In this document: positions 1 to 64,000 of the stretch, piece by piece | Layout of the letters: each line of letters opens with the position of its first letter | Position numbering within the stretch: position 1 is the first letter of the stretch | DNA from: Candidatus Moraniibacteriota bacterium | GTDB taxonomy: Bacteria > Patescibacteriota > Minisyncoccia > Moranbacterales > UBA1568 | Length of the DNA stretch: 64,000 bases | Direction of reading: 5' to 3' | Assembly (NCBI GenBank): GCA_052035095.1 | Contig: JBPOHW010000003.1 | Location: forward strand, 1,807 to 65,806 | The notes under the pieces: model-generated | The model's database searches: none | What the model saw: only the letters and a program-made list of their open reading frames with translations | Told to the model about the DNA's origin: nothing | Translations under genes and position numbers: made by a program

Positions 1-642
1 CACCGATTTTCCAAAAGCCTTTCCGATGATTATCGCCGCCGCTATCTTTCGTACACCGCCTATTTCACCAATGAACAGAAGGCACTCCTCTATACCGACG
101 AATTCAAGGCAAAAGTCTGGAACTATGATACGTATGACCGTATCGCCTCACGCTTCCTCGAGTCCGGATCCGCGAATCGCACCGAACAGGCGGTCTATGC
201 CGACTTCGTCACCTACCTCCCCGAAGCGTTAATGACCAAAGTTGACATCGCCACCATGGCGGTTGCCCTCGAAGGCCGTTCCCCGTTCCTTGACCACAAG
301 TTTCTTGAGCTCACGGCAAAAATTCCTTTTCACTTCAAGTTGAAGGGATTCAATAATAAGAAATATATCTTAAAGGAAGCGCTCCGCGGCATTATTCCGG
401 ACGAAGTGATGTTTCGTCCCAAAATGGGCTTCGGCGTCCCGATCGACGCGTGGTTTCGCGGCGAACTTCGCGAGTACGCTTCCAATAAACTTCTCAACGG
501 AAACATGGTGAGGCGAAATCTTTTCAAAAAGTCAGCCCTCGAAAAAATTCTCCATATCCACACCTCCACAACCATAAACTTCTCCCCTCACATCTGGGCA
601 CTCCTCACCCTCGAACTCTGGTTTGAGGAGTATTTTTCGTAA
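1..642 (+). CDS. asnB: Asparagine synthetase (glutamine-hydrolysing), C-terminal fragment; 5' end lies outside the window
   Basis: Frame 1 is open from nt 1 to the stop at 642; translation ...YADFVTYLPEALMTKVDIATMAVALEGRSPFLDHKFLEL...FRPKMGFGVPIDAWFRG matches the AsnB C-terminal synthetase domain. Confidence 0.75.
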   Translation, partial: HRFSKSLSDDYRRRYLSYTAYFTNEQKALLYTDEFKAKVWNYDTYDRIASRFLESGSANRTEQAVYADFVTYLPEALMTKVDIATMAVALEGRSPFLDHKFLELTAKIPFHFKLKGFNNKKYILKEALRGIIPDEVMFRPKMGFGVPIDAWFRGELREYASNKLLNGNMVRRNLFKKSALEKILHIHTSTTINFSPHIWALLTLELWFEEYFS

Positions 643-674
643 CGAGTATTCGCGCGAAATTTTCTCTCAACTCT

Positions 675-1583
675 ATGTTTTTTCTTTTCGCGACATATCA
701 AAAATTCCTCAAAAAAGGTAAAGATTATCTTTCGCTTATGCGGATTCATCATCTCATAAAAAATATACTCGTATTCGCTCCGCTTGTTTTTTCATTACAA
801 ATCACCCCTGAAAATATCTTGAGGTCTTTGATTGCTTTTTTTGCTTTTTCGTTTGTTGCAAGCTCAGTATATGTTCTTAATGACATTTTCGATGCGGATT
901 CCGACAGGAAACATACCCGAAAAAAAACTCGACCCCTCGCTGCCGGCACAATTCGTATACAGAATGCGCAAATATTTTGCACCATCCTCTTCTTACTCGG
1001 CATTTCAGTGGCACTCATTTTGCCATTATCTGTTTTCTCCATAATCGTCGGGTATTTCATCATAAATATCCTTTATTCCAGTTGGTTGAAAAAGATTTCC
1101 ATCATTGATGTTATGATTGTTGCAACCGGGTTTGTATTGAGAATTCTCGTCGGAGCATTGGCAATAGCCGTTTCTGTTTCACCCTGGATACTTTTGTGCA
1201 CATTTTTCGGAGCGCTTTTTGTCGCATTCGGAAAACGCAAAGGAGAAATAGACATCCTCAAAAATGACTCTCACTCGATAAGAAACGTCCTTTCATCTTA
1301 TCATCCCGATTTTCTCAACCAGCTTATCGGCACGACAGCCGCTATCACCATTATAAGCTACGCTCTCTATACCATAGATACTCATACCATAGACCGCCTC
1401 GGGACAAGAGACCTCGTGTATACCGTCCCATTTGTTGTTTTTGGAATATTCAGATATTTTCAAATTATATACACACAGTCGAGAGGCGACGATCCAACCA
1501 AAATATTTTCAACTGATCGCCCACTGCTTATTACCGTGATACTCTGGGCGGTAACATTTGCCGTCATAGTTCATATTCATTAA
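675..1583 (+). CDS. UbiA-family polyprenyl-phosphate phosphoribosyltransferase-like membrane protein (decaprenyl-phosphate 5-phosphoribosyltransferase-like)
   Basis: Polytopic membrane protein with UbiA aspartate-rich motif YVLNDIFDADSDRKHTRKKTRPLAAG, resembling the DPPR synthase clade (Rv3806c-type) of the UbiA superfamily. Confidence 0.65.
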   Translation: MFFLFATYQKFLKKGKDYLSLMRIHHLIKNILVFAPLVFSLQITPENILRSLIAFFAFSFVASSVYVLNDIFDADSDRKHTRKKTRPLAAGTIRIQNAQIFCTILFLLGISVALILPLSVFSIIVGYFIINILYSSWLKKISIIDVMIVATGFVLRILVGALAIAVSVSPWILLCTFFGALFVAFGKRKGEIDILKNDSHSIRNVLSSYHPDFLNQLIGTTAAITIISYALYTIDTHTIDRLGTRDLVYTVPFVVFGIFRYFQIIYTQSRGDDPTKIFSTDRPLLITVILWAVTFAVIVHIH

Positions 1584-1591
1584 AAAAACGT

Positions 1592-2254
1592 ATGTCATCT
1601 TTTTTTGAATTCCACTGCCACACGACTCCCTATTCGAAGGACGCCGGAGCAAAACTTGACGACATCATCAAAAGGTGTGAAAGGCGAAATATACGAAGCA
1701 TAGCGATTACCGATCACGACGAAATAGAAGGAGCGCTTCGATTAAAAAGTATAGCTCCTCCTTGGTTAAATGTCGTTCTTGGAGAAGAAATCAATACGTC
1801 TGCCGGAGAAATTATAGGCATATTCCTCAAAAAAAAGATTCCCCCCGGCCTTTCCCCGGAAGAAACACTTGCGGAGATAAAGAAGCAAGGAGGTATTTCC
1901 GTCGTCCCTCATCCATTCGACAGGTTTCGCTCAAAGGTTTTGAAAGCGTCCGAAATCAAAAAGAATGTTCATGCTATTGATATTATCGAAACTTTCAATG
2001 CGCGAAATCTATTGGAGGCAGATAATAAAAAGGCGGAGGAATTTGCGGAAATATACGAAAAACCCTGTATATGCGGGGGTGATGCTCACTTTATTGGAGA
2101 GTACGGGAGGACCGTCATCGCCAATATTGACTGTAGCGGACCGGAAACATTTCTCCGATCATTACATCGAGAAAATTTCAAACTTCGAAAATCTTCTCTT
2201 ACTTTCCATCTCCTGACAAAATACATGAAAATAGTCAGTTCTTTTCAAAAATAG
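1592..2254 (+). CDS. PHP-domain metal-dependent phosphoesterase
   Basis: N-terminal FEFHCHTTPYSKDAG...SIAITDHDEIEG is the PHP (polymerase/histidinol phosphatase) signature; gene sits 9 nt downstream of the UbiA gene. Confidence 0.7.
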   Translation: MSSFFEFHCHTTPYSKDAGAKLDDIIKRCERRNIRSIAITDHDEIEGALRLKSIAPPWLNVVLGEEINTSAGEIIGIFLKKKIPPGLSPEETLAEIKKQGGISVVPHPFDRFRSKVLKASEIKKNVHAIDIIETFNARNLLEADNKKAEEFAEIYEKPCICGGDAHFIGEYGRTVIANIDCSGPETFLRSLHRENFKLRKSSLTFHLLTKYMKIVSSFQK

Positions 2255-2256
2255 AT

Positions 2257-5199
2257 ATGCGAACAAAAATTTTTGCCACTACTCTCTTCTTTCTCATTTG
2301 TCTCTTTCCCGGAAGCAAGGCCGGATTTTTCGACGGTCTTCCGCCTTCAGCTCTGGAACTCATTATTACAGCCACAATACTCATAGGCATATTTGGAACG
2401 CCCTGGAACAAAAATGCCTTGATGCGAAAAGTAATCATCACCTCGCTTATTTTATTTCTCGCCGGTCAAACGATTTCAAAAACTTTTCTTCCTGTCGGAT
2501 GGAATGTCTGTATTCGTACATCTGCCGGCGCGCCACAAGGAAATTCAGCTTGTGAGCGATCAATCGAATTTCCACGAGGAAAAAAGAGTTTCATATATGA
2601 GACCATCGATTTCTCCAGAGAAAACTTTCCATTGTACTTTCTCAACGACACCTCTCGTTTCAATTTCTTGCGAGCAAACAATGAGCCCGATAGAGGTAAG
2701 CTTCCCTTTTCGATAGCCGCATCCACTTTTTTTCATGCCCAAGCAGATGACTCGCTTCTCATACAATCAGACAAAAATGTTCGCCTCGCAATAAACGATA
2801 CCACCATTCCTCTTGTCACCGACAAAGAAAATTTATTTCAAAAAATAGCACTCACACCGAATACGACCCATCATATTGAAATCATCTATGAGACAAATCG
2901 TAACAAGAAAAACATCCTCGTAGCCAAACTGCCTCGACCGTCATTTTTTACAATAGGAGATACCAAATCCATCCCACATACCGCATGGGCAACAATCTAC
3001 AAATTTGTAAACATATCCATTCTCATTCTTCTTGTTTTGACATTCGCTTGGGCGAAAAAACCGGATATACTCCTTCTCGGAAAATCACAAAAAATAACTC
3101 TCCTCATAGGGACACTTATTCTTATTTCTTTCTGGACACTTGTCACGCAAGATGTCATTGGATTCAAGGAAGCCCTTTTTCCGTTTTCAATATTCCTTAT
3201 TGGTTCTTCTCTTTTATTCGCTTCCTTGAAAAAATCATTAAAAAGAACACTTCTTCCGATCCTATTTCTCGCACTGTTTTTCAATTCATGCATATTTACA
3301 ACCACTCGAACATTTTCGGAAGAAGCGATTATTTTCGGCGGAGGGAATGATCCGATCGGACATGAATGGTATGCTCGCAGAGTATTTCTTTCGACAAGCC
3401 TTGAGGAATTCAGGGATTCCATTGGCTCTAGCGTCGACTACTATCAGCCGCTTCACCGCTATTTTCTCACTGTTTTCCACGTACTGGCCGGAGAGCCAAT
3501 GTGGGGACCATACGCACTTCAGACATTTCTTTTCAGCCTCGCCATTCTTTCACTCATTCTCGTTTTGTGGCAAACCAGCACTGTATCAGCGATTGTTTTT
3601 TCACTTGCCATGGCAGTCTTACTCACTTATGAGCCAACTTCTGCCTTGGAGGCCATCCTTTCTCCACTTCAACAAGCGATAGCGCTTCCTTTCATTATGT
3701 TTGCTTTCGCAATTCTTCTTTCTCTTCTGACACAAGAACAAGAAACGCGACAAGAAAAAAATATCCGGATGTTTTTTCTTTTGGGACTTTCCTTTGGGAC
3801 GGGTTCCATGATGCGAACCGATTGGCTTCCCGCCTTCTCGGGAATTCTTCTGGGAATATTCTTCATCCTTTTTCTTAATGGGAAATATCAGAAAAACATA
3901 TCGAACCAACCAACAGTAAAGCAAATCTTCTTCTCCAATATTATTTTCTACAAAAAAAGTCTTTTTCTTTTCTTCATCGGACTTTCTATTTTTCCATTCC
4001 TTATTGGTATGAAGAATTACATCTTCGCCGGACAGTTTTCATTCCTCCCTACAAGCGGTTTTGTCAATCTTCTCCCGGAAATCAAAGAAGCGGTCGACGA
4101 TAATATATCGTACTACGAAAATTCAACCGGAGTATTTCTTCAAGAAATTATACGCGGATTCTCCGGTCGATATGACGAACTCGCGGAAATTCTTCTCAAA
4201 AATGCGTATAAGGATATCATACGTCCGACCATTGTACGAATCGCTTTTTGGACTCTCTCGGTAATCGTCGTTCTTCTCTCCATTTTTCTTTTTTCGCATA
4301 TGCGCAAAACGCATTCGTTAGCATATATGAAACTCGGTAGCATCCTCTGTTCATTTCTCATACTAATTGGCATCGGATCATTTTTCGGACAACATAACGG
4401 TATTGCCATGATCGCCATATATGATATCCTTGTCGCGATCATTCTCGCTCTCAGCGCGCATATTATAGTGGATCGATTTGAAATCATGAAAAAACTCAAG
4501 CAAACCTATCGAAACAAATCAGACAGCCTTCAACAATATCTTCGCATAAACAGAGAGCTTTCCAAATTTCTCCTCTCGAGAATTCCACCTCATTCCGGAT
4601 TCTTGGATAGGATGAAAATAGCTTATCGCCCTTACATTTGTCCATTCTCCGATCTTCTCAATCTCCTTCCCAATCAATCTTCGATTTTCGACATCGGCTG
4701 TGGCAACGGCATGTTTCTCGCTCTCGTTTCAAAATTCAAGCTTCCAAAAGCAATAGGCGGTGTAGAGATATCAAAAAAACTCATCGATAACGCAATAACT
4801 ATTCTCGAGAATTCCAGCGTCGGAAAGAACGATCAGATCTCGATTCATACTTTTGACGGACAAACTATTCCTCATGAAATACGATCATATGAGTACATTT
4901 TCATGATTGATGTTCTCCATCACATCCCAAAGACAGCTCAAGTTGAATTTCTTAGAAAAGTTACTCATACTATGTCCGTCGGATCAAAGCTCATTCTAAA
5001 AGATATCGATGGAAGCCGTCCGTTTCTTTCAAAGTTCAACAAATTGCATGATCTCTTATTCTCGGGAGAGATCGGACACGAATTAAATCCGAAGTATGTC
5101 TTGCGAGAACTTATCCGTATGAATCTGAAGATTCACTTGATGCATAAAAAAAGAATATTTCTCTATCCTCACTACACCATCGTTTGCGAAAAAGTTTAA
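2257..5199 (+). CDS. Large polytopic membrane protein (putative GT-C-type glycosyltransferase) fused to a C-terminal class I SAM-dependent methyltransferase domain
   Basis: About 730 aa with many predicted TM helices and an early extracytoplasmic loop; C-terminal about 230 aa carries FDIGCGNGMFLAL...IFMIDVLHHIP...LILKDI methyltransferase motifs. Confidence 0.55.
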   Translation: MRTKIFATTLFFLICLFPGSKAGFFDGLPPSALELIITATILIGIFGTPWNKNALMRKVIITSLILFLAGQTISKTFLPVGWNVCIRTSAGAPQGNSACERSIEFPRGKKSFIYETIDFSRENFPLYFLNDTSRFNFLRANNEPDRGKLPFSIAASTFFHAQADDSLLIQSDKNVRLAINDTTIPLVTDKENLFQKIALTPNTTHHIEIIYETNRNKKNILVAKLPRPSFFTIGDTKSIPHTAWATIYKFVNISILILLVLTFAWAKKPDILLLGKSQKITLLIGTLILISFWTLVTQDVIGFKEALFPFSIFLIGSSLLFASLKKSLKRTLLPILFLALFFNSCIFTTTRTFSEEAIIFGGGNDPIGHEWYARRVFLSTSLEEFRDSIGSSVDYYQPLHRYFLTVFHVLAGEPMWGPYALQTFLFSLAILSLILVLWQTSTVSAIVFSLAMAVLLTYEPTSALEAILSPLQQAIALPFIMFAFAILLSLLTQEQETRQEKNIRMFFLLGLSFGTGSMMRTDWLPAFSGILLGIFFILFLNGKYQKNISNQPTVKQIFFSNIIFYKKSLFLFFIGLSIFPFLIGMKNYIFAGQFSFLPTSGFVNLLPEIKEAVDDNISYYENSTGVFLQEIIRGFSGRYDELAEILLKNAYKDIIRPTIVRIAFWTLSVIVVLLSIFLFSHMRKTHSLAYMKLGSILCSFLILIGIGSFFGQHNGIAMIAIYDILVAIILALSAHIIVDRFEIMKKLKQTYRNKSDSLQQYLRINRELSKFLLSRIPPHSGFLDRMKIAYRPYICPFSDLLNLLPNQSSIFDIGCGNGMFLALVSKFKLPKAIGGVEISKKLIDNAITILENSSVGKNDQISIHTFDGQTIPHEIRSYEYIFMIDVLHHIPKTAQVEFLRKVTHTMSVGSKLILKDIDGSRPFLSKFNKLHDLLFSGEIGHELNPKYVLRELIRMNLKIHLMHKKRIFLYPHYTIVCEKV

Positions 5200-5241
5200 T
5201 CCACGCCTTGTACGTACAAAGGAACCCAGAAAGAAACTCAT

Positions 5242-6333
5242 ATGCGAAAAAATCACATTTCTTTTCTCGTTGATCCCGAAACATTCGAGCCTCTTTCACC
5301 TTCACACTCCTTCGAAGAAAATCTTAATCATATCACTTCTGGAATTCTCTCAAGTGAAAAAAATTGGTACCCGATCATAAACAGTATTCCGCGGCTCCTT
5401 GTGGGAAAACTCAAAATAAATCTCTTGCAAACACATCAGGGCTTCTTCAAACGATTTCACGCGGCACTTCCAAAAAATATCTCGGAAGAATGGCAAAAAG
5501 CGATAGACGCCATACCCGATCTCAACCGCTTTTGGAAACACCAGAAAAAAACCGCCGAGAGTTTCGCCTATGAATGGAAATATATCTACAAAGAAAACGA
5601 TTACGAGAAACAAAACTTCTTTCATTTCCTCTCACCCTTTGTTACGGAAAAGGATTTGAAAGGAAAAAAAACGCTCGATATCGGGTGCGGATCGGGGCGC
5701 TTCACCAAATGGTCGGCACTCTCCGGTGCGGAGATCGCCTTCGGGAGCGACTTGGGCGAAACCGTCGAGGTCGCCTACGAAATGACCAAGGGTCTGCCGA
5801 ATGCCTGTATCGTACAGGCGGATATCTATCATATGCCCTTCAAGGATACGTTCGACCTCGCCTACTCGATCGGTGTGCTCCATCATCTTCCCAAACCCCA
5901 AGAAGGATTCTCACGTCTTCCGAAAGTTTTAAAATCTAGCGGGCAAATGCTCATCTGGGTCTACAACCGCCGCCACAACGCCCGCGCCATCTATGTATAC
6001 GAACCACTCCGATCGATTCTCAAGAAACTTCCGAAGCCACTCCTCTTCAAGCTCTGCTATCTCCCCGGCGGCATTGTTCACAGCATCAACCTCTTCGGAA
6101 CGTTTCTGAAAAAAGTCGGGCTCGAGAAATTATCAGGAAAACTCCCCTTCTCGTACTATGCAAATTTCCCTTTTAATATGAAATTGAATGATGCTTTCGA
6201 CGTTCTTGCGACGCCAAAGAGCAACTACTACTATCGGGAAGCAGTCGAACAATGGTTCCGAAGCGCCAAGCTGAAAGATATCCGGGCATACGAACACCCG
6301 GAAGCGGGAATTACCTGTATCGGAACGCGATAA
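5242..6333 (+). CDS. Class I SAM-dependent methyltransferase
   Basis: LDIGCGSGRFTKW...IVQADIYHMPF...SIGVLHHLP motifs I/II/III; N-terminal Trm112-like FLVDPETFEPL segment. Confidence 0.7.
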   Translation: MRKNHISFLVDPETFEPLSPSHSFEENLNHITSGILSSEKNWYPIINSIPRLLVGKLKINLLQTHQGFFKRFHAALPKNISEEWQKAIDAIPDLNRFWKHQKKTAESFAYEWKYIYKENDYEKQNFFHFLSPFVTEKDLKGKKTLDIGCGSGRFTKWSALSGAEIAFGSDLGETVEVAYEMTKGLPNACIVQADIYHMPFKDTFDLAYSIGVLHHLPKPQEGFSRLPKVLKSSGQMLIWVYNRRHNARAIYVYEPLRSILKKLPKPLLFKLCYLPGGIVHSINLFGTFLKKVGLEKLSGKLPFSYYANFPFNMKLNDAFDVLATPKSNYYYREAVEQWFRSAKLKDIRAYEHPEAGITCIGTR

Positions 6334-6341
6334 CGTGCTCT

Positions 6342-7487
6342 ATGTCAAAGAAGAGAATACTCCACATCATTCAGTCACTCGGAAACGGCGGATGCGAAAA
6401 TATGCTGCTCCGCACCCTCCCCCTCCTTGCGGACGAATTCGAACACCACATCATCACCCTCCGCGAATTTGGCGAGCTCGCGCCACGATTTATTGAGAAA
6501 GGAATCTCCGTTACGACGATTCATCAAATCGGCTTTTTCGACATTTCGGGCTACCGGAGGCTCCTTCTGGAAACAAACCGGTTCAATCCCGACACCGTCA
6601 TCACGTACCTCTTCCATGCCGACATGATCGGACGATTTTTCTTGCAAAAGAAAATTTCTATCCCCATCATTCCCTTCCTTCGCACCACCTACAATCACCC
6701 GAGATATTTCATTGCGAGACTCTTCGAAAAAATTACTAAGCACCGTGTCAAACAGTACCTCGCCAATTCCGAAGCGGTCAAAGATTTCTACGTCAAAAAA
6801 ATCGGCGTCCAACCCGAGAAAATCACCGTCATCCCGAACGGCATCGACACCGAGTATTTCGACAGCATCCTCCCCAACCCAAATCTCCGCGCATCACCTG
6901 GTATCGCTCCTCACGACTTCGTCATTATCTGTGTCGCCAATTTTCATATCAACAAAGGTCACCGATACCTCCTCGAAGCCTTCGAGTCGCTCTTCCCGAA
7001 ATTCCGGCACGCAAAACTCCTCCTCATCGGCGATGGTTCCAAGCGAAAAAATCTTGAGCGACAAATCAACGCTTACCAAGCGAAACATTCCATTCTCTTC
7101 CTCGGACGCCGTACCGATGTCCCGCAACTCCTCAAGATTTCCGATTGTTTTGTTCTTCCCACACTCTTCGAAGGCATGAGTAATGCCCTGATTGAAGCGA
7201 TGGCCACCGGTCTCCCTGTTATCACAACCGATATTCCGGAAAATCGCGAGCTTATCGAACACGAAAAGACTGGCATTTTTGTCCAACCAAAAGATTCACA
7301 TGCGCTCACCAAGGCAATCGAACAACTCCTTGATAGTCCGGAAAAATGTGAAACCCTTGGAAAGAACGCTAAGTACGACATTCGAAGACGGTTTGACATA
7401 AATACTTCCATTTCAAAATTCAACAATTTTCTCAACTCTTTTATCGTACATAGAATGAAAAATGAGAAACCTTACAAAAAAAATTAA
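6342..7487 (+). CDS. Glycosyltransferase family 4 (GT-B)
   Basis: MSKKRILHIIQSLGNGG N-terminus and C-terminal FVLPTLFEGMSNALIEAMATGLPVITTD GT4 signature; start chosen at the internal ATG (ORF extends upstream to 6252 overlapping the previous gene). Confidence 0.8.
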   Translation: MSKKRILHIIQSLGNGGCENMLLRTLPLLADEFEHHIITLREFGELAPRFIEKGISVTTIHQIGFFDISGYRRLLLETNRFNPDTVITYLFHADMIGRFFLQKKISIPIIPFLRTTYNHPRYFIARLFEKITKHRVKQYLANSEAVKDFYVKKIGVQPEKITVIPNGIDTEYFDSILPNPNLRASPGIAPHDFVIICVANFHINKGHRYLLEAFESLFPKFRHAKLLLIGDGSKRKNLERQINAYQAKHSILFLGRRTDVPQLLKISDCFVLPTLFEGMSNALIEAMATGLPVITTDIPENRELIEHEKTGIFVQPKDSHALTKAIEQLLDSPEKCETLGKNAKYDIRRRFDINTSISKFNNFLNSFIVHRMKNEKPYKKN

Positions 7488-7506
7488 AATCAGTTTCTTT
7501 TTCCAT

Positions 7507-8565
7507 ATGAAAGACAAACCATCAATAAAGATAGTTCTCGAAAAAAGATCTGACGCAGTAGGTATCTACAATAATAAAATCTTATCTTACTTAAGAAAAA
7601 AACCAAACGTAGAATTTATTCTCCTTAATAATAAGCGTTTCAAAAAAAATATTCTCAATCGTATTTTTGAATTCTTCAACACACTAAAGATTATTTTTAC
7701 GATTGACCATAATGACATCGTTTTATTTACCGATCCCCTGCCATTCAATTTTTTGGCAAACTTATTTATAAAAAACAAAAAATTCGTCATTTTTTTTCAC
7801 TACGAACAAGATCCATCTTATTATAGATTTCTTCCTGCTATTTCTCTAAGCTCTGTCTTAAAAAAATCTGATGGAATCATATGCAGCTCTGCTTATTCAC
7901 TCTCCCAACTCCAACTCCTCAACATTGATCAAAGAAAATGCACCATCATCCATTGCGGAGTGGATCATAAAATATTTACTCCACCACTAACTAGAGAAAC
8001 TCTTTATCCTTTCGAGTATATTCTCAGCATAGGATCCGAAGAAAAGAGAAAAAACATGGAGAATATTCTTAAAACTCTCAAGATACTAAAAAGATATTTT
8101 CCTCACTTAAAACTCTTAAAAGTTGGGAAAGCAAGCTCAAGTAACCGAAAAAACACACTCTTTTGGGTAAAGAAGCTCAATCTAGACAATGATGTCGTTT
8201 TCACTGATTTCTTAGAAGAAAAGTCTCTACCAAAAATATATTCCAATTCAAGACTTCTTTTGTTTCCGTCCCTCCTCGAGGGCTTCGGTCTCCCGATTAT
8301 AGAAGCCATGGCATGTGGATGTCCGGTTGTAACATCCAATAGAAATCCCATGAAAGAGCTTGTTGGACCGGAACAACAGACCGTAGATCCACTCAATCCG
8401 AGTGACATCGCGGATACGTGTAAAAAAATTCTTTCGGATAAAAACTATCGAGATACCCTTATTCAAATCGGTATCAAGAGATCTGAAAAATTTGACTGGA
8501 AAAAAACAGCAAACGAAGTGTACTCATATTTAATAAAAAAGGATAAAAAGACAAAAGAACAATAA
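7507..8565 (+). CDS. Glycosyltransferase family 4 (GT-B)
   Basis: C-terminal LLLFPSLLEGFGLPIIEAMACGCPVVTSN motif; markedly AT-rich coding sequence; start ambiguous (7462 or 7507). Confidence 0.7.
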   Translation: MKDKPSIKIVLEKRSDAVGIYNNKILSYLRKKPNVEFILLNNKRFKKNILNRIFEFFNTLKIIFTIDHNDIVLFTDPLPFNFLANLFIKNKKFVIFFHYEQDPSYYRFLPAISLSSVLKKSDGIICSSAYSLSQLQLLNIDQRKCTIIHCGVDHKIFTPPLTRETLYPFEYILSIGSEEKRKNMENILKTLKILKRYFPHLKLLKVGKASSSNRKNTLFWVKKLNLDNDVVFTDFLEEKSLPKIYSNSRLLLFPSLLEGFGLPIIEAMACGCPVVTSNRNPMKELVGPEQQTVDPLNPSDIADTCKKILSDKNYRDTLIQIGIKRSEKFDWKKTANEVYSYLIKKDKKTKEQ

Positions 8566-8573
8566 ACGCCTTT

Positions 8574-9311
8574 TCACTTCTTGGCTACAGCCAAAAGACT
8601 TGAAGTGTATATATCTTGCTTATCGTACCCGAGAATTTGAATAAAAATTTTGAAGAAAAAAAGCGTAATTTTTCTCAATATATTCAACCAAAAATTCCCA
8701 ACTCCATAAAAGTTCTTCATCTCCACCCTTTTGAATCCCGCAACAACAAGTACTTGTCGCAAACTCAAGTTCGTAAAACCGATCTCATGAGTTATGTCTC
8801 CGTATCTGCCCGCGGTAGAATTAAAATAAGCAGCGCAATTTGGAACAACAATAATAATCGTGCCACCATCAACCAATCTATTTCTTACCTCTTCAAGAAA
8901 TCCAAAAAGATTTTCTTTTTTAATATGTTCCAATACATGTGACAAATATATGACATCAAACTTTTCTTTTTCGGAAAGAAGGTATTTATAAATATCAGCC
9001 TGAACAAACTTGTAAGATCTGAATAATTTTTTACACACGACTATTTCTTCTGTTGATATATCAACACCAGTAACATTCTTGTATCCGTGTGCTTGTAGAA
9101 AAAAAAGAAAACTTCCATAGCCACATCCCAGATCCAAAATAGCCCTTTCTTTGCTGATTTTTGTTTTAAACAGACGTCCCAGGTTATATTCCAACGGAAT
9201 TTTATTTTTCTTAAGCAGTGTCACTACCTGATTTTCATCGGAAAAATCCGTTTTTTCACAATTCGAGTAATGATTTGTAAGGTAGTTGTCGAATATTTTT
9301 CTATTGTCCAT
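8574..9311 (-). CDS. Class I SAM-dependent methyltransferase
   Basis: ILDLGCGYGSFLFFL...FDVIYLSHVLEHI...GGTIIIVVPN motifs. Confidence 0.7.
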   Translation of the reverse strand: MDNRKIFDNYLTNHYSNCEKTDFSDENQVVTLLKKNKIPLEYNLGRLFKTKISKERAILDLGCGYGSFLFFLQAHGYKNVTGVDISTEEIVVCKKLFRSYKFVQADIYKYLLSEKEKFDVIYLSHVLEHIKKENLFGFLEEVRNRLVDGGTIIIVVPNCAAYFNSTAGRYGDITHEIGFTNLSLRQVLVVAGFKRVEMKNFYGVGNFWLNILRKITLFFFKIFIQILGYDKQDIYTSSLLAVAKK

Positions 9312-10158
9312 CAGCGTTTGTTATCGGCTTATTTCCTTTCACATAGATTTTATTCAGACCAAAAAATAAATATACCAAGTAGAGAAATTGCTCGAGAACA
9401 CGCCTGTACCCTCGAGCATTAAACCGAATGTGATATTTTATAAGAGCAATGAGATTTATTTTGAACATCAAATATACCTGTCGTTTTAGCATAAAAACAC
9501 TCACAGATCCGGCATGGAGTCTTTTTTTGTACAATACTTCCGGCATATTTTCAAAGCGAACGCCCTGTGAAAACCACCGGAACCAGAGCTCGACATCTTC
9601 AGCGTGGTCATAGTTCGAGTCGTAATATCCATAATCGGCAAAGAGACTTCGTTTCATCATGCACGTGGGATTGTGTACTGGCGGCTTGCCATCATGAATG
9701 TCACTTGAATCCGCAGAAACCACGGCTTTACATTGTTCAGGCGAAGCATTGAGGAATAGACAATAAGAAGATCCCAGAATGTCCGTATCGGGGTTTTTGC
9801 GAAAATACCTCACTTGCTTTTCAAATCTGTCAGGTGGGCAAATATCATCAGAGTCGACTATTACTATAAAATTGCCTTTAGCCACTTTAATAGCCTTATT
9901 TCTCGCTTCAGATTGTCCCAAATTTACAGCATTTTTTATGTATATAATCCTTTTGTCTTTTTTAGCGAATTCTTGAATGATACTTTCACTATTATCATAA
10001 GAACCATCATTGATAATGATAAACTCAAATCGAGCATATGTTTGCGACAAAACACTCTCGATTGATTCATAAAGGTATTTCCCATTATTATAAGTGGCCA
10101 TCACGACGGAAAGTAACGGATCCGATGTCGCTTTTTCTTTATTATTCTCGGAATTCAT
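9301..10158 (-). CDS. Glycosyltransferase family 2 (GT-A)
   Basis: LLSVVMATYNNGKYLYESIESVLSQTY...FEFIIINDGSYD...DSDD motifs. Confidence 0.8.
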   Translation of the reverse strand: MNSENNKEKATSDPLLSVVMATYNNGKYLYESIESVLSQTYARFEFIIINDGSYDNSESIIQEFAKKDKRIIYIKNAVNLGQSEARNKAIKVAKGNFIVIVDSDDICPPDRFEKQVRYFRKNPDTDILGSSYCLFLNASPEQCKAVVSADSSDIHDGKPPVHNPTCMMKRSLFADYGYYDSNYDHAEDVELWFRWFSQGVRFENMPEVLYKKRLHAGSVSVFMLKRQVYLMFKINLIALIKYHIRFNARGYRRVLEQFLYLVYLFFGLNKIYVKGNKPITNADGQ

Positions 10159-10166
10159 AACTTGTT

Positions 10167-11144
10167 TTATTTTTCCGAAATCCTTTTCATGTCCGCATCA
10201 ACCATCATGGAAACCAATTCATCGAATTTAACTCTCGGTTTCCATCCAAGTATTTTTTTTGCTTTATTGTTCGCTCCATGTAGCGAAAACAACTCAGCCG
10301 GCCTCTTAAATCGCGGATCCAATTTCACGTATCGCTTCCAATCGCGAATACCAACATGCTTAAAAGCAAGCTCGAGGAAATCTCGAATCGAGTGGGTTTC
10401 TCCGGTTGACACTATATAGTTATCCGGCTTACTTTGCTGGAGCATGAGCCACATAGCCTCAACATAATCACCTGCAAATCCCCAATCGCGCTTACTCTCA
10501 AGATTCCCCAATCGTATTTCTTTTGCCAATCCCAACTTTATTCTTGCCACCCCATCGGTTATTTTCCGCGTCACAAACTCCATTCCCCGAATGGGAGATT
10601 CGTGATTGAATAATATACCGTTTGTGCAATACATACCATAACTCTCTTTGAAGTTAACCGTCATCCAATAGGCATACAATTTGGAAATAGCATAGGGGCT
10701 TCTCGGATGAAATGGCGTTTCCTCCGTTTGTAAACCATCGCTATGGCTATTGCCAAACATCTCGCTAGTTGACGCTTGGTAAAATTTCGTGGTCGGCGAA
10801 AAATATTTGATGGCATTTAACAAATGAAGGACGCCCAAGGCGTTAATTTCGGTGGTAATTTTTGATTGATCCCATGATACTCCAACGAAAGATTGTGCTG
10901 CCAAATTGTAGACCTCATCCGGATGAAACGTTTTAATAAGATTCATGATCGACGCTTCATCCGTCATATCTCCGGATATAAAAGCAATCTTTTCCGTTAC
11001 ACCCAGATAATCGGTATTGCAAAAATTCGGGTTAGCATAACGCCGTATGAGCCCGAAAACCTCATAATCCTTCTCCAAAAGCAACTTGGCGAGATATGGA
11101 CCATCCTGACCCAAAATACCAGTTATAAGCGCTGTTTTTTTCAT
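10167..11144 (-). CDS. gmd: GDP-mannose 4,6-dehydratase
   Basis: MKKTALITGILGQDGPYLAKLLLEKDYEVFGLIRR..., short-chain dehydrogenase fold with the Gmd-typical N-terminus and NHESPIRG motif; ORF extends to 11183 but MKKTALITG is the likely start. Confidence 0.85.
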   Translation of the reverse strand: MKKTALITGILGQDGPYLAKLLLEKDYEVFGLIRRYANPNFCNTDYLGVTEKIAFISGDMTDEASIMNLIKTFHPDEVYNLAAQSFVGVSWDQSKITTEINALGVLHLLNAIKYFSPTTKFYQASTSEMFGNSHSDGLQTEETPFHPRSPYAISKLYAYWMTVNFKESYGMYCTNGILFNHESPIRGMEFVTRKITDGVARIKLGLAKEIRLGNLESKRDWGFAGDYVEAMWLMLQQSKPDNYIVSTGETHSIRDFLELAFKHVGIRDWKRYVKLDPRFKRPAELFSLHGANNKAKKILGWKPRVKFDELVSMMVDADMKRISEK

Positions 11145-11186
11145 ATTCCTGAAAAAATTATAAATTCTTTTTTTGCAATCCACTTC

Positions 11187-12326
11187 TTATAGACCACTTT
11201 CTATATATACCCGGAAAACACACTCTTCGAGAGCAAACACCGTATGGGGAATATTCGCGGCGACCCATGCCGACTGACCATCATTCAGGTGAAACGTTTC
11301 CTTTTCCGATATCAACATGAGCGAACCCTTACTAATATATATATGCTTCATTGGCAGTTTTTTGATTCGAGCGACATCAGGGCAGTACTGATACTTACTG
11401 CTGTGACCTTTGGCAAGAATGTACTCCTTTCCTTCAGTCGATTTCGGAGCAGCGCTTCGTCCGACACGGAAATATTTTGGATACAAACCCCGTTTTATCA
11501 AAGAAGAATTGCTCAATCTATTATCATCGTCCCAGTTTGCAAACAGCTCTTCTTTAAGTCCACCCACAACGAAAGGGAGCAATTCCGAATCACAGTCAAA
11601 AAGTGACTTCTCCAAATTAAACGGGGTTGCGGGAGAATAGATAACAAATCGAATGCCTAAACTTGAAACTATTTTATTTAGAAAAAACCAAAAAGCTCTG
11701 TTTCTCGGATACATGAAAAAACAATTTTCCATAAACACTTGCAAAAGAAACGGCACTTTTACGAGAATTTTCCTTTCAATCTCCAAAAGTTTCTGAAAAT
11801 ACCGTTTCGTGCAAATGCCTGCCAATGAATACGGATAGAAGTGATTACTATTTTTCTTCAAAAAACTGGAATTTTTCCCGTCAAACTGAAAAAAGAAGAA
11901 GTGTTTCGAATAATCAGGGTACAGTCCCTCGGCGCTCCCAACGCTTAAACCGACATTGAAAAAAGAATACGTAAAACAATCGATTTTCGAATCCATCATA
12001 TCTTGAATGACGTCCCTGAAATGATCGAGAGATTTCAAAAGAAAATGATCCTCAAGAAAAACATAAACATACTCATATTTTGAATTCTCAAACATCTTTC
12101 TTGTGCTTTTCGCCCAATCATTCTCATTAAGACCAGAGAAAAAAATGCAGTTTCTTTCAACATTGTCAAAAGTCTCTTGAATATATTTCAGGACATCTCC
12201 GCGGTATTTTCCCCGAATATTGATGAGCCAGTTATCGGAAATGCCATACACCCGAGAGAAGGTTTCTTTGAACAACTCGAGCTTCGATTTCGAATGTATG
12301 AAAACATTACAGAGGGCGGTTATCAT
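11187..12326 (-). CDS. Hypothetical protein with C-terminal cupin-like domain (possible sugar isomerase/epimerase)
   Basis: C-terminal ...FHLNDGQSAWVAANIPHTVFALEECVFRVYIESGL resembles a cupin beta-barrel; N-terminal 250 aa unrecognised; sits between gmd and the C-methyltransferase. Confidence 0.35.
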   Translation of the reverse strand: MITALCNVFIHSKSKLELFKETFSRVYGISDNWLINIRGKYRGDVLKYIQETFDNVERNCIFFSGLNENDWAKSTRKMFENSKYEYVYVFLEDHFLLKSLDHFRDVIQDMMDSKIDCFTYSFFNVGLSVGSAEGLYPDYSKHFFFFQFDGKNSSFLKKNSNHFYPYSLAGICTKRYFQKLLEIERKILVKVPFLLQVFMENCFFMYPRNRAFWFFLNKIVSSLGIRFVIYSPATPFNLEKSLFDCDSELLPFVVGGLKEELFANWDDDNRLSNSSLIKRGLYPKYFRVGRSAAPKSTEGKEYILAKGHSSKYQYCPDVARIKKLPMKHIYISKGSLMLISEKETFHLNDGQSAWVAANIPHTVFALEECVFRVYIESGL

Positions 12327-12346
12327 ACGGGAAACTATTTAATTAG

Positions 12347-13495
12347 CTATTCGAAAACAACTATCTTCGAATTGATTTTCTTGAGCTGTTTAAATATCTC
12401 ATCTCGGTAAATGCCAACCTTGAGGACAACGCCGACCACACCCTTCCCCTCCAACACTTCCGGACTTTGAACCATAAAGGGCGTCCCGTAGAGGCGCTTC
12501 CCTTGTTTGAGCGAAGAATTGTCCAACAGGGAAACTATTTTTTGTTTATTCAAACCAAATTCGAAAAGATACTGGGCAAAAATGTGAGCGCCAAAAACAT
12601 ATACCTCGCCATCAAAACCGGCAATTTTCTCATTCAAATCCTTCACCATATTCTGATGGTACCGAATAAAATCATCGAATATTTTTTTGTACTCATGATA
12701 TTGATTCTCAAAGATCGCAGCTCCCGATTGTTTAGCTTTCTCCGCGACATAGAAAATACTGTGATCCTTGTAAAAATACTTATCCTTTATGACAAACCCA
12801 TACTTAACAAAGAGATAATCAACAAAATAGTCCGTCAAGAACATCGTGTGCTCGAAATTTATGGCGTTCGTATACTTTCTCTCGAGCCACAGTTTCAAGT
12901 TTGGATAGGCGCACACAATCTTTCCTCCGACAGGAAGAAATTTCGCTATCGAAGAAACAAACGCGTTCGGATCATAGGCGTGTTCCATCACCTGCGAGAA
13001 AACTACCGTATCTATATTTCCCTCATACTCGAAATTTTCGTCAAAAAAAGCGCGGGCAATCTTAATCCGATCACTTCCCAAGTGAAGTGGATTTGGTTCA
13101 ACAAGTGTCCACGATGTCCCTTCAGTACTGCCAATAAAAATATCAGCGAGTTTCCCGGCGCCACCCCCAATTTCAAGAATATCTTTCGATGGTTGCCTTT
13201 GTACATACTCGGCAAAATCATGATAGTACTCTTCCCATGTTGGACCCGTGCCATCTACATGCTGTTCTTGATAAAGAATATCGAGTGGAATAAGTTTTTC
13301 GAGCTGAATGACGCCGGATTCCGGACATATTGCCCAGCTCATATCGGCTTTGACATCTTTTTCAGAGCTATGTTCCACGCACCCGAAAAACACCGGAAAG
13401 TCTTTAAAAGTGTGGAGATGCTTGAGATTTTCTTTTCCGGTGATAACACTTTTTTTTCTAAAAACATATTCCATACGCTTTTTTGGCTTGATCAT
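12347..13495 (-). CDS. NDP-hexose C-methyltransferase-like enzyme (zinc-ribbon + SAM methyltransferase + C-methyltransferase C-terminal domain architecture)
   Basis: ILEIGGGAGKLADIF SAM motif, TylCIII/TcaB9-like domain order with an N-terminal putative zinc-binding region and a long C-terminal domain. Confidence 0.6.
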   Translation of the reverse strand: MIKPKKRMEYVFRKKSVITGKENLKHLHTFKDFPVFFGCVEHSSEKDVKADMSWAICPESGVIQLEKLIPLDILYQEQHVDGTGPTWEEYYHDFAEYVQRQPSKDILEIGGGAGKLADIFIGSTEGTSWTLVEPNPLHLGSDRIKIARAFFDENFEYEGNIDTVVFSQVMEHAYDPNAFVSSIAKFLPVGGKIVCAYPNLKLWLERKYTNAINFEHTMFLTDYFVDYLFVKYGFVIKDKYFYKDHSIFYVAEKAKQSGAAIFENQYHEYKKIFDDFIRYHQNMVKDLNEKIAGFDGEVYVFGAHIFAQYLFEFGLNKQKIVSLLDNSSLKQGKRLYGTPFMVQSPEVLEGKGVVGVVLKVGIYRDEIFKQLKKINSKIVVFE

Positions 13496-14484
13496 CGTTT
13501 TATAAAACTCTTCACAAAAGCTTCAATAATTCCTTCGAACATTGAAATTAAGCGAATTTTTACAATATCTTTCGAATGCACATTATTTTTTCTGATATGC
13601 CTCTGTCCAAAAACGACGAGTCGACTCCCTGCTTGACGATCAAAATGACTCAAATATTCGTCACTTGAAACAATTTTCACATCAGTTTTTCCACATGAAC
13701 GCAAACGCCTTACAAATTCCCGAGTCGTCCATCCTCCATATGGCGCTGAATGAGACTCGAAATTGGTAATAAAGTATCCATACTTTGACGGAACTATCAC
13801 CGAATTAAAATAAGCATCAAGCAAAGAACCTCTCATTTCCGAAAATGCCCCGTTTGAAATCACAAGACCACCACTCCCCTGTCTAGGCGCCAAGGAGTTA
13901 ACACTTTCAAAGCGAGCCGAGTACCCAAAATGCAATAAAAAGCGTTTGATTATTCCATGAGAAGAGGGGAGGTCGTAAATATGCCATTTCTTGCCAAGAT
14001 CTGAATTAAAAAGAGTTACCGCTATATCATTGAAAATTTTACACTCACCACCGTACCCCGCGCCAATATCATGTATTTCTGTCTCACCGTTCAATATATT
14101 CTTTCCAAAAAGAGATAAGCAGTTGAAAGCATTGTTTGCATATCGAATAGTGGTCGGGGAAAGACTGTACCCTGCTTCATAAGGAGAATGGGCGTTAAAG
14201 TCAATCATATGTAAAGGCAACCCTACGGTATCGGAAGCTTGAATCAAAGGTAACGCCTTAAGAAAATCGGCTTCTTTTAATAAGCGTTTCAAATTCCATA
14301 ACCCGCACGATCGCGGAGATCCCTCGATAACTCGTCGAAACGGCTTCGAAGAACGAAAGATGCGATAAAACTCATCATTATTTGCTGCATCAGCACATGC
14401 CCGAACCCAATCGGATTCTTTTGCAGATACAGCATCATTCATATCAATTCGACAAATACTCGACCTCAAGTTATTCGTTTCCAT
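13492..14484 (-). CDS. Hypothetical protein, possible SAM-dependent (sugar O-) methyltransferase
   Basis: EIHDIGAGYGGECKIFNDI resembles SAM-binding motif I; otherwise unrecognised; start overlaps the upstream gene by 4 nt. Confidence 0.35.
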   Translation of the reverse strand: METNNLRSSICRIDMNDAVSAKESDWVRACADAANNDEFYRIFRSSKPFRRVIEGSPRSCGLWNLKRLLKEADFLKALPLIQASDTVGLPLHMIDFNAHSPYEAGYSLSPTTIRYANNAFNCLSLFGKNILNGETEIHDIGAGYGGECKIFNDIAVTLFNSDLGKKWHIYDLPSSHGIIKRFLLHFGYSARFESVNSLAPRQGSGGLVISNGAFSEMRGSLLDAYFNSVIVPSKYGYFITNFESHSAPYGGWTTREFVRRLRSCGKTDVKIVSSDEYLSHFDRQAGSRLVVFGQRHIRKNNVHSKDIVKIRLISMFEGIIEAFVKSFIKR

Positions 14485-14530
14485 ACGGTTAAAACAAAGT
14501 GGAACAGAAAATGCAAATATGCGATTTATC

Positions 14531-15061
14531 TCATTTTTTCTTCCATGCTCCCGAGCCTTCTTTCAAGACAAGTGAGTAGATATCGAACGGTTCGTTGAAA
14601 AACTTTTCCAGTATATGCAAACACGCCTCAGCAACCGCCCCATCCCCACCTCGCAGGTTCGTGATAAAATCCGCCTTCTCTTTCGTTGCATAAAAAGCAT
14701 TGGCTGGAGCAATACTATAAGCAACGTGCTTAAAAACAAGTGGATCGAATATGCCGTCACCCATATAAATCGTTTCCGCCGGATCGAACCGATCGCGAAT
14801 CCACTCTATCCGCTCAAAAGTACTCACGAGGTCCAGTGGAAGCTTCATATCGTCGGCTATTCGTCGCTTCGTAATGGCAAAGCCGTTTTTATCACCGGTA
14901 ACCGCATGAATCATGAGTTTTCCCCGAAGAAGAGAAAGGGCGTCGTTATCTTCCGGACCGAACTTCTTCATGACTTTTCCATCGACGGTATAATAAAACG
15001 TACCGTCCGTGAAAACACCATCGACATCAAGAATGAAATTTTTTATTGTTTTCTTTTTCAT
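14531..15061 (-). CDS. HAD-IIIA phosphatase, KdsC-like (sugar-phosphate phosphatase)
   Basis: ILDVDGVFTDG...MGDGIFDPL...GGDGAVAEACLHIL matches the 3-deoxy-manno-octulosonate-8-phosphatase family. Confidence 0.7.
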   Translation of the reverse strand: MKKKTIKNFILDVDGVFTDGTFYYTVDGKVMKKFGPEDNDALSLLRGKLMIHAVTGDKNGFAITKRRIADDMKLPLDLVSTFERIEWIRDRFDPAETIYMGDGIFDPLVFKHVAYSIAPANAFYATKEKADFITNLRGGDGAVAEACLHILEKFFNEPFDIYSLVLKEGSGAWKKK

Positions 15062-15071
15062 ATCAACTGTT

Positions 15072-16646
15072 TTATTTTTCATTGAGCGCACGCCACAAGT
15101 TCAGCTTCCCGAAATAAAAGAGAAACAGATCGAACGGATGATGATGAAGTGGAGACATATTGAGCCAAATGATAGCCGTCAGAAGTTTCACCTTCCTTAC
15201 ATCATAGCCATTTTTCTCCAAAAATCCAAAGAGCACTTTTTGACATTGAACCAAATTTTCCTTGCGTAAAATATCACAAACAATCCTCTCCTTCCCAACA
15301 TCAATGACAAATAGATCATTGTTTACGATCTCATGATTCACTGTCAAATTGTGATTTAACTTCGAAAGATCGTAATACAAATCCCCCGATTTTAGAAGTC
15401 CGCCGAAATTTTGTCGCCAGTCCAAAAGCACATATCCAGATTTATTTTTCAAAAGATTATCAAGAATGAAATCGCCATGAAACCCGCTCTGCTTCGTATC
15501 ACATAGCCAATCAAAGTCAATCACTTCAAGCATTTTTTTAAAAGAAGGTATTTTTTCATCATTAATAACATTCTCCGCATCCTTCACTTTGCGCGAATTG
15601 AGAAACTTTTCAACTCGCTCCACTGTTTTTGTACGATAAAAATCAAAACAAATTTTCTTGAATTCCCGATCCGAAATTTCCCGATTCGGCTTCCAGAGAT
15701 TTTTCTGTGACCAATTCAGAAATCTCCCAAAGTCTATCGGGGTGGCGACTTTTGAATACAGTTTTCCGGTCGCATATTTATAACGATAAAAATTTTTGGT
15801 CGACCCTTGTATTTCCGGCACAAGACCGCGCAAAATTTTGGCCCTCGATACTCGTTGCGCCACCATCTTTTCATCATTGAAAAATTTAACCACAAAACTG
15901 TCAAAAATAAATATTGATTCATCTGATTTATCAAGAATTCGAAATGAGTCCTCAATTTCTTCCCGAGCCCTGTTTAAACTTTCGACATTACCAATATCGT
16001 ACCACTTTTCAAATTCAACCACTCCAAACTCGCTTCCGTCTCCTATCATTTTGCTGATTACCTCGACATCATTAAGTCCGCCATTATTCGGATCTTGTTC
16101 ATACAACTCCCTCAAGTTTTTCCAAAAGAGTTTATATTCTTGCACTCCTATCAAACCGATATGCAAAAAATCCGGATCCATCATTCCTTTGTCATACATT
16201 TGTTGCACTTTTCCGTCGACGACATCAAATGAAGCGTAGTGAGAAGATCCCTCACCCTGAAATCCTCCTATCCAATTTGACTTCGGCAAAGGAATTTTTC
16301 TCCCAGCAACAATCGTGTCACAAGCATGATAAATAAATGGGCATTGTAATTGGGAAGATGCTTGCAACATGGAATATCCAAGACTTGTTCCCGGGCCCTC
16401 ATATTTGTCCACTTCGACAAATTTGAAATTTCTTTCCGGATAAACCAGTTTCAAAAAATCACACACTTGATCACCAAAATAACCCACAGTTATAACAAAC
16501 TCCGTATTCTTCGGATACTGCTCAATGATATAAGAAATAGCCGGCTTCTTTCCGACTTTCACAAGAGACTTGTTCGTATACTTGGTTATTTCTCCCAATC
16601 GTGATCCTGTTCCGGACGTGGTAAGAAGGACCTTACAGGCAGCCAT
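15072..16646 (-). CDS. Bifunctional sugar-phosphate nucleotidyltransferase (N-terminal) / APH-ChoK-family kinase (C-terminal)
   Basis: N-terminus VLLTTSGTGSRLGEITKYTNKSLVKVG is a nucleotidyltransferase G-loop; C-terminus HGDFILDNLL...LLDWRQNFGG is the Brenner kinase motif; LicC/LicA-like order. Confidence 0.6.
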   Translation of the reverse strand: MAACKVLLTTSGTGSRLGEITKYTNKSLVKVGKKPAISYIIEQYPKNTEFVITVGYFGDQVCDFLKLVYPERNFKFVEVDKYEGPGTSLGYSMLQASSQLQCPFIYHACDTIVAGRKIPLPKSNWIGGFQGEGSSHYASFDVVDGKVQQMYDKGMMDPDFLHIGLIGVQEYKLFWKNLRELYEQDPNNGGLNDVEVISKMIGDGSEFGVVEFEKWYDIGNVESLNRAREEIEDSFRILDKSDESIFIFDSFVVKFFNDEKMVAQRVSRAKILRGLVPEIQGSTKNFYRYKYATGKLYSKVATPIDFGRFLNWSQKNLWKPNREISDREFKKICFDFYRTKTVERVEKFLNSRKVKDAENVINDEKIPSFKKMLEVIDFDWLCDTKQSGFHGDFILDNLLKNKSGYVLLDWRQNFGGLLKSGDLYYDLSKLNHNLTVNHEIVNNDLFVIDVGKERIVCDILRKENLVQCQKVLFGFLEKNGYDVRKVKLLTAIIWLNMSPLHHHPFDLFLFYFGKLNLWRALNEK

Positions 16647-16649
16647 AAT

Positions 16650-17366
16650 TTAGACAGCTCTCATTTTTTGAATAACCGAAACTGACCGATCAATGTTTCC
16701 TCGAAACTCTCTGATTTTTTCATCAAGCGGTTTTTCTTTTTTGTAGATAACCGACGTGCCGCATACCAACACAGTTGCCCCGGCAGCTATCATGAGCGGA
16801 CCGCTTTCCGGAGTCACCCCGCCGTCAATTTCGATTTCGATATCACTCTTTCCCAATGCATCCAGCTTCTTTCGGAGATCCATAATCTTCTGCACGGAAA
16901 AAGGAACTAGCTTGTGTCCGACAATTCCCGGATTGATAGCCATGAGCATTACAACGTCGATGTCATCCAATATGTAGTCAAGCACAGAGAGTGGAGTCGC
17001 CAGGTTAAGCGCCACCCCTGGTTTTACTCCCTCGTTTTTTATAAGAGAAACCGCGCGATGGAGATGATTGGTAGCCTCCGCATGTACAACAACATACGTT
17101 GCCCCAGCCTTTGCAAACTCCGTGACATACTTCTCTGGAGAACGCGTCATCATGTGCACATCAATAGGAAGACTTGTCACTGATCGAATATCCCGGAGCA
17201 GTTCAGGGTAAAGACCGTATCGAGGAACAAAGTCCCCATCCATGACATCAAAATGAATCGAATCAATACCACCCTTTTCAAGAAGACGAATTTCCTCCGC
17301 AAAAGTCATAGCATTCCCACAGATGAATGACGCTGATAACTTGTAGCTTCTTGTCATGGCTTCCAT
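16650..17366 (-). CDS. rpe: Ribulose-phosphate 3-epimerase family
   Basis: KLSASFICGN...IHFDVMDGDFVP...MAINPGIVG...IDGGV motifs. Confidence 0.8.
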   Translation of the reverse strand: MEAMTRSYKLSASFICGNAMTFAEEIRLLEKGGIDSIHFDVMDGDFVPRYGLYPELLRDIRSVTSLPIDVHMMTRSPEKYVTEFAKAGATYVVVHAEATNHLHRAVSLIKNEGVKPGVALNLATPLSVLDYILDDIDVVMLMAINPGIVGHKLVPFSVQKIMDLRKKLDALGKSDIEIEIDGGVTPESGPLMIAAGATVLVCGTSVIYKKEKPLDEKIREFRGNIDRSVSVIQKMRAV

Positions 17367-17372
17367 AGTTTT

Positions 17373-17900
17373 TTATTCAAGGTTGGAGTGTCGAGCCCAC
17401 ATTGTCTCATGAGTTTCCTCGAGAAGATCCATGAGCACCAATACAAGCGCGTCATAAAAAATAAAAAGACACTGTTCGTTCAGCGTCGTCATTGGTTGAA
17501 CGGAAGAAAATCCTTCCACTGGCTTGGTCTTTGAGGGAGCCTTGATTTCAACTATCGTATCAGCAAGTTTTCCCATCCTCGATTCCGGATTTCCGGTCAC
17601 AAGCGCGACTCTTGCCCCATTTTTCTTGGCAATTTCAACAAGATCATAAATGGTTTGGGTCTCACCGGATCCGGAACTCACCAAGAAGAGATCTCCAGAA
17701 CCGATAGACGGAACCACCGAATCGCCAAGCGTAAACGCATCCCGCCCAAGATGTTTCAATCGCATGCCAAATGATCGCGTCGCCATCCCTACTCTCCCCG
17801 CTCCGCACACCACAATCTTTTTCGCTCGTATAATGTCCGCAATGAGACCAATTACTTGTTCCTCCTGCAGTGACTCAAGCACTACTTTCATTTCACTCAT
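17373..17900 (-). CDS. hxlB: 6-phospho-3-hexuloisomerase (SIS domain)
   Basis: VVCGAGRVGMATRSFGMRL...LVSSGSGETQ...VQPMTTLNEQCLFIFYDALVLVLM...HSNLE closely parallels HxlB/PHI rather than GmhA. Confidence 0.65.
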   Translation of the reverse strand: MSEMKVVLESLQEEQVIGLIADIIRAKKIVVCGAGRVGMATRSFGMRLKHLGRDAFTLGDSVVPSIGSGDLFLVSSGSGETQTIYDLVEIAKKNGARVALVTGNPESRMGKLADTIVEIKAPSKTKPVEGFSSVQPMTTLNEQCLFIFYDALVLVLMDLLEETHETMWARHSNLE

Positions 17901-17982
17901 TATCACCTGTATTCTTCTCTTTATCATAGTAATTACGGCATTACAACAAGAAAAATTCATCCAGAAAACATCCTCTACTAGA

Positions 17983-19329
17983 TTATACTAACACTTTTCT
18001 TTCACTGTCAAAAATAGACATCCTTGCAAGAAGCCATCGTTCGACAAATATCGAGACAGCCGTATTGGCAATAAACATATACACAATAGCAAGAATACTC
18101 ACATTTCCGAAAAAAATAAGCAGTCCATATCCGGCTATGTGTGTAAAATTAATGATATTGGAGATGAGAACATATTTTTTGTAGAGTTTCTTTGAAAGCG
18201 CCATAATCGTCGACCAATAAACCGTGAGAATAATCTGAGCCGTCGCCAACAATCCAAAACTCGCAATGTATCTCATATCGTATCCGTATCGACTGCCAAA
18301 GAGTAACATCACTATATATATGATAGAACTCAATACAAAAAAGACGGGAACAGCTCCAAAAAGAAACAATCGGTCGAGCTTCCGAACGAAATCTTTGTCA
18401 GAAACCTTTGATATAAAGGGAAAATAGACATTCACAAAGATCTGTGTCGCTTGCGCGACAAGATTGGTCGAAGCGGTGAAATACGCCATATAAACTCCCA
18501 GTTCCTGTATGCTCAAATATTTTACAATAATAAATTTATCAAGAGAGCTAAACACTATCCCAAGAGCGGAGCTAAGAATAATAATCCAAGCGTATGAAAG
18601 TCCTTTTTTCAAAATATTGAAACGAAACTTTGAAAAATATCGTCGGAAAAACCACACCCCACAGAGAATAAAACCGATATACCCTCCGCAAAGAACAAAA
18701 AAATAAGACACGTAAGAAACTTTTTTCAAAAAAAAGAAGGCTACAAAAAACAAACAAATGATCAAAAAAACCTCCGCCATTCTCGAAAAAAATTGCTCTC
18801 GGAAAAAAGAGAGGCCTCGAAAAAATACGTCCGAAACCGATCGCGCTATCACGATAACGGAATACGTGGCAGCTACCAAAAAGAATATCAAATCAACATG
18901 GGAACGATTACTGATAAATGGAGCAATCATCAAAAAAAATACAATGACGGCAGTAGTTGAAAAACCAACGAAAACAGCTATCGTTGTCATACTTTCCGAT
19001 CGAGCTTCTCCTGTCTCATCTTTTGAGAGAAGTTGAAGCCCCGCAGTATCCATGCCAAAAAGCGCAAGGAGTATAAGTATTTGACTTACCGCAAGCACCA
19101 ATCCGTAAAGACCATACTGTTCTGGCCCCATAAAGCGCCCTCCAACCACATTTACAAAAAGCATAACGAGAGACGCTATAATACCTCCAAAAAACGACCA
19201 TGATAAATAGCCGAGAAACTTTCGCATCTCTCCACTCATCGGGTGTCCAAAAAACCGGAGATGGACAACCTCGATCATTCGAAAGAATTTCTTCTCCGCC
19301 ACCCCGAAAGACATAAGGCGATCAATCAA
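17983..19329 (-). CDS. Wzx-like polysaccharide/oligosaccharide flippase (MOP superfamily)
   Basis: 448 aa, about 12-14 TM helices, architecture of polysaccharide biosynthesis (Wzx) proteins; next to glycosyltransferases. Confidence 0.6.
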   Translation of the reverse strand: MIDRLMSFGVAEKKFFRMIEVVHLRFFGHPMSGEMRKFLGYLSWSFFGGIIASLVMLFVNVVGGRFMGPEQYGLYGLVLAVSQILILLALFGMDTAGLQLLSKDETGEARSESMTTIAVFVGFSTTAVIVFFLMIAPFISNRSHVDLIFFLVAATYSVIVIARSVSDVFFRGLSFFREQFFSRMAEVFLIICLFFVAFFFLKKVSYVSYFFVLCGGYIGFILCGVWFFRRYFSKFRFNILKKGLSYAWIIILSSALGIVFSSLDKFIIVKYLSIQELGVYMAYFTASTNLVAQATQIFVNVYFPFISKVSDKDFVRKLDRLFLFGAVPVFFVLSSIIYIVMLLFGSRYGYDMRYIASFGLLATAQIILTVYWSTIMALSKKLYKKYVLISNIINFTHIAGYGLLIFFGNVSILAIVYMFIANTAVSIFVERWLLARMSIFDSERKVLV

Positions 19330-19476
19330 AAATTTTTTTCAACTTTCCAGTGAAACCACAAAATAGGCTTTCGTAATAATTCGAGCCCCAAGCTTACCAT
19401 GAGTAAGATAAAATTGTCAGCAGTGGTGCTTTTGAGGAAAAGTGCCTTTTTGAAGCATTTGTAGTATACTCTCTCT

Positions 19477-20928
19477 ATGCGATTTTCTCAAAAGATACTC
19501 CATCACCACGCCTTCCTCATTTCTCTGCTCCTTGCCACCTTCTTCCTCAAAGGCGTCTTTCTGGCAACGCTCTTCCCGATGTTTACCGGGCAAGACGAGG
19601 CGCGACACTATAATTCCGCCCAATTCATCAATGAACCAACAGACAAAATATGGGAAAAAAGCCCAAAGAAAGCAGAAGTAAATCGCGATACTTTTGCCGA
19701 CTATAATTTCTCCGAAGAAATTCTCTTTGCCGGCACGGCGGCGGGTATCGACGATATTCGGAGTGGACTCTACAATACGACTGATTTTTCCAATACCTCT
19801 CTCGGAAAAAACGAGGGTGAAATCCTCGAACAAAAATGGCGTCCCTACAATCTCTTCGAATATCCCGACGCGGTTCGCGGGAGCCTGTACCACACGATTA
19901 CCGGAAAAATCGAGGGGGCGCTTGCGGATCAAAACATTCTTGTTCGGTTCTATTCTATTCGAATTTTTTCCGTACTTCTTGGTACCTTCGCCGTTCTTCT
20001 CGCTTTTCTCATCGCGCGAACAATCGGATTTTCTCCCTACATCAGCACGCTTTTCGCGGCGCTCGTCGCCTTTCAGCCGAAGTTTTCGATGTATCTGACC
20101 AATATCAACTACGACGCCTTTCTCATCCCCCTCTTTTTCCTCTTTACATGGGGCGGAGTTTTAAGCCTTCGTGACGGGATCAACTGGAAGAATGTTTCCA
20201 TTATGATAACCGCGATCGCGCTCGGCATTCTCACCAAGGGAACCGCAGTTATTCTCTTTGTCGCCTTCTTGGGACTCATCGGGTTTCATCTTTTTAGGAA
20301 AGCGAAAAATCCCAAAAAACTTTTCATTGCCGCTATGATATTCGTCGGCATCTTTCTCATTGCCAATGCCTTCCTCGAAACAAAATATTCTCTCCGAGGA
20401 CTCTTCCCTCTCAAGGGATCCGCGACCGAAACACTGCTCTCGCTCGGAGAATATCTCGATACAAGCCTCACGCCGGGACGCTTCGCGCTCTCCTCGCGTA
20501 CCTATTGGGGCGCCTTGGGGTGGAATGACAGCGTCATCATAAATCATCTCACCAACATACTCTGGCCGATACAGGCTATTGCCACTCTCGGTATCATCCT
20601 CTTTCTCTTTACTCGAAACAAACCGGATTTCTTGCCGGACAAAACTCAAATCGCCTTTCTCATCAGCATGATTGTCGCCCTTCAACTCGGCATTCGTCTC
20701 GCGGACTGGAACGTCTTCGCGTCAACCGGATCGCTTGATCTCGGCACGCCGGGGCGTTACTTCCTCCCCAATCTCGCAACGCACCTCATCCTCGTCTTTG
20801 TTGGCTTCGGTATGCTCCTTGGCAAACGAGAGTACTTCAAAAATATCCTCAAGGGCGGCGTTATCCTGATGTTTTTCTTTTCACTGTACCTCACCTTCAA
20901 TGTCATCCTCCCGCGCTTCTATCTATGA
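19477..20928 (+). CDS. ArnT/PMT-like GT-C membrane glycosyltransferase (polyprenyl-phosphate-sugar dependent)
   Basis: First periplasmic loop FTGQDEARHYNSAQF parallels the ArnT DEARYAEISREM motif; about 11 TM helices. Confidence 0.55.
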   Translation: MRFSQKILHHHAFLISLLLATFFLKGVFLATLFPMFTGQDEARHYNSAQFINEPTDKIWEKSPKKAEVNRDTFADYNFSEEILFAGTAAGIDDIRSGLYNTTDFSNTSLGKNEGEILEQKWRPYNLFEYPDAVRGSLYHTITGKIEGALADQNILVRFYSIRIFSVLLGTFAVLLAFLIARTIGFSPYISTLFAALVAFQPKFSMYLTNINYDAFLIPLFFLFTWGGVLSLRDGINWKNVSIMITAIALGILTKGTAVILFVAFLGLIGFHLFRKAKNPKKLFIAAMIFVGIFLIANAFLETKYSLRGLFPLKGSATETLLSLGEYLDTSLTPGRFALSSRTYWGALGWNDSVIINHLTNILWPIQAIATLGIILFLFTRNKPDFLPDKTQIAFLISMIVALQLGIRLADWNVFASTGSLDLGTPGRYFLPNLATHLILVFVGFGMLLGKREYFKNILKGGVILMFFFSLYLTFNVILPRFYL

Positions 20929-21617
20929 AAAAACCTTCATCCAAAATATTTTTCCTCACAAGCACCGCCGTATTCACCGTGCTTGTTGCATGGAATCTCT
21001 CTCGAGAGTGGGGATTTCCGGATACCTCGTTTCCCATTGAGAAAAGCGAGAAGATAAAGCTGGACGAATCGGGCGCCACACAGACATTTCGCGCCTCAAG
21101 AAATAACCTCTCGGGCGTGAGCGTCCTCTTCGGCGGCTCGAGTATCAAAAACGGCGGGACGCTCTCGCTCGCACTCCTCGATGAAACCTGCAGAGAAACA
21201 CTCCGCGAAGAAAAACGATTCATCACGGAGCTCAATGCCGATAACTCGATTGAGTTTCACTTTTCCCGCATTCCCGATTCCGCAGGGAAAATTTTCTGCT
21301 TCAAAACAAGCTTCGCTCCCGAAAAAGGCTCGAAAAAATCGTCTCTCTTTGCCATCCCCAACGCCCTGCCAAATGAAAAGCTTTCTCTCACCATAAACGG
21401 CGAGAATCGCCCTGGAGAATCACTCGCTCTCCGTCCGGTATACCGAAATGAAAGCTTTTTTGCCGATCTCGCCGAACTCAACCGGCGAATTTCCCAGTAC
21501 AAGCCGTGGTTCCTGAAAGACGCGTTTCTCGCCACGATCACGATTCTTTCCATCGGGCTCTCCTATGCCTTTCTTTTCTTCATCACCCATCCAGAAGAGA
21601 CTGATTCAAAAGAATAG
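20925..21617 (+). CDS. Hypothetical membrane-anchored protein (N- and C-terminal TM helices)
   Basis: ATGA overlap with the upstream GT-C gene suggests co-translation; no recognisable domain. Confidence 0.4.
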   Translation: MKKPSSKIFFLTSTAVFTVLVAWNLSREWGFPDTSFPIEKSEKIKLDESGATQTFRASRNNLSGVSVLFGGSSIKNGGTLSLALLDETCRETLREEKRFITELNADNSIEFHFSRIPDSAGKIFCFKTSFAPEKGSKKSSLFAIPNALPNEKLSLTINGENRPGESLALRPVYRNESFFADLAELNRRISQYKPWFLKDAFLATITILSIGLSYAFLFFITHPEETDSKE

Positions 21618-21685
21618 CGAAAAAACCCGACTCGATAAATCGGGGTATTTCACCTGAATCCAACAATGAACAATGATCGAAACGT

Positions 21686-22627
21686 CTATTTTTTCTCCTT
21701 TCGGACGAGAATAAAAACTTTTTGTTGTATCTCGGGAATTATATGTTCGCCGGTCGGATAGTCTCGCGCCGCCCGGAAAAACACGTCTTCTTGATATCGG
21801 TAACCGGTGCCATTGCGCGTCCCGGGATCATTGGTGATGAATTCTTTGGTCTTCGCGTCGTAGCCGATCACGACCAACATATGGTGTATCGGTCCGGGAA
21901 AAGTATAGTTTGGATTGCCGAGCGCCCTCCCGTCCATCGGGATCACCACGACACCTTCTTGAAGCGCCAACTGCAGAGACTCCTTGGTAAAATCAATCAC
22001 GAGATCGGTATCCGGCATATTCAAGTATTCGTGAAAAAGAAGCGCGTTCGTATCAACCGCCGAGGTGTCAACCGCGTGACCGAATTGTTTTCCGAGAAAC
22101 TGCGACATCGCGAGGATCTCCCGTTTCGCCTCTTCGCGAGAGAGGCCTGTTCCCCTCCTCCACGCCGCCGCCATGAGAACCGACGCCTCTTCGCATCCAT
22201 CCTGAAATTCAGGAATATCCCATTCTCCAAACGGCGCCTGTGAAACAAAAGGAACGGTATGGAGAACCGAGGAAGCTTTTCGCGAAGAAGCGACGTTCTC
22301 CGAAACGGTAGCGGGAGAATGCTCCGACAACTCCGGTTCCGGGGATGTATTTTCTTCTTGCAAAGAAGCGGAAGCGACGTGGAGAGATGGCTCGATATTT
22401 TTCGAAGCGCCCGAAATTCCCTGTTCTGAAGAAACGGGAACGGAAAACATCGCGCTCATCCCGCGCGTTGATTCCCTCGCCAAAAAGAAAAAAGCAAGCG
22501 CGCCAAAAGACGCGACGACACCAAGCGTCCACATCGCGTACAATCCCACTCCTTCTCGCCTCAAAGCAATTGCCTGTTTCATAAAACAAGAGCACAAACC
22601 AATCCTACAACAAAGAGTATCACACAT
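21686..22627 (-). CDS. Membrane-anchored C39-like (papain-fold) peptidase domain protein
   Basis: N-terminal TM, Ser/Pro-rich linker, then VPFVSQAPFGEWDIPEFQDGCEEASVLMAAAW resembling the Gln/Cys region of peptidase C39. Confidence 0.45.
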   Translation of the reverse strand: MCDTLCCRIGLCSCFMKQAIALRREGVGLYAMWTLGVVASFGALAFFFLARESTRGMSAMFSVPVSSEQGISGASKNIEPSLHVASASLQEENTSPEPELSEHSPATVSENVASSRKASSVLHTVPFVSQAPFGEWDIPEFQDGCEEASVLMAAAWRRGTGLSREEAKREILAMSQFLGKQFGHAVDTSAVDTNALLFHEYLNMPDTDLVIDFTKESLQLALQEGVVVIPMDGRALGNPNYTFPGPIHHMLVVIGYDAKTKEFITNDPGTRNGTGYRYQEDVFFRAARDYPTGEHIIPEIQQKVFILVRKEKK

Positions 22628-22644
22628 TCAAAAAAATCGGAACA

Positions 22645-25212
22645 TTATTTCAGCGCTCGTTTCAAATATTTCCCCGTGTATGACTTCGGGTTGTTGGCAA
22701 CCTGTTCGGGCGTGCCCTTCCCGACGAGTCTCCCGCCGCCCGCGCCACCTTCGGGACCGATGTCGAGGACATAATCGGCGCTTTTCAAGATATCCATATT
22801 GTGTTCGATCGTCACGACCGTGTTTCCCTTCTCGACGAGCACATTGAGAATCTCGATCAACTTCTTCACGTCCTCGTAGTGAAGCCCGACAGTCGGCTCA
22901 TCCAAGAGGTAGAGCGTTCGGTGGAGATCGGGACGATAGAGCTCACTCGCGATTTTGACGCGCTGGGCTTCACCGCCGGAGAGCGTCGTCGCAGACTGTC
23001 CGAGTTCGAGATAGCCCAAGCCCACATCAAGAAGCGTCTTCAGCCGATCAGCGATCGCGGGAATATCCTTGAAAAAAGCGAATGCTTCTTCGACCGTCAT
23101 CTTTAGCACCTCGTGAATGTTTTTGTGTTTGCATTCGACTTCGAGCGTTTCTTTGGTGAAACGTTTTCCATTGCACACATCGCAGAGTACGTAGACCGTC
23201 GGAAGGAAATGCATCTCGACCGCGACCTGTCCGTGTCCCTCGCAGGCTTCGCACCGGCCACCTTTCACATTGAAAGAAAACCGCCCCGATCGCCACCCGC
23301 GCAGTCGCGCTTCGGCGGTCATCGCAAACATATCGCGAATATGCGTCCACATACCGGTATAGGTCGCCGGATTGGAGCGCGGCGTCCGACCGATCGGCGA
23401 CTGGTCGATCAATACCGCGCGGGAGAGATATTCCGTTCCCGAAAACGAAACGCAGTTCAGCGTCTTTGGACTTCGGTACCGCCGGTCGAGTCGCGCCTGC
23501 AAATTTTTGTAGAGAATTTCATAGAGAAACGACGATTTGCCCGAACCCGAGACACCCGTAATCGCAACGAGGCGTCCCAAGGGAATATCCGCATCCATAT
23601 TCTCGATATTAAACGCCTTCCCGCCGCGAATCTTGATTGCGCCTTTTTCTTTCATTCGTCGACGTTCCGGAACGGGAATCGATGTCTCACCGCGGAGATA
23701 CGAAAGCGTAAGCGACTGTGCCTTATTCACTTTCGCCGTGAGCAGTTCTTCGAGAAACCCCGAGACAACCACTTCGCCGCCATGGACGCCGGCCGCGGGA
23801 CCGATGTCTACGATATAGTCCGACGCGAAGATCGTGTCTTCATCGTGCTCGACCACGATGATCGTGTTGCCGAGATCGCGAAGATTTTTCAGTGTCTCGA
23901 TAAGCCGATCATTGTCCCGCGGGTGAAGTCCGATTGTCGGCTCGTCCAAAACGTAGAGCGCGCCCACCAAGCGGCTCCCGAGTTGGGAAGCAAGTCGAAT
24001 GCGTTGGGACTCGCCGCCCGAGAGCGTGTTGGCGCGCCGATCGAGCGAGAGGTAGTCGAGCCCGACATCAAGAAGAAATGAGAGGCGATTGCCGATTTCT
24101 TTGAGGACGACGGCGACGATTTCACGTTCCCGATCGGTGAGCGTCGCCGTATCGAGAAACCGTTTTGCCTCGCCGATCACCATACTCGAAAACTCCACGA
24201 TATTTTTCCCGGCAACCTTTACGTGGAGCGCCTCTTCACGCAATCGACTTCCCTTGCATACCGGACACGGATCATTCCCGAAAAAATGCTTCGTGCCGAG
24301 ACCGTTACACTCGGGACACGCGCCGTAGGGAGAATTGAACGAGAAGAGTCGCGGTTCAATTTCCGGATACGAAAAACCGTCATAGGGACACGCGTACTTC
24401 GACGAGAGGAGTTTTTCTTCGTCGCCAATCACGACTTTTACCAATCCTTCCGATTCTTCGAGCGACCGCTCGATCGCCTCACGCAGTCGCATCGCCGCGT
24501 CATCGCTCCACATCGAACTCTTCAATTCCGAAATTGAAATCGTATCGACGAGCATATCGATATCGTGCGCCTTGTACTTGGAAAGCACGACGCGCTCGCG
24601 CAAGCTTTTCATCTCGCCGTCGATCCGCGCTTCCGAAAATCCCTTTCCAAGATAATCATAAAGCAACTGATAGTACTCGCCCTTGCGCCCGCGCACAATG
24701 GGAGCGAAAATTTGGAGCGCATTATTCCCCGCGTGACTCGTCACATCGCTCGCGAGCGACGTGATAAATCCGATCATCTCGTCCGTCGAGAGCTTGGAAA
24801 TTTCCCGTCCGCATGTGAGGCAATGCGGTCGCCCGATCCGCGCGTAAAGGACGCGGAGGTAATCGTAAATCTCGGTAATGGTTGCCACGGTTGAACGCGG
24901 ATTGGACGATCGCGATTTCTGATCGATCGAGATCGCCGGCGAAAGCCCCTCAATCTCGTCCACGTCCGGCTTCTGCATTTGATTGAGGAACTGCCGCGCG
25001 TACGCCGAGAGCGACTCGACATAGCGCCGCTGCCCTTCGGCGAATATCGTATCGAACGCCAAAGAGGACTTCCCGCTTCCAGAGAGCCCCGTAAACACCG
25101 TCATTTTCCCCCGCGGAATCGAGACGGTTATATTTTTCAAATTGTGCGTCCGCGCCCCCTTCACCGTAATCCACTCCTGCGGCAAGCGCGACATTTCTTT
25201 CTTCTTTGACAT
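22645..25212 (-). CDS. uvrA: Excinuclease ABC subunit A
   Basis: Two ABC ATPase modules (GLSGSGKSSLAFDT, GVSGSGKSS), Cys-rich zinc modules, LSGGE signature motifs; start chosen at MSKKKEM. Confidence 0.9.
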   Translation of the reverse strand: MSKKKEMSRLPQEWITVKGARTHNLKNITVSIPRGKMTVFTGLSGSGKSSLAFDTIFAEGQRRYVESLSAYARQFLNQMQKPDVDEIEGLSPAISIDQKSRSSNPRSTVATITEIYDYLRVLYARIGRPHCLTCGREISKLSTDEMIGFITSLASDVTSHAGNNALQIFAPIVRGRKGEYYQLLYDYLGKGFSEARIDGEMKSLRERVVLSKYKAHDIDMLVDTISISELKSSMWSDDAAMRLREAIERSLEESEGLVKVVIGDEEKLLSSKYACPYDGFSYPEIEPRLFSFNSPYGACPECNGLGTKHFFGNDPCPVCKGSRLREEALHVKVAGKNIVEFSSMVIGEAKRFLDTATLTDREREIVAVVLKEIGNRLSFLLDVGLDYLSLDRRANTLSGGESQRIRLASQLGSRLVGALYVLDEPTIGLHPRDNDRLIETLKNLRDLGNTIIVVEHDEDTIFASDYIVDIGPAAGVHGGEVVVSGFLEELLTAKVNKAQSLTLSYLRGETSIPVPERRRMKEKGAIKIRGGKAFNIENMDADIPLGRLVAITGVSGSGKSSFLYEILYKNLQARLDRRYRSPKTLNCVSFSGTEYLSRAVLIDQSPIGRTPRSNPATYTGMWTHIRDMFAMTAEARLRGWRSGRFSFNVKGGRCEACEGHGQVAVEMHFLPTVYVLCDVCNGKRFTKETLEVECKHKNIHEVLKMTVEEAFAFFKDIPAIADRLKTLLDVGLGYLELGQSATTLSGGEAQRVKIASELYRPDLHRTLYLLDEPTVGLHYEDVKKLIEILNVLVEKGNTVVTIEHNMDILKSADYVLDIGPEGGAGGGRLVGKGTPEQVANNPKSYTGKYLKRALK

Positions 25213-25276
25213 ACAAAAACGCCATAAAAAACGCGCCACAACCGAATGAACAGTGTAGCGCGAAAATATAAAAGCA

Positions 25277-25534
25277 TCAACAGTCAACCCCTTCTATTTT
25301 CAATATTTCCCGTTTTCTCTCCGAGCCGCGATTGTAGCCGCCGGTTGTGCCGTCCTTTCGGACAACACGGTGGCACGGGATATTCGGATCGTAATTTTTG
25401 TTGAGAATATTCCCGACCGCGCGAAACGCGCGCGGACTGCCGGCACGCTCCGCCACTTCTTTGTACGTCATCGTTTCCCCTTTCGGGATCCGCGCAACAA
25501 CCAGACGCACACGATCAGCAAAGGTTTGCGTCAT
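25277..25534 (-). CDS. ogt: Methylated-DNA-protein-cysteine methyltransferase, stand-alone C-terminal domain (85 aa)
   Basis: YKEVAERAGSPRAFRAVGNILNKNYDPNIPCHRVVRKDGTTGGY contains the PCHRV alkyl-acceptor motif. Confidence 0.7.
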   Translation of the reverse strand: MTQTFADRVRLVVARIPKGETMTYKEVAERAGSPRAFRAVGNILNKNYDPNIPCHRVVRKDGTTGGYNRGSERKREILKIEGVDC

Positions 25535-26493
25535 ACGCGTAAAAAATTTGTAATAATTTCTTCCGCCTCCTTCGCGTCCTTACACATCATCAAACGCGCG
25601 CGAAGATCGGAGGCATTCGGGAAGCCGTTCGCGTATGCTTTGTAGTGCTTCTTCATCAGATCAAAGCTTTTTGTCGCGCCCCAGGTCGCCTCATAGAGAT
25701 GCGTGTGTTCGACCAGCGCCAAGAGCTTTTCCTCCACTGTTGGAATTTTTCCGGCTTCGTCGAAGAGCCATGGATTCCCGAATATCGCGCGTCCCAACAT
25801 CACGCCATCCGCGCCGGTTTCTTTGACCTTCTCTTTCGCATCCGCGAGGTCGCGCACATCGCCGTTCCCGATGATGACCGTCCCGGTTCCCCGCGCCATG
25901 TTGACGACGCGCGACACATCCTCCCAACGCGCCGGCACATCGGAGAGTTCCTTTTTCGTCCGCGCGTGAATGGTAAGCGCGTCGAGTTTCGTATCAAGCA
26001 GTATCGGAATCCACGTGTCGATTTCGTCCGTATGATATCCCGTTCGCGTCTTCACTGAAACGGGAAGTGACGACCCCGCCGACGCAATTCCCTCTTTCGT
26101 CGCTACGATAATTTCTCGCGCGAGCTCGGTTCGTCGGATGAGCGCCGCGCCCGCGCCCTGCGCGATGACCGCCTTGTCGGGACAACCCATATTGATATCG
26201 ATCCCGTCAAAGCCGAGCGAGACAATGAGTCGCGCCGTCTCATAAAAATGTTTCGGTGTCGCGCCAAACACCTGCGCCACAATCGGCCGCTCGATATCGG
26301 AAAATTGCAAATCACGAAGCAGTGCCTCTCGCCCGCGACTCTGAAGACCATCACACGAAACAAATTCCGTCCAAAAAACATCAGGCTTCGCCCGCCGCGC
26401 AATCACCTGTCGAAACACCATATCCGTCACCCCCGCCATCGGCGCAAGCGCAAAGAACGGTCTCGGAAGTTGTTGCCAAAAGTTCTTTTTCAT
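25531..26493 (-). CDS. dus: tRNA-dihydrouridine synthase
   Basis: FALAPMAGVTDMVFRQ...DGIDINMGCP... TIM-barrel Dus motifs. Confidence 0.85.
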   Translation of the reverse strand: MKKNFWQQLPRPFFALAPMAGVTDMVFRQVIARRAKPDVFWTEFVSCDGLQSRGREALLRDLQFSDIERPIVAQVFGATPKHFYETARLIVSLGFDGIDINMGCPDKAVIAQGAGAALIRRTELAREIIVATKEGIASAGSSLPVSVKTRTGYHTDEIDTWIPILLDTKLDALTIHARTKKELSDVPARWEDVSRVVNMARGTGTVIIGNGDVRDLADAKEKVKETGADGVMLGRAIFGNPWLFDEAGKIPTVEEKLLALVEHTHLYEATWGATKSFDLMKKHYKAYANGFPNASDLRARLMMCKDAKEAEEIITNFLRV

Positions 26494-26580
26494 AGTTCAC
26501 ACAGTGTAGAAAGTTTTCCCGTAAAAGGCAAAAAAATTGACCCCTCGACAGCATATCGTCGCGGGGTCGTAATAGTTTTT

Positions 26581-26958
26581 TCAACTCAGAACTTCAAACA
26601 TCCCATTTTTCTTGGCCCATACCTCCAGGGTAAGAGAGGCGTCATGTTCCTGGTACAGTCCGAAGTTCGGAATATACCCGAGAGGAGCAACTCTTGTCCC
26701 ATTCTCGACCTCTCCAGTCTCAAAAGTAGCACGAGCCAAACTCATCAACTCCGCACTGGTTCTCCTTGCACCTGGCTTGGAATACGCAAGCAAAACTCGA
26801 GCCCAGTCATCCAAGGATTGGATCTTTCCCCACGCCTGGTTTCCCTCAAAATGAAAAGGTACAAACTTCTTTTTTTCTTCCACGATACACTCCTCAGTCA
26901 AAGAGTTGGAGAAATTTCCAACAGCTCGGAAGATATCATAAGAAACAGAAAAAGTCAA
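26581..26958 (-). CDS. Hypothetical protein
   Basis: 125-aa ORF with no recognised motif; codon usage is consistent with neighbouring genes. Confidence 0.3.
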   Translation of the reverse strand: MTFSVSYDIFRAVGNFSNSLTEECIVEEKKKFVPFHFEGNQAWGKIQSLDDWARVLLAYSKPGARRTSAELMSLARATFETGEVENGTRVAPLGYIPNFGLYQEHDASLTLEVWAKKNGMFEVLS

Positions 26959-26991
26959 CTTCGATTCGCTCCATTTTTTGAAAAAACCGCA

Positions 26992-29496
26992 TCATCCCAA
27001 TCGCATCGCGCGTTCGAAGAGGCGTTTGCCGATTTCGACGGCGAAGAGATACGCCGCGGTAATGCCGAGTATCGTGAAGAATATCGGGAGCGGAAGCGGT
27101 TCGAAACCGAAGAGACTCCCGAAGGGAGAGAGCGCGATTATCCAGCCGATCGCGAGGAGAAGCAGTGTATTCGCCACGAGAAATTCGCTCGGGCGACTTT
27201 TGAAAAACGGGATATGCCGCGTGCGAACGATGAAGATGACGAGGATTTGCGTCGCCAAGGACTCCAAGAACCACCCCGTCTGAAAGGCGCCTTCGCCGAG
27301 ATCGAAAACAAGAAACAACGCGCCGAAGGTGAGGAAATCGAATACCGAACTGATCGTGCCGAAAATGAGCATAAACCGTCGAATGCCACGCAGATTCCAT
27401 CGTGTGGGACGCGTAATCGAAGAACGGTCGACATGATCCGTCGGCAATCCCACTTGCGCCGCGTCGTAGAGGACATTGTTCAAAAGAATTTGCTGGGGAC
27501 TCATCGGGAGAAACGGCAGGATCGCCGATGCGCCCATCATCGAAAACATATTGCCGAAATTCGACGAGAGCCACATACGAATATATTTGAGCGTGTTCTG
27601 AAACGTTTTTCGTCCTTCCTCAATGCCGTCCCTCAAGACGGAGAAATTTTTCTCGAGCAAAATGATATTCGCCGCGTCCTTGGCGACCGGCACCGCGTTC
27701 TCGACCGAGATGCCGACATCGGCGGCTTGAAGCGCCGTCACGTCATTGATGCCGTCCCCCATATAGCCGACGACCGTCTCGGGAAGCGTCCGAAGCGCCG
27801 CGATGATTCGCTCCTTTTCCGCCGGCGTCACCCGCGCGAAAATCGTCGTCTTCGCGGCGAGATTCGCCACTTCCGACGGAGACAAGCCGTCGATATCCCT
27901 ACCAAGCGCCACTCCCGTCACCGGTAACTTGATATCTTCGCAAATTTTCCGCGTCAGAACATCACTATCTCCGGTCAAAATTTTTATCGACACGCCGAGA
28001 TCGGCGAGCTCGGCAATCATCTTTGTCACATCCGCTTTCGGCGGATCGAGGAAGGCGGCGAATCCGACAAAGGTCATCGCCGATTCATCGGCTGAGTTGT
28101 ACGTATAGTCATCCGCTTCGAGCGTCTTGGTCGCGATCGCCAAAACGCGAAATCCTTTTTCAAAAAAACTTCGAGCAAGCGCCTCCAACGAAGCCCGCCG
28201 CGTCGCGTCAATCGGATGAACCTTTCCGCCAAGATAAATGGAAGAGACGATCGGGAGCACGTATTCGGGCGCGCCTTTCGTTGTAAGAATCTTTTCGGTA
28301 TCCCGCGACACTACCAGCGATTCGCGCCGACGGACAAAATCAAACGGCACTTCGTCCACTTTCCGATATCGGGAAATATCCGGCGTCCCATGCTCGACAA
28401 TCGCTTGATCGAGCGGATTTTTGACGCCCGTTTGGAAAACACTGTTGAGATACGAAAAAAGAAATACGTCCTCCGCATCCTTTCCCTCGCCATCCACGTG
28501 CTTCACGAGCGTAATTTTGTCCTGCGTCAGCGTCCCGGTTTTGTCGGTGCAGAGAATATTCATACTCCCGAAATTTTCGATGGAGGAGAGGTTTTTGACG
28601 ACGGCATGCTTCTTCGCCATACGGATCGAACCGCGTGACAACGACACTGAAAGCATCACCGGCAACAATTCGGGCGTGAGTCCGATCGCAATCGCGATCG
28701 AAAACGTAATCGACTCGATGAAATCGCGACCGAGGAGTGTATTCACGAGGAGCACCAATCCAACCAAAACAAAATTGAGACGCATCACGAACAGGCTAAA
28801 TGAACGAATGTTTCGTTCAAAATCGGTTTCGTTATTTCCCTTTGAAACCTGCTCGGCTATCTTTCCATACTCTGTCTTTCTCCCTGTCGAAAAAACGCGC
28901 ACCGTCGCGAATCCGGAGACCACGCTCGTTCCCAAAAAAACCACATCGTCCCGCTCAGTCACCCAATCCGACGGCTCGCGATCTCCGCGCGCGCGTTTCT
29001 CCGCCGGAAATGATTCACCCGTAAATGCCGACTGATTGACAAAAAAATCTCGAGCCTCGAGCACTTCCGCGTCCGCCGGCACGAGGCTTCCCGCCGAAAG
29101 AAGCACGATATCGCCCGGCACGAGACGTCGCGCGTCGACCTCCCGCTCTTCTCCGTCGCGCCGAACCCTTGAAAGAGTCTTCACCCGCTCGGCAAGCCGC
29201 GCCGCCGCCCGTTCCGATCGGAACGTATTCGCGAAATCCAAAATCGCCGAAATGAGCACCATGGCAAAGATGATGGTCGCGTTGGTTTTTTGACCGAGCA
29301 TGAAGAACGAAACGAACGCCACCGCAAGGAGAATTATGAGGAGCGGACTCGTAAACTCCTTGAGAAACGCGACTATGGGACTCATCCGACGCTTCGGCGC
29401 GAGTTCGTTCTCGCCATACTCCTTGAGCCGCGCCGCCACTTCTTTTGCCGACAGCCCGGGGAATTCTTTTGATGCGGAAGTATTTTTTTGGCTCAT
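26992..29496 (-). CDS. mgtA: P-type ATPase, MgtA-like Mg2+/cation transporter
   Basis: ICTDKTGTLTQDKITL phosphorylation motif, MGDGINDVTALQAADVGISV hinge, about 10 TM helices; start ambiguous (29496/29526/29589). Confidence 0.8.
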   Translation of the reverse strand: MSQKNTSASKEFPGLSAKEVAARLKEYGENELAPKRRMSPIVAFLKEFTSPLLIILLAVAFVSFFMLGQKTNATIIFAMVLISAILDFANTFRSERAAARLAERVKTLSRVRRDGEEREVDARRLVPGDIVLLSAGSLVPADAEVLEARDFFVNQSAFTGESFPAEKRARGDREPSDWVTERDDVVFLGTSVVSGFATVRVFSTGRKTEYGKIAEQVSKGNNETDFERNIRSFSLFVMRLNFVLVGLVLLVNTLLGRDFIESITFSIAIAIGLTPELLPVMLSVSLSRGSIRMAKKHAVVKNLSSIENFGSMNILCTDKTGTLTQDKITLVKHVDGEGKDAEDVFLFSYLNSVFQTGVKNPLDQAIVEHGTPDISRYRKVDEVPFDFVRRRESLVVSRDTEKILTTKGAPEYVLPIVSSIYLGGKVHPIDATRRASLEALARSFFEKGFRVLAIATKTLEADDYTYNSADESAMTFVGFAAFLDPPKADVTKMIAELADLGVSIKILTGDSDVLTRKICEDIKLPVTGVALGRDIDGLSPSEVANLAAKTTIFARVTPAEKERIIAALRTLPETVVGYMGDGINDVTALQAADVGISVENAVPVAKDAANIILLEKNFSVLRDGIEEGRKTFQNTLKYIRMWLSSNFGNMFSMMGASAILPFLPMSPQQILLNNVLYDAAQVGLPTDHVDRSSITRPTRWNLRGIRRFMLIFGTISSVFDFLTFGALFLVFDLGEGAFQTGWFLESLATQILVIFIVRTRHIPFFKSRPSEFLVANTLLLLAIGWIIALSPFGSLFGFEPLPLPIFFTILGITAAYLFAVEIGKRLFERAMRLG

Positions 29497-29509
29497 ATTG
29501 AAAAAACAT

Positions 29510-30313
29510 TCACTTTCCTGAAGCATCGCCGGATACTTTCTTCGGAAACCATGGAAAGAAAACGCTTGTTTCTTTTTTGTACATTTCAAATTCCGGATTG
29601 CCCGCTATACCCTTTTCGAGGAGGGGAACACCGGAGACAAAGAGAATAAGGATCGTGATGGTAAGGGGACCTACGATACCGATCCACCCCAGAGGAGTCG
29701 AGAGCCCGATGACAAAAACCCCCCACCACAGAAGCACTTCGCCGAAATAATTGGGATGCCGCGTATATTTCCACAATCCCGTCCGAAGAATTTTTCCGCG
29801 ATTCTCGGGGTTCCGAATAAATCGAACGAGTTGAAGATCTCCGATCGTCTCAAAAGCGAACCCGACGATCCAAAGAGAAATCCCCAAAAAATCAAGCAGT
29901 GTCCACGCGCCGCCCCGCGACACATTGATCGCCACTATCGGGGTCGCGACCAAAAGAAGGAGCATGCCTTGCAACACAAATACCTGAAAAAAAGCGCGAA
30001 GCGGAAACCATGCGCCCCATTCTTCGCGCCACGTGGCGTATCGCCGATCCTCACTCTTCCCGCGATTGCGGAAGAATATATGGAGTGAAAGTCGAAACGC
30101 CCACGCGGCAACGAGCGCCGTCACGAGAAGTCCCCGATCAAACAAGACGCCGCCTCCGACGAATGTCACCAGCGCCACCACAAGAAACCCAAAGCCCCAC
30201 GCGATATCCACCACATCGCTTCGTTTTTCCCAGAGAGAGAAGACAAACCACGTACTCATATACAAAAGTATGAGCACAGCGAGAAAAGAATAGGTTTGAA
30301 AAAAAAGTTCCAT
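29510..30313 (-). CDS. DUF1295 / steroid-5-alpha-reductase / ICMT-like membrane protein
   Basis: WKYTRHPNYFGEVLLWWGVF motif typical of this membrane methyltransferase/reductase-like superfamily. Confidence 0.5.
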   Translation of the reverse strand: MELFFQTYSFLAVLILLYMSTWFVFSLWEKRSDVVDIAWGFGFLVVALVTFVGGGVLFDRGLLVTALVAAWAFRLSLHIFFRNRGKSEDRRYATWREEWGAWFPLRAFFQVFVLQGMLLLLVATPIVAINVSRGGAWTLLDFLGISLWIVGFAFETIGDLQLVRFIRNPENRGKILRTGLWKYTRHPNYFGEVLLWWGVFVIGLSTPLGWIGIVGPLTITILILFVSGVPLLEKGIAGNPEFEMYKKETSVFFPWFPKKVSGDASGK

Positions 30314-30319
30314 AATGCT

Positions 30320-30727
30320 TTATTCGGAAAACACTCTGGCACACAAAACGGCGACCACTGAAACAAAGCCAGTAAGAAGCGCGCCCCAAAGAAGATCAAC
30401 GACCGTTACCAGAAGCGGCCAATCCTTGAGCGTCGCCTGATTGGTGAGATCATACGTACCGTAAGCGACCACCCCCAAAATCGCCCCCGAAACAAAAACT
30501 TTGAAGAGTCCCGCGCCATTTCCAAGCGCGGGAGAGACGACAAAAAACACAACGCCGAAAATATAGAGCGCGTAGAACGCAATCGCCGGACCGAACTTGG
30601 GAGATTCCGCGAGGAGGTGCCCGATATTCGGAGCGTAGAACCGCTTCGCCATCGTACTGAGCCACACGGCATCAATCGCCAGAAAAGAAACGGTCGACGC
30701 GATAATTGAAACAAGAAGAGCTTTCAT
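30320..30727 (-). CDS. Small multi-pass membrane protein (DUF2177-like?)
   Basis: Four predicted TM helices; start chosen at MKALLVSIIA. Confidence 0.3.
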   Translation of the reverse strand: MKALLVSIIASTVSFLAIDAVWLSTMAKRFYAPNIGHLLAESPKFGPAIAFYALYIFGVVFFVVSPALGNGAGLFKVFVSGAILGVVAYGTYDLTNQATLKDWPLLVTVVDLLWGALLTGFVSVVAVLCARVFSE

Positions 30728-30837
30728 AGAAAAAGTGAAAATTTTTAAACTTAGCGTGTTTGGATTATTAAGATACCTTTCTTCCTTTGAATCTATCACA
30801 ATTTTTCCATTCCTCGAAATCGCGAGGGGCGCGATCT

Positions 30838-32082
30838 TCATACTTCAACATTGAAATACTTTCGCCCTCGAAGCCGATCGGGAAAATATTCCTGTCTTGC
30901 GTCTTCGGGATCCTTGAAATCGGGAGTGTACTTGTATTCTTTCCCGTAGTTCAAATCCTTCATAAGTTTGGTCGGCGCGTTCCGAAGATGAATCGGAACC
31001 GGCTCCCGAGGAAAATTCCGCGCGTCTTCTCGTGCCTTTTCATAGGCCTCATACAGGGCATTGCTTTTCTTGGAGAGTGCGAGGTAAACGACTACCTGCG
31101 CCAAATTCACGCCGCACTCCGGCATCCCAATCATCCGGCACGCTTCAAACGCCGCAACCGCCTGCGGGAGCGCGAATGAATTCGCGATGCCGACATCTTC
31201 GGACGCGAAACGAATCAACCGCCGCGCGACATACAGAGGATCCTCGCCCGCCTCGAGCATCCGCGAAAGCCAATAGAGTCCGGCGTTCGCGTCACCGCCG
31301 CGGAGTGATTTGTGAAGCGCGGAAATGATATTGTAGTGTTCCTCGCCGTTTTTGTCATAGGCGAAACGCGGTTGCAAGAGAAGCGTTCGAATTCGTTTGG
31401 CAGTAATGGCTCCCGACGAACTCGCCGCCGCTTCAAGCATATTGAGCGCCGCGCGCGCGTCTCCGCCGGACGCTTCCGCTATACTTCGAATCGCCTCATC
31501 CTCAATTGAAACCTGTCTTTTCCCGAGTCCTCGTTCATCATCGAGAAGCGCGCGACGAAGAATGTCCGTGATGTGTTCGAGTGAAAGCGCCGAAAGTACC
31601 ACCACCTGAAGTCGCGAAAGAAGCGCCGCATTCACCTCAAAACTCGGATTCTCGGTCGTCGCGCCGATCAAGATAACCGTACCCCGCTCCACATACGGCA
31701 AAAGCGCGTCCTGCTGACTCTTGTTCCATCGGTGCACTTCGTCCACAAAAAGAATGGTCTTCTTTCCTTCTCTCTTTCGCTCTTCGGCGGACGCGAATAT
31801 CGCGCGGAGTTCTTTGACCCCGCTCCCCACCGCCGAAAGCTGGACAAACTCCGCCTCGAATTCTTTGGCAAGAAGAAGCGCGAGCGTTGTCTTACCAACC
31901 CCGGGCGGTCCCCAGAGGATAAGCGAAGGAAGCGATCGACTCTTCCTCGCCATCCCCAAAAAAGAATGCTCATCGAGAATCTTCTCCTGCCCGACAAACT
32001 CCGAAAGCCCCCGCGGCCGCAGACGATCCGCGAGCGGCGCCCCAAAAGTTGTTTCCCTTTTTTTGTCCGTTCTTTCTCGCAT
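30838..32082 (-). CDS. rarA: Replication-associated recombination protein A (AAA+ ATPase)
   Basis: [15 protein letters not shown] Walker [17 protein letters not shown] Walker B/sensor, MgsA C-terminal domain. Confidence 0.85.
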
Positions 32083-32276
32083 ACCGTTTTTTAAGAATTT
32101 AATATCTGAAAAACCTTGGTATTTGACAAAGAGAAAGAAATCAACGGAGGGGCGGGCAAGCTCACGAAAACCACTCACGAAAGCTTCTTTGGGAGGTTAT
32201 TTCCATCCAAAACCAAAAGACTCGCCTACCAAGCCCCGGAGCATTTCTTGAACGTGTCAAATACCAAAGTTTTTCT

Positions 32277-33059
32277 CTACACGACAAGCCGTATTCCAAC
32301 CGGGCAATGATCCGAGCCGGGAATATCAGACAGAATATGAGCATCCACGACCCGTTTCCGCAATTCTTTGCTCGCAAAAAAATAGTCAAGACGCCAGCCA
32401 ACATTGCGCTCCCGGGCGCGCGTCTTCATATCCCACCACGTATAGTGGTCGTTCCCGTCGTGAAACATCCGGAACGTATCGAGAAAATCTTTTTCCAAAA
32501 GTTGATCGATCCACTCGCGCTCGATCGGGAGAAAACCGGACGTCCCTTCATTTTCCTTGGGACGCGCGAGGTCGAGCTCGGTATGCGCCGTATTCACATC
32601 GCCGCAAAAAACCACATGCTTTCCCCGTTCGCGAAGCGTGAGAATATACTTCAAAAATTCCCGGTAAAATTCGAGCTTATACCGGAGCCGTTCCTCGCTC
32701 GAACCACCATTGGGAAAATAAATATTGAGCAGCGTGAACGTCGGATACTCAAGCTCGATCATCCTTCCCTCTTTGGAGAGAATGTTTTTCCCAAACTCCG
32801 TCTTCACTTCGATAGGCGATTCTTTGGCATAGACCGCGACCCCGCTATAGCCCTTTTTCTCCGTTGCCGAATGCCAGTACGATTCGTACCCGTCGGGGCT
32901 CTTGAGTTTCTCGGACAGCTGATCCGGATGCGACACCTTGGTCTCTTGCACCGCGACAATATCGTATTCCCCCTTCTCCATCCACCCGACAAACCCCTTC
33001 CGCTCCGCCGCGCGGATTCCATTCACGTTCCATGAAATGAGAGAAATAGCTTGTTTCAT
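32277..33059 (-). CDS. xth: Exodeoxyribonuclease III / AP endonuclease
   Basis: ISWNVNGIRAA...IVAVQETKV...SDHCPV motifs. Confidence 0.85.
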   Translation of the reverse strand: MKQAISLISWNVNGIRAAERKGFVGWMEKGEYDIVAVQETKVSHPDQLSEKLKSPDGYESYWHSATEKKGYSGVAVYAKESPIEVKTEFGKNILSKEGRMIELEYPTFTLLNIYFPNGGSSEERLRYKLEFYREFLKYILTLRERGKHVVFCGDVNTAHTELDLARPKENEGTSGFLPIEREWIDQLLEKDFLDTFRMFHDGNDHYTWWDMKTRARERNVGWRLDYFFASKELRKRVVDAHILSDIPGSDHCPVGIRLVV

Positions 33060-33196
33060 AGGGCTGGAAATTTGTAGTGAGGAGCGAGTAGTTGGCTTCG
33101 CCCCCATCCTACCACGCCAAAAAGAAAAGAAAAACGCCCCGATTCAAATATTTTATATATAAACCTGGGCGTTAATAGTTGGAAAGAAGTTGAGAC

Positions 33197-33523
33197 CTAT
33201 TGATTTCTACTGACTCTAAAGTGGTAGGTTTCCATCTCGCAGCGATCAATTCCTCTCTTCATCCACCGGAGCAAGGAGATAAAGCCTATTACTCCAAGCA
33301 GAAACAAGAAAAATTTCGGATTTTCGAAGAAGAAACTCACCAAAAATCCAAGGGAGAAGACGAAAAAGAGCAAAGCTACGAGGGCGCCAATCGCGCAAGC
33401 GGCATCGGAAAAATAGCTCCGCTCTTCCGCTTGCGAGACCTCATCATCTACCTTGGAGCAATAATCATCAAGCCTCGTCACTCCTCTTAACTTCTTAAAC
33501 TCTGTCAGGTCAATCTTACGCAT
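33197..33523 (-). CDS. Small membrane protein, hypothetical
   Basis: 108 aa with one strongly hydrophobic helix; no motif. Confidence 0.3.
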   Translation of the reverse strand: MRKIDLTEFKKLRGVTRLDDYCSKVDDEVSQAEERSYFSDAACAIGALVALLFFVFSLGFLVSFFFENPKFFLFLLGVIGFISLLRWMKRGIDRCEMETYHFRVSRNQ

Positions 33524-33624
33524 AAATTCCTCCTAACTTTTTCATTGAAAATCGAGGGAAATACTCCCTCGAGAACTAGCTCTCTTTTACCATAAAAAAT
33601 AAAATCAGTCAATATGGAAACCAT

Positions 33625-34764
33625 TCAGCGTTTATTAACAAGCGCATCCAGCTCTTTCCAGCGGCGTTTCTTTTCTTCATAGGGGACGTCGTCCGGAAAT
33701 TTTGACGCGGCGGTTCCCGGACGAGGGGAGTACCAGGCGATATAGGCTTTGTCGAATTTCGCCCGTCGCGCGAGATCGAGGGTTGTCTCGAAGTCTTCCA
33801 AGGTTTCCCCGGGAAAGCCTACGATGATATCCGTCGTAAAACGCACTGGCGGAATCGCCGCTCGTATTCTTCCGAGGAGCGCGAGATACTCTTCTCGCGA
33901 ATACCAGCGATTCATACGTTTCAAAATATCGTCGCTTCCGGCTTGCACCGGGAGGTGAATCGTTCGATCAACATTTTCATTCCGGCGAATCACCTCGATA
34001 AGCTCATCCGAAAAATCCCACGGATTCGACGAGATGAACGATACTTTGGAAACGCCCGGCATCGTCGCGACCGCTTCGAGGAGGTGCGGGAATAGGGTCG
34101 GGATACGGTGACGATTCAAGTGCTTCACCAGAACCGGCTTCACTTCTTTTCCGTCCGGCAAGAGGAATACCTCGCGTTTCTCTCCAAGCGCGTTCATCAA
34201 AAAATCCGCGCCATACGAATTTACATTTTGCCCCAAGAGAAAAATTTCATCCCGTCCCGAGGCAATCGCGTCTCGCGCCTCGTCAAGAATATCCTGAAAT
34301 GCTCGCGACCGTTCTTTCCCGCGCGAAAACGGCACGATGCAGTATGTGCAAAAATTATTGCACCCGTTTGAAATCGGAATGGAAGCGAGCTTCCCCGCGG
34401 CGCGCTTCGGCGCGTATTCAAATCCCACTTCCTCGAGCGGAAGAAACTGCGCCTCCGGCAATCGCTCGCGAAGCGATCGCAACATCTTCCCCGACGGCTC
34501 GCGGCTTGCCGCGCCTATGAGGCATCCGGTAATCACAAACGAAAGGTTGGGTTTTTTCTCCTTGAGATACGAAAGATTCCTGATCAACCCAAATACTTTC
34601 TCCGCCGCTCGCTCCCGAACGACACAGGTGTTGATCACAATCGTGTCCGCTTCTTCCTCGGACTGTGCCGCGACAAATCCGCGCGATTCATAGAACGAGG
34701 CGATCCGCTCGCTGTCCGCCACATTCTGCTGACACCCGAATGTTTTGAGAAAGTATTTCGGCAT
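33625..34764 (-). CDS. miaB: MiaB/RimO-family radical SAM methylthiotransferase
   Basis: MPKYFLKTFGCQQNVADSE MTTase N-domain, CxxxCxxC radical SAM cluster (NGCNNFCTYCIVP), C-terminal TRAM domain. Confidence 0.75.
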   Translation of the reverse strand: MPKYFLKTFGCQQNVADSERIASFYESRGFVAAQSEEEADTIVINTCVVRERAAEKVFGLIRNLSYLKEKKPNLSFVITGCLIGAASREPSGKMLRSLRERLPEAQFLPLEEVGFEYAPKRAAGKLASIPISNGCNNFCTYCIVPFSRGKERSRAFQDILDEARDAIASGRDEIFLLGQNVNSYGADFLMNALGEKREVFLLPDGKEVKPVLVKHLNRHRIPTLFPHLLEAVATMPGVSKVSFISSNPWDFSDELIEVIRRNENVDRTIHLPVQAGSDDILKRMNRWYSREEYLALLGRIRAAIPPVRFTTDIIVGFPGETLEDFETTLDLARRAKFDKAYIAWYSPRPGTAASKFPDDVPYEEKKRRWKELDALVNKR

Positions 34765-34765
34765 A

Positions 34766-35848
34766 TTACTTTTTACTTTGCATTTGTAAGAGCTGTCCGC
34801 ACGCGGCGGCAATGTCGTCTCCCATCGCCTTTCGAATGGTCGCGGTAATGCCGACTCGCTTGAGTTGGTCCAAAAACTTCTTCGCACTCTCCTCTCTACT
34901 TCCCTCGTGACCGCTCGATGTCTTGTTGTAGGGAATAAGATTCACTTTTACCTTTCCAACTCGCCGAGAAAACTCAATAAGTTTCTTGGCATCTTCCGAA
35001 CTATCATTCACGCCGGAGAGCAAAATATATTCAAATGTCAGGTGTCGTCGCCGCTCATCATTCAGAGAAAAATATTCCTTTGTCCACTCCGCGAGATCAT
35101 CGAGAAACGTATCAAATGACGACGGCATAAGACGCTTTCGTATGTCTGAGTCGGCGCTGTGGAGCGACACGGCGAGTCGAATGGATGGCCAGAGCGGATC
35201 GCGAAGCAATTTCCGAAGCGCCGGCAAAAGCCCGACCGTCGAAACGGTGATTCGCGTTGAACCGAGAGATGTATACGCAAGCATCGTCCGAATCGCTTCG
35301 CGCACCGATTCATAATTCGAGAGTGGCTCCCCCATACCCATAAAAACCACATTGGAAATGAGCGACGATGGCTCACTTTCACTTTTCGTTTTTGAGTGAC
35401 GCGTTTTCTCCGCCAAGTGATAGTGCCAAAATCGAAACTGGTCGATAATTTCATCCATCGTGAGGTTTCGCGTAAACCCCATGCTCCCCGTCGCGCAAAA
35501 AGTACACCCCATCGCGCACCCCACCTGCGACGACACACAGACGCTCCAGTGCCCCCGCGCGTTTCGCATCAAGACCGTCTCGATCCTCGCTCCGTCAGCA
35601 CACTCCAAGACCGCCTTCTTCGTATCGCCCTTCCGACTTTCCAAAACAATTCCCTCCCGAAGCGACATCCACGAAACATTGCTCTGAAGCTTCTCTCGCA
35701 TATCCTTGGGAAGTGTTGTCACACCCTCCCATCCCGTACGATCGGAGTCAAACAGAGTGAGCATCACCTGTCGCCACCGAAAAGCGGGCGCTTCGGGAAA
35801 AAGCGCCTGAAAGAGCTGTTGTCGAGTCTGCATCTTCAGCTGTTCCAT
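34766..35848 (-). CDS. rlmN: 23S rRNA (adenine2503-C2)-methyltransferase, radical SAM
   Basis: VCVSSQVGCAMGCTFCATG cluster motif and RlmN/Cfr N-terminal domain. Confidence 0.85.
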   Translation of the reverse strand: MEQLKMQTRQQLFQALFPEAPAFRWRQVMLTLFDSDRTGWEGVTTLPKDMREKLQSNVSWMSLREGIVLESRKGDTKKAVLECADGARIETVLMRNARGHWSVCVSSQVGCAMGCTFCATGSMGFTRNLTMDEIIDQFRFWHYHLAEKTRHSKTKSESEPSSLISNVVFMGMGEPLSNYESVREAIRTMLAYTSLGSTRITVSTVGLLPALRKLLRDPLWPSIRLAVSLHSADSDIRKRLMPSSFDTFLDDLAEWTKEYFSLNDERRRHLTFEYILLSGVNDSSEDAKKLIEFSRRVGKVKVNLIPYNKTSSGHEGSREESAKKFLDQLKRVGITATIRKAMGDDIAAACGQLLQMQSKK

Positions 35849-36097
35849 AGCTCCCCCAGCCTACCCTATTTCCCGCTTTCGTCAAAGAAGACACCTCAAA
35901 AACAACTCAAAAAATCTCTCAATTTCATTTGACAGATCGCGAATTTCGGAGTATACTCAAGCCCGTAAGGGAGGAAAGGTTCCCGATTGGTTTTTTGGCG
36001 CTCGTTCGTCAAAGCCACTCAAAAAAACTTCGATTCTTCCCAAGTTCATTTCAAATTCAAACCATCTCCAAACAACAAGCAAGAAGGAGATTTGTTA

Positions 36098-36888
36098 TGC
36101 GCGCCATGACGAAAGAGACTTATGAAGGATCGTGCTTAAAAGGCAAGAATATGCCATCCTTCAAGAGAGAAGCGGAAATATGGAGTCAATTTTTTCAGGA
36201 GAAATATCCTGATATCCACAAAAGGGTTTGTTGGGAAGTGAATCAGCAATCACTGGAAGATCTCCTCGCTTTAGATTTGGGAGAAGAGAAGGGGTTCTGG
36301 AGACTTACTGTTGTCCCCAACCTACTCCAAGCATTCGGAGAAACTCAGGATCCGGTGTTTTTGGACCTTAGGTTTGCCGATATTTTCCTCTCTTACTTCT
36401 GCAAAATTTCCGGAATAAACTTTTCGAATTTTTGCCTGATGAAAAAGGAGATCCTTTTTAAGAGAGGGGATGGCTGGGACAATTTTTACCAAGTATGCCG
36501 AGAACAAGGAACTGGTCTTGTGGCGATCCTCGTCCAATATGGATATGTACGCCCCTGCAATGGTAATGACTTATGTTCCCTTCTTTCGTTTCCATCAGAG
36601 TTTCATGTCCCCTTCGGCTTGGAAGCTCTGATTGTATCCTCCAGCGGACCGCAAGTTGTTTGGGGCGGTATTCATGAAAGGAGAGTGATTGCAAGTGCCG
36701 GATCTAGAGCAAGCACCGGATTTGGAATTGATGGAAGATACCCTTATCCATGCCTAGATTATTGCGTACTCGCTAATGATCTAGCAGCGCTCTCTGTCTC
36801 CGAAGCGCTCGCACTGGAAACTGATGATAAAAGGCGACATGAAAAAGAGCAACGCATTGGCTTCATGACCGCCATAGCTTCGGCATAA
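36098..36888 (+). CDS. Hypothetical protein (orphan, Cys-rich)
   Basis: 263 aa from the ATG preceded by AAGGAGA; the longer ORF from 35929 lacks an RBS; no recognisable domain. Confidence 0.4.
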
Positions 36889-36931
36889 TACAAGGAAACG
36901 ACATGGAGAAGAACACTCCCGAATACATACA

Positions 36932-36964
36932 GAGGCTACTTGTTTATCAACAACAAGTAGCCTC
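36932..36964. terminator. Perfect 13-bp-stem hairpin between convergent genes; the stem embeds the TACTTGT-N9-ACAAGTA operator-like palindrome
   Basis: GAGGCTACTTGTT-TATCAAC-AACAAGTAGCCTC followed by TTAAAAATTT; lies 3' of both the + strand orphan gene and the - strand lexA-linked small ORF. Confidence 0.5.
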
Positions 36965-36989
36965 TTAAAAATTTCGAAAAAGAAAATTC

Positions 36990-37208
36990 CTACCTTTCCA
37001 TTTCCTTTATAGCGTCCCCTGCGCGTTTTTCGATATGATATGCCGGTGCATTTTGCGCCATATCAATAATATCTTTTGCCGCTTTCACGGTAAGAAGCGC
37101 CACAAGCGTACTCAGGAGGAGTACCAAAAGAAGCGAGAGGGTGCTCGAAATTTTCTGGTTGAATTCGAGAGAAATAACAATGCGAGCCATGCAAACAGTA
37201 TACCACAC
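36990..37208 (-). CDS. Small (72 aa) single-pass membrane protein, transcribed immediately downstream of lexA
   Basis: GTG start 17 nt after the lexA stop; hydrophobic core LSLLLVLLLSTLVALLTV. Confidence 0.4.
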   Translation of the reverse strand: MWYTVCMARIVISLEFNQKISSTLSLLLVLLLSTLVALLTVKAAKDIIDMAQNAPAYHIEKRAGDAIKEMER

Positions 37209-37225
37209 GTTTCTCTCGTCCGGAT

Positions 37226-37876
37226 TTAATTGAGCTTCAATACATCAATCACTTTCCCATTCAAAACAAAGTTATCCTCCTCGGTCAAGAAAATCGCCTT
37301 GTGTTTAGGGTCGGTTGACTCCGGGAGGAGCACGATATTCTTGCCGTCAACCGTGCGAAACGTCTTGACCGTGGCGAGCCCGTCGATCACCACCAGCACC
37401 TTGTCGCCTGTTTTGTATTCTTTGACATCGCCGTTTACCAAAACAAAGTCGCCATCGTCGATAGTCTTCCCCTCGACGAGCGCCTGATTCATGCTCGTCC
37501 CGGCAATCTGCACGGCGAACACATTTTTACTGCTCTTTACGATTTTCCGCGACACCTTGAGATACCCTTCAACATACTCATCGGCAAAGGAAAGCGCCAT
37601 CCCGGCATTGGCTGTGCCGAGAACCGGAATGTTGACAAACATATTGCTCGTCAATTCTTTGAGCTTGATCCCGCGATCCTCGCGCGTCCGTTCGATAAAC
37701 CCCTTGTCCTCAAGCTCGTTCAAGTACACGAAAAAACTCCGCAGACTCTTGAGACGAAGACCGAGCCGTCCCGACTCCTCCTGAAGCTCGCGCACCGTCG
37801 GCATCTTCCCCTTCTCCGAAAAAAACTCCTTGATCGCCTGGAGGACGATCTTCTGCTTCGGTGTCAAAATATTCAT
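37226..37876 (-). CDS. lexA: LexA repressor (S24 peptidase)
   Basis: N-terminal winged-HTH (KGKMPTVRELQEE), C-terminal Ser-Lys dyad region VQIAGTSM...VLVNGDVKEYKTGDKVLV. Confidence 0.85.
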   Translation of the reverse strand: MNILTPKQKIVLQAIKEFFSEKGKMPTVRELQEESGRLGLRLKSLRSFFVYLNELEDKGFIERTREDRGIKLKELTSNMFVNIPVLGTANAGMALSFADEYVEGYLKVSRKIVKSSKNVFAVQIAGTSMNQALVEGKTIDDGDFVLVNGDVKEYKTGDKVLVVIDGLATVKTFRTVDGKNIVLLPESTDPKHKAIFLTEEDNFVLNGKVIDVLKLN

Positions 37877-37888
37877 ACGCTTTTCGTT

Positions 37889-37935
37889 TACTTGTTATAC
37901 ATACACAAGTATACGAAAAAGAAAATCGCTGTCAA
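37889..37935 (-). promoter_or_regulatory. lexA promoter (TTGACA-16 nt-TATACT on the coding strand) with overlapping palindromic candidate LexA operator TACTTGT-N9-ACAAGTA
   Basis: -35 at 37930-37935 and -10 at 37908-37913 on the minus strand; the palindrome at 37889-37911 overlaps the -10 and lies 13-35 nt upstream of the ATG. Confidence 0.5.
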
Positions 37936-38174
37936 GTATAGCTTTTATAAAACAAAAAAGAGCCGATACCGGTCAAGCGCGAGACACGGAAACCGCCTCT
38001 TTGAGGGAAACATGAAATGTATACAAAATTATTCCGAAGACTTCTACCATGGGCGCCGAGACTGCAAAAAATAATTTTTTTCAAGTTTGCTCCGATTGTG
38101 AGGAGCTTTTGAAAAAAATTGTTTTTTGCAGTCGAGGCAACTCGCAAGGGAGCAGAAATTAAGATGCGTTGGTA

Positions 38175-39356
38175 TTAGAACAAATTCCGGATTTTCTGAA
38201 CGATATCGAACTTGGCAAAGTCATGCACGGTGACGGCGATCATAAGGAGGATGAGAAGAAGAAATCCCGCCTGATGGAAGTATCCTTCCACTCGTTCACT
38301 CACCGGTGATCCTTTCATTTTTTCAATAAGAATGAAGAAGATACGTCCGCCATCAAGCGCGGGAAATGGGAGAATATTCAAGACGGCAAGATTGATACTC
38401 AAAATCGCCGTGAAATAGAGAAGATATACAAACCCGAGATTCGACACTTCCTTGGTAAGGTAGGCGATGCCCAGGGGTCCCGAGACATCCGAAAGTCCGG
38501 CGCTATCCGCCGTAAAAAGACTCGCGAGCAGTTTCCCAATGCCTACTACCATCATCACGGTATTATTCCACGTACTCACCGCCCCCTGCAAAACCGCCTC
38601 AAAGAATCCGTACCGCGCGAGCGTTATTTCACCGAGCGCGATGCCGAGCGCGCCCTCGGTTTTCGGATATTCGACACGCGGCATTCCCTTTAGGGTCAAT
38701 GTTTCCTCGCCGCGGCGAATCTGAAAGGCGATTTCTTGACCCTTTTTGGTCTGAATGATCTCCTGCACCCGCTCAACACGAAGAAACTTTTCGCCGCTCA
38801 CCGAAAGAATGACATCGCCCATTTTGAGTCCCATATCCGCGGCGGGCGTCCCGGGAAGTACCTGCGCGATCTGCACTTCGACTTTGGACGGATCGATTTT
38901 CTCATTTTCCTCAATCGCGCGCGGGAACCCCAGCATCAGCACGATCGAAATCAAAAACCACGCGAAAAGAAAATTCATCACGACGCCGGCCGAAAGCGTC
39001 TTGATGCGGGGAATCGCGCCCTTCGACGCGAAGCTGTCCGGATCGTGCGCTCCGTCGCCATTCTCGCCCTTGATACGCACAAAGCCACCAAACGGAATCC
39101 AGTTGACGGAATAGACGGTGTGCGGCGATGAAACCTCTTTGTTGCCTGCGACAAAAACGTGTCGTTTTTTCTCTTCACTCCACACAAACCCGCCAAGTCG
39201 CGGCGGAAAGCCGAATCCAAATTCCTCAACTTTCATCCCGCTCCGACGCGCCATCAGAAAATGCCCCAGCTCGTGTACAAAGATAAGCGCCCCCAAAACC
39301 AGAATGAAAATGATGACGATAGACATAGAAAAGAAAATGAAAAATGCAAAATTCAA
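38175..39356 (-). CDS. rseP: Site-2 protease RseP (M50 zinc metalloprotease with PDZ domain)
   Basis: HELGHF zinc motif, central PDZ domain, C-terminal LDGG motif. Confidence 0.8.
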   Translation of the reverse strand: MNFAFFIFFSMSIVIIFILVLGALIFVHELGHFLMARRSGMKVEEFGFGFPPRLGGFVWSEEKKRHVFVAGNKEVSSPHTVYSVNWIPFGGFVRIKGENGDGAHDPDSFASKGAIPRIKTLSAGVVMNFLFAWFLISIVLMLGFPRAIEENEKIDPSKVEVQIAQVLPGTPAADMGLKMGDVILSVSGEKFLRVERVQEIIQTKKGQEIAFQIRRGEETLTLKGMPRVEYPKTEGALGIALGEITLARYGFFEAVLQGAVSTWNNTVMMVVGIGKLLASLFTADSAGLSDVSGPLGIAYLTKEVSNLGFVYLLYFTAILSINLAVLNILPFPALDGGRIFFILIEKMKGSPVSERVEGYFHQAGFLLLILLMIAVTVHDFAKFDIVQKIRNLF

Positions 39357-39393
39357 AATGAAAGCAGAAAGCTGATTACCGAGAGCCGGAACA

Positions 39394-39951
39394 CTACACC
39401 GTCATAATTTCTCCTTCTTTTTTCTTCCGGAGTTCTTCGATGCGAGCGTTATAGGTTTCAACCACATCTTGAAGCGCGTCCTTACCCTGAAATTTATCAT
39501 CCTCGCTCATCCCGCCTTCTTTTTCGCGCGCCTGAATTTCCTTCCACGCATCCTCGCGGATCGTACGAACCGCGATGCGCGCCTCTTCGGCAAGGCGGTT
39601 GAGCGCCTTTACCAAATCCTTCCGGCGTTCCTCGGTGAGAGGCGGTAGCGACAATCGAATCACTTGACCGTCATTTGCCGGATTGAGTCCCAGATTCGCT
39701 TCACGGATCGCCGCCTCGATCATAACAAGCGTCCCCTTATCCCATGGGGAAATAACAATAAGTTTCGCTTCGGGAGCGGATACGCTCGCGATTTGTTTCA
39801 GAGGAGACCGGGTATTGTAATAATCAACGAGGATATGATCAACCAAGGCTGGCGTCGCCCGCCCGGTTCGCAATTTTGCCATTTCTTCGGAAAAATGCGC
39901 GATGGCTTCTTCAAACAACTCCGTGTGATCCGCAATGATAGTTTGATACAT
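39394..39951 (-). CDS. frr: Ribosome recycling factor
   Basis: 185 aa, ...LRTGRATPALVDHILVDYYN...RLSLPPLTEERRKDLVK... typical RRF sequence. Confidence 0.9.
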   Translation of the reverse strand: MYQTIIADHTELFEEAIAHFSEEMAKLRTGRATPALVDHILVDYYNTRSPLKQIASVSAPEAKLIVISPWDKGTLVMIEAAIREANLGLNPANDGQVIRLSLPPLTEERRKDLVKALNRLAEEARIAVRTIREDAWKEIQAREKEGGMSEDDKFQGKDALQDVVETYNARIEELRKKKEGEIMTV

Positions 39952-39955
39952 AGGT

Positions 39956-41017
39956 TTAATTGAAGGTTCGGAGTCCCAAGTATATCACATTCGGGTCCGA
40001 CGAGTCATATTTGATCATACCCGCGGCGCGATTCGCTTTGAGTTGATACACTGACCAATTCGTCCCGCCGTCAATCGACTTGTATATCGCGAGTGCCGAG
40101 CTGTACATAATTTCATTCGAATTCTTGGGACTTACCGCTACCGCCCGCACCGAAAATTCCTTCGAACTCTCGATAACCGGAAGCTCCTCCCACGCATCTC
40201 CGAAATCGCGACTCCGAAAGAGCCCCTTCTCGGTTCCCGCGTAGAGCGTCCCCGAACGAGACGGGTCAATCGAAAGCGACGTCACCTTTGGAAGTGACAC
40301 CGTGATGGATCGCCGCGACGATCCCGCTCCCGGTATCGCTTCGAAAGAATCGCCGCCGTTTTTTGATCGAAGAAGTCCCTTCCCCGACGTAAGGGCGTAG
40401 AGCGTCTCGCCACCCGCGTCAAACGCAAACGAAAGAATCGCCGTCTCGGCGCCGGGAAGATTCCCCCACGTGAGTCCGCCATCCGTCGTCCGGATAATCA
40501 CACCCGCGCTCGTCCCGACATAGAGCGTCGAGGCGTTCTTGGGATGCTGGATGAGCGCCGTCACGACCGTGCCCGTATTCGGCTCGGCATAGACTTCGTC
40601 CCACTTCCCGCCGCGATCATCGCTTCGGTAGAGCTTCCCCCGCCCTTCCCACTCTCCCGCCGCGTAGAGCCGCTCGGGGCGACTCCAATCCGCGACAAGT
40701 CCGTATGTCTTAGTCGGCGGAAAGTTCATCTTTTTCCATGTGTCGCCGCCGTTTTCACTCATAAAAATCCCATTCTCCCGCGTCCCCACAGTAATCCGTT
40801 GCGAATTTCCAGATTCAAACACAAAGGAAAGAATATTCGCCGGCGAAATAGTCGTCTTAGCATCAATCGTCACCTTGGGCACATACGTTTTCCCGCCGTC
40901 CACCGACTTCATCACCGCCGCCCCCGTCCCCGACGGAGATCCGCCCGGCAATGAACACCCGGAGAGCGCAAGCACTCCTATCAAAAGCGGTATCGCAAAA
41001 AAAAGTGTCTTTTTCAT
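39956..41017 (-). CDS. Lipoprotein with BNR/Asp-box repeats (sialidase-like beta-propeller)
   Basis: Lipobox LLIGVLALSGCS; repeated SxDxGxTW motifs (SENGGDTW, SDDRGGKW, TTDGGLTW, SIDGGTNW). Confidence 0.55.
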   Translation of the reverse strand: MKKTLFFAIPLLIGVLALSGCSLPGGSPSGTGAAVMKSVDGGKTYVPKVTIDAKTTISPANILSFVFESGNSQRITVGTRENGIFMSENGGDTWKKMNFPPTKTYGLVADWSRPERLYAAGEWEGRGKLYRSDDRGGKWDEVYAEPNTGTVVTALIQHPKNASTLYVGTSAGVIIRTTDGGLTWGNLPGAETAILSFAFDAGGETLYALTSGKGLLRSKNGGDSFEAIPGAGSSRRSITVSLPKVTSLSIDPSRSGTLYAGTEKGLFRSRDFGDAWEELPVIESSKEFSVRAVAVSPKNSNEIMYSSALAIYKSIDGGTNWSVYQLKANRAAGMIKYDSSDPNVIYLGLRTFN

Positions 41018-41084
41018 ACTTCTAGCTAGCTTAATATTGTTTTTTGTTGTTTGTTGTCAGTTGGAAGTTGTAAGTTCAAAACGG

Positions 41085-41157
41085 TGGGTCGGGTGGGAAT
41101 CGAACCCACGACCGTTGGCTTAAAAGGCCACTGCTCTACCGACTGAGCTACCGACCC
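41085..41157 (-). tRNA. tRNA-Lys (anticodon TTT)
   Basis: Reverse complement GGGTCGGTAGCTCAGTCGGTAGAGCAGTGGCCTTTTAAGCCAACGGTCGTGGGTTCGATTCCCACCCGACCCA folds as a cloverleaf with anticodon loop CTTTTAA; CCA not encoded. Confidence 0.85.
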
Positions 41158-41208
41158 GTATCTACATATCCATCGTTTTACTTGGTGGGAAAAACCAACG
41201 ATATTCTT

Positions 41209-41255
41209 CTTAAAAGCCCGCCAGCTGGCGGGTCTACCGACTGAGCTACCGACCC
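41209..41255 (-). repeat. Partial tRNA-Lys copy (acceptor+D arm, 23 nt identical) joined through a 16-nt perfect palindrome CCCGCCAGCTGGCGGG to a copy of the anticodon loop
   Basis: tctaccgactgagctaccgaccc at 41233-41255 equals 41135-41157; palindrome at 41217-41232; cttaaaag repeated. Confidence 0.5.
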
Positions 41256-41346
41256 GGTTCTACGATGGACGAACAAAAACAGGACAAGAGACGCCCCATC
41301 AAAGGGAATTGTAGCACGAAACCGCGAGGCGTCAATGAAAACCCTC

Positions 41347-42668
41347 TTATCTCTTCGGCGCGATCACGTCCTTCCCGACAAAGGGGCGGAGAACTTCCGG
41401 CACGACGACACTGCCGTCCGCTTGTTGGTAATTTTCGAGGATGGCGATCGCGGGGCGAATGGAAGGCATTGCCGTATTGTTGAGCATATAGACGTACTTT
41501 TTTTCGCCCGTTTCTGGATCGCGATATTTCACATTGAGGCGGCGCGCCTGCCAATCGAGGAAGTTCGATGCCGAGCCCGTCTCTGCCCACCGATTCGTTC
41601 CCGGAAGCCACGCCTCGATATCGAAGGCGCGATATTTCCCCGCGCCCATATCACCCGTGCATATTTGAATCTGCCGATACGAAAGCCCGAGCTCGCGATG
41701 CATCTCGGCGGAAAGCTCCTTCATCTCTTCCTGAAGCGCGTCTGCCTTTTCGATATCCGCCGCCGCGAGCACCACCTGTTCCACTTTCATAAATTCATGC
41801 ACGCGGTAGAGCCCCTTGGTATCTTTGCCGTAGCTCCCGATCTCACTGCGATAGCACTGACTCCACCCGCACAGTCGAATCGGCAGACTCGCCCCATCAA
41901 GTGTCTCGCCCGAATAGTACGCGAGAAGCGACGGCTCGGCGGTCCCCACCAAAAATTTTTGCTCTTTGGACGCGCTTCCGTCCGATTCTTTATCTCGAGT
42001 CGCCACCTGATATATTTCATCCACCTCGCCATTGTATTCGGTTCCTTTGAAGTATCCGCTCCCAAAGAGCGGGAAACCCTTTACCAAGGTCGGCGGAATC
42101 ATCGGCATATATCCCTTTTCCACCATCTTCCGAAGCGCGTACTGCATAAGCCCCATTACGAGAAGCGCACCCTCGTTTTTCCAGTAGTATCCGCGGTAGC
42201 CCGCCACTTTCGCTCCGCGTTCGAGGTCGAGAATGTCGAGCATATTCCCGAGTTCGATATGCGTGCGAGGCGCAAAATCAAACTTTTTCGGCTCACCCCA
42301 CGTCGCGATTTCCGCATTCTCGGCGTCGCTCTTCCCGATCGGCGTGTCCGGCGACGGCACCGTCGGCGCTTCCGAGAGAAGTCGCTCGAAACGCTCCCGT
42401 GCCTCGCGACACTTCGGCTCGAGTTCCTCCGTCTTCGCTTTGATTTCTTTCGCTTTCGCCAAAATATCCGCCCGTTCCTCCGGTGTCGCTTTGGCGATAA
42501 GGTCATTGATATCGTTCTTGAGCGAATACAGTTCCTCCAGTTCTTGCTGAAGCTTTACTCGCTCCGCGTCCGCCGAGAGGAGCACCTCCACATCAAATGA
42601 AAGATTTTTATCCTTCGCCGCTTTCGCCACTTCCGCCTTGTGATCGCGAATGTATTGTATATCAAGCA
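41347..42668 (-). CDS. serS: Seryl-tRNA synthetase
   Basis: N-terminal coiled-coil arm, class II motifs (…FRSE…, …GLGLERL-like) ; start chosen at ATG MLDIQYIRD (ORF extends to a TTG at 42687). Confidence 0.9.
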
Positions 42669-42709
42669 TAGGAATTAAGACGCTCAAAATTTACGCTGAA
42701 TGTAAAACT

Positions 42710-42799
42710 TGGCGGAGGCGGGAGGATTCGAACCTCCGAGACCATTTCTGGCCTAACAGTTTTCAAGACTGTCTGTTTCAACCACTCACACACGCCTCC
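42710..42799 (-). tRNA. tRNA-Ser (anticodon TGA), CCA encoded
   Basis: Reverse complement GGAGGCGTGTGTGAGTGGTTGAAACAGACAGTCTTGAAAACTGTTAGGCCAGAAATGGTCTCGGAGGTTCGAATCCTCCCGCCTCCGCCA; long variable arm; anticodon loop CTTGAAA. Confidence 0.85.
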
Positions 42800-42901
42800 G
42801 TATACGATATATTCCATAATCTTCCCCTCCAGACTATCAAGAAAAACACCGCCTGTAAAACGTGATATACTGTCTTTATCAGTCGTTTCATTCACTTCCC
42901 T

Positions 42902-43363
42902 ATGGAGCAAACATCCCCTCCCCTTCGATGGACGGCGCCGGAATTCGATTTGTCATCGACGCGCGCGCCACTTCTCCTCATACTGGTCTTTCTCGGTATG
43001 GTGGTCTACGCCCTCATCGAAAACAGCCCCATTATGGCGATCACCTTCGTCCTCCTTGGAACCGTCACCTTTCTCCATAGCCGCAAACCCCCGAGAACAC
43101 TCAACTGTGCCCTCACAAAAGACGGCCTTACGGTGGGGCAAGAACTCTATCCCCTCGACAATATCGCCTCGTTTTGGATCATCTATGAACCCGGTGAGCA
43201 GAGCCTTTTCCTCAAAACCAAAGGCTCGCTCATCGCTTCCGTCCGCGTCCCGCTCGGAAATATGAGCCCGAATACGCTCCGAGAAGCCCTGATAGGAAAC
43301 ATTCGCGAAGAAAAGTACGAACCCACCATTCTTGACACCCTCTCCCGTTTCCTGCATATTTGA
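42902..43363 (+). CDS. Hypothetical membrane protein
   Basis: 153 aa, two N-terminal TM helices, no recognisable motif. Confidence 0.35.
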   Translation: MEQTSPPLRWTAPEFDLSSTRAPLLLILVFLGMVVYALIENSPIMAITFVLLGTVTFLHSRKPPRTLNCALTKDGLTVGQELYPLDNIASFWIIYEPGEQSLFLKTKGSLIASVRVPLGNMSPNTLREALIGNIREEKYEPTILDTLSRFLHI

Positions 43364-43382
43364 ATGACGAAAGGGCGATTTC

Positions 43383-43455
43383 GTCTTCGTAGCTCAGTGG
43401 ATAGAGCGTCTGGTTGCGGTCCAGAAGGTCGCAGGTTCGATTCCTGCCGAGGACA
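43383..43455 (+). tRNA. tRNA-Arg (anticodon read as GCG)
   Basis: GTCTTCGTAGCTCAGTGGATAGAGCGTCTGGTTGCGGTCCAGAAGGTCGCAGGTTCGATTCCTGCCGAGGACA; 7-bp acceptor stem, anticodon loop TTGCGGT; no CCA. Confidence 0.8.
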
Positions 43456-43487
43456 CACATAAAAAAGTCCTTGACGTGTCTGATTGT

Positions 43488-43546
43488 GGTCCAGAAGGTC
43501 GCAGGTTCCCTGCCTGCCGGCAGGCAGGGATTCCTGCCGAGGACAC
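43488..43546 (+). repeat. Partial copy of tRNA-Arg 3' half carrying a 20-nt perfect palindrome (CCTGCCTGCCGGCAGGCAGG) inserted in the T-loop between positions 56 and 57
   Basis: ggtccagaaggtcgcaggttc + palindrome + gattcctgccgaggacac; preceded by GTCCTTG that could pair with the 3' CGAGGAC. Confidence 0.5.
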
Positions 43547-43570
43547 GACACGCGAATAAGAGAGATAAAA

Positions 43571-43595
43571 AACGAGCCTCTCGGCTCGTTTTTTG
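43571..43595 (+). terminator. Rho-independent terminator after the tRNA-Arg locus
   Basis: AACGAGCC-TCTC-GGCTCGTT followed by TTTTT. Confidence 0.5.
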
Positions 43596-43616
43596 ATATC
43601 CCGAAGATATTCCTTT

Positions 43617-44174
43617 CTATGTCGCACTCCAGAAGCTCATCATAATACCAAGGTCTCGCGTATTGACCACATTGTCGGTATTTACATCGGCGGCAAGTCC
43701 GGTCCCGGTCTGAAGCCACTGCCCAACCAAGGTGACAAAATCCGAAAGACTGTAGGTACGCGTCTGAGTATTCACTGAGACGCTCGTTGACTTGTTCGAC
43801 TCACCAAAGCCGCTATAGGAGGAAACAGCATACACGTATGTCCCGGCGGTTAATCCTGTATCCGAATAGGTTGTCGTGGTCGAGTTGGTCGTCCCCACCT
43901 GCGCGGTCGGCGTACACCCAGTCCCGGCGCATCGGTACACTCTATATCCCGCGAGCCACCCATCAGTCACAGCACCCCACGAGAGATTGATCTGTGTCGG
44001 AGAGGATGATGATCCCGTAAGTCCCGTCGGCACCGGTGGCGCTTGCGCCGGTGGTGGAGGTGGCGGCGGAAGAGTCTGGGCAAGCGTTGCCGGAAGGAAG
44101 GCGATAAAAGCAATTGAAAGGAGACCGACGAATACTCCGAAAATGACCTTTGTTTTGTTCGAGAGTTGCTTCAT
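43617..44174 (-). CDS. Secreted fibronectin-type-III + dockerin-like protein
   Basis: Signal peptide, poly-Pro linker, FN3-like INLSWGAVTDG...YRVYR...YVYAVSSY, C-terminal DVNTDNVVNTRDLGIMMSFW dockerin-type Ca-binding repeat. Confidence 0.5.
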   Translation of the reverse strand: MKQLSNKTKVIFGVFVGLLSIAFIAFLPATLAQTLPPPPPPPAQAPPVPTGLTGSSSSPTQINLSWGAVTDGWLAGYRVYRCAGTGCTPTAQVGTTNSTTTTYSDTGLTAGTYVYAVSSYSGFGESNKSTSVSVNTQTRTYSLSDFVTLVGQWLQTGTGLAADVNTDNVVNTRDLGIMMSFWSAT

Positions 44175-44231
44175 AGAGAGTTTTGTTATGGTTATTGAAT
44201 ATTGCACTATTACGTTTCACTCTCGAGGCGA

Positions 44232-46073
44232 TTATCGAACTCGAATGAGGATTCTCCGCACTGTCCGATTGCCCGCTTCGTCATAGGCAGTGAGCTGGAA
44301 GGTGTGGATACCGGTCGGCGCATCCGCGGGGATATTGAAGGACTTGCTCTTCGTTGACTTTGATTTGCCGAGGAACGTGTAGCGGTAATGATCCATTTCG
44401 TCATTATCCTTCGCCATCCACCACACCTTTTCGCCGCGCGCCTTCATCAGAAAGAGGGGGAGATCGGTAATTTCCGGATCCTCGCTATCAATCTTGACCC
44501 GATACTCGCTCGACTTCTCGATTTCGGCGCCACTCGCGTTTACGTAGCGGACGCGGTATTCATAGGTGCCATTCTTCTTCTCCTTCACCCGAAGCGACCA
44601 CTTACCGTCGCTCCCGACTTTCTCGCTCGTTTTCAATTTTCCCTCGCGGTAAATTTCCACCATCCCGCCCGAAAGCTCGGCATCCGTTCCGCTAAACGAT
44701 ATTGTTTTCTCGCTTGTCAAGATCTTTTCCGAATTCGAGAAGTTCCCGGTCGTGTCCATAATCTTTACCTTGCGTCCCTTGCAAGACTGCTCGACAACTG
44801 GACTCCCGCCCGTACATCCCGAAGGCGAGGAGCTAGTAATAGAGCGCGTCTGCTTCCCCTTGGTACAATTCCCCCAGTCGGAGTATTCAAAGCTTGTACA
44901 GGTATTGTCCGTCGGCGGAGTATAAGTGCAGGCTTCACTTGATGCCGGAGGCGTACCGCCCGAGCATCCCGAAGGAACACCGGTCACGGTTCGGGTTCGG
45001 GTATTGTTCGGTTGGCAATCACCCCAAATGGATGTATTGAAGCTCGTGCAGGTCGTTCCACCACCCGTATAGGTACAATCCTGAACTGACGCCGGCGGGT
45101 TACCACCTGTACACCCCGAAGGAACGCCCGTTACTGTCCGTGTCTGAGTATTGTTTGGCTGACAGGTGCCCCATGCAGACGTATTGAAACTCGTGCAGGT
45201 CGGCGACACATAGGTGCACGCTTGCGTCAAGTCGGGTGTCGCCCCACCACTACAACCGGTCGGTATACCGGACACCACTGCTCGCGTTTGGGTATTGTTT
45301 GGTTGGCAGGTGCCCCAGTTCGAATAATTGTAGTCCGTGCATACCGGCGCTCCAACCAGCGCTCGAATACCGGAAACTCCATTCAAAAGATCATTTCCCC
45401 CACCATTATCTTCAATCACATCCGAATCAGTCTCGTTGTTGGCACCACTAAACGTATAGAGAATATTATTGGTCGTCGAGGTCACATTGCGAAGCGCTTT
45501 GAAAGTCAGTGTCGCCACCAAGCCGGAGTGGCTATTGACTCCCGGCGAAGGCTTTGCAAGCGTCAACGAGATTTTTCCATTTGCCGCGTCGTCATCTATA
45601 ATCTGACAAGGATTTCCTTGGTATACACAGGTATTTCCCGTAGCAAATATCGAGCCACTCGTATTCCAACCGGTCAATTGAAAGTCCGCCTGATTGTAGG
45701 TCACCATCGCTCGTACCGCCACCGCATCGACACCGCCCGTATCAACCAGAAGCTCCACATCAAAGGTTTCGTCTTGCGCCACGTTGATCACTCCGGAAGT
45801 CGCCTGCGGAGAATCCATCGATAAGGTCGCCTGACCGCTCGCTTTGGAAAGGCTCTCGATCTCGAGCGAGACACTCCAAACGAAAGACACGAAAGCGCCC
45901 GAAACAAAGGCGAGCATAAAAAGCCCCTGCCATGTCTTGACGCGCGTGCGCGCTATGAATACCCATGACTTCCCGAGAAGCGGAAGCGACTCATTCGCCA
46001 GTTTGTCTACCTGGCGTTGCAGGGTTCCTCCCACTTGGAGCGGATCCTTTTTTTGTTTTTCTCCGTTATTCAT
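44232..46073 (-). CDS. Large secreted/membrane-anchored protein with a cohesin-like domain, four tandem Cys-rich repeats of about 48 aa, and C-terminal Ig-like domains
   Basis: N-terminal TM; FDVELLVDTGGVDAVAVRAMVTYNQADFQLTG...GLVATLTFKAL resembles cohesin; repeats TCTSFNTSAWGTCQPNNTQTRTVTGVPSGCTGG x4. Confidence 0.45.
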   Translation of the reverse strand: MNNGEKQKKDPLQVGGTLQRQVDKLANESLPLLGKSWVFIARTRVKTWQGLFMLAFVSGAFVSFVWSVSLEIESLSKASGQATLSMDSPQATSGVINVAQDETFDVELLVDTGGVDAVAVRAMVTYNQADFQLTGWNTSGSIFATGNTCVYQGNPCQIIDDDAANGKISLTLAKPSPGVNSHSGLVATLTFKALRNVTSTTNNILYTFSGANNETDSDVIEDNGGGNDLLNGVSGIRALVGAPVCTDYNYSNWGTCQPNNTQTRAVVSGIPTGCSGGATPDLTQACTYVSPTCTSFNTSAWGTCQPNNTQTRTVTGVPSGCTGGNPPASVQDCTYTGGGTTCTSFNTSIWGDCQPNNTRTRTVTGVPSGCSGGTPPASSEACTYTPPTDNTCTSFEYSDWGNCTKGKQTRSITSSSPSGCTGGSPVVEQSCKGRKVKIMDTTGNFSNSEKILTSEKTISFSGTDAELSGGMVEIYREGKLKTSEKVGSDGKWSLRVKEKKNGTYEYRVRYVNASGAEIEKSSEYRVKIDSEDPEITDLPLFLMKARGEKVWWMAKDNDEMDHYRYTFLGKSKSTKSKSFNIPADAPTGIHTFQLTAYDEAGNRTVRRILIRVR

Positions 46074-46160
46074 AGCGCCGCAACAAAAAAATTAGAGACT
46101 TAACTTAAATATTTTCTTAAGTGTACACTCAAATACGCAATACAAGAAGAACTCACCGTC

Positions 46161-46628
46161 TCACAAGGAAGCGTCGAACGATTTCAATATGTCCGCGATA
46201 GCGACGATTCCCGTCATAGCACCGGAATCTCCCACCACCGGAAAGACACTCAAGCCGGTCTCTTTGAATTTTTTGATAAGATCCTTGACGGGAAGCGATT
46301 CGGGGACCGTCTGGCACGGCGAACTCATAATATCTTTGGCTTTGGCCTGCATCAAGCGGTCTACCATTTCGCGCCGACTGCCGCTCATTTCGCTTACGAC
46401 TCGCATCTTCCGCATAAAATCAATATACGATGGGAGATAAATACTCGACGAATCCTTCGTAAAAAAATCTGTCTCCGTGATAATACCAACTATCTTTCCT
46501 CCCTCGAGAACCGGAACACCGTGAATGCGATGCTCGGTAAGAAGCGAGGCGACTTTCTGGAGCGGCTCTTCCGGTTCGACCGAAATAACCGCACTCGTCA
46601 TAATGTCTTTCACGGGAGAGTCTTCCAT
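46161..46628 (-). CDS. CBS-domain pair protein
   Basis: Two CBS motifs (VKDIMTSAVISV...GVPVL, AKDIMSSPCQTV...VFPVV). Confidence 0.7.
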   Translation of the reverse strand: MEDSPVKDIMTSAVISVEPEEPLQKVASLLTEHRIHGVPVLEGGKIVGIITETDFFTKDSSSIYLPSYIDFMRKMRVVSEMSGSRREMVDRLMQAKAKDIMSSPCQTVPESLPVKDLIKKFKETGLSVFPVVGDSGAMTGIVAIADILKSFDASL

Positions 46629-46864
46629 ATGAACAACACAAAACAGTAAAACCGAAAAACCGGTACCCGCAGTATACACGAATATTGATTTTCCGTAAAA
46701 GTACCTTCTCGATGTGTGTCAAGACTCAAGCCGATACCCACCAATATCCCCTTTACAAAAGCTGAAAAAAAGAGAGGATGGAGTTGGAAGCCCGCCCGCA
46801 ACGCTTTGCCCGTCAGCAACGCTTGAAGCGTAGCTTCTACGGGCTGGCGTAGCGATACGAGCGA

Positions 46865-46916
46865 GTTGTCAGTCGCCAGTCGCCAGTCGTCAGTTGTCAG
46901 TTGTGAGTTGTGAGTC
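46865..46916. repeat. Short tandem hexa/heptanucleotide repeats (GTCGCCA/GTTGTCA/GTTGTGA variants) upstream of recG
   Basis: gttgtcagtcgccagtcgccagtcgtcagttgtcagttgtgagttgtgagtc. Confidence 0.4.
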
Positions 46917-46922
46917 AACCCT

Positions 46923-49004
46923 ATGCCTTCCCTTGAAACAACCATTGCCGATCTCCCAAGTGTCAGGAAGAATTTTCTTCCGAAATTCGCCGCGCTCGGC
47001 ATCCGCACCGTGCGTGATCTCTTGTTTCACATTCCCTCGCGCTACGAAGACTTTTCGGAAATCAAGAATATCGCCGAAGCGGTTGAAGGCGAAAAAACCA
47101 CCTTCGAAGGAACGATCGCTCCTTTCCGAGAAAAGAAAACATGGAAACGGCAGATGAAAATTTTTGAAACAGACTTGACCGATGATTCGGGAACGATTCG
47201 CCTCGTCTGGTTCAATCAGAAACTTGTCATTGATTCTCTCGCCCCTGGCACGCGTATTCGCGTTTCGGGCAAGGTTGGGAGCGATCAGGGCGGACTCGTT
47301 ATGATTTCCCCCGCTTTCGAGCGATCGACTCGCCGCCCGACCCACACGGCGCGCCTCGTCCCCGTCTACCCGGAAACCTACGGTCTCACCTCCAAATTCA
47401 TTCGCTGGCAAATACAAACGCTTTTTGAAAAAAAAGTGGGTGTGCCCGATCCTCTGCCGCCGGAACTCCTCGAAAAACTTCACCTTCCTTCACTTCCCAA
47501 AGCGCTCCGTATGCTCCACTTCCCCGCCACGATGGATGAAGTGGAAATCGCCCGGAAGCGCCTCGCCTTCGACGATATGTTCCTCGCGCAAATGAAAAGT
47601 CTCGAACTCAAATCGCTCTGGAGTCAAGAATCGGCGGTTTCTTTCCCGCTCGAGCATCATTTTTTGGAACGATTCGAAAACTCGCTCCCTTTCTCGCTTA
47701 CCGCCGCGCAAAAAAAAGCGGGGCAGGAAATTCTCGCCGATCTCGCCCAAACGAAACCGATGAACCGCCTCCTGAATGGCGACGTCGGCTCCGGCAAAAC
47801 GGTAGTTGCAGCGCTTTCGGCGCTTCGCGTCGCGCGAGGCGGATTCCAAACGGCGATCCTCGCCCCGACGGAAGTATTAGCCCGCCAGCACTACGAAACT
47901 CTCTCGAAACTATTCGCGCGCGAGCCCATTCAAATTGCGCTCCTCACGCGTTCGTATCAAACACTCGGTTCGGAAACCATCGTCAAAGAAACACTCAAAA
48001 ACACGCTCTCGTCCGGACTCGCGAGTATCGTAATCGGCACGCACGCTCTCCTCCAAGAGGACGTGTCTTTCAAAAATCTCGCCCTCGTCATCGTGGACGA
48101 ACAACACCGCTTCGGTGTCTCCCAACGCGCGAAACTTCAAGAGGCGACGACTCAAGCGAACGACGGTCTGCCAAATGCCATTCCCCACCTTCTCACCATG
48201 ACCGCGACCCCCATTCCACGCACGCTCGCGATCGCCTTTCTCGGTAATCTCGACATTTCCGTCCTCGACGAACTGCCCCGCAATCGGATTCCCATCATCA
48301 CCAAAATCGCCGCGACACGCGAGGCGCGAGAAACCATCTTTCGCTTCGCCAGGCAGGAAATAAAAAAAGGGCGGCAAGTTTTTGTCATCCTCCCCTTGGT
48401 CGAAGAGTCCTCCGCGCTCTCGGAAGTGAAAGCCGCCAAAACCGAACACGAAAAACTCTCCACAAAAGTCTTCCCCGAGTTCAGCGTCGGACTCCTCTAT
48501 GGAAAAATGAAATCCGCCGACAAAGAGAAGGTGATGCGAGATTTCAAAGACGGGAAAAGCGAAGTACTCGTCTCCACGTCCGTCGTCGAGGTGGGCGTCG
48601 ACGTTCCCAACGCGACCGTAATGATCATTGAGAATGCCGATCGTTTCGGACTCTCCCAACTCCACCAATTTCGCGGTCGCGTCGGCCGCGGCACAAGCGC
48701 GTCCTATTGTTTCCTCCTCCCCGGCAAAAACGGAACGAATGATCGTCTCGAGGCGCTCGTCACGAGCACGAATGGATTTTTCTTGGCGGAAAAAGACTTG
48801 GAACTCCGCGGTCCGGGCGCGTTCTTCGGTCTCCGCCAGTCCGGCCTCCCCGATATCGCAATGAGTCACCTCGGGAATCCCCGCCTCATCAAAATCTCCA
48901 AAGACGAAGCCGCCGCAATTCTCGAAAACGATCCCAAACTCACCCGCCACCCCCTCCTCCGCGCCGCCCTCGACAAAATGACCGAAGAGGTACATTTGGA
49001 ATAA
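46923..49004 (+). CDS. recG: ATP-dependent DNA helicase RecG
   Basis: Wedge/OB N-domain, helicase motifs GDVGSGKTVVA, VDEQHRFGV, C-terminal TRG motif region. Confidence 0.9.
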   Translation: MPSLETTIADLPSVRKNFLPKFAALGIRTVRDLLFHIPSRYEDFSEIKNIAEAVEGEKTTFEGTIAPFREKKTWKRQMKIFETDLTDDSGTIRLVWFNQKLVIDSLAPGTRIRVSGKVGSDQGGLVMISPAFERSTRRPTHTARLVPVYPETYGLTSKFIRWQIQTLFEKKVGVPDPLPPELLEKLHLPSLPKALRMLHFPATMDEVEIARKRLAFDDMFLAQMKSLELKSLWSQESAVSFPLEHHFLERFENSLPFSLTAAQKKAGQEILADLAQTKPMNRLLNGDVGSGKTVVAALSALRVARGGFQTAILAPTEVLARQHYETLSKLFAREPIQIALLTRSYQTLGSETIVKETLKNTLSSGLASIVIGTHALLQEDVSFKNLALVIVDEQHRFGVSQRAKLQEATTQANDGLPNAIPHLLTMTATPIPRTLAIAFLGNLDISVLDELPRNRIPIITKIAATREARETIFRFARQEIKKGRQVFVILPLVEESSALSEVKAAKTEHEKLSTKVFPEFSVGLLYGKMKSADKEKVMRDFKDGKSEVLVSTSVVEVGVDVPNATVMIIENADRFGLSQLHQFRGRVGRGTSASYCFLLPGKNGTNDRLEALVTSTNGFFLAEKDLELRGPGAFFGLRQSGLPDIAMSHLGNPRLIKISKDEAAAILENDPKLTRHPLLRAALDKMTEEVHLE

Positions 49005-49061
49005 GAAAACGCCTTGATCGAATTCGATCAAGGCGCAAAGTTTCAGAACATTCAATACCAT

Positions 49062-50921
49062 TCAGTCATCCCCTTCCAAGAGACTCTCCTTCGAATATCC
49101 CCTCAGTCCTAACTTTTCTCGAAGAGATCTTTTTCCCTTAGACTCTACTTGGTTAATTCTCTGGCGACTCAGATCCATTTCTTGTCCGAGCGACCCAAGC
49201 GTCCTTTCATTGTCATCAAAAATCCCGAAACGCCCAGAAAGCACGTCTCTTTGTTGCCTCGGAAGCGACTTCACGGAATCTTGAACGATACGCCGCCGCT
49301 CTTCGGCAAAACACCGGCTTTCAGCCGAAGGCTTCCGGTCAGGAAGGATATCCAACAGATTCATCTCATCCGCACCGCTTAATTCAGCATCAAGTGATAC
49401 GACACCTGCCAAATACATCCCCGCAAACTCTCTTGCTATCTTTAAAGGGACTTTTGCATCGGCAGCCGCGCGAATCATCGCTTCCTCTCGACCGAACACC
49501 TCGAGAAACCGCTCCATACTCTTTCCAAACTTCACAAATTTCCAGTGAAGACCCTTTGGAATCGATATGGCGCTCGATACTTTCGCGTAGGCGCCCTGCA
49601 AACAACCGTTGATGTACGGGATTGCATAACTTGAAAACTTCACACCCCATTCCGGATTAAACCGATGAACAACGTCCAAAAGAGCGAGGTTGGCTTCCTG
49701 TATACAATCCTGTATATCCATTCCCACCCTCTTCGGATGCCGCTTCCAGAAACGAAAAGCGAGCCAGCTCGCCAAACGCAAATTGGCGTGCACCAGAGCG
49801 TTAAAGGCCGCATCATCACCATTGCAAACCTTCTCCGCGATATCCCTTTCCTCTTCCGCGCTCAGAAGGCGGAATGTCTGAACCTTCTCCTGATACCAAT
49901 TTTTCACATCGACACTGGCATCGCTTTCCCTGCGTCGAAGATCCGATTGACGCTTCGCCTGCTTCGCCGTTCCGGAATCTTGACACTTCCGACCCCGCTT
50001 CTTTTGAGTGGAATCTTTCGGCAATCGGCCAGCTCTCTTCCGTCGGCGGTTCAGATCTCCTCCCTCATTCACCGTAACAGGAGAAGTCTTTGCGGCGACT
50101 GCCCAACTCACTGCCGGCCCAATTTTCTTGACCTGTCCCTGTTGGCAGTAGTCTTCCACTTTTCTCTCACCATTAGCGGGTGAAGGAATTGTTGTCGCGG
50201 TTGTTTGACGCGTCACCGGTTCAACCTTCTTGACCCGCTCCGGTCGAGATTGGATTTCTGAAGGAAATGTCCGAATCCACTCCGGTCTCTCCTCTTCTGA
50301 GAGACCGCACTTTTCATGAAAAAATCTCAAAAAGTCGACCCCAAGATAATCGCCATCACAAATCATGCGATCAAGAAAGTCTTTTTCGAGAAGATTGAAT
50401 CGCGATATTTCCCGTCTATTTTGCAACTCAACTTGAAGCGGAACACCATATACACCGCTCGTTGGATTTACCATCCGAGCGAGCATCCTTCGCACGGAAG
50501 TTCCGACAAAACGCTCAAGAGAGAGAAAGTTCCTGATTCTCGTAATCCTCTCGCGAGCATTTCTGTGGAAAATATGTCCACATACCGGACAACGCAAAAC
50601 CATGGGCGGTATGACGACAAAGCCATCAAGAGACGAGGAAAAAATATCTTGACCGTCTCTCCGAAGAAAGGATTCTTTCTCAAGCAACCTATCTTCAATG
50701 CCGGACAATTCCGGTTTCCACTGAAGGCACCGCCCATCCTCGCGAAGTTCAAATTGCCCCCACACCAAGAACCACGAGAGAGATTCCCCCTTCACGGCAG
50801 CTTCCCGCCGCATTTGCACCATCGTCCAAAACTTCCCCCACGACTCAAGAGACTTGAGAATACCCTCCGCCGAATCATACCTTCGCCGAGTACCGACATC
50901 AACTCCCGATTGCGATACCAT
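49062..50921 (-). CDS. RNA polymerase sigma-70 family factor with a roughly 340-aa N-terminal extension containing a CPVCGH zinc-ribbon-like motif
   Basis: Regions 1.2/2 (ANLRLASWLAFRFW...IQEANLALLDVVHRFNPEWGVKFSSYA), region 3 and region 4 (LGSLGQEMDLSRQRINQVESKGKRSLRE) in the C-terminal 280 aa. Confidence 0.65.
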   Translation of the reverse strand: MVSQSGVDVGTRRRYDSAEGILKSLESWGKFWTMVQMRREAAVKGESLSWFLVWGQFELREDGRCLQWKPELSGIEDRLLEKESFLRRDGQDIFSSSLDGFVVIPPMVLRCPVCGHIFHRNARERITRIRNFLSLERFVGTSVRRMLARMVNPTSGVYGVPLQVELQNRREISRFNLLEKDFLDRMICDGDYLGVDFLRFFHEKCGLSEEERPEWIRTFPSEIQSRPERVKKVEPVTRQTTATTIPSPANGERKVEDYCQQGQVKKIGPAVSWAVAAKTSPVTVNEGGDLNRRRKRAGRLPKDSTQKKRGRKCQDSGTAKQAKRQSDLRRRESDASVDVKNWYQEKVQTFRLLSAEEERDIAEKVCNGDDAAFNALVHANLRLASWLAFRFWKRHPKRVGMDIQDCIQEANLALLDVVHRFNPEWGVKFSSYAIPYINGCLQGAYAKVSSAISIPKGLHWKFVKFGKSMERFLEVFGREEAMIRAAADAKVPLKIAREFAGMYLAGVVSLDAELSGADEMNLLDILPDRKPSAESRCFAEERRRIVQDSVKSLPRQQRDVLSGRFGIFDDNERTLGSLGQEMDLSRQRINQVESKGKRSLREKLGLRGYSKESLLEGDD

Positions 50922-51005
50922 AAACGCATCTCCTCTGTTCGTGAACCAAAATAAAAAGGTACTTCCTTTACAGTAAAGGAAGTACCCGAGTTGTCAAGCC
51001 TACTT

Positions 51006-52736
51006 CTATTTCCTCCGCACTTTTTCCGTGACCCAGAATTCGCCGAAGTATTTGCCGAAGAGGAGCCGTGTCTGCGAATCGAGCGCGGGGAACGCCGAGA
51101 GAAACGCGACGAAGGGCGACAAGACCCATTGGAAGAGCATCACGAAATATTTCGAGGAATGATAGCGCGCGGGCTTCGGCGGGAGCGAGAAGAGCGAGAG
51201 TGGCACGGACACAACCATACCGAGAAGTGCCAAGGTCATGAGTCGCTGAGTAATGAGCGGGAGATTGTGCGCCAAGACGCTCTCGCGAAACGCGATACCG
51301 CCCAAGATAAGCGGGAGCCATCCCAAAAGCGCCAAAAGAAACGACGTCGTCGCCCACGAATAGTGCCCCTCAAGCATCTCAAACGAGATGCGAAGCTTCT
51401 TGAAGAATCCGATTTTTGCGTCCGGCCAGAGCGCGCGCATCGTGACGGGAAAATTCTCGATGCCATACGCCCATCGACGGTTCTGCTTGTATTGATTCAC
51501 GATCGTCTTCCAGTAAGAATCCGCCAAAACCGCGTCGAGCGACACGGGGAGATGAATCGGTTGCACTTCGTAATCGCCGTGAAAATACGCGATACACTTC
51601 CAATAGATCACCGAGTCCTCGCTGATCATATTCACCGGCCAAAATCCTACCCGAACGAGCGTGTCAAACGGCTCGCTATGCGACGAAAACGTCACCATTT
51701 GCCGCCGCGTACTCTGAAACAAGTGCCAAAACGACGAGCCTGTCACCACGAGTCGCACAAAGGCGTTCGTATCCCAGATCGTATTGTGATAGACCGGCAT
51801 CGGCTGATACGCTCGTTGGAGGCGTTTCGGATTGGTCACATAGGCATAGGTGAGCGCCGCGAAATATTCCGGATGCGCCACGCTATCGCAGTCGAAATTG
51901 GAAAAAATGACGCGCGTATATTCAATGCTTCGTTCGTCGAGATATTTTTGAAGTTCTTTGGCGGCAAATTTGGCGTTCGACGCCTTGCATTTCATCTCGC
52001 CCTCCGCGACAATATGCGTCGTCACGAGAAAGTCCTTGAAGACACCATCAAATTTCTTTTTCAAATACTCCACCTTTGCCGTGCGGTGCGCCGCGTCTTC
52101 GCGCTCCTCGGTCGCGAGGAGTACAATCATCTGTTCCTTGGGGAAATTCGCTTCGGCAAGCGACCGGATCGCGGGTTCGATCACCTCCGCCCCCTCTCCG
52201 GCGGTCGGCAGGAGAACGACATGAATGATTTTGCGCCAGTCCCAAATCTCCTCCGCGATCGGCACGAGTCGTTTTGCTTCGCGAAGCGTTTCTTTCGTCC
52301 GGCACAACTCCTTCCTCATTTTGAGCCGATTGCCGAGCGCAAAAAACGGTAAAGCTTTTCGCATCTGACGAAGATGTTCCATCCTCTCTTCGAGTTCTCG
52401 CGCAAACACTTCCGGCTGAAGACTGTTCTGGCACCGTTCCCACCAGTCTATTGTTTTGCTCTTCACTAATCGGAAATGCGCCCGCGTCGAATAGTAGGAA
52501 ATGAACACGATGCGATAGAGCCAGTAGAGATCAAAAAGAATGATGGCGACCGCCGCCCAGAGCGGCAGAAAAAACGAAATGACAAACATCCCGATGAGCG
52601 TCCCCCACGAGAGAAGCCCCGGCACCATCTCAAGCGCGCGCTGAACCCGCCGCGCCCGCGGCTCGGTCGTTTTCGGATCGGGGAACACAAAAATTTCCCC
52701 CAACTTCTCCTCCTTACGGTCAACATTCATAAACAA
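51006..52736 (-). CDS. Processive family-2 glycosyltransferase (CesA/BcsA/NodC-like synthase) with flanking TM helices
   Basis: DxD (FSNFDCDSV) and Q(Q/R)xRW (YKQNRRWAYG) motifs, 2 N-terminal and about 4 C-terminal TM helices. Confidence 0.65.
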   Translation of the reverse strand: MFMNVDRKEEKLGEIFVFPDPKTTEPRARRVQRALEMVPGLLSWGTLIGMFVISFFLPLWAAVAIILFDLYWLYRIVFISYYSTRAHFRLVKSKTIDWWERCQNSLQPEVFARELEERMEHLRQMRKALPFFALGNRLKMRKELCRTKETLREAKRLVPIAEEIWDWRKIIHVVLLPTAGEGAEVIEPAIRSLAEANFPKEQMIVLLATEEREDAAHRTAKVEYLKKKFDGVFKDFLVTTHIVAEGEMKCKASNAKFAAKELQKYLDERSIEYTRVIFSNFDCDSVAHPEYFAALTYAYVTNPKRLQRAYQPMPVYHNTIWDTNAFVRLVVTGSSFWHLFQSTRRQMVTFSSHSEPFDTLVRVGFWPVNMISEDSVIYWKCIAYFHGDYEVQPIHLPVSLDAVLADSYWKTIVNQYKQNRRWAYGIENFPVTMRALWPDAKIGFFKKLRISFEMLEGHYSWATTSFLLALLGWLPLILGGIAFRESVLAHNLPLITQRLMTLALLGMVVSVPLSLFSLPPKPARYHSSKYFVMLFQWVLSPFVAFLSAFPALDSQTRLLFGKYFGEFWVTEKVRRK

Positions 52737-52763
52737 AGAATACCCTATTTGAAGGAAAAAGGC

Positions 52764-52796
52764 AAGAAAAAAGCCCGGAAAATTCCTTTGCCGGGC
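52764..52796 (-). terminator. Rho-independent terminator downstream of small ORF 52824-53192
   Basis: Minus-strand GCCCGG-CAAAGGAATTTT-CCGGGC followed by TTTTTTCTT. Confidence 0.45.
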
Positions 52797-52823
52797 ATGG
52801 GTATTATATTTATAAGATCCGTA

Positions 52824-53192
52824 TTACTTCACCGCCTTCATCTCACTCCTTTGAATAAGGGTTTTAATCTCCTCATCGTTTGTGCCAATGTCAGCAAGGG
52901 AGAATTTCCATTGTTGACACTCACGACGAATGATCTCGACGCAGGAATCATACTCCCAGCTGCCTTCACGGAGAAGATCAAGGTACCGCCTGACCTTACT
53001 TTTGGCACCCTTTATACAGCATCCTTTAATCTCATCTTCATTTGTGTCAATGTCAGCAAGGGAGAATTTCCATTGTTGACACTCACGACGAATGATCTCG
53101 ACGCAGGAATCATACTCCCGGCTGCCTTCACGGAGAAGGCTGAGATATTGCCGAGCTGTCTGCATAGCTTCTTGAGTCGCCATCGTTACCAC
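52824..53192 (-). CDS. Small hypothetical protein (122 aa) built from two nearly identical 54-aa tandem repeats
   Basis: YLSLLREGSREYDSCVEIIRRECQQWKFSLADIDTNEDEIKG / YLDLLREGSWEYDSCVEIIRRECQQWKFSLADIGTNDEEIKT; underlying DNA repeats about 160 nt, near-identical. Confidence 0.35.
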   Translation of the reverse strand: MVTMATQEAMQTARQYLSLLREGSREYDSCVEIIRRECQQWKFSLADIDTNEDEIKGCCIKGAKSKVRRYLDLLREGSWEYDSCVEIIRRECQQWKFSLADIGTNDEEIKTLIQRSEMKAVK

Positions 53193-53292
53193 CCTCCTGG
53201 ACTAGGATTGAACAAGAACCACATTCCCGCTATACTGGAACTATTCCAGCAAGCATCTCTCCTGTATACACTATTTCTAAACTTTTGTCAAT

Positions 53293-54549
53293 ATGCTTTG
53301 GCGATTTCCCAAAAACTTCCTCTGGGGGGCGGCGACCTCGTCGCATCAGGTGGAGGGCGGCACGACCAATGACTGGAGCGAGTGGGAAAAGGTAAACGCC
53401 GACCGCCTCGCCCGCGAAGCCGCCGCAAAGTTCGGTCACCTCCCCGGCTGGACGGAGAAGTTCGGCACGGAAGCCGCCAGTCCCGAGAATTATATTTCCG
53501 GCATTGCCGTCGATCACTATCATCGTTACGAAGCGGATTTCGATATCGCGAGGAGTTTGGACCACACCGCGCACCGCTTCTCCATCGAGTGGTCGCGCGT
53601 CGAACCCGAGGAAGGAAGATTCGACGAAGCGGAAATAGGGCATTACCGAAATGTCGTTCGCGCCCTTCGCGCACGAAGCATCGAGCCTTTCGTCACACTC
53701 TGGCACTGGACGCTTCCCTTGTGGCTCGCGCGACAAGGAGGCATGCTCGCGCCGCGATTCCCGCACTACTTCGCGCGGTATGCGGAAAAAATGGCGCACG
53801 CACTCGGGAATGACGTGACCTTTTGGATCACGCTCAATGAACCCGATGTCGTCACTTCGCATGCCTATCTCAAGGCCGCCTGGCCGCCGCAAGAAAAGAG
53901 CGCCCTGAAATTTCTTCGCGCCAACTTCGCTCTCATACACGCGCATAAAAAAGCATACGACGCCATAAAAAAGAAACTTCCCAAATCTCAAATAGGCGTT
54001 GCTAAACACCAGGTTTCATTCGAACTCAGAAGAAACGCGATCGCAAATCGAATACTCAAGAAATTCGCGCACTATTTTTGGAACCGATGGTTTCTCAACC
54101 GTATAAAAAAGTATCAAGACTTCATCGGACTCAATCACTACAATCGAAACGTCATCAACAATGGCTTCAGCAAAAACCCAAACAAGCGCCTCACTGATTT
54201 CGGCTGGGAATTTTATCCCGAATCCATCTATCAGGCGCTCGTCGAATTAAAGCCCTACAAGAAGCCCATTTACATTACCGAAAACGGTCTCGCCGACCAA
54301 AGCGATACACTCCGAAAAGAATTTTTGACACGCGCGCTCACGTCCGTCCACCGCGCGATCCACGACGGCGCCGATGTCCGCGGCTACCTCTACTGGTCGT
54401 TCCTCGACAACTTCGAATGGGACAAAGGCTTCTGGCCCCGTTTCGGTCTCGTCGACGTCGACCGCAAAACACTGGAGCGAACCATCCGACCGAGCGCTCG
54501 TTTCTACGCCGACATCTGCCAGGCGAATGCAATCGAAACACCATACTGA
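53293..54549 (+). CDS. Glycoside hydrolase family 1 beta-glucosidase
   Basis: FPKNFLWGAATSSHQVEGG N-terminus, acid/base TLNEP, nucleophile ITENG. Confidence 0.85.
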   Translation: MLWRFPKNFLWGAATSSHQVEGGTTNDWSEWEKVNADRLAREAAAKFGHLPGWTEKFGTEAASPENYISGIAVDHYHRYEADFDIARSLDHTAHRFSIEWSRVEPEEGRFDEAEIGHYRNVVRALRARSIEPFVTLWHWTLPLWLARQGGMLAPRFPHYFARYAEKMAHALGNDVTFWITLNEPDVVTSHAYLKAAWPPQEKSALKFLRANFALIHAHKKAYDAIKKKLPKSQIGVAKHQVSFELRRNAIANRILKKFAHYFWNRWFLNRIKKYQDFIGLNHYNRNVINNGFSKNPNKRLTDFGWEFYPESIYQALVELKPYKKPIYITENGLADQSDTLRKEFLTRALTSVHRAIHDGADVRGYLYWSFLDNFEWDKGFWPRFGLVDVDRKTLERTIRPSARFYADICQANAIETPY

Positions 54550-54615
54550 CCTTGCGCAACAGCTTTTTTATGCTACAATCTGAAAGAGCCGAAAGGCTTT
54601 TGTTTTTTGTCTCTC

Positions 54616-54690
54616 GGCCTCATCGTCTATCGGTTAGGACAGCGGCTTTTCAAGCCGTTAAGAGGGGTTCGACTCCCCTTGAGGCTACCA
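54616..54690 (+). tRNA. tRNA-Glu (anticodon TTC), CCA encoded
   Basis: GGCCTCATCGTCTATCGGTTAGGACAGCGGCTTTTCAAGCCGTTAAGAGGGGTTCGACTCCCCTTGAGGCTACCA; preceded by a hairpin+T-run that terminates the GH1 gene. Confidence 0.85.
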
Positions 54691-54710
54691 AGAAAACTCA
54701 AAAATTCATC

Positions 54711-54777
54711 GAGGGGTTCACCATGTCATTCGACATGGCGCCCCGTCGGATGACGGGGCGACTCCCCCTGAGGCTAC
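54711..54777 (+). repeat. Partial copy of the tRNA-Glu T-arm+acceptor 3' strand with a 40-nt insertion (two perfect hairpins) at T-loop position 56/57
   Basis: gaggggttc + [ccatgtcattcgacatgg + gccccgtcggatgacggggc] + gactccccctgaggctac. Confidence 0.5.
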
Positions 54778-54783
54778 ACGGAA

Positions 54784-54846
54784 ATGATCCTCGCGCTCGA
54801 AACATCGTGTGATGAAGTGGCTTTCACGGTCAGAAAAAACATTTGA
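54784..54846 (+). pseudogene. Duplicated 5' fragment of tsaD (first 11 codons, 32 nt identical to 57153-57184) running into a stop after 20 codons
   Basis: ATGATCCTCGCGCTCGAAACATCGTGTGATGAA = MILALETSCDE, identical to the tsaD start 2.3 kb downstream. Confidence 0.5.
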
Positions 54847-54853
54847 CAAAAAC

Positions 54854-54881
54854 TTGAAAAACGCTTCGGGGAAGGTATAAT
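54854..54881 (+). promoter_or_regulatory. Sigma-70-like promoter TTGAAA-16 nt-TATAAT upstream of the RDD-domain gene
   Basis: acTTGAAAaacgcttcggggaaggTATAATat. Confidence 0.45.
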
Positions 54882-54934
54882 ATAGGCTATAAACGTGTTC
54901 TAAAAAAACTCTTTTTTGTTTTTTCATTTTACGT

Positions 54935-55930
54935 ATGAATCAGCAAGCAATTCAGTACCTCGCTGAAAACAAAGAGGCACACTCAAAGGAAACTCTCATC
55001 TCTCAACTTCAACAATCCGGTTATTCGGAAGTTGATATTGCGGAAAGCATTGCCACAGTCTATCCCAACGAATCCACAGGGGTTCCGACTCCTCCAATGG
55101 CGCCGATCAAATACGCCGGATTTTGGATTCGTTGGGTAGCGATTTTTGTTGATGGTCTTATCCTCTTCATTCCAAATGGTCTTTTGAATTTCCTCCTGGG
55201 AGAAAATTCACCGAAAGTCTTTCAGCTTTTTCTCCCCTTGTTCCTCGCTTCCGCATATCACATAATACTGATTCATAGGTATCAAATGACCATTGGAAAG
55301 ATGGCCGTCGGTATACGAGTTGTTTCAAACACCACTGAACGACTTCCGCTTAAAAGAGTCATTCTCCGCGAAACCATTGGGAAATTTTTGTCAGGATTTA
55401 CATTCGGCATCGGCTTTCTCATGGTTGGATTTACCAAGAGAAAACAAGGGCTTCACGATATGATCGCCGGGTCGACCGTTGTTTATAGAAATCCGGAAAA
55501 GAAAATGTCCGTCTTGGTTATCGTACTTATTGTCATATCGGCAATGCTTCCCGCAATGGCCCTCGTCGGAATGTTTGCCTCTATTGTTCTTGCTTCACTC
55601 AGTAGCGCTCGAGGCAAAGCGTCTGACGAGGCAATGAAGGCCACCCTCTCGGCAGAAATCATCTCCGCCATCCTGTATGCCGATGAAAAGGGAACGCTTA
55701 CGGGTTTTACTCCGGATCCCAAAACCGCCTTCAAAGAATGTAACGGTAAGCCGATTGTCTCTGTCGCTCCCAATGGAAATACTCTTGCTCTATTTGGAAA
55801 ATTGTGCCAAAAGGATGACCGATACATTTGCGTTGACACTCGTTTTGACCCCCTCACAGAAGACACTCACTCATTCAAAGAGGTTGAAAAATCGTATGTC
55901 TCCAGCGGGAAATCCGTCTGTCCCGATTAG
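54935..55930 (+). CDS. RDD-family membrane protein with a C-terminal type-IV-pilin-like segment
   Basis: RDD core (FWIRWVAIFVDGLIL...GKMAVGIRVV...KQGLHDMIAGSTVV); C-terminal hydrophobic helix followed by LSSARGKASDEAMKATLSAEII, a pilin-like pattern. Confidence 0.5.
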   Translation: MNQQAIQYLAENKEAHSKETLISQLQQSGYSEVDIAESIATVYPNESTGVPTPPMAPIKYAGFWIRWVAIFVDGLILFIPNGLLNFLLGENSPKVFQLFLPLFLASAYHIILIHRYQMTIGKMAVGIRVVSNTTERLPLKRVILRETIGKFLSGFTFGIGFLMVGFTKRKQGLHDMIAGSTVVYRNPEKKMSVLVIVLIVISAMLPAMALVGMFASIVLASLSSARGKASDEAMKATLSAEIISAILYADEKGTLTGFTPDPKTAFKECNGKPIVSVAPNGNTLALFGKLCQKDDRYICVDTRFDPLTEDTHSFKEVEKSYVSSGKSVCPD

Positions 55931-55957
55931 AAATCCGTTCTCTGAAAGTTCTGACAT

Positions 55958-57061
55958 ATGAGAAAGATTCTCATCACCCTCCTTTCGGTACTCTTAACTC
56001 CCCTTGCCATTTTCGCCATAATTTTCCTCTTTTTCCTGCTACGGGAATTCGGGAAAGGAGGGATATTTTTTTTGGGAGTAATTTTCATTGTCATTTTTTT
56101 GTCTCAAAGGGAAAAAATTCGACACCTCTTTATCTCTTTTGAGAATTTTTTCGCTTCATATCCGTTTATTAACAATAACAAGAACGTTATGGCAAATTCA
56201 TTGTCCGACGTCGGCAATTATGCTGAGAAAGCTCGCAACGGTTGGAAAGTCGCAAAGGGTATCATAGCGATTCTCTTTGCTCTTTGGATCACCTCTTGGT
56301 TCGTCGTCATTGTCGGAGCCGGGGAAACCGGTGTTTATTCTCTCTTCGGAAAAGTACGCGACACCGAGCTTCGATCGGGTTTTCATTTCGTCAATCCGCT
56401 CGCGCATGTGGAAAAAATGAGTATTCGAACCGAGCAGTACACGATGAGCATCGCTCCGAGTGAAGGTCAAATAAAAGGCGATGACTCTATCAGTTCCCTT
56501 ACAAGGGAGGGGCTGGATGTCAACGTGGATTTCACGGCACTCTATCGCTTGGAAGAACCAAAAGCGTCGGACGTGTATCGTGAAGTGGGATTGAACTATG
56601 TCGAGAAAATCATTCGCCCGGAAATTCGCGGCGTGATTCGAGATATTGTTTCTCAATATGAGGCAAAAGAGCTCTACTCACAGAAAAGGCAGGAAGCTTC
56701 GGACCGAATAGCAACACTCCTCAAGGAACGAATTGGCTCGCGCGGCATCATCATTGAGCAGGCACTCATTCGCAATGTCCAACTTCCGCCAAATCTCACC
56801 AAAGCGATTCAGGAGAAACTCGCCGCCGAACAGGAAGCTCAACGATATGACTTCGTGCTCGATCGCGAAAAGAAGGAGGCTGATCGAAAAAGAATCGAAT
56901 CGGAAGGACAGAGGGACGCGCAAAAAATCATCAATGAAAGCTTGAGCGCCGAATATTTGAATTATCTCTACATAAAAGAACTGAAAGATCGCCAAGGCAC
57001 CATCTATGTCCCCGTCAATCCTTCAAGTGGCATGCCGCTCTTCAAGGGAATCGGGGAATAG
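55958..57061 (+). CDS. SPFH/band-7 (prohibitin/HflC-like) membrane protein
   Basis: SPFH core from MANSLSDVGNYAEK...VVIVGAGETGVYSLFGKV...; possible alternative start at 56189; C-terminal coiled coil. Confidence 0.7.
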   Translation: MRKILITLLSVLLTPLAIFAIIFLFFLLREFGKGGIFFLGVIFIVIFLSQREKIRHLFISFENFFASYPFINNNKNVMANSLSDVGNYAEKARNGWKVAKGIIAILFALWITSWFVVIVGAGETGVYSLFGKVRDTELRSGFHFVNPLAHVEKMSIRTEQYTMSIAPSEGQIKGDDSISSLTREGLDVNVDFTALYRLEEPKASDVYREVGLNYVEKIIRPEIRGVIRDIVSQYEAKELYSQKRQEASDRIATLLKERIGSRGIIIEQALIRNVQLPPNLTKAIQEKLAAEQEAQRYDFVLDREKKEADRKRIESEGQRDAQKIINESLSAEYLNYLYIKELKDRQGTIYVPVNPSSGMPLFKGIGE

Positions 57062-57151
57062 AAGGGAAAGGTTCTCTAACACAGTCATAAGTTGCAAGGA
57101 CATGCCCCAACAAAAATTCCTCATTCTCCATTCCTCATTCCCCATTCTCTT

Positions 57152-58360
57152 GTGATCCTCGCGCTCGAAACATCGTGTGATGAAACCGCGGCCGCCATCG
57201 TAGGAAAAGACGATGGCGGTGTTTGTGTGCTCTCGAGTGTCGTCTCATCGCAAATCGCGCTCCACGCGCCCTTTGGCGGAGTTGTGCCAAACCTCGCCGC
57301 GCGCGAACATGTGAGAAACATCGTCCCCGTCATCGAGTCGGCACTCCGCGAAGCGAGCGCCTCAAAAGACGATATCGAGGCGATCGCCGTCACGGCGGGA
57401 CCCGGACTCATGCCCGCGCTCCAGATCGGCGTCACCGCTGCAAAAACGCTTTCCTATCTCTGGAAGAAACCCCTCCTCGGCATCCACCACATCGAAGGTC
57501 ACATCTACGCAAATTTTATTAGTAGCGAGCAGTTAGTATCCAGGAGTCAGCAACGAAAAGAACATAAATCGCCTTCAAACTACTCACTACCCACTACTCG
57601 CTCCTCATCCCTCTTCCCTCTCCTCGCGCTCGTCGTTTCGGGCGGGCATACCGAACTCGTCTTGATGCGCAATCACTTCGACTATGAAATCTTGGGCGAA
57701 ACCGAAGACGATGCCGTCGGCGAAGCCTTTGATAAGGTCGCCAAAATGCTCGGCCTCCCCTATCCCGGAGGACCGGAGATCGCCAAAAGAGCGGAGCTCT
57801 TTGGGAATGTCGAATGGGGAATGTTGAATAAAGAACCAACTCCGAATTCAGAAACAAAATACATTAAAACTCATTCACCATTCTCCATTCACCATTCGAC
57901 ATTCTCATTCCCTCGTCCTCTCCTCGATTCACACGACTACCGTTTTTCTTTCTCCGGACTCAAGACGTCCGTCCTCTACTTTTTGAAAAAGAATGAAGAA
58001 AAAAAGCGCGACGAACATTTCATCAATGCCGTCTGTTATGAATTCCAAGAGGCGGCGCTCGACGTGCTCATTGAGAAAACGCGCCGCGCCACCCTCGAAT
58101 ACCGACCGAGAACCGTCATCATCGCGGGCGGCGTCTCGGCGAACGTTGAGCTTCGCACGCGAATGAGCGACATGATTACGCGCGATTTTCCCGACACATC
58201 TTTCCTCATGCCCCCGTTCAGATATTCTCTCGACAACGCGGGAATGATCGGCGCCGCTGCGCTCTTTCGGTGGGAAAAAATGACCGCCGAGGACAAACAA
58301 AAAGCGTCCACCGATTGGCAGACGCTTTCCGCGGATCCGAATATGAACCTTGGGGATTGA
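57152..58360 (+). CDS. tsaD: tRNA N6-adenosine threonylcarbamoyltransferase TsaD/Kae1 with two low-complexity in-frame insertions
   Basis: ILALETSCDETAAAIV, GVVPNLAAREHV, LVVSGGHTELV, GEAFDKVAKMLGLPYPGGPEI, IIAGGVSANVELR; GTG start supported by the upstream duplicate; ORF extends to 57092. Confidence 0.85.
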   Translation: MILALETSCDETAAAIVGKDDGGVCVLSSVVSSQIALHAPFGGVVPNLAAREHVRNIVPVIESALREASASKDDIEAIAVTAGPGLMPALQIGVTAAKTLSYLWKKPLLGIHHIEGHIYANFISSEQLVSRSQQRKEHKSPSNYSLPTTRSSSLFPLLALVVSGGHTELVLMRNHFDYEILGETEDDAVGEAFDKVAKMLGLPYPGGPEIAKRAELFGNVEWGMLNKEPTPNSETKYIKTHSPFSIHHSTFSFPRPLLDSHDYRFSFSGLKTSVLYFLKKNEEKKRDEHFINAVCYEFQEAALDVLIEKTRRATLEYRPRTVIIAGGVSANVELRTRMSDMITRDFPDTSFLMPPFRYSLDNAGMIGAAALFRWEKMTAEDKQKASTDWQTLSADPNMNLGD

Positions 58361-58393
58361 ACATTTCACTCTCCAGTGCTACCATTTCCCCAT

Positions 58394-61300
58394 ATGAGCC
58401 AAGAAATCCCCACAACATACGAGCCCAAAGATCACGAAGACTCGATATACAAAAAGTGGGAAGAAAGCGGATTTTTTGGTCCGGACGTCTGCATCCAAAA
58501 AGGCGTAACAAACCCGGATGCCAAGCCGTTTTCCATTGTTCTCCCGCCACCAAACGTCACCGGCACGCTTCACTTGGGACATGCCGCCATGCTTGCAATC
58601 GAAGATATCATGGTGCGCTACCACCGCATGAAGGGCGATAAAACCCTTTGGATTCCCGGCACCGACCACGCGGCGATTGCAACGCAAGAAAAAGTCGAAC
58701 GAATCCTGTGGAACGAGGAAAAGAAAACTCGACACGACCTCGGACGAGAAGTGTTTCTCGAACGCGTAAAGAAATTCGCGCAAGATTCACACGACACCAT
58801 CGTCAATCAGTGTAAAAAAATGGGAGCTTCCCTCGACTGGGATCGCGAGGCATACACACTCGACGATGCCAGGAACCGCGCGGTCAACGAGGCCTTCCGC
58901 CGTATGTTCGAAGACGGCATCATCTATCGAGGATCCCGCATCGTCAACTGGGATCCGAAATTTCAGACCACGGTTTCCGACGACGAAGTGGAACGTCGAG
59001 AAGAAGTCGCCCCATTCTACTATTTGCAATACGGTCCCTTCGTCATCGGTACCGCTCGTCCCGAAACGAAATTCGGCGACAAATATGTCGTCGTACATCC
59101 AAATGATGAGCGATACCGCGAGTACGAACACGGACAGAAAATAGAAAATATCGAGTGGATCAACGGAACTATCACGGCGACCGTCATCAAAGATGAAGCC
59201 ATTGATATGAATTTCGGAACCGGTGCCATGACTATTACTCCATGGCACGACGCGACCGACTTCGATATCGCCGAGCGGCACCACCTCGATAAAGAGCAGA
59301 TCATCAACTACGACGGAAGGCTCCTCTCGATCGCCGGAGAATTTTCCGGCATGGATATAGCTGAAGCACGCCCAAAAATAATCGAGAAACTTCGCAAAAA
59401 AAATCTCGTTGTGAAAACCGAGGAAAATTATCTTCACAATATCGCCGTAAATAGCCGAGGTGGCGGCATCATCGAACCGCAGATCAAAGAACAGTGGTTT
59501 GTCAATGTCAATAAAGAGTTCGATCGAAATGGAAAAAAGACGACCCTGAAATCACTTATGCAAGAAGCGGTTCGCTCCGGTGAAGTGAAAATTATTCCCG
59601 AACGATTCGAGAAAACTTACTTTCATTGGATCGATAATCTTCGCGACTGGTGTATTTCCCGGCAAATTTGGTTCGGGCATCGAATACCGGTGTGGTATCG
59701 AGACAAAGAGGTTTTTTGCGGTCCGAAAACACCCGAAGGAAAAGGCTGGCAACAAGACCCCGACACGCTCGATACATGGTTCTCTTCCGGACTCTGGACA
59801 TTTTCGACGCTTGGATGGCCGTTAGATAAAAAGTTTGGATTTCATGAGTCACTTGTTGATATAGTAAAAGACGGGACGAAAACCAAGACATATCGTCTAA
59901 GAGATAAACAAGCGCTCACGGGAGAACAGTATCTTGTTGAAAACTCAAAAACAAAGAAAAGCTTCGGATTTATAGCAATAGAAAAAGTGAGCAAAACCAT
60001 ACTTAGAAACATTGCGCACAATCAAGTGGGACATGAACCCTACCAAGACAGAAAACACTTTCTGTCCACAATGAAAGCATATTATCCAAATATGGACGTT
60101 TCGGAGGGATCCCCCGTATGGATATATGAGTTTAGTTACCATAAAGAATCACATCTCCAAACCTACCACCCGATATCCGTTCTCGAAACAGGTTACGACA
60201 TTCTCTTCTTCTGGGTCGCCCGCATGATACTTATGTCGGAATATTTGCTCGGCGAAGTTCCCTTTAAAACCACCTATCTTCATGGTCTCATCCGCGACGA
60301 GAAAGGGCGTAAGATGAGCAAGTCGCTCGGCAATGTAATCGACCCGCTCGATATGACTGCGAAATATGGCACCGACGCCGTTCGACTCTCGCTCGTCATC
60401 GGGAGCACCCCTGGAAACGATATTCGTCTCGGCGAAGAAAAAATCGCCACCTTCCGCAACTTCACCAACAAACTCTGGAATATCGGGCGGTATGTTGTCC
60501 AGCAATCGGCAAACAGCAGTCAGCAATCAGACAAGGAGCAAGGAACAATAAGCCAGGAACAAGAGGCGGAAAAACCAGGGAGATTGAAAATTGCAAATTG
60601 CAAATTGAAAATTGTTTCCTCGGCCGATCGCTGGATTCTTTCCCGGCTCGACGAAACGGTACGTAAAGTCACGGAACTCCTCGAAGGCTACCAGTTCTCG
60701 CTCGCCGGAGAGACATTGCGCGATTTCACTTGGAACGAATTTGCCGACTGGTATGTCGAAGCGCACAAAGTAGAAGGAAACAACGAGGTGCTTCGATATG
60801 TTTTCGAAACGCTTTTGAAGCTCTGGCACCCCTTTATGCCGTTCGTCACAGAAACGCTCTGGTCACAGCTTGGAAAAGATCAGCTCCTCCTCGTAACGCC
60901 ATGGCCAAAACAGGACACAAACACTCTTCCTGAGGGCGCAAAAGAAAATTTTTCACACATCATCGACATCATTACAAAAATCCGCGCTATTCGATCAATC
61001 TACCATATCGACCCGAAGCAAGAGCTCGATATTTCTTTCGCGACTCCGGAAGAAAACCTTCTTGCAAAGAATGAAACCATACTCAAACGCCTTGCGCGCG
61101 TCGGAACCGTTTCGTTTCTTCGCGACAAAGAAACCGTGTCCCATTCCGCGCGTTCCGTCATTGGAAACACACGCATCTGTATTCACCTCGAAGCCATACT
61201 TGATCTTGACAAAGAACAGAAACGCCTGGAAATGGAACTCAAAAAACTCGAAACATTCATCGAAAACACGTCCGCGCGACTCGGCAACGAAGCCTTCACT

Positions 61301-61408
61301 TCCAAGGCGCCGAAAGCGCTCATTGAGAACACCGAAAAACTCCTCGCCGAAGCGCGGCAAAAACAAAACAATCTCCATGATGCCCTTAATGAACTCATTG
61401 AAAATTGA
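58394..61408 (+). CDS. valS: Valyl-tRNA synthetase with an inserted ASCH-like domain
   Basis: PPPNVTGTLHLGHA (HIGH), KMSKSLGN, C-terminal coiled-coil; about 105-aa AT-rich insertion between the CP/catalytic core segments. Confidence 0.9.
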   Translation: MSQEIPTTYEPKDHEDSIYKKWEESGFFGPDVCIQKGVTNPDAKPFSIVLPPPNVTGTLHLGHAAMLAIEDIMVRYHRMKGDKTLWIPGTDHAAIATQEKVERILWNEEKKTRHDLGREVFLERVKKFAQDSHDTIVNQCKKMGASLDWDREAYTLDDARNRAVNEAFRRMFEDGIIYRGSRIVNWDPKFQTTVSDDEVERREEVAPFYYLQYGPFVIGTARPETKFGDKYVVVHPNDERYREYEHGQKIENIEWINGTITATVIKDEAIDMNFGTGAMTITPWHDATDFDIAERHHLDKEQIINYDGRLLSIAGEFSGMDIAEARPKIIEKLRKKNLVVKTEENYLHNIAVNSRGGGIIEPQIKEQWFVNVNKEFDRNGKKTTLKSLMQEAVRSGEVKIIPERFEKTYFHWIDNLRDWCISRQIWFGHRIPVWYRDKEVFCGPKTPEGKGWQQDPDTLDTWFSSGLWTFSTLGWPLDKKFGFHESLVDIVKDGTKTKTYRLRDKQALTGEQYLVENSKTKKSFGFIAIEKVSKTILRNIAHNQVGHEPYQDRKHFLSTMKAYYPNMDVSEGSPVWIYEFSYHKESHLQTYHPISVLETGYDILFFWVARMILMSEYLLGEVPFKTTYLHGLIRDEKGRKMSKSLGNVIDPLDMTAKYGTDAVRLSLVIGSTPGNDIRLGEEKIATFRNFTNKLWNIGRYVVQQSANSSQQSDKEQGTISQEQEAEKPGRLKIANCKLKIVSSADRWILSRLDETVRKVTELLEGYQFSLAGETLRDFTWNEFADWYVEAHKVEGNNEVLRYVFETLLKLWHPFMPFVTETLWSQLGKDQLLLVTPWPKQDTNTLPEGAKENFSHIIDIITKIRAIRSIYHIDPKQELDISFATPEENLLAKNETILKRLARVGTVSFLRDKETVSHSARSVIGNTRICIHLEAILDLDKEQKRLEMELKKLETFIENTSARLGNEAFTSKAPKALIENTEKLLAEARQKQNNLHDALNELIEN

Positions 61409-61935
61409 TCATTGAAAATTTTCTCTCTATGATCTACGCCCTCGTTCGCGGATGGCTCGCCGGTATGGCGGCGGTTCTCGTTGAAATTCTCCTCGCGGCG
61501 ATATTCCTCGTTCAGGGTATTTCTCCGCGTACATTGACGGAAAATTTCTCCCCGACTCTTTCTTCCATAATTCTCGTCGCGTTTCTCGAGGAGAGTATGA
61601 AGCTCGCGGCGCTCCGCGGCATCAGTGATGAAACGACACCATTTTTCCGAAACGCGATCTTCAAAGGACTTCTCGTCGGACTCGGATTCGCCTTTTTCGA
61701 AGCATCGCTCAAAATACTCTTTCAAGGAGAAGACCTCTCCTATTCAGTCTCTCTCGGCGCGATAAGCGGTGGCGTGCTTCATATCGTAACCGGTGGCGTG
61801 CTCGGTTTCGCCTGGTTTTTTCGCACGCGAGGTCGAACGCCAACGCTCTTTTTGTTTCTCTTCTTCGTCGCGATTGTCCTCCATATCTTCTACAACACCT
61901 TTCTCTCTCCCGTTCTTTTTGAACGATTCTCCTAA
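61405..61935 (+). CDS. Polytopic membrane protein, PrsW/CPBP-like intramembrane protease family candidate
   Basis: EESMK, FAFFEAS and HIVTGGVLG motifs on successive TM helices; ATGA overlap with the valS stop. Confidence 0.4.
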   Translation: MIIENFLSMIYALVRGWLAGMAAVLVEILLAAIFLVQGISPRTLTENFSPTLSSIILVAFLEESMKLAALRGISDETTPFFRNAIFKGLLVGLGFAFFEASLKILFQGEDLSYSVSLGAISGGVLHIVTGGVLGFAWFFRTRGRTPTLFLFLFFVAIVLHIFYNTFLSPVLFERFS

Positions 61936-62013
61936 ACGGGTTCGTCTTGCGAAAAATTTTCTTTTTCGGTATACTGCGGTCAGTTTTAATTCGGCACTAT
62001 CTGGAAAAATTCT

Positions 62014-62559
62014 ATGACAAAACAAAAACAATCCTTTTTTGAGCGATTGACCGGGGCAAGAAACGTTGACGAGTCGCCGTCGCAGATTCCGATTTTTGAG
62101 GAATCATCCGAAGAGGTCATTGAGACCTATGGCGGTCCCCAAACATCGCCTCTGATGCGATCCACCATTCCGGAAGAGCCAGCATGGAGACCCTCTCCAG
62201 TGAATGACGAGTCCGGCGAAGAAAACGCCGAGGGACAACTCACTATAGATGTGTATCAGACGGATGAAGCGATTGTTATCAAGTCAACCATTGCTGGCGT
62301 CAAGCCTGAGGATCTCGATGTCGCCATCAACAATGACATGGTCACCATCAAGGGTGAACGAAAAAATGAAGAGGCGGTCACCGAAGGAAGCTACTATTAC
62401 CAAGAGTGCTATTGGGGTCCGTTCTCCCGATCCATTCTCCTGCCGGTCGATATCATCGCCGACAAATCGGAAGCATCCCTCAAAAACGGCATTCTAACGA
62501 TTCGACTTCCAAAAGCCGATACGACACGAATCAAGAAAATTCAAGTCCGCGGTTTCTGA
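62014..62559 (+). CDS. Hsp20/alpha-crystallin small heat-shock protein
   Basis: ACD motifs ...AIVIKSTIAGVKPEDLDVAINNDMVTIKGER...NGILTIRLPK. Confidence 0.85.
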   Translation: MTKQKQSFFERLTGARNVDESPSQIPIFEESSEEVIETYGGPQTSPLMRSTIPEEPAWRPSPVNDESGEENAEGQLTIDVYQTDEAIVIKSTIAGVKPEDLDVAINNDMVTIKGERKNEEAVTEGSYYYQECYWGPFSRSILLPVDIIADKSEASLKNGILTIRLPKADTTRIKKIQVRGF

Positions 62560-62592
62560 GAGATCGAGCTTTCCCCTCTGCATCTTGAAAGA

Positions 62593-62623
62593 CCGGCTTG
62601 TTTTTGACAAGCCGGATTTCTCT
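62593..62623 (+). terminator. Rho-independent terminator after hsp20
   Basis: CCGGCTTG-TTTTTGA-CAAGCCGG followed by a T-rich tract. Confidence 0.5.
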
Positions 62624-62639
62624 GTCGAGAAAGGACGCT

Positions 62640-63941
62640 ATGTTTTCAATGTTTTCAACAACTGCATTCCGAACTCTTTTTCTCGTATGTATAACGAGCG
62701 CTTTTGTGTTTCCCGAAATTGCTAAGGCCGAAAGTGTCTCCATCTCGACGCTTCCGGAAACACTTTCCTTCTCCTGGAATGACAACGAACATACGCTCGC
62801 GCGTGAAGCGATTGCCCTGTGGTTCGAGCCAAAAAGCACAGTATCTTTCCGAAATGGAATGAAAATGGAAGCCATATCGCCGGCATTTTGCCCATGGGAG
62901 TTGTTCTTCTGCGATTTTTCTCTCCCCGCGCACGAACGCTCCTCAATCCGATCAAAAACCGTATTCACGCTCAATGAAACATCCGTTCGAGATTTTCTTG
63001 AAACGCTTCGCGCGCAATCTCGAAAAGATCCGATGGACGCGCTATTTGCCGTCAACGAGGACGGCGCCGTCTCGGCATTCGCGCCCAGTCGCGACGGATC
63101 CGAAATAGACGTAACAGTCGGATTAGATGCCTTAAAGAAAGCCCTATCCTCTTCAACAGAAAGGAACATCGCCCTCGCGCTCCCGATACGAATCCTTCAA
63201 CCGAATATCACATCAACGGACGCCGATCGCCTCGGTATCACCAAGTTCCTCGGCGAAGGACGCACGAGCTTCGCCGGCTCGCCCAAAAATCGCGTCTTTA
63301 ATATCAAGCGCGCGATTGAGCAGTTCCAGGGAATCCTCATTCCTCCGGGAAAAGAATTTTCGTTCGTAGAATATTTGGGTGCGGTGGATGGCGAACACGG
63401 CTATCTCCCCGAACTCGTCATCAAGCGCGGTCAAACGCTCCCCGAATTTGGCGGCGGCATTTGCCAAGTCTCAACGACGCTCTTCCGCGCAGCCCTCAAT
63501 ACGGGGCAAAAAATCACCGAGCGCAGAAATCACGCCTATCCCGTTCAGTATTACAAACCCTACGGAATGGACGCAACCATCTATATCCCAAAGCCGGATT
63601 TCAAGTTTATCAACAACACTCCCGCACATATTTTGCTCCAGGTTGCCATCGAAGAGAAGGAATTGGTATTTCGTTTCTATGGCACGCCGGATGGACGAAC
63701 CATTTCTCTTGATGGTCCACACATCACCGCTCGTACGCCGGACGGCGGTATGAAAACCGTCTTCACCCAAAAGGTCATCGCGGCAGATGGAACTACACTC
63801 ATTGAGGATACCTTCAAAAGCAGTTATGAATCCCCCAGCAAATTTCCCCATCCGGGCGAAGAGAAGCTCACCGAAAAACCAAGGAATTGGTCCGAGAAGC
63901 AATGGAACGCGTACGTCGCAACCGGCGCTCTTCCGCGTTGA
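62640..63941 (+). CDS. VanW-domain protein with N-terminal signal/anchor
   Basis: GGGICQVSTTLFRAALNTG VanW core; AGGA RBS before the ATG at 62640. Confidence 0.75.
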   Translation: MFSMFSTTAFRTLFLVCITSAFVFPEIAKAESVSISTLPETLSFSWNDNEHTLAREAIALWFEPKSTVSFRNGMKMEAISPAFCPWELFFCDFSLPAHERSSIRSKTVFTLNETSVRDFLETLRAQSRKDPMDALFAVNEDGAVSAFAPSRDGSEIDVTVGLDALKKALSSSTERNIALALPIRILQPNITSTDADRLGITKFLGEGRTSFAGSPKNRVFNIKRAIEQFQGILIPPGKEFSFVEYLGAVDGEHGYLPELVIKRGQTLPEFGGGICQVSTTLFRAALNTGQKITERRNHAYPVQYYKPYGMDATIYIPKPDFKFINNTPAHILLQVAIEEKELVFRFYGTPDGRTISLDGPHITARTPDGGMKTVFTQKVIAADGTTLIEDTFKSSYESPSKFPHPGEEKLTEKPRNWSEKQWNAYVATGALPR

Positions 63942-64000
63942 CGAAAGGAGCGTATCTTGCTAGTATTCCAATACTTTCCCGAAGGGAGAGCATTTGTTGT

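Follow-up and report, generated by a model that had tools for sequence, protein, structure and literature searches.

In mycobacteria, the decaprenyl-phospho-arabinose pathway comprises Rv3806c, the PAP2 phosphatase Rv3807c, the DprE1/DprE2 pair and the Emb/Aft GT-C enzymes. A closer counterpart of the locus described here has been reported in Citrobacter youngae O1/O2, where ORF15 is a PPPRS-PRP protein, ORF14 a flippase and ORF12 a GT-C enzyme of family GT136 (Kelly et al., PNAS 2024; PMC11127046). [quoted passage not shown]

Here, we describe three genes in a 64,000-nt stretch of DNA (the window) from a CPR bacterium that probably serve an extracytoplasmic pentofuranosylation system, making its sugar donor and carrying out the transfer. 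The genome is Moranbacteria-like, with a LexA-like protein that groups at the 90% level with proteins of Candidatus Moranbacteria. The sequence-only reading regarded such a system in a CPR-like genome as new biology. That claim is not supported, because the pathway, including direct ribofuranosyl transfer, has already been shown outside Actinobacteria (PMC11127046), and NCBI already gives the name decaprenyl-phosphate phosphoribosyltransferase to homologues in Berkelbacteria, Ignavibacteriales, Eisenbacteria, Thermoanaerobaculia and Tumebacillus. Four features appear to be new: the PHP phosphatase, the PA14-bearing GT-C lineage, a methyltransferase as its constant partner, and a CPR bacterium as host.

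The three genes lie on the forward strand and encode a UbiA-family protein of 302 aa (ORF1, 675–1583), a PHP-family protein of 220 aa (ORF2, 1592–2254) and a fusion protein of 980 aa (ORF3, 2257–5199). As first read, they are tightly packed and co-directional, with stop-to-start spacers of 8 nt between ORF1 and ORF2 and 2 nt between ORF2 and ORF3.

ORF1 matches the Pfam UbiA model (E 7e-27) and passes the NCBIfam equivalog NF008977, the DPPRS model, with 281.9 bits against a cut-off of 234; it also scores 218.5 bits on NF008978 (cut-off 207). The other UbiA-subfamily models stay far under their cut-offs (heme O synthase 61 bits, UbiA 55, MqnP 30). The top PDB match is Rv3806c (8j8j; E 4e-32, aa 22–297), while DGGGP synthase is matched at 1e-11. 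The motif NDIFDADSDRKH, noted at first reading, is found at aa 69–80, where N69-D70-x-x-D73-x-x-x-D77 forms the NDxxDxxxD Mg/PRPP motif of cytoplasmic loop 1, and GKRxxE at aa 186–191 (G186-K-R-K-G-E191) represents the K-R-x-x-E of loop IV. The residues of these two motifs are those mutated in Citrobacter ORF15 (PMC11127046) and in Rv3806c.

Using the residue list of the Rv3806c paper, we read the contact residues of ORF1 off a HMMER alignment, in which 9 of the 12 PRPP/Mg contacts are identical and 2 are conservatively changed. The pyrophosphate and Mg contacts R22, N73, D77, K87, R90, Y138 and K143 are all identical. The phosphoribose contacts K28, Y70, Q135 and Y157, which according to the Rv3806c paper other UbiA enzymes do not conserve, correspond to K29, Y66, N131 and F153. 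A point against the assignment is that K208 corresponds to N204. The tyrosine-to-phenylalanine variant seen at F153 occurs in mycobacteria too. A PRPP synthetase gene is present inside the operon in two related loci (L001 and L090). By these comparisons ORF1 falls in the PPPRS/DPPRS clade of the UbiA superfamily, as suspected at first reading, and not with MenA, UbiA or CyoE; it is thus a predicted polyprenyl-phosphate 5-phosphoribosyltransferase.

ORF2 was initially taken for a PHP phosphoesterase, in agreement with its scores on both PHP (PF02811; 35.6 bits, cut-off 26.4) and PHP_C (PF13263; 29.4 bits, cut-off 21.3). The protein is predicted to be soluble, and its metal ligands H8, H10, D17, D41-H42, E65/E66, H107 and D164-x-H166 are intact and invariant in six ORF2 orthologues. 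HisJ was rejected as an identity (TIGR01856, 17.3 bits against a cut-off of 90.2), and so was the PHP domain of PolX or Pol III (Pol III alpha models, 14–22 bits against cut-offs of at least 430). These were the groupings, together with a lack of linkage to UbiA, that the sequence-only reading had seen as speaking against its proposal; instead, every PHP homologue above 230 bits lies at most 3 kb from a UbiA gene (the window, L001, L003–L007 and L041). One of these loci, L006 from Berkelbacteria, encodes a fusion of PHP with LPG_synthase_TM, a membrane domain. Among distant homologues (33–40% identity), about 78 of 80 GTDB loci do not adjoin a UbiA gene, and such proteins are fused to GT4 or encoded beside LPG_synthase_TM; therefore, the PHP protein alone is no marker of the pathway. 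Neither a PAP2 nor a HAD-PRP phosphatase was found in the module, and the window scans gave no PAP2. We propose that ORF2 is a candidate polyprenyl-P-ribose-5-phosphate 5-phosphatase.

ORF3 consists, in order, of N-terminal TM helices, a PA14-like domain, a GT-C glycosyltransferase core and a C-terminal SAM methyltransferase. Its earlier description as a 980-aa polytopic membrane protein was incomplete and missed the PA14 and methyltransferase domains. The PA14-like beta-sandwich (2494–2931, + strand, ~aa 80–225) is predicted to be extracytoplasmic, where it probably serves as the carbohydrate-binding module that recognizes the acceptor glycan. The membrane core (2977–4536, + strand, aa 241–760) has an invariant Asp in its first outer loop, a conserved outer loop at aa 349–415 with GGxD365xxxH369E370 and Y395-Y-Q-P-L, and further invariant residues R520, N587 and N604. 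No GT-C Pfam model, including PMT_2 (PF13231), matches ORF3 at E ≤ 0.01. PMT_2 is, however, matched by 41 of 50 remote relatives of ORF3, and hhalign aligns the ORF3 family with PMT_2-bearing relatives at a probability of 100% (E 9e-55). The structure model (pLDDT 91) shows a multi-TM core with the GT-C fold that the first reading had suggested looking for. Together, transitive homology and the predicted structure suggest that ORF3 is a GT-C glycosyltransferase.

The class I SAM-dependent methyltransferase module of ORF3 (4549–5199, + strand, aa 765–980) carries motif I as DIGCGNG, is predicted to be cytoplasmic and exceeds the cut-offs of five Pfam models (Methyltransf_23, _12, _25, _11 and _31). 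It shares 64% identity with the fused domain in L089 and 51–53% with free-standing methyltransferases of 215–218 aa that adjoin the GT-C gene in L003, L004 and L090, indicating by sequence that the fused domain is orthologous to these free-standing neighbors. PDB matches are weak (E ~1e-4) and comprise small-molecule and sugar O-methyltransferases. The fusion is found in five of eight GT-C family members, and the methyltransferase is fused or adjacent to the GT-C in 9 of 10 loci. Because of this constant presence, the transferred sugar is possibly not plain ribose. Methylation would most likely take place on the lipid-linked ribose, ahead of its export; the alternative target is the acceptor.

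The module is embedded in a glycan gene cluster at window positions 1–20,000. Immediately upstream, separated from ORF1 by a 32-bp spacer (643–674), lies the 3' end of an asparagine-synthase-type amidotransferase gene (232–642, + strand; Pfam Asn_synthase E 6e-35), whose product shares 78% identity with the C-terminal end of the AsnB-like protein upstream of the module in L089. The amidotransferase gene is a conserved upstream neighbor, and in L089 a GtrA gene stands between AsnB and UbiA in place of the spacer. Downstream, a second methyltransferase of 363 aa (5242–6333, + strand; Methyltransf_11 E 1e-15) is 70% identical to a 363-aa methyltransferase at the equivalent relative position in L004; it is part of the conserved block but probably lies outside the core module. 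Next in the glycan locus, as downstream context, comes a GT4 glycosyltransferase (6339–7487, + strand; Glycos_transf_1 E 6e-42; the listed ORF starts at 6252) that shares 56% identity with the L004 GT4 from aa 30 on.

Across related loci, UbiA and PHP genes adjoin the PA14-GT-C gene in all ten with context, and this linkage persists at 28% identity and with rearranged order. In L092, L093 and L095, which were found via the GT-C, both genes are present in other orders and on other strands.

The Pfam scan covered window ORFs of at least 180 aa, except for a few that overlap assigned genes. Consistent with the first reading, which saw no DprE1/DprE2 genes, these ORFs gave no FAD_binding_4, ALO or adh_short match. 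For the flippase, no GtrA, SMR or LPG_synthase_TM homologue was detected in the window, and positions 1–21,000 contain no small ORF with at least three predicted TM helices. GtrA genes are present in L004 and L089. The lack of a flippase gene in the window is a point against the model given below; it also makes it tempting to speculate that this GT-C lineage itself helps its donor to cross the membrane.

The results above show to which families the proteins belong, the fold, which residues are conserved and how the genes are linked; for the substrates, step order, sugar identity and methylation target, we infer the following model. At the cytoplasmic face, the UbiA enzyme would transfer ribose-5-phosphate from PRPP to polyprenyl phosphate, giving polyprenyl-P-ribofuranose-5-P, and the soluble PHP metallo-phosphoesterase would then strip the 5-phosphate, taking the part played by the PAP2 protein Rv3807c in mycobacteria and by the HAD 'PRP' domain in Citrobacter. 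The lipid-linked sugar would reach the outer face; GtrA is carried by relatives. There, the GT-C core of ORF3 would move the pentofuranose onto the surface glycan made by the surrounding gene cluster, with the PA14 domain keeping the acceptor in place. The methyltransferase on the cytoplasmic end of the GT-C would be a fourth conserved component. Drawn from the ORF1 and ORF2 assignments, the locus linkage and the lack of DprE1/DprE2 among the scanned ORFs, this mechanism is therefore well supported by inference. A more specific form of it, which we put forward tentatively as one possibility, is a four-component system of PPPRS, PHP 5-phosphatase, SAM methyltransferase and PA14-GT-C, in which the methyltransferase would O-methylate the polyprenyl-phosphate-linked ribofuranose once the PHP enzyme has freed the 5-hydroxyl, so that CPR glycans carry methylated pentofuranose.

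Another possible route is that enzymes from beyond the window first convert the lipid-linked ribose to a different pentofuranose, which could be arabinose (by DprE1/E2) or xylose (by an SDR epimerase). The window represents 64 kb of a roughly 1-Mb genome, SDR epimerases stand beside the module in L003, L005, L006, L091 and L095, and epimerases are optional add-ons in known systems (PMC11127046). However, a strong GDP-mannose 4,6-dehydratase is the lone epimerase-type match among the scanned window ORFs, epimerase seeds from related loci match nothing in the window, and the closest loci, L004, L089 and L090, have no adjacent epimerase, so we regard such a conversion as fairly unlikely. It is unlikely that the PHP protein has a role other than 5-dephosphorylation, such as regulating polysaccharide export as a CpsB-like tyrosine phosphatase, or acting on nucleotide bisphosphates or, more generally, on sugar phosphates of the glycan locus, with the 5-phosphate kept or removed by another enzyme. 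Its linkage to UbiA in 10 of 10 loci despite shuffled gene orders argues against this, as do the absence of any CpsB model match to ORF2 and of any tyrosine-kinase (CpsC/CpsD-type) Pfam match among the scanned ORFs. PHP enzymes nevertheless have many substrates, the nearest NCBIfam matches of ORF2 are weak and mixed (CehA/McbA, RNase RNM, 3',5'-bisphosphate phosphatase), and the subfamily pairs with GT4 and LPG_synthase_TM where UbiA is absent. The glycan gene cluster also includes a HAD hydrolase (14531–15091), but this gene is one of four that make up a separate sugar-nucleotide set kept in L003.

The 980-aa GT-C could also use a different lipid-linked donor, such as a polyprenyl-P-hexose made by a GT2, leaving the UbiA/PHP product to the second GT-C (PMT_2) of the cluster at 19477–20928 or to some other use. 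Although that GT-C and GT2 genes lie within the glycan gene cluster, and UbiA is found together with ordinary PMT_2 proteins in L006 (Berkelbacteria) and L088 (Tumebacillus), the invariable juxtaposition of PA14-GT-C with UbiA and PHP, even in the divergent and rearranged loci, and the 2-nt spacing in the window make this improbable. Many homologues of ORF1 are annotated by JGI as 4-hydroxybenzoate polyprenyltransferase, which would suit an ordinary UbiA-type prenyltransferase of quinone, heme or lipid synthesis in a coincidental neighborhood. With heme O synthase, UbiA, MenA-type and DGGGP models at 17–67 bits, far under their cut-offs, against 282 for the DPPRS model, and with the phosphoribose-specific residues of Rv3806c present in ORF1, we consider this highly improbable.

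CPR/Patescibacteria are ultrasmall episymbionts, and to our knowledge their surface chemistry is almost unknown. The locus predicts that some of them start from PRPP to build a surface glycan that is heavily methylated and decorated with pentofuranose. If so, PHP would be a further structural family that dephosphorylates polyprenyl-P-ribose-5-P, next to the known PAP2 and HAD types, and an uncharacterized GT-C lineage with a PA14 module would be added. Should the methyltransferase indeed act on the lipid-linked ribofuranose, a monosaccharide donor would be methylated while on its lipid, which would be a new type of reaction. The constant, sometimes fused methyltransferase offers a concrete hypothesis that is testable in vitro. 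The general picture is unchanged, since this type of pathway has been known to be widespread outside Actinobacteria since 2024 (PMC11127046).

Compared with known systems, the locus shares with the mycobacterial pathway a homologous first step, in which Mg, PRPP and phosphoribose contacts are kept, the removal of the 5-phosphate, and the use of a polyprenyl-P-pentose as donor by GT-C enzymes. In mycobacteria, a PAP2 protein of the Rv3807c type lies beside the synthase, whereas here the neighbor is a PHP protein, and the DprE1/DprE2 pair is not among the scanned window ORFs of at least 180 aa. ORF2 resembles NF041661 (phosphoribosyl 1,2-cyclic phosphate diphosphodiesterase) and NF041577 (3',5'-nucleoside bisphosphate phosphatase) in its PHP fold, its HxH/DH/E/H/DxH ligands and its proposed phosphorylated ribose substrate, but the matches are weak (19–26 bits against cut-offs of 400–500) and the substrate proposed for ORF2 is lipid-linked. 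Relative to ArnT/PMT_2-type GT-C enzymes (PF13231), ORF3 stays under the threshold and carries additional helices at its N-terminus, an inserted PA14 domain and a fused methyltransferase. The likeness to the Citrobacter system extends to a UbiA-family enzyme that would convert PRPP to polyprenyl-P-ribofuranose-5-P, a dedicated phosphatase for the 5-phosphate, pentofuranose transfer outside the membrane by a GT-C to which a carbohydrate-binding domain has been added, no need of an epimerase where the sugar is ribose, and a location within a glycan biosynthesis locus. The small multi-TM flippase gene of the Citrobacter module has no counterpart in the window. The phosphatase is a separate PHP protein here and an N-terminal HAD domain in Citrobacter, ORF1 being a UbiA protein of 302 aa with no HAD domain. 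The GT-C has the GT-C fold and belongs to a PA14-bearing lineage related to PMT_2/ArnT-type enzymes, and its binding module precedes the core, in contrast to the C-terminal CBM in Citrobacter. Unlike the Citrobacter system, the module described here includes a SAM methyltransferase fused or adjacent to the GT-C and resides in a CPR bacterium.

The UbiA-family gene (ORF1, 675–1583, 302 aa), the PHP gene (ORF2, 1592–2254, 220 aa) and the gene for the 980-aa protein (ORF3, 2257–5199) are co-directional and tightly packed, with spacers of 8 and 2 nt, exactly as the sequence-only reading had placed them. ORF1 matches UbiA in Pfam (E 7e-27) and exceeds the cut-offs of two NCBIfam equivalogs for decaprenyl-phosphate phosphoribosyltransferase (DPPRS), NF008977 (281.9 bits, cut-off 234) and NF008978 (218.5 bits, cut-off 207). 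The alternative that ORF1 is a MenA/UbiA/CyoE prenyltransferase is rejected on the NCBIfam scores, since the models of haem O synthase, UbiA, MqnP, DGGGP synthase and chlorophyll synthase give 17–67 bits, far under their cut-offs. The proposed placement of ORF1 in the DPPRS clade is thus upheld, and no clustering with menaquinone or haem prenyltransferases was seen.

The closest solved structure is M. tuberculosis Rv3806c (8j8j; E 4e-32, aa 22–297), while DGGGP synthase is matched at 1e-11. Through this alignment, we transferred to ORF1 the PRPP/Mg contacts given in the structural study of Rv3806c (PMC10994848). The pyrophosphate contacts R22, K87, R90, Y138, K143 and K208 of Rv3806c correspond to R23, K83, R86, Y134, K139 and N204 of ORF1, and the 5′-phosphate contacts K28, Y70 and Y157 to K29, Y66 and F153. 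The Mg contact D77 corresponds to D73, the Mg/ribose contact N73 to N69 and the ribose contact Q135 to N131. Because the phosphoribose contacts of Rv3806c are not conserved among other UbiA enzymes (PMC10994848), their presence in ORF1 is diagnostic.

For ORF2, PHP and PHP_C each exceed the Pfam cut-off. Three other identities were weighed and rejected on NCBIfam scores: a CpsB-like tyrosine phosphatase, HisJ and the PHP domain of PolX. The HisJ, Pol III and PolC models fall far under their cut-offs, and the best matches are weak and mixed. In an alignment of six orthologues, H8, H10, D17, D41-H42, E65/E66, H107 and D164-x-H166 are invariant; these residues follow the PHP metal-ligand pattern, so that ORF2 is probably an active enzyme.

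Pfam recognizes only the C-terminal SAM methyltransferase of ORF3, and word-index searches returned 8–9 matches, with three of 8 homologues lacking the methyltransferase. The wider family became visible only in an exhaustive profile search, in which the N-terminal 740 aa matched 747 proteins at E ≤ 1e-3. Among 50 distant relatives, Pfam finds PMT_2 in 41 and PA14 in 16, and hhalign links the close group to the distant group with a probability of 100% (E 9e-55). A full-length model from 8 sequences was unusable (pLDDT 54.8); aa 1–760 were modelled instead with AlphaFold2 on a 43-sequence alignment (pLDDT 91.1, pTM 0.93). The lower-ranked structural matches of this model, AglB, PIG-M, ALG3, STT3B and AftB, are all GT-C enzymes. 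The invariant D365 lies in the motif GGxDxxxHE, in the loop following helix 326–348. The helix order of the model would place this loop and PA14 on one side, outside, and the methyltransferase in the cytoplasm. Homology, structure and predicted topology together therefore describe ORF3 as PA14 + GT-C + methyltransferase. The fused methyltransferase is 51–53% identical to free-standing ones of related loci, and the fusion thus joins two proteins that other genomes encode separately.

To compare gene linkage, neighbourhoods were collected from three starts: UbiA or GT-C homologues, PHP in GTDB genomes, and GT-C in metagenomes. The order is UbiA, PHP, PRPP synthetase, GT-C in locus L001; UbiA, PHP, methyltransferase, GT-C in L003; UbiA, PHP, methyltransferase, PRPP synthetase, GT-C in L090; and UbiA, GT-C, methyltransferase, PHP in L091. 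L004 reads GtrA, UbiA, PHP, GT-C, methyltransferase, a second methyltransferase (MTase363), GT4, and L089 reads AsnB, GtrA, UbiA, PHP and a fused GT-C::methyltransferase. L005 and L006 have UbiA, LPG_synthase_TM, SDR epimerase, PHP, and in the Berkelbacteria locus L006 (8869–10518) the PHP and LPG_synthase_TM domains form a fusion. In three metagenomic loci (L092, L093, L095), GT-C is merely 28% identical to ORF3, yet UbiA and PHP are present; a methyltransferase of ~213 aa adjoins GT-C, and gene orders and orientations vary. In the loci with context, UbiA and PHP occur together in 10/10, and the methyltransferase is fused or adjacent in 9/10. The conservation of PHP beside UbiA in relatives, on which the earlier proposal depended, thus holds for the orthologous clade.

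Among the GTDB matches listed, all PHP homologues above 230 bits have a UbiA gene within 3 kb, and at least ~78 more distant ones (33–40% identity) have none within that distance. The PHP-profile matches listed are mostly such distant homologues from Chloroflexota and Solirubrobacterales, without a UbiA gene. Some are fused to GT4, as in Solirubrobacterales/Thermoleophilia (L009, 8783–10687), where the PHP domain is of the same subfamily as ORF2; others, in at least 23 of 86 PHP loci, lie beside a gene for the MprF flippase-type LPG_synthase_TM, among them the Chloroflexota locus L025 (10687–11766). Most PHP loci with GT4 or LPG_synthase_TM have no UbiA gene nearby. These contexts suggest a broader role of the subfamily as phosphatase of membrane-bound sugar phosphates. 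Several apparent conserved-neighbour clusters at the GTDB PHP loci have no Pfam match and probably represent spurious ORFs in high-GC DNA.

The module stands at the start of a ~20-kb stretch with GC near 0.40, the remaining window being near 0.52. It constitutes a gene cluster for glycan biosynthesis, with two GT4 genes, one GT2 gene, a second GT-C (PMT_2), four methyltransferases, a homologue of GDP-mannose 4,6-dehydratase, a set of four sugar-activation genes and a Wzx-type flippase. GC is 0.36–0.44 over the cluster (1–20000) versus 0.46–0.55 in the housekeeping part (20000–64000), which suggests that the cluster was horizontally acquired or is under different constraints. The sugar-activation set (14531–17960, minus strand) encodes a HAD hydrolase of 186 aa, an NTP_transferase-like protein of 524 aa, a ribulose-phosphate 3-epimerase and a 195-aa SIS isomerase. 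It resembles a route to a nucleotide-activated heptose or ketose, possibly a 6-deoxy one; the strong dehydratase homologue (10167–11183) lies near it, and a set of the same composition recurs in L003 (10925–15138). The second GT-C (PMT/PMT_2, 483 aa; 19477–20928) adjoins the Wzx-type flippase (17983–19329) and brings the number of extracytoplasmic lipid-sugar transferases in the locus to two. One GT4 ORF as listed (6252–7487) overlaps the 3′ end of a 363-aa methyltransferase (5242–6333) by 82 nt; its alignment with L004 begins at aa 30, so the true start is probably near 6339. Further along, a valyl-tRNA synthetase (58376–61408, 1010 aa) has a weak internal ASCH-domain match (aa 488–584, E 2e-4). 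A LexA-like repressor (37226–37876) belongs, at 90% identity, to a 45-member cluster that includes proteins from two Candidatus Moranbacteria genomes; this sole taxonomic anchor supports the description of the genome as CPR-like.

Neither gene of the mycobacterial epimerase pair DprE1/DprE2 was found, as first noticed: among the scanned window ORFs of at least 180 aa, Pfam gave no FAD_binding_4, ALO or adh_short match. Seed searches of the window found no GtrA, SMR, LPG_synthase_TM, DUF212, PRPP synthetase or SDR epimerase homologue, and no flippase for the lipid-linked sugar is detectable there. A 32-bp spacer (643–674) is all that separates AsnB from UbiA in the window, versus a 149-aa GtrA-type gene between them in L089, whose AsnB is 78% identical; in L004, GtrA likewise precedes UbiA.

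The analysis establishes family membership, fold, residue conservation and linkage; beyond these, we propose that the UbiA enzyme would convert PRPP and polyprenyl phosphate to polyprenyl-P-ribofuranose-5-P, from which the PHP enzyme would take off the 5-phosphate. The lipid-linked sugar would then be exported and moved by GT-C onto a surface glycan; PA14 would bind the acceptor. The methyltransferase, the fourth conserved part, could target the lipid-linked ribose or the acceptor.

From the sequence, it had been suggested that a polyprenyl-P-pentose system in a CPR-like genome would be new biology. Inference largely supports the proposed function; the novelty claim lacks support, because the same pathway logic was already demonstrated in Citrobacter youngae (Kelly et al., PNAS 2024; PMC11127046). 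There, ORF15, which combines a HAD-type phosphatase domain (PRP) with a polyprenyl-phosphate phosphoribosyltransferase domain (PPPRS), converts PRPP to undP-ribofuranose, a small flippase exports it, and the GT-C enzyme ORF12 (GT136, carrying a CBM) performs the direct transfer of alpha-ribofuranose (PMC11127046). Epimerases are optional in systems of this type, and the survey candidates include Gram-negative bacteria, Gram-positive ones and a phage (PMC11127046). CPR and other homologues already carry the NCBI name decaprenyl-phosphate phosphoribosyltransferase. PHP is not mentioned in that study (PMC11127046), and our literature search, of incomplete coverage, found no paper linking a PHP domain with polyprenyl phosphoribose. 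A compact pentofuranose-type module of the Firmicute Tumebacillus (L088, 8001–11045), with UbiA, a 119-aa EamA/SMR-like protein, PMT_2 and DUF212, has yet another type of candidate phosphatase, DUF212 being its sole candidate gene. Compared with the known systems, the variant features of the module are its PHP phosphatase, PA14-GT-C lineage, methyltransferase partner and CPR host.

Follow-up and report, generated by a model that had tools for sequence, protein, structure and literature searches.

Introduction

The extracytoplasmic pathway for pentofuranose side chains was defined only in 2024, and it has three components (PMC11127046). In Citrobacter youngae O1/O2, ORF15 is a PPPRS-PRP protein, ORF14 is a MATE flippase and ORF12 is a GT-C enzyme that founded family GT136 (Kelly et al. 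PNAS 2024, PMC11127046). Experiments in Citrobacter showed that the PPPRS, the phosphatase, the flippase and the GT-C together furnish glycans in the periplasm with pentofuranose side chains, and synthetic farnesyl-P-ribofuranose already exists as a reagent (PMC11127046). A dedicated SAM methyltransferase was not mentioned for this system (PMC11127046). The mycobacterial decaprenyl-phospho-arabinose pathway comprises the UbiA-type DPPRS Rv3806c, the phosphatase Rv3807c, DprE1/DprE2, Rv3789 and GT-C enzymes of the Aft/Emb type.

In Haloferax volcanii, AglP carries out SAM-dependent methylation of a polyprenyl-linked saccharide at the cytoplasmic face of the membrane before export. WbdD of E. 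coli O9a has the same type of activity (PMC11127046). Both act on lipid-linked oligo- or polysaccharides instead of a polyprenyl-monophosphate monosaccharide donor; neither is fused to a GT-C. Methylthioxylose (MTX) capping of lipoarabinomannan in M. tuberculosis also involves a modified pentofuranose, a polyprenyl-P donor and an extracytoplasmic GT-C, but there the donor is made from 5'-methylthioadenosine instead of PRPP, and no SAM methyltransferase puts the methyl group on the lipid-linked sugar (PMC11127046). Literature searches found no characterized GT-C/methyltransferase fusion and no precedent for an O-methyl-ribofuranose pathway.

Here, a 64-kb stretch of the genome of a Candidatus Moraniibacteriota bacterium was analyzed over its full length of 64,000 nucleotides (hereafter the window). 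It contains a gene in which a predicted membrane glycosyltransferase is joined to a methyltransferase (Table 1). Judging from its gene content, the locus is predicted to encode a version of the pentofuranose side-chain system that was published as "three-component" (PMC11127046).

Table 1. Features of the fusion gene and its neighbors in the window.
Feature	Coordinates	Strand	Evidence
UbiA-family polyprenyl-phosphate 5-phosphoribosyltransferase (PPPRS/DPPRS homologue), 302 aa	675..1583	+	NF008977, Pfam UbiA
PHP-family phosphoesterase, 220 aa, soluble	1592..2254	+	Pfam PHP and PHP_C above threshold
Fusion gene, PA14-GT-C::SAM-methyltransferase, 980 aa	2257..5199	+	ORF list, Pfam, homologue alignment, predicted model
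N-terminal three TM helices (aa 1-77), PGSKAG motif	2257..2487	+	AF2 helices 2-16, 32-47, 54-77; alignment
Periplasmic PA14-like beta-sandwich insert (aa 82-224), C85/C99 pair	2500..2928	+	Family-profile match, Pfam match of distant homologues, model
GT-C core (aa 326-740), ten TM helices and two periplasmic loops (aa 350-415, 592-658)	3232..4476	+	hhalign, PMT_2 matches in relatives
D365 codon, candidate catalytic Asp, GGxD...HE motif, first periplasmic loop of core	3349..3351	+	Invariance
Cytoplasmic linker helix (aa 743-774), K/R-rich	4483..4578	+	AF2 helix 743-774; homologue alignment
Class I SAM-dependent methyltransferase domain (aa 765-980), N-terminal R.Y.CPF segment family-specific	4549..5196	+	Pfam, Foldseek, standalone homologues
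Second, separate methyltransferase, 363 aa, downstream partner of module	5242..6333	+	Pfam Methyltransf_11

Architecture and Topology of the Fusion Protein

The fusion gene was a single unbroken ORF in the ORF listing of the window, and its ATG lay 3 nt past the stop codon of the preceding PHP gene. Residues M1, K4, and I5 were unvarying in the alignment of homologues, which indicated that the start was correct. Along the protein, ~16 TM helices, with the periplasmic PA14-like domain set among them, were followed by the class I SAM methyltransferase, and the AF2 model had a pLDDT of 85.7 and a pTM of 0.83. The initial annotation had placed a membrane domain and a methyltransferase in one ORF, and this ORF and its fused homologues bore that out; the two motifs that it quoted, FDIGCGNGMFLAL and IDVLHHIP, were both present in the translation. 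Its description of ~730 TM-rich residues held in that the first ~740 aa contained ~16 hydrophobic helices, but residues ~82-224 formed a beta-rich soluble domain resembling PA14.

Besides the window protein, five full-length fused homologues were found in independent assemblies, with identities of 66, 45, 45, 45, and 27%. Thus, the architecture was not unique to this assembly, and the GT-C::methyltransferase fusion is real and conserved. The linker region (residues 741-775) held nine K+R residues; its length differed among the fused homologues, with indels in the alignment.

In the short loops, 16 K+R residues fell on the cytoplasmic side and two on the periplasmic side, and 45 of 45 family members agreed. 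By this positive-inside rule, the GT-C catalytic loop and the PA14 domain are predicted to be periplasmic, and the methyltransferase domain to be cytoplasmic, on the SAM side. It had earlier been suggested that glycosyl transfer and O-methylation of the same envelope glycan could be physically coupled. With the two domains on opposite membrane faces, they could not jointly act on the same glycan, and that suggestion was not borne out in its original form. Any coupling would instead run in sequence from one side of the membrane to the other, with the lipid-linked sugar donor as the most likely intermediary.

Gene Content of the Module and of Related Loci

The product of the UbiA gene scored 281.9 bits against the NCBIfam model NF008977 for decaprenyl-phosphate phosphoribosyltransferase (cut-off 234), which was also the best model for UbiA in seven related loci. 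This gene was conserved just upstream of the GT-C in loci L001, L003, L004, L007, and L012, and the GT-C and synthase genes were neighboring and co-oriented in the window, L001, L003, L004, L007, L011, and L012. The PHP gene was located between the two in five loci (the window, L001, L003, L004, and L007), and a HAD phosphatase filled that slot in five other loci with the same methyltransferase subfamily. From its position, the PHP protein would be the polyprenyl-P-ribose-5-phosphate 5-phosphatase. The UbiA and PHP genes immediately upstream placed the fusion protein in the polyprenyl-phosphoribose pentofuranose pathway (PMC11127046), a decisive piece of context that the initial annotation had missed. 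The distant CPR homologues in L005 and L006 had no adjacent UbiA and PHP genes, which confined the assignment of a ribose donor to the closer subfamily.

The second methyltransferase downstream of the fusion gene was a conserved partner of the module: its counterpart in the equivalent position in L007 shared 70% identity with it, and a 363-aa methyltransferase also occurred in L012. A PRPP synthetase gene was inserted in the module of L001, and GtrA-like genes adjoined the module in L004 and L007. No MATE or GtrA gene was detected in the 64-kb window, and there was no dedicated flippase beside the module; the only flippase-type gene in the window was a Wzx-type Polysacc_synt gene (17983-19329), 13 kb from the module. 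Likewise, DprE1/DprE2, FAD_binding_4/ALO, and an adjacent SDR epimerase were absent among the ORFs scanned in the 64-kb window (nearly all, with a few shorter ones excepted), and such genes could sit elsewhere in the genome. An SDR epimerase gene was found in L003, divergent from UbiA. With no epimerase among the scanned ORFs of the window, the sugar would most simply be ribofuranose; arabinose was considered and dropped, since these ORFs did not include DprE1/DprE2, the epimerase pair of the arabinofuranose pathway.

The module resembled the Citrobacter system in its UbiA-type phosphoribosyltransferase, in a predicted periplasm-facing GT-C with an extra, putatively carbohydrate-binding domain, in its location in a surface-glycan locus, and in a putative 5-phosphatase step, which the position of the PHP gene suggests here. 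In Citrobacter the presence or absence of an epimerase sets the identity of the sugar (an ORF13-type epimerase goes with xylofuranose), and the same would apply here. The candidate phosphatase was a separate PHP-family protein, whereas Citrobacter has a HAD PRP domain, and the MATE gene of Citrobacter had no adjacent counterpart in the window module. With the mycobacterial pathway it shared the first committed step, as indicated by the score against the NF008977 equivalog model, and the predicted use of a lipid-linked pentofuranose donor by a GT-C outside the cytoplasm; the GtrA-like genes of L004 and L007 and the CBM-type domains of mycobacterial Emb and AftD were further points of likeness. 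It differed in having a PHP protein as the candidate phosphatase instead of a PAP2-type enzyme, a methyltransferase partner and another GT-C family, and ribose rather than arabinose was expected from its scanned ORFs.

The Methyltransferase Domain and its Standalone Relatives

Four Pfam models matched residues 797-957 above their cut-offs: Methyltransf_23 (37.9 bits, cut-off 27), Methyltransf_12 (35.5, 30), Methyltransf_25 (34.1, 27), and Methyltransf_11 (30.6, 21.2). This agreed with the class I methyltransferase proposed in the initial annotation. SAM motif I was DIGCGNG (G814, C815, G816, and G818), of the GCGxG type, and was invariant over 28 relatives; all 17 family-invariant residues were kept in the window domain. 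Foldseek searches with the model retrieved class I methyltransferases (PhzM, ChlM, BelI, and others) with a probability of 1.00, for a domain whose pLDDT was only moderate. The closest solved relatives were small-molecule and isoprenoid methyltransferases, including FPP and GPP methyltransferases, at low identity.

Relatives of the methyltransferase numbered more than 227, and all of the 120 listed were standalone-sized (~212-252 aa). The labeled matches of the subfamily included Flavobacterium, with a standalone orthologue in L013 (CP109998.1), and Nitrospira. In L007, the standalone orthologue was 53% identical to the window domain and directly downstream of an unfused GT-C; the two genes overlapped by 41 nt and were collinear with the window. 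The standalone orthologue in L003 (51% identical) was directly upstream of an unfused GT-C. The fusion arose or split more than once, and it joins the transferase to a partner enzyme that is normally separate. In L001, the UbiA-PHP-GT-C module had no adjacent orthologous methyltransferase, and a 206-aa methyltransferase 8 kb off the module was not clearly an orthologue (E = 7.6e-7).

UbiA occurred within three genes of a gene of the methyltransferase subfamily in 11 of 12 loci, whatever the type of GT-C, in a count that is not fully independent, as L015 and L016 look related. In all five contexts inspected, the standalone relatives adjoined UbiA and a HAD phosphatase. The big neighboring protein in these contexts was either a plain PMT_2 protein or unrelated to the window GT-C (two cases compared); large proteins without Pfam matches beside standalone methyltransferases were rejected as members of the window GT-C family (hhalign probability below 1). 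From these associations, the subfamily looks like a widespread, undescribed fourth component of the pentofuranose pathway.

Proposed Pathway and Substrate of the Methyltransferase

Taken as a whole, the explanation towards which we lean, with moderate confidence, is that the fusion protein combines two enzyme activities at the inner membrane and belongs to a polyprenyl-phosphate-pentofuranose pathway for glycan decoration. In this pathway, the UbiA enzyme would transfer ribose-5-phosphate from PRPP onto polyprenyl phosphate, as the model scores and context support, and the PHP phosphoesterase, judging from where its gene lies, would remove the 5-phosphate to give polyprenyl-P-ribofuranose at the cytoplasmic face. 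On the best reading of gene association and topology, the cytoplasmic methyltransferase domain would then carry out SAM-dependent O-methylation of the lipid-linked ribofuranose before flipping. The methylated donor would cross the membrane via a flippase, and the periplasm-facing GT-C (D365/R374/R520/N587) would, by homology and topology, move the sugar onto the surface glycan built by the surrounding locus; the PA14-like module may hold the acceptor during transfer. By activity, the proposed methylation is comparable with that of WbdD and AglP.

A different substrate has to be weighed. The methyltransferase might act on the acceptor glycan at the cytoplasmic face, for example on a Und-PP-linked repeat unit or on the non-reducing end of a polymer, where the methyl group would serve as decoration or as a cap that ends the chain. 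In that case the pentofuranose added afterwards by the GT-C in the periplasm would carry no methyl group, and the fusion would do no more than bring two enzymes of one glycan pathway to the same place. The locus contained at least three other methyltransferases and many glycosyltransferases, so that several sites of the glycan probably carry methyl groups and methylation of the acceptor is also plausible, and the cytoplasmic methylation of lipid-linked glycans has precedents in AglP and in WbdD (the latter cited in PMC11127046). In addition, P0036, a distant fused member, retained the fusion next to an upstream GT2 gene, and UbiA was not found within 10 kb of it, which suggests that the methyltransferase may track the GT-C or lipid-linked monosaccharides generally, not ribose specifically. 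However, UbiA and the phosphatase were the constant neighbors across Flavobacterium, Nitrospira, and metagenome loci, whereas the rest of the glycan locus, even the type of GT-C, varied, and an enzyme specific for the acceptor is not expected to follow the donor-synthesis genes so closely. We therefore regard acceptor methylation as unlikely, and methylation of the lipid-linked donor is preferred.

A more far-reaching form of donor methylation may also be proposed, in which the subfamily is a fourth pathway component that modifies the donor itself. The repeated C-terminal fusion to an unusually large GT-C of 16 TM helices, where no flippase gene adjoins, would then mean that the GT-C picks up the methylated donor straight from the cytoplasmic leaflet and shares in its translocation. 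We consider the combined proposal improbable.

Another explanation is that the methyltransferase acts elsewhere in the making of the donor or has some other small-molecule substrate, such as polyprenyl-P-ribose-5-P that is not yet dephosphorylated, the phosphate group or the polyprenyl lipid itself, or that it is a non-catalytic SAM-binding regulator or scaffold for the GT-C or UbiA. The solved FPP and GPP methyltransferases among its nearest relatives would fit, as would the source labels of its relatives (polyprenyl-benzoquinol methylase and cyclopropane-fatty-acyl-phospholipid synthase-like), and none of these is specific. The labels are generic automated names and methylation of the lipid tail is without support, while the retention of every SAM-binding and family-invariant residue argues against a degenerate domain, which makes this explanation quite improbable.

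The Membrane Domain

The initial annotation had called the N-terminal part GT-C-like, and this gained support at the family level. The core family aligned with proteins carrying PA14 and PMT_2 over 556 columns (hhalign probability 100, E = 3.9e-62). Pfam PF13231 (PMT_2) was matched by 7 of 32 core members, with a best E of 2e-6, and was the only recurring Pfam family among them; distant homologues exceeded its gathering score in the region aligned to the window core. Residues D365, R374, R520, and N587 were unvarying in all 54 sequences. As expected of a GT-C, the loop at aa 350-415, which follows a TM helix and is placed in the periplasm by the positive-inside rule, carried the invariant acidic residue, D365, which by analogy with GT-C enzymes (PMC11127046, D31 of ORF12) is a candidate catalytic residue; invariant Arg residues sat at the periplasmic interface. 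The PGSKAG motif in the N-terminal helices was invariant in the close subfamily (alignment of eight close homologues).

The PA14-like insert was beta-rich in the AF2 model across residues 82-224, and C85 and C99 were kept in 46 of 54 sequences. The family profile matched the PA14 domain of the anthrax protective antigen (E = 1.4e-5), and distant homologues matched Pfam PA14 above threshold at the position of the window insert; the window sequence on its own gave no match to Pfam PA14. The insert may be a module that binds the acceptor glycan.

From family-level homology, the membrane domain is thus predicted to be a divergent GT-C related to PMT_2. Like ArnT/PMT-type enzymes (PF13231 PMT_2), it is polytopic and carries its invariant acidic residue in a loop on the periplasmic side; it is homologous to them at the level of family profiles and is expected to use a polyprenyl-phosphate-monosaccharide donor. 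Unlike them, the window protein was too divergent for a PMT_2 match in Pfam even at E <= 1, and it had an extra N-terminal module of six helices and PA14 and the C-terminal cytoplasmic methyltransferase. It was also set apart by architecture from GT136/ORF12, in which TM1 is followed by a small helical domain in the periplasm and the 11 TM helices by a beta-rich CBM at the C-terminus (PMC11127046); the window protein has ~16 TM helices, with the PA14 insert after TM3, and is PMT_2-related.

The domain might instead have some other role in glycan assembly, as a polytopic polymerase, ligase or flippase whose likeness to a GT-C is only superficial. Such a view could appeal to the missing direct Pfam match of the window membrane domain, to searches of the PDB by sequence and three profiles, which found PA14 domains and no GT-C, and to the N-terminal six helices and PA14, which are absent from the GT-C enzymes described in the literature consulted. 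The recurrence of PMT_2 as sole Pfam family, the long alignment to PMT_2-bearing proteins, the invariant Asp and interfacial Arg residues, and a gene linkage to a polyprenyl-P-sugar synthase that fits published GT-C systems (PMC11127046) make it very unlikely.

That the fusion is an artefact of assembly or sequencing, a missed frameshift or stop merging two neighboring genes, is a negligible prospect: a single indel would fuse the overlapping genes of L007 and one A6 run lies close to the junction, but the junction DNA (4420-4660) was otherwise normal coding sequence with no stop or clear frameshift signature, the predicted linker helix runs on from the last TM helix, and the five further fused proteins came from different samples and assemblies with variable linkers.

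Implications for Surface Glycans

Three unreported variations on the pathway are suggested by this locus and its relatives: a PA14-bearing, PMT_2-related GT-C, a PHP protein in place of the HAD or PAP2 phosphatase, and the methyltransferase subfamily. The architecture was unfamiliar to the initial annotation, in keeping with the literature searches. As a fusion, it is a clean Rosetta-stone case that links two proteins working on opposite membrane faces. The most useful of the variations is the methyltransferase subfamily, whose genes accompany that of the UbiA synthase in phyla far apart and in some cases form a fusion with the GT-C. If donor methylation is true, it would be the first known methylation tailoring of a polyprenyl-monophosphate sugar donor. 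O-methyl-pentofuranose would then be predicted on surface glycans, for example in Flavobacterium and Nitrospira, and the pathway would provide a new route to antigen diversification.

Structure and Topology of the Fusion Protein

The ORF listing bore out the ORF described in the initial annotation, at 2257–5199 on the + strand and 980 aa long. Curated-family matches were confined to the C-terminal part of the product, where several class I SAM-methyltransferase Pfam models exceeded their gathering scores (residues 797–957); NCBIfam returned only generic, weak methyltransferase similarities. The GT-C assignment of the initial annotation was supported at the family level, and the protein itself had no Pfam or NCBIfam match from residue 1 to ~790. 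Hydropathy and a confident AlphaFold model (54-sequence alignment, mean pLDDT 85.7, pTM 0.83, membrane part mostly >90) indicated 16 long helices, interrupted by a beta-rich soluble domain (residues 82–224) and by loops at 350–415 and 592–658. In the model, a 32-residue helix (743–774) joined the membrane part to the methyltransferase.

The model helices were taken as transmembrane segments, with the N-terminus inside. The short loops then contained 16 cytoplasmic and 2 periplasmic K+R residues; the family means were 10.7 and 2.6, and all 45 core members showed the same bias. This bias places the PA14-like domain, the loop carrying the candidate catalytic residue D365 and the 592–658 loop in the periplasm, and assigns the K/R-rich linker and methyltransferase to the cytoplasm, the compartment that supplies SAM. 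Thus, the topology check proposed in the initial annotation predicts a cytoplasmic methyltransferase domain, with the two catalytic parts on opposite membrane faces.

Origin of the Fusion

The initial annotation had allowed for an assembly error merging two genes. A search of 5.8 billion proteins found four further full-length fused proteins, at 66, 45, 45, and 45% identity, as well as three relatives of 734–750 aa that were not fused. A fifth fused protein, P0036 (27% identity), came from an exhaustive profile search. These five came from separate samples and assemblies, and linker length varied among the fused homologues. The independent homologues with differing linkers, together with junction DNA that was ordinary coding sequence, ruled out an assembly error.

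The unfused relatives were the most telling evidence on the fusion. The order in a Bdellovibrionales MAG (L007) was GtrA, UbiA, PHP, a 736-aa membrane protein, a 226-aa methyltransferase, a 363-aa methyltransferase and GT4, which was collinear with the window save that the membrane and methyltransferase genes were separate and overlapped by 41 nt. The 226-aa protein shared 53% identity with the C-terminal domain of the fusion; in locus L003, a standalone methyltransferase with 51% identity lay directly upstream of the membrane gene. A neighbor-joining tree built from the membrane domains without bootstrap interleaved the fused and unfused forms and put P0036 in a distant clade, and fusion or fission therefore occurred more than once.

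The Upstream Module and the Methyltransferase Subfamily

The order UbiA-PHP-membrane gene (Table) recurred in L001, L003, L004, and L007, with a PRPP synthetase inserted in addition in L001 and a GtrA-like gene in L004 and L007. L011 and L012 had the order methyltransferase-UbiA-membrane gene, without PHP. The methyltransferase is optional, because L001 had no adjacent orthologue.

The methyltransferase domain alone retrieved more than 227 relatives. The 120 listed were all standalone-sized (~212–252 aa, 40–63% identity), and their source labels included Flavobacterium, Bacteroidota, Nitrospira, and Shapirobacteria. The domain retained all 17 residues invariant in 28 relatives, GCGxG included. 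The methyltransferases of L011 (E = 1.6e-13) and L012 (8.5e-10) and the fused domain of P0036 (6.6e-23) belonged to the same subfamily, whereas the window's other methyltransferases reached only 1e-5 to 4e-4.

Five contexts of the standalone form were analyzed (Flavobacterium, Nitrospira, two metagenome contigs and one NCBI assembly). In each of them, it lay within 1–2 genes of UbiA and a HAD phosphatase gene; Nitrospira carried the HAD as a fusion with UbiA, the arrangement of Citrobacter ORF15. For these UbiA proteins, the best hit was either the phosphoribosyltransferase model or the variant of that model with a fused HAD. The large neighbor was a plain PMT_2 protein in one context and a 528–585-aa protein without Pfam match in four; those of L013 and L015 had no NCBIfam match and were unrelated to the GT-C family of the fusion. 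The four are candidate transferases of another type, possibly GT136-like. A ~612-aa protein with Pfam GT_STM0557_N followed the UbiA-HAD pair in L015 (9111–10949) and L016 (8112–9956).

UbiA lay within three genes of this methyltransferase in 11 of 12 loci, not all of them independent since L015 and L016 look related. Its constant partner is thus the enzyme pair predicted to make polyprenyl-P-ribofuranose on the cytoplasmic face. The exception, P0036, had GT2 as its upstream gene and lacked UbiA within 10 kb. This context suggests that lipid-linked monosaccharides in general may be substrates of the subfamily, or that the subfamily may follow the GT-C.

Features of the window and of related loci
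Locus	Feature	Position	Strand	Remarks
Window	UbiA-family protein	675–1583		Immediately upstream; NCBIfam NF008977 (decaprenyl-phosphate phosphoribosyltransferase), 281.9 bits, cut-off 234
Window	PHP-family phosphoesterase	Between UbiA and fusion genes		220 aa; Pfam
Window	Fusion ORF	2257–5199	+	980 aa; ATG 3 nt past upstream stop
Window	Wzx-type flippase	17983–19329		In glycan locus
Window	Second, conventional GT-C	19477–20928	+	483 aa; PMT_2 38.7 bits, PMT 30.4 bits; adjoins flippase
Window	tRNA	41085–41157	-
Window	tRNA	42713–42799	-
Window	tRNA	43383–43455	+
Window	tRNA	54616–54687	+
L013	Large Pfam-less protein	7642–9273		Beside methyltransferase-UbiA-HAD trio
L015	Large Pfam-less protein	5302–7011		Beside trio
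L016	Large Pfam-less protein	4254–6011		Beside trio
L017	Large Pfam-less protein	8098–9684		Beside trio

The Surrounding Glycan Locus

The 21 kb around the fusion formed a surface-glycan locus with GT4, GT2, GDP-mannose dehydratase, three further methyltransferases, the Wzx-type flippase and the second, conventional PMT_2 GT-C (Table). Four SAM methyltransferases within 14 kb (the fused domain, 5242–6333, 8574–9311 (-), and 12347–13495 (-)) suggest that the glycan is heavily methylated. No DprE1/DprE2, MATE or GtrA was found in a scan that covered the window ORFs except for a few of the shorter ones. Four ORFs of the locus had no Pfam match at E <= 1e-4: 11187–12326 (-), 13492–14484 (-), 14531–15091 (-), and 20925–21617 (+), encoding 379, 330, 186, and 230 aa.

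Downstream of the fusion, the 363-aa methyltransferase shared 70% identity with its L007 counterpart, far more than the 39% of the adjacent GT-C. The GC content was 0.49–0.50 over ~5500–7250, ~0.40 to the left and 0.31–0.33 over 7250–9000. From the segment 5242–7487 and the composition over 5500–9000, the locus looks like a mosaic with recently exchanged segments.

A 136-aa ORF (232–642) with an in-frame stop upstream matched asparagine synthase over the C-terminal third alone (positions 225–354 of the 354 in the profile) and may be an AsnB-like amidotransferase that is truncated or frameshifted. In L004 and L012, full-length AsnB-like genes lay beside the module. A block at 15072–17960 (-) encoded a SIS-domain protein, a ribulose-phosphate 3-epimerase and a 524-aa protein that faintly matched NTP_transferase. 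This block recurred beside the module in L003 (11386–15138), and L005 also had a SIS gene. The block may represent a pentose-phosphate-derived activated-sugar pathway co-occurring with the GT-C.

Outside this locus, the window carried chromosomal housekeeping genes, with LexA, an RseP-like M50 protease, RRF, RecG, sigma-70, ValRS, and TsaD in the right half. An Rfam scan of the window detected no family beyond tRNA at the gathering threshold.

Comparison with Known Systems and Proposed Role

Kelly et al. (PNAS 2024, PMC11127046) showed that Citrobacter youngae uses a three-component system to attach alpha-linked pentofuranose side chains in the periplasm. Its UbiA-type polyprenyl-phosphoribose synthase includes a HAD phosphatase domain, its flippase is of the MATE type, and its GT-C (GT136) bears a carbohydrate-binding module. 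While the sugar is on the lipid, epimerases turn ribose into xylose or arabinose. The mycobacterial decaprenyl-phospho-arabinose pathway is the older relative. The window module shares the synthase and a GT-C with the Citrobacter system. However, its putative phosphatase is a separate PHP protein, its GT-C is different and larger with an internal PA14-like module, it has no adjacent flippase, and it has a methyltransferase. PMC11127046 makes no mention of a methyltransferase partner, PHP or PA14, and full-text literature searches found no GT-C/methyltransferase fusion.

The most economical reading, in which we infer the O-methylation step, is that the methyltransferase (METHYLTRANSFERASE) would O-methylate the lipid-linked pentofuranose donor prior to its flipping; the GT-C would then transfer the methylated sugar. 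A real alternative is that, on the cytoplasmic face, the acceptor is methylated in place of the donor. The initial annotation had proposed coupled action on the same glycan; with the catalytic parts on opposite faces, we replace this with sequential action across the membrane via a lipid-linked donor. Of the new elements, a widespread methyltransferase that partners the polyprenyl-phosphoribose synthase is the most useful, and the role of this partner is directly testable with existing synthetic substrates.

Follow-up and report, generated by a model that had tools for sequence, protein, structure and literature searches.

The solved enzymes with the TcaB9 fold, which include TcaB9, KijD1 and MtmC, are all C-methyltransferases that require a 4-keto sugar, and it is an NDP-sugar that the fold binds in them. 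MtmC also acts as a 4-ketoreductase, and GDP-mannose 4,6-dehydratase (Gmd) of the P. aeruginosa type reportedly goes on to reduce the sugar that it forms. A GDP-linked route of C-methylation has been proposed for virenose.

In the window (the whole 64 kb stretch of DNA that was analysed), a first-pass annotation had tentatively assigned to positions 5242–14484 a C-branched, O-methylated 6-deoxyhexose, with Gmd and a C-methyltransferase working together. The parts list is right, but the link between Gmd and the methyltransferase is lost across related loci. Judged from its gene neighbourhoods, the methyltransferase is part of a widespread, uncharacterised cassette and is not specifically paired with Gmd. 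A literature search found no paper on this cassette.

Organisation of the probable surface-glycan locus

Positions 1 to ~19400 are best read as a low-GC, Wzx-dependent surface-glycan locus consisting of two convergent operons (Table 1). The SerRS matches Moranbacteria, and the host is a Candidatus Moranbacteria (CPR) bacterium. The GC profile gives 0.41 within this island and 0.51 elsewhere. The minus-strand operon runs from 19329 to 8574 and contains 11 genes, neighbouring ones being no more than 46 bp apart. On the plus strand, the UbiA-family and PHP-domain genes belong to one insertion, which is missing from the syntenic Moraniibacteriota loci L001–L004.

Table 1. Features of the glycan locus and its flank, in window coordinates.
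Position	Strand	Feature	Evidence or remark
675..1583	+	UbiA-family decaprenyl-phosphate phosphoribosyltransferase-like gene	NCBIfam NF008977, 281.9 bits (cutoff 234)
1592..2254	+	PHP-domain metallophosphatase	Pfam PHP and PHP_C
2257..5199	+	Polytopic membrane protein, 980 aa, with C-terminal class I SAM methyltransferase domain (aa 797-957, nt 4645-5127)	Pfam Methyltransf_23/12/25/11
5242..6333	+	Class I SAM methyltransferase, 363 aa	Pfam Methyltransf_11, E 1e-15, residues 145-238; methyltransferase core residues 127-246
6252..7487	+	GT4 glycosyltransferase	Pfam Glycos_transf_1, E 6e-42
7462..8565	+	GT4 glycosyltransferase	Pfam Glycos_transf_1, E 4e-31
8574..9311	-	Class I SAM methyltransferase MT245, 245 aa	Pfam Methyltransf_11/25, E 3e-17; last gene of minus-strand operon
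9301..10158	-	GT2 glycosyltransferase	Pfam Glycos_transf_2, E 5e-39
10167..11183	-	Short-type GDP-mannose 4,6-dehydratase (Gmd)	Pfam GDP_Man_Dehyd, E 3e-122; P. aeruginosa GMD (PDB 1RPN), E 1e-126; only extended SDR in window
11187..12326	-	GT-A-like N-terminal domain (aa 1-265) and degenerate cupin (aa ~295-379)	AlphaFold pLDDT 87, Foldseek
12347..13495	-	SAM methyltransferase, full TcaB9/KijD1/MtmC three-domain fold	Profile alignment, AlphaFold/Foldseek
13492..14484	-	Divergent class I SAM methyltransferase, 330 aa	Motif and relatives' matches
14531..15091	-	KdsC/YrbI-like HAD sugar-phosphate phosphatase	NCBIfam KdsC, E 3e-18, below cutoff
15072..16646	-	Fusion of LicC/RmlA/HddC-like nucleotidyltransferase (aa 1-~240) and APH-like kinase (aa ~250-524)	
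16650..17366	-	Ribulose-phosphate/allulose-6-phosphate 3-epimerase-like ketose-phosphate epimerase	Pfam Ribul_P_3_epim, E 3e-59
17373..17960	-	SIS-domain sugar-phosphate isomerase, 6-phospho-3-hexuloisomerase type	TIGR03127, 187.3 (cutoff 160)
17983..19329	-	Wzx-type flippase	Pfam Polysacc_synt, E 9e-21; first gene of 11-gene minus-strand operon
19477..20928	+	PMT_2/ArnT-like GT-C glycosyltransferase	Pfam PMT_2; host-like GC, flanks island

All five SAM-methyltransferase domains listed in the first-pass annotation were recovered in the island, as were its two GT4 and one GT2 glycosyltransferases. Hydropathy places at least 10 hydrophobic segments before the methyltransferase domain of the 980-aa protein, and in relatives the 5242 methyltransferase gene is kept beside GT4 and AsnB. 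The product of 13492..14484 has no Pfam match of its own; its initial designation as probably a methyltransferase is justified by invariant features of its family (an E-I-G-x-G-x-G-G motif, followed further on by an Asp), which has 909 relatives, by the class I methyltransferase models matched by 6 of 34 relatives, and by a faint match to the sugar O-methyltransferase NanM. Besides this window, it is present in only three related loci.

Gmd is genuine, although it scores 405 on TIGR01472 against a cutoff of 415, and its true start is likely the ATG 14 codons inside the listed start. It lies two genes downstream of the TcaB9-fold methyltransferase in the same tightly packed operon and could supply a keto sugar here, a point against the reading preferred below. 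Six-frame searches of the whole 64 kb returned Gmd as the sole extended-SDR ORF, so the reported absence of a 4-keto reductase stands, and domain and profile scans of the window found neither ManB nor ManC.

The TcaB9-fold methyltransferase and the adjacent cupin-tailed protein

The TcaB9-type architecture proposed for the product of 12347..13495 was borne out by both profile and structure comparison. Positions 49–363 of the family profile align to TcaB9 residues 54–393 (E 1.6e-5), and the 18 best PDB matches of the AlphaFold model (pLDDT 91) are all to MtmC, TcaB9 or KijD1, over the full length, with Foldseek E-values of 1e-23 to 1e-19 and TM-scores of 0.72–0.77. The SAM motif is intact and the catalytic pair E215/H216, equivalent to TcaB9 E224/H225, is invariant. 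The Pfam Methyltransf_14 match falls under threshold (19.5 versus 23.5 bits), and the zinc cysteines of the N-terminal part have been lost. Identity to the solved C-methyltransferases is only 13–17%, in contrast to the proposed virenose enzyme CBU_0691, which is 44% identical to TylCIII; the chemistry of the enzyme is therefore not secured, and it may methylate its sugar either on carbon or on oxygen.

The adjacent 379-aa protein had been described as a cupin protein, which holds for a small degenerate C-terminal domain matching Cupin_2 proteins (Foldseek E 1e-5), but residues 1–265 adopt a GT-A-like fold that matches TarP/WrtF. For this cupin, an identity as a sugar epimerase/isomerase of the RmlC/FdtA type was rejected. 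In one relative a SIS domain replaces the cupin. In 32 loci the gene for the 379-aa protein immediately follows that for the methyltransferase, and in 11 others a GT-like gene occupies that place. The protein is a candidate dedicated transferase for the sugar of the cassette.

Conserved partners across related loci

The interval first annotated stopped at 14484, and the real partners of the methyltransferase, encoded at 14531–17960, were therefore missed. In the fusion protein, the kinase part carries the APH-type HGDFxxDN...DWR motif (Pfam APH E 0.012), whilst the nucleotidyltransferase domain resembles sugar-1-phosphate nucleotidyltransferases, including the heptose enzyme HddC (profile A3 against PDB, E 3e-6). 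Its best PDB match is LicC (E 3e-10), a phospho-alcohol (phosphocholine) cytidylyltransferase, which counts against the reading preferred below. The Rpe-like epimerase scores 208.9 on TIGR01163 against a cutoff of 212.6. By its score the SIS protein is formally a 6-phospho-3-hexuloisomerase, that is, a ketose–ketose and not a ketose–aldose isomerase, which also weighs against that reading.

Homologues of the methyltransferase were compared at 76 loci, comprising those from 73 GTDB genomes and three places holding one close relative. The KdsC-like phosphatase is found in 64 of the 76 and the nucleotidyltransferase/APH-like kinase, always fused, in 63. Many loci are short MAG contigs; among the 35 in which the sequence extends 8 kb or more to either side of the methyltransferase, nucleotidyltransferase/kinase and phosphatase are each present in 33. 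An Rpe-like gene occurs in 13 of these and a GatZ-like gene in 19 (one or other in 32), and the two are never found in the same locus. They define mutually exclusive feeder pairs, Rpe-like with PHI-like SIS, as in this window, or GatZ/KbaZ-like with a PMI-like cupin, each combining an epimerase-type enzyme with a ketose/aldose-phosphate isomerase. The feeder cupin matches the PMI domain of GMP/PMI, and the cupin of the 379-aa protein aligns to it with an hhalign probability of 97%. On the methyltransferase tree (neighbour-joining, with no support values) the two feeder pairs are interleaved. Within 11 cassettes there is also a gene for a shikimate-dehydrogenase-like reductase.

Any extended SDR is present in 16 of the 35 long loci, and within 3 kb of the methyltransferase in only 6. 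Apart from this window, Gmd adjoins the methyltransferase in only five Moranbacteria-type loci (L001–L004 and L027, from three assemblies). The proposal that Gmd and the C-methyltransferase work together is thus not upheld family-wide, the constant partners being nucleotidyltransferase/kinase and phosphatase, and Gmd-GT2-MT245 would form a side branch for a 6-deoxyhexose, added in the Moranbacteria lineage. Co-occurrence reports linkage, not reaction order.

A proposed pathway and its alternatives

The reading we prefer, with about even confidence, is that the conserved cassette makes, activates and methylates its own rare hexose, with Gmd-GT2-MT245 as an accessory. In the order of steps that we infer, the Rpe-like epimerase and PHI-like SIS protein would start from a ketose phosphate of central metabolism, for which fructose-6-P is the simplest choice, and make from it an unusual sugar phosphate. 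The APH-like kinase, KdsC-like phosphatase and nucleotidyltransferase would then carry this, by way of either a 1,6-bisphosphate or the free sugar, to the sugar-1-P and finally to an NDP-sugar. This NDP-sugar would be methylated by the TcaB9-fold enzyme and transferred by the GT-A-like/cupin protein. Gmd-GT2-MT245 and the 330-aa methyltransferase, as Moranbacteria add-ons, would supply and decorate a 6-deoxyhexose, of D-rhamnose type if the short Gmd, like that of P. aeruginosa, also reduces its own product. Against this reading, the cassette contains no constant keto-generating enzyme, which leaves the chemical step of methylation unexplained.

The original model, in which the Gmd product is C-methylated at C3 or C5 to a virenose-like branched 6-deoxyhexose and the other methyltransferases O-methylate the polymer, now appears unlikely. 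It draws on the full C-methyltransferase fold with conserved catalytic His and Glu, on the genuine Gmd in the same operon, an arrangement kept in the five Moranbacteria-type loci, and on the virenose proposal as precedent. The TcaB9-fold enzyme could perform the 4-keto reduction on its own, as its top structural match MtmC does; other candidates for this step are a bifunctional short Gmd, for which the self-reduction by the P. aeruginosa type is a parallel, and an enzyme encoded elsewhere. Across the family, however, there is no link to Gmd or any other 4,6-dehydratase, the constant partners are those named above, identity to the solved C-methyltransferases is low, and the four neighbouring sugar-phosphate genes are left without a role.

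A single pathway joining both sets of genes is quite improbable. Here the SIS/Rpe/kinase/phosphatase/nucleotidyltransferase module would make a GDP-hexose epimer of mannose (e.g. GDP-altrose or GDP-talose), which the Gmd-like enzyme of this lineage dehydrates and the TcaB9-fold enzyme C-methylates as the 4-keto product. This would account for the keto group that a C-methyltransferase needs, and is consistent with the close packing of all eleven genes in one operon, the lack of detectable ManB/ManC in the window to supply GDP-mannose, and the PMI-like cupin of the alternative feeder, which suggests a manno-type C2 configuration. Yet Gmd is close to canonical GDP-mannose dehydratases, as its match to 1RPN attests, and is missing from most cassettes, where a dehydratase elsewhere would be required.

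Least probable of all is a CDP-ketose phosphate or alditol phosphate (as with LicC, TarI, CDP-6-fructose and CDP-xylulose) for phospho-sugar decoration, in which C-methylation by the TcaB9-fold enzyme beside the free ketone of the CDP-ketose, a chemically sensible site, would make a dehydratase unnecessary: the LicC match, the choline-kinase/APH-type kinase, the ketose phosphates yielded by the feeders and the shikimate-dehydrogenase-like reductase point towards it, but it gives the universally conserved kinase and phosphatase no obvious role, the B-type (GatZ-like) feeder has a PMI-like ketose-to-aldose isomerase, and domain and profile scans of the window revealed no LicD-type or TarL-type phosphotransferase.

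On the preferred reading, that of a cassette with its own rare hexose, the closest parallel is the GmhA/HddA/GmhB/HddC pathway to GDP-heptose, whose logic the cassette would share, but with unrelated enzymes.

Organisation of the glycan island

The first ~19.4 kb of the window form a glycan island with a GC content of 0.41, compared to 0.51 for the remainder, and third-position GC lies between 0.33 and 0.45 in most island genes and between 0.50 and 0.65 in the housekeeping genes. The island is made up of two convergent, tightly packed operons. The plus-strand operon encodes AsnB (which enters from the left edge), a UbiA-type decaprenyl-phosphate phosphoribosyltransferase homologue, a PHP phosphatase, a 980-residue polytopic membrane protein bearing a C-terminal methyltransferase, a 363-residue methyltransferase and two GT4 glycosyltransferases. 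The minus-strand operon contains 11 genes separated by gaps of no more than 46 bp, encoding Wzx, a PHI-like SIS isomerase, an Rpe-like epimerase, a nucleotidyltransferase/kinase fusion, a KdsC-like HAD phosphatase, a 330-residue protein, a 382-residue methyltransferase, a 379-residue protein, Gmd, a GT2 glycosyltransferase and a 245-residue methyltransferase.

Principal features of the window and their coordinates
Feature	Position	Strand	Length (aa)	Remark
UbiA–PHP–980-residue block	675-5199	+		between AsnB and the 363-residue methyltransferase
980-residue membrane protein	2257-5199	+	980	C-terminal methyltransferase
Gmd	10167-11183	-		short P. aeruginosa type
GT-A-like/cupin protein	11187-12326	-	379	two-domain protein
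TcaB9-fold methyltransferase	12347-13495	-	382	three-domain fold
Antisense ORF	12467-13636	+	389	on the strand opposite the TcaB9-fold methyltransferase gene, which it exceeds in length; rejected as a low-complexity, AT-rich artefact
330-residue protein	13492-14484	-	330	probably a divergent methyltransferase
KdsC-like HAD phosphatase	14531-15091	-		
Nucleotidyltransferase/kinase fusion	15072-16646	-	524	
Rpe-like epimerase	16650-17366	-		
PHI-like SIS isomerase	17373-17960	-		
Wzx	17983-19329	-		
C39-like peptidase-domain protein	21686-22627	-	313	directly adjoins the glycan locus
Radical-SAM ORF pair	33625-35848	-		overlap of ~120 nt
Sigma-70 factor	49062-50921	-	619	
ValRS	58376-61408	+	1010	

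No tRNA or repeat marks the right-hand edge of the island, and the left-hand edge lies outside the window. The peptidase-domain protein next to the locus is followed by an 880-residue UvrA-like ABC ATPase, and the housekeeping genes past ~21.6 kb also include Dus, a P-type ATPase, MgsA, RseP, SerRS, RecG, a sigma-70 factor and ValRS. Every named relative of SerRS belongs to Candidatus Moranbacteria/Moraniibacteriota (70–73% identity), and the host is therefore a CPR bacterium. Island proteins are 55–88% identical to counterparts in lower-GC Moraniibacteriota, which, together with the foreign composition of positions 1–19400, suggests lateral transfer inside the CPR group.

The UbiA-type homologue scores above its NCBIfam cutoff and opens a block that is missing from syntenic Moraniibacteriota loci; this block may serve to provide a polyprenyl-phosphate-pentose donor and may include the transferase and methylase that go with it. 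In the sigma-70 factor, recognisable sigma regions are confined to the last ~300 residues and scores fall far under the RpoD cutoffs, whilst the match of ValRS to its model is split in two by an unmatched segment at about residues 485–578; both peculiarities may be CPR-typical insertions. The two neighbouring radical-SAM ORFs, the first of which is a MiaB/RimO-type ORF containing a UPF0004 domain, may represent a frameshifted or split gene.

A methyltransferase with the complete TcaB9 fold

A TylCIII/TcaB9-type C-methyltransferase architecture had been proposed for the 382-residue protein in the first-pass annotation, and a missing C-terminal domain would have spoken against it; the full three-domain fold was found. 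Like enzymes of the TcaB9 type, it has a β domain at the N-terminus, a class I methyltransferase core and, at the C-terminus, a domain for nucleotide-sugar binding, as well as the class I SAM-binding motif present in the NDP-hexose C-3-methyltransferases TcaB9, KijD1, MtmC and TylCIII. The 18 best PDB matches of its AlphaFold model (pLDDT 91) are MtmC, TcaB9 and KijD1 over the whole length (Foldseek E values of 1e-23 to 1e-19, TM scores of 0.72–0.77), with the next-ranked methyltransferases covering the core domain only at ~1e-8. Positions 49–363 of the family profile align almost end to end with TcaB9 residues 54–393, and TcaB9 H181 and the catalytic pair E224 and H225 correspond to H172, E215 and H216, which are invariant in 35 sequences.

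Despite the common fold, identity to the solved C-methyltransferases is only 13–17%, TcaB9 Tyr222 is replaced by Asn213, and the four-cysteine zinc site of the TcaB9 N-terminal domain has been lost in the family, where only C39 is invariant and the other cysteine positions vary. Pfam Methyltransf_13 (PF08421) has no match in the enzyme and Methyltransf_14 (PF08484) remains below threshold (19.5 bits against a cutoff of 23.5), with precomputed PF08484 matches present in some close homologues. The family is large (1527 matches) and well conserved. The gene resides in a surface-glycan locus, whereas TcaB9, KijD1, MtmC and TylCIII are encoded in antibiotic clusters.

A conserved cassette with two interchangeable feeders

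A close relative of the methyltransferase is present in a nearly identical locus of a complete Moraniibacteriota genome (CP064974.1); this locus is without the UbiA–PHP–980-residue block and the gene for the 330-residue protein. A further 73 loci were fetched from GTDB genomes of many phyla and scored by tblastn and ORF clustering, giving counts over 76 loci, three of which (L001-L003) are copies of one relative's locus. The KdsC-like HAD phosphatase was detected in 64 of the 76 loci and the nucleotidyltransferase/kinase in 63, always as the full fusion. They are accompanied by one of two enzyme pairs, referred to here as feeders: either the Rpe-like epimerase (27 loci) and the SIS isomerase (23 loci), as in the window, or, in what we call B-type cassettes, a GatZ/KbaZ-like protein and a small cupin (31 loci each), the latter matching the PMI domain of bifunctional GMP/PMI enzymes. 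Rpe-like and GatZ-like proteins never co-occur across the loci compared. Of the 35 loci with 8 kb or more on both sides, 33 contain the HAD phosphatase, 33 the fusion and 32 one of the two feeder pairs.

In a neighbour-joining tree of the methyltransferases, built without support values, the two feeder types are interleaved, and syntenic Bdellovibrionales loci differ mainly by the feeder carried; the nucleotidyltransferase/kinase tree, likewise without support values, tracks the feeder type more closely than the methyltransferase tree does. Searches of the literature for this gene combination found no paper describing the cassette.

Two additional genes recur in these loci. A gene designated c18, scoring as shikimate dehydrogenase (TIGR00507, 201.6 against a cutoff of 200.2), lies inside 11 cassettes, mostly of the GatZ/cupin type (L022, L026, L045, L052, L060, L068 and others). 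Many cassettes also contain a second, stand-alone nucleotidyltransferase of ~235–285 residues that is 45–52% identical to the N-terminal domain of the fusion (L004, L011, L015, L017, L032-L034, L036-L038, L040, L045, L065), which hints at two activation steps or two nucleotides.

Gmd and the question of a branched 6-deoxyhexose

The first-pass annotation had also listed a GDP-mannose 4,6-dehydratase, several SAM methyltransferases and no 4-keto reductase, and had tentatively read them as a route in which the Gmd product is C-methylated to a branched 6-deoxyhexose. The parts list was confirmed. Gmd is genuine: its best PDB match is P. aeruginosa GMD (1RPN, E value of 1e-126), PF16363 gives 408.9 bits (cutoff 27) and the TIGR01472 equivalog reaches 405.3, just under its cutoff of 415. 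It is the sole extended-SDR ORF in the 64 kb, where six-frame phmmer searches with six extended SDR queries and an HMM built from 49 SDRs revealed no Fcl/Rmd/Tld-type partner. The 313-residue ORF considered as the missing reductase is a C39-like peptidase, and SDRs near PMT_2 in two related loci (L001 and L027), considered as Rmd/Fcl, look by eye to be of the UDP-glucuronate 4-epimerase type instead.

Four plain class I SAM methyltransferase domains are recognised by Pfam. The 330-residue protein, previously listed as a probable methyltransferase, has no Pfam match itself, nor did single-sequence PDB searches with it or the 379-residue protein return anything significant. Its family of 909 relatives shares an invariant E-I-G-x-G-x-G-G motif and a downstream Asp, 6 of 34 relatives match methyltransferase Pfam models, and the PDB profile search gave an E value of only 0.011; on these sequence features it is probably a divergent methyltransferase.

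The interpretation of the parts as a branched-sugar pathway is partly supported. For this particular locus it has a real probability: Gmd lies two genes from the TcaB9-fold methyltransferase, and the missing reductase could be accounted for by a 4-ketoreductase activity such as that of MtmC, which heads the structural matches, or by Gmd itself, short Gmd enzymes being reported to reduce their own product. Across the family, the methyltransferase is not linked to Gmd or another dehydratase. Besides the window, Gmd adjoins it only in L001-L004 and L027, all Moranbacteria-type loci, and among the 35 loci with complete flanks any extended SDR was located within 8 kb in 16 and within 3 kb in six. 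The family differs from the TcaB9-type C-methyltransferases in that it is not co-conserved with a 4,6-dehydratase, and a C-methyltransferase fold beside gmd is insufficient to predict a branched 6-deoxyhexose.

The GT-A-like/cupin protein of the cassette

The 379-residue product had initially been described as a cupin protein. A small C-terminal cupin (~295–379) is indeed present, and residues 1–265 adopt a GT-A-like fold in the AlphaFold model (pLDDT 87), with weak matches to TarP and WrtF, making this a two-domain protein. RmlC/FdtA-type epimerases and isomerases are whole-protein cupins of ~130–180 residues with catalytic or metal-binding residues; the cupin here is ~85 residues long, lacks an HxH...E motif, matches generic Cupin_2 proteins best and remains below the Pfam Cupin_2 threshold (E value of 0.006). 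The layout, in which a Rossmann-like GT-A-type domain precedes the cupin, resembles that of type II PMI/GMP-PMI enzymes (ManC, AlgA, XanB), but by eye the N-terminal domain lacks the glycine-rich nucleotidyltransferase motif, and the cupin lacks most metal ligands of PMI, with QYC replacing QYH and the Glu absent.

The gene directly follows that of the methyltransferase in 32 loci, and a different GT-like gene occupies this place in 11 others. Its cupin is homologous to the PMI-like cupin of B-type cassettes (hhalign probability of 97%). In P0215, a 469-residue distant relative, a PHI-like SIS domain replaces the C-terminal cupin, a Rosetta-stone-type fusion that ties the predicted GT-A-like domain to the isomerase of the cassette. 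Because of its position, the PMI-like cupin and the SIS fusion, we infer that the 379-residue protein is the dedicated transferase of the cassette, its sugar-recognition domain having been borrowed from the pathway. A 274-residue gene of B-type cassettes (c13) was considered as a split version of its N-terminal domain and rejected (hhalign probability <1%).

A proposed route to a methylated nucleotide sugar

In the constant set, a ketose-phosphate epimerase and a sugar-phosphate isomerase are joined by kinase, phosphatase and nucleotidyltransferase activities and by a methyltransferase whose fold is one that binds NDP-sugars. Read together, these would form a self-contained pathway that starts at a central ketose phosphate and ends at a methylated NDP-sugar, in which the order isomerase, kinase, phosphatase, nucleotidyltransferase would follow the logic of the GDP-heptose pathway. 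We tentatively propose an undescribed nucleotide-sugar pathway: one or the other of two non-homologous enzyme pairs would epimerise and isomerise a ketose-6-phosphate, the fusion and the KdsC-type phosphatase would activate it, and the TcaB9-fold enzyme would then methylate it without a 4,6-dehydratase. So read, and with the same reserve, the pathway would be spread over CPR bacteria, Bdellovibrionota, Chlorobi, Proteobacteria, Bacteroidota, cyanobacteria and SAR11.

Candidates for the sugar can be suggested from what these enzyme families are known to catalyse. An AlsE-like activity of the Rpe-like enzyme might lead to altrose or allose from allulose-6-phosphate, and in loci of the GatZ/PMI type the product might be talose or galactose from tagatose-6-phosphate. 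Conceivably, both feeder types could lead to the same tagatose-6-phosphate product, which would require the PHI-like and Rpe-like enzymes to act via a 3-hexulose intermediate, whose C3–C6 portion is identical to C2–C5 of ribulose-5-phosphate.

The solved enzymes of the TcaB9 fold all methylate the carbon adjoining a 4-keto group, and the cassette has no constant keto-sugar source among its genes. There are three possible ways out. The remote family of the 382-residue enzyme may O-methylate; the keto sugar may come from a dehydratase encoded elsewhere, here the neighbouring Gmd, which would join the cassette and Gmd in a single pathway; or the substrate may be a CDP-linked ketose, as a LicC-like activation would provide, whose own carbonyl activates the neighbouring carbon. 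Methylation without a 4,6-dehydratase, as in the pathway proposed here, would imply either an O-methyltransferase with the TcaB9 fold, of which we know no example so far, or a new route to a C-branched sugar.

How phages, hosts and partner cells recognise a bacterial surface is influenced by its methylated and branched sugars, and to our knowledge almost nothing is known of CPR surface glycans. If the cassette works as proposed, it would constitute a new self-contained way of making and activating a rare hexose and would widen the chemistry of the TcaB9 methyltransferase fold. The question is directly testable, since the cassette is carried by the cultured organisms Chlorobium ferrooxidans DSM 13031, Aliiglaciecola lipolytica E3, Solidesulfovibrio aerotolerans DSM 16695 and Synechococcus sp. 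MU1642.

Comparison with known systems

The pathway logic and the folds are familiar; novelty lies in how the genes are combined, in the use of enzymes that are not orthologous, in two feeders that can stand in for one another and in a TcaB9-fold enzyme uncoupled from a dehydratase. A Kdo-like pathway (an A5P isomerase with KdsC) was rejected because no KdsA or KdsB homologue was present in the window or among the conserved genes of the cassette.

The closest published analogue of the branched 6-deoxyhexose model is the proposed virenose (6-deoxy-3-C-methylgulose) pathway of Coxiella burnetii, in which Gmd is likewise encoded together with a TylCIII-like methyltransferase in a locus for LPS or glycan. 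Coxiella CBU_0691 is 44% identical to TylCIII, whereas the 382-residue enzyme is only remotely related and lies in another genomic setting, and for the epimerase and reductase steps of the Coxiella model no candidate is present here.

AmgK, an anomeric APH-type sugar kinase, is paired with the nucleotidyltransferase MurU. As in AmgK-MurU and LicA-LicC, an APH-fold kinase and a small nucleotidyltransferase are paired in the cassette, where they would activate a substrate in free or phosphorylated form, and weak similarities to MurU and LicC are detectable in the nucleotidyltransferase/kinase; the kinase domain has no PDB sequence match, even with a profile. In contrast to both systems, the cassette enzymes are fused, in the order nucleotidyltransferase-kinase, and are always accompanied by the KdsC-like phosphatase and the TcaB9-fold methyltransferase.

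The GDP-D-glycero-α-D-manno-heptose pathway (GmhA, HddA, GmhB, HddC) brings together in one locus the same four activities as the cassette, namely a SIS-fold ketose-phosphate isomerase, a sugar kinase, a HAD phosphatase and a nucleotidyltransferase, and the nucleotidyltransferase domain of the fusion detectably resembles HddC. The SIS protein, unlike GmhA, is of the PHI type (the gmhA model gives 18.4 bits, its cutoff being 209), the kinase is of the APH rather than the GHMP fold and, unlike HddA, is fused to the nucleotidyltransferase, the HAD phosphatase is of the KdsC type rather than GmhB-like, and the cassette has an extra ketose-phosphate epimerase. Judged from these sequences, the likeness is one of logic only, the enzymes not being orthologous to GmhA, HddA or GmhB.
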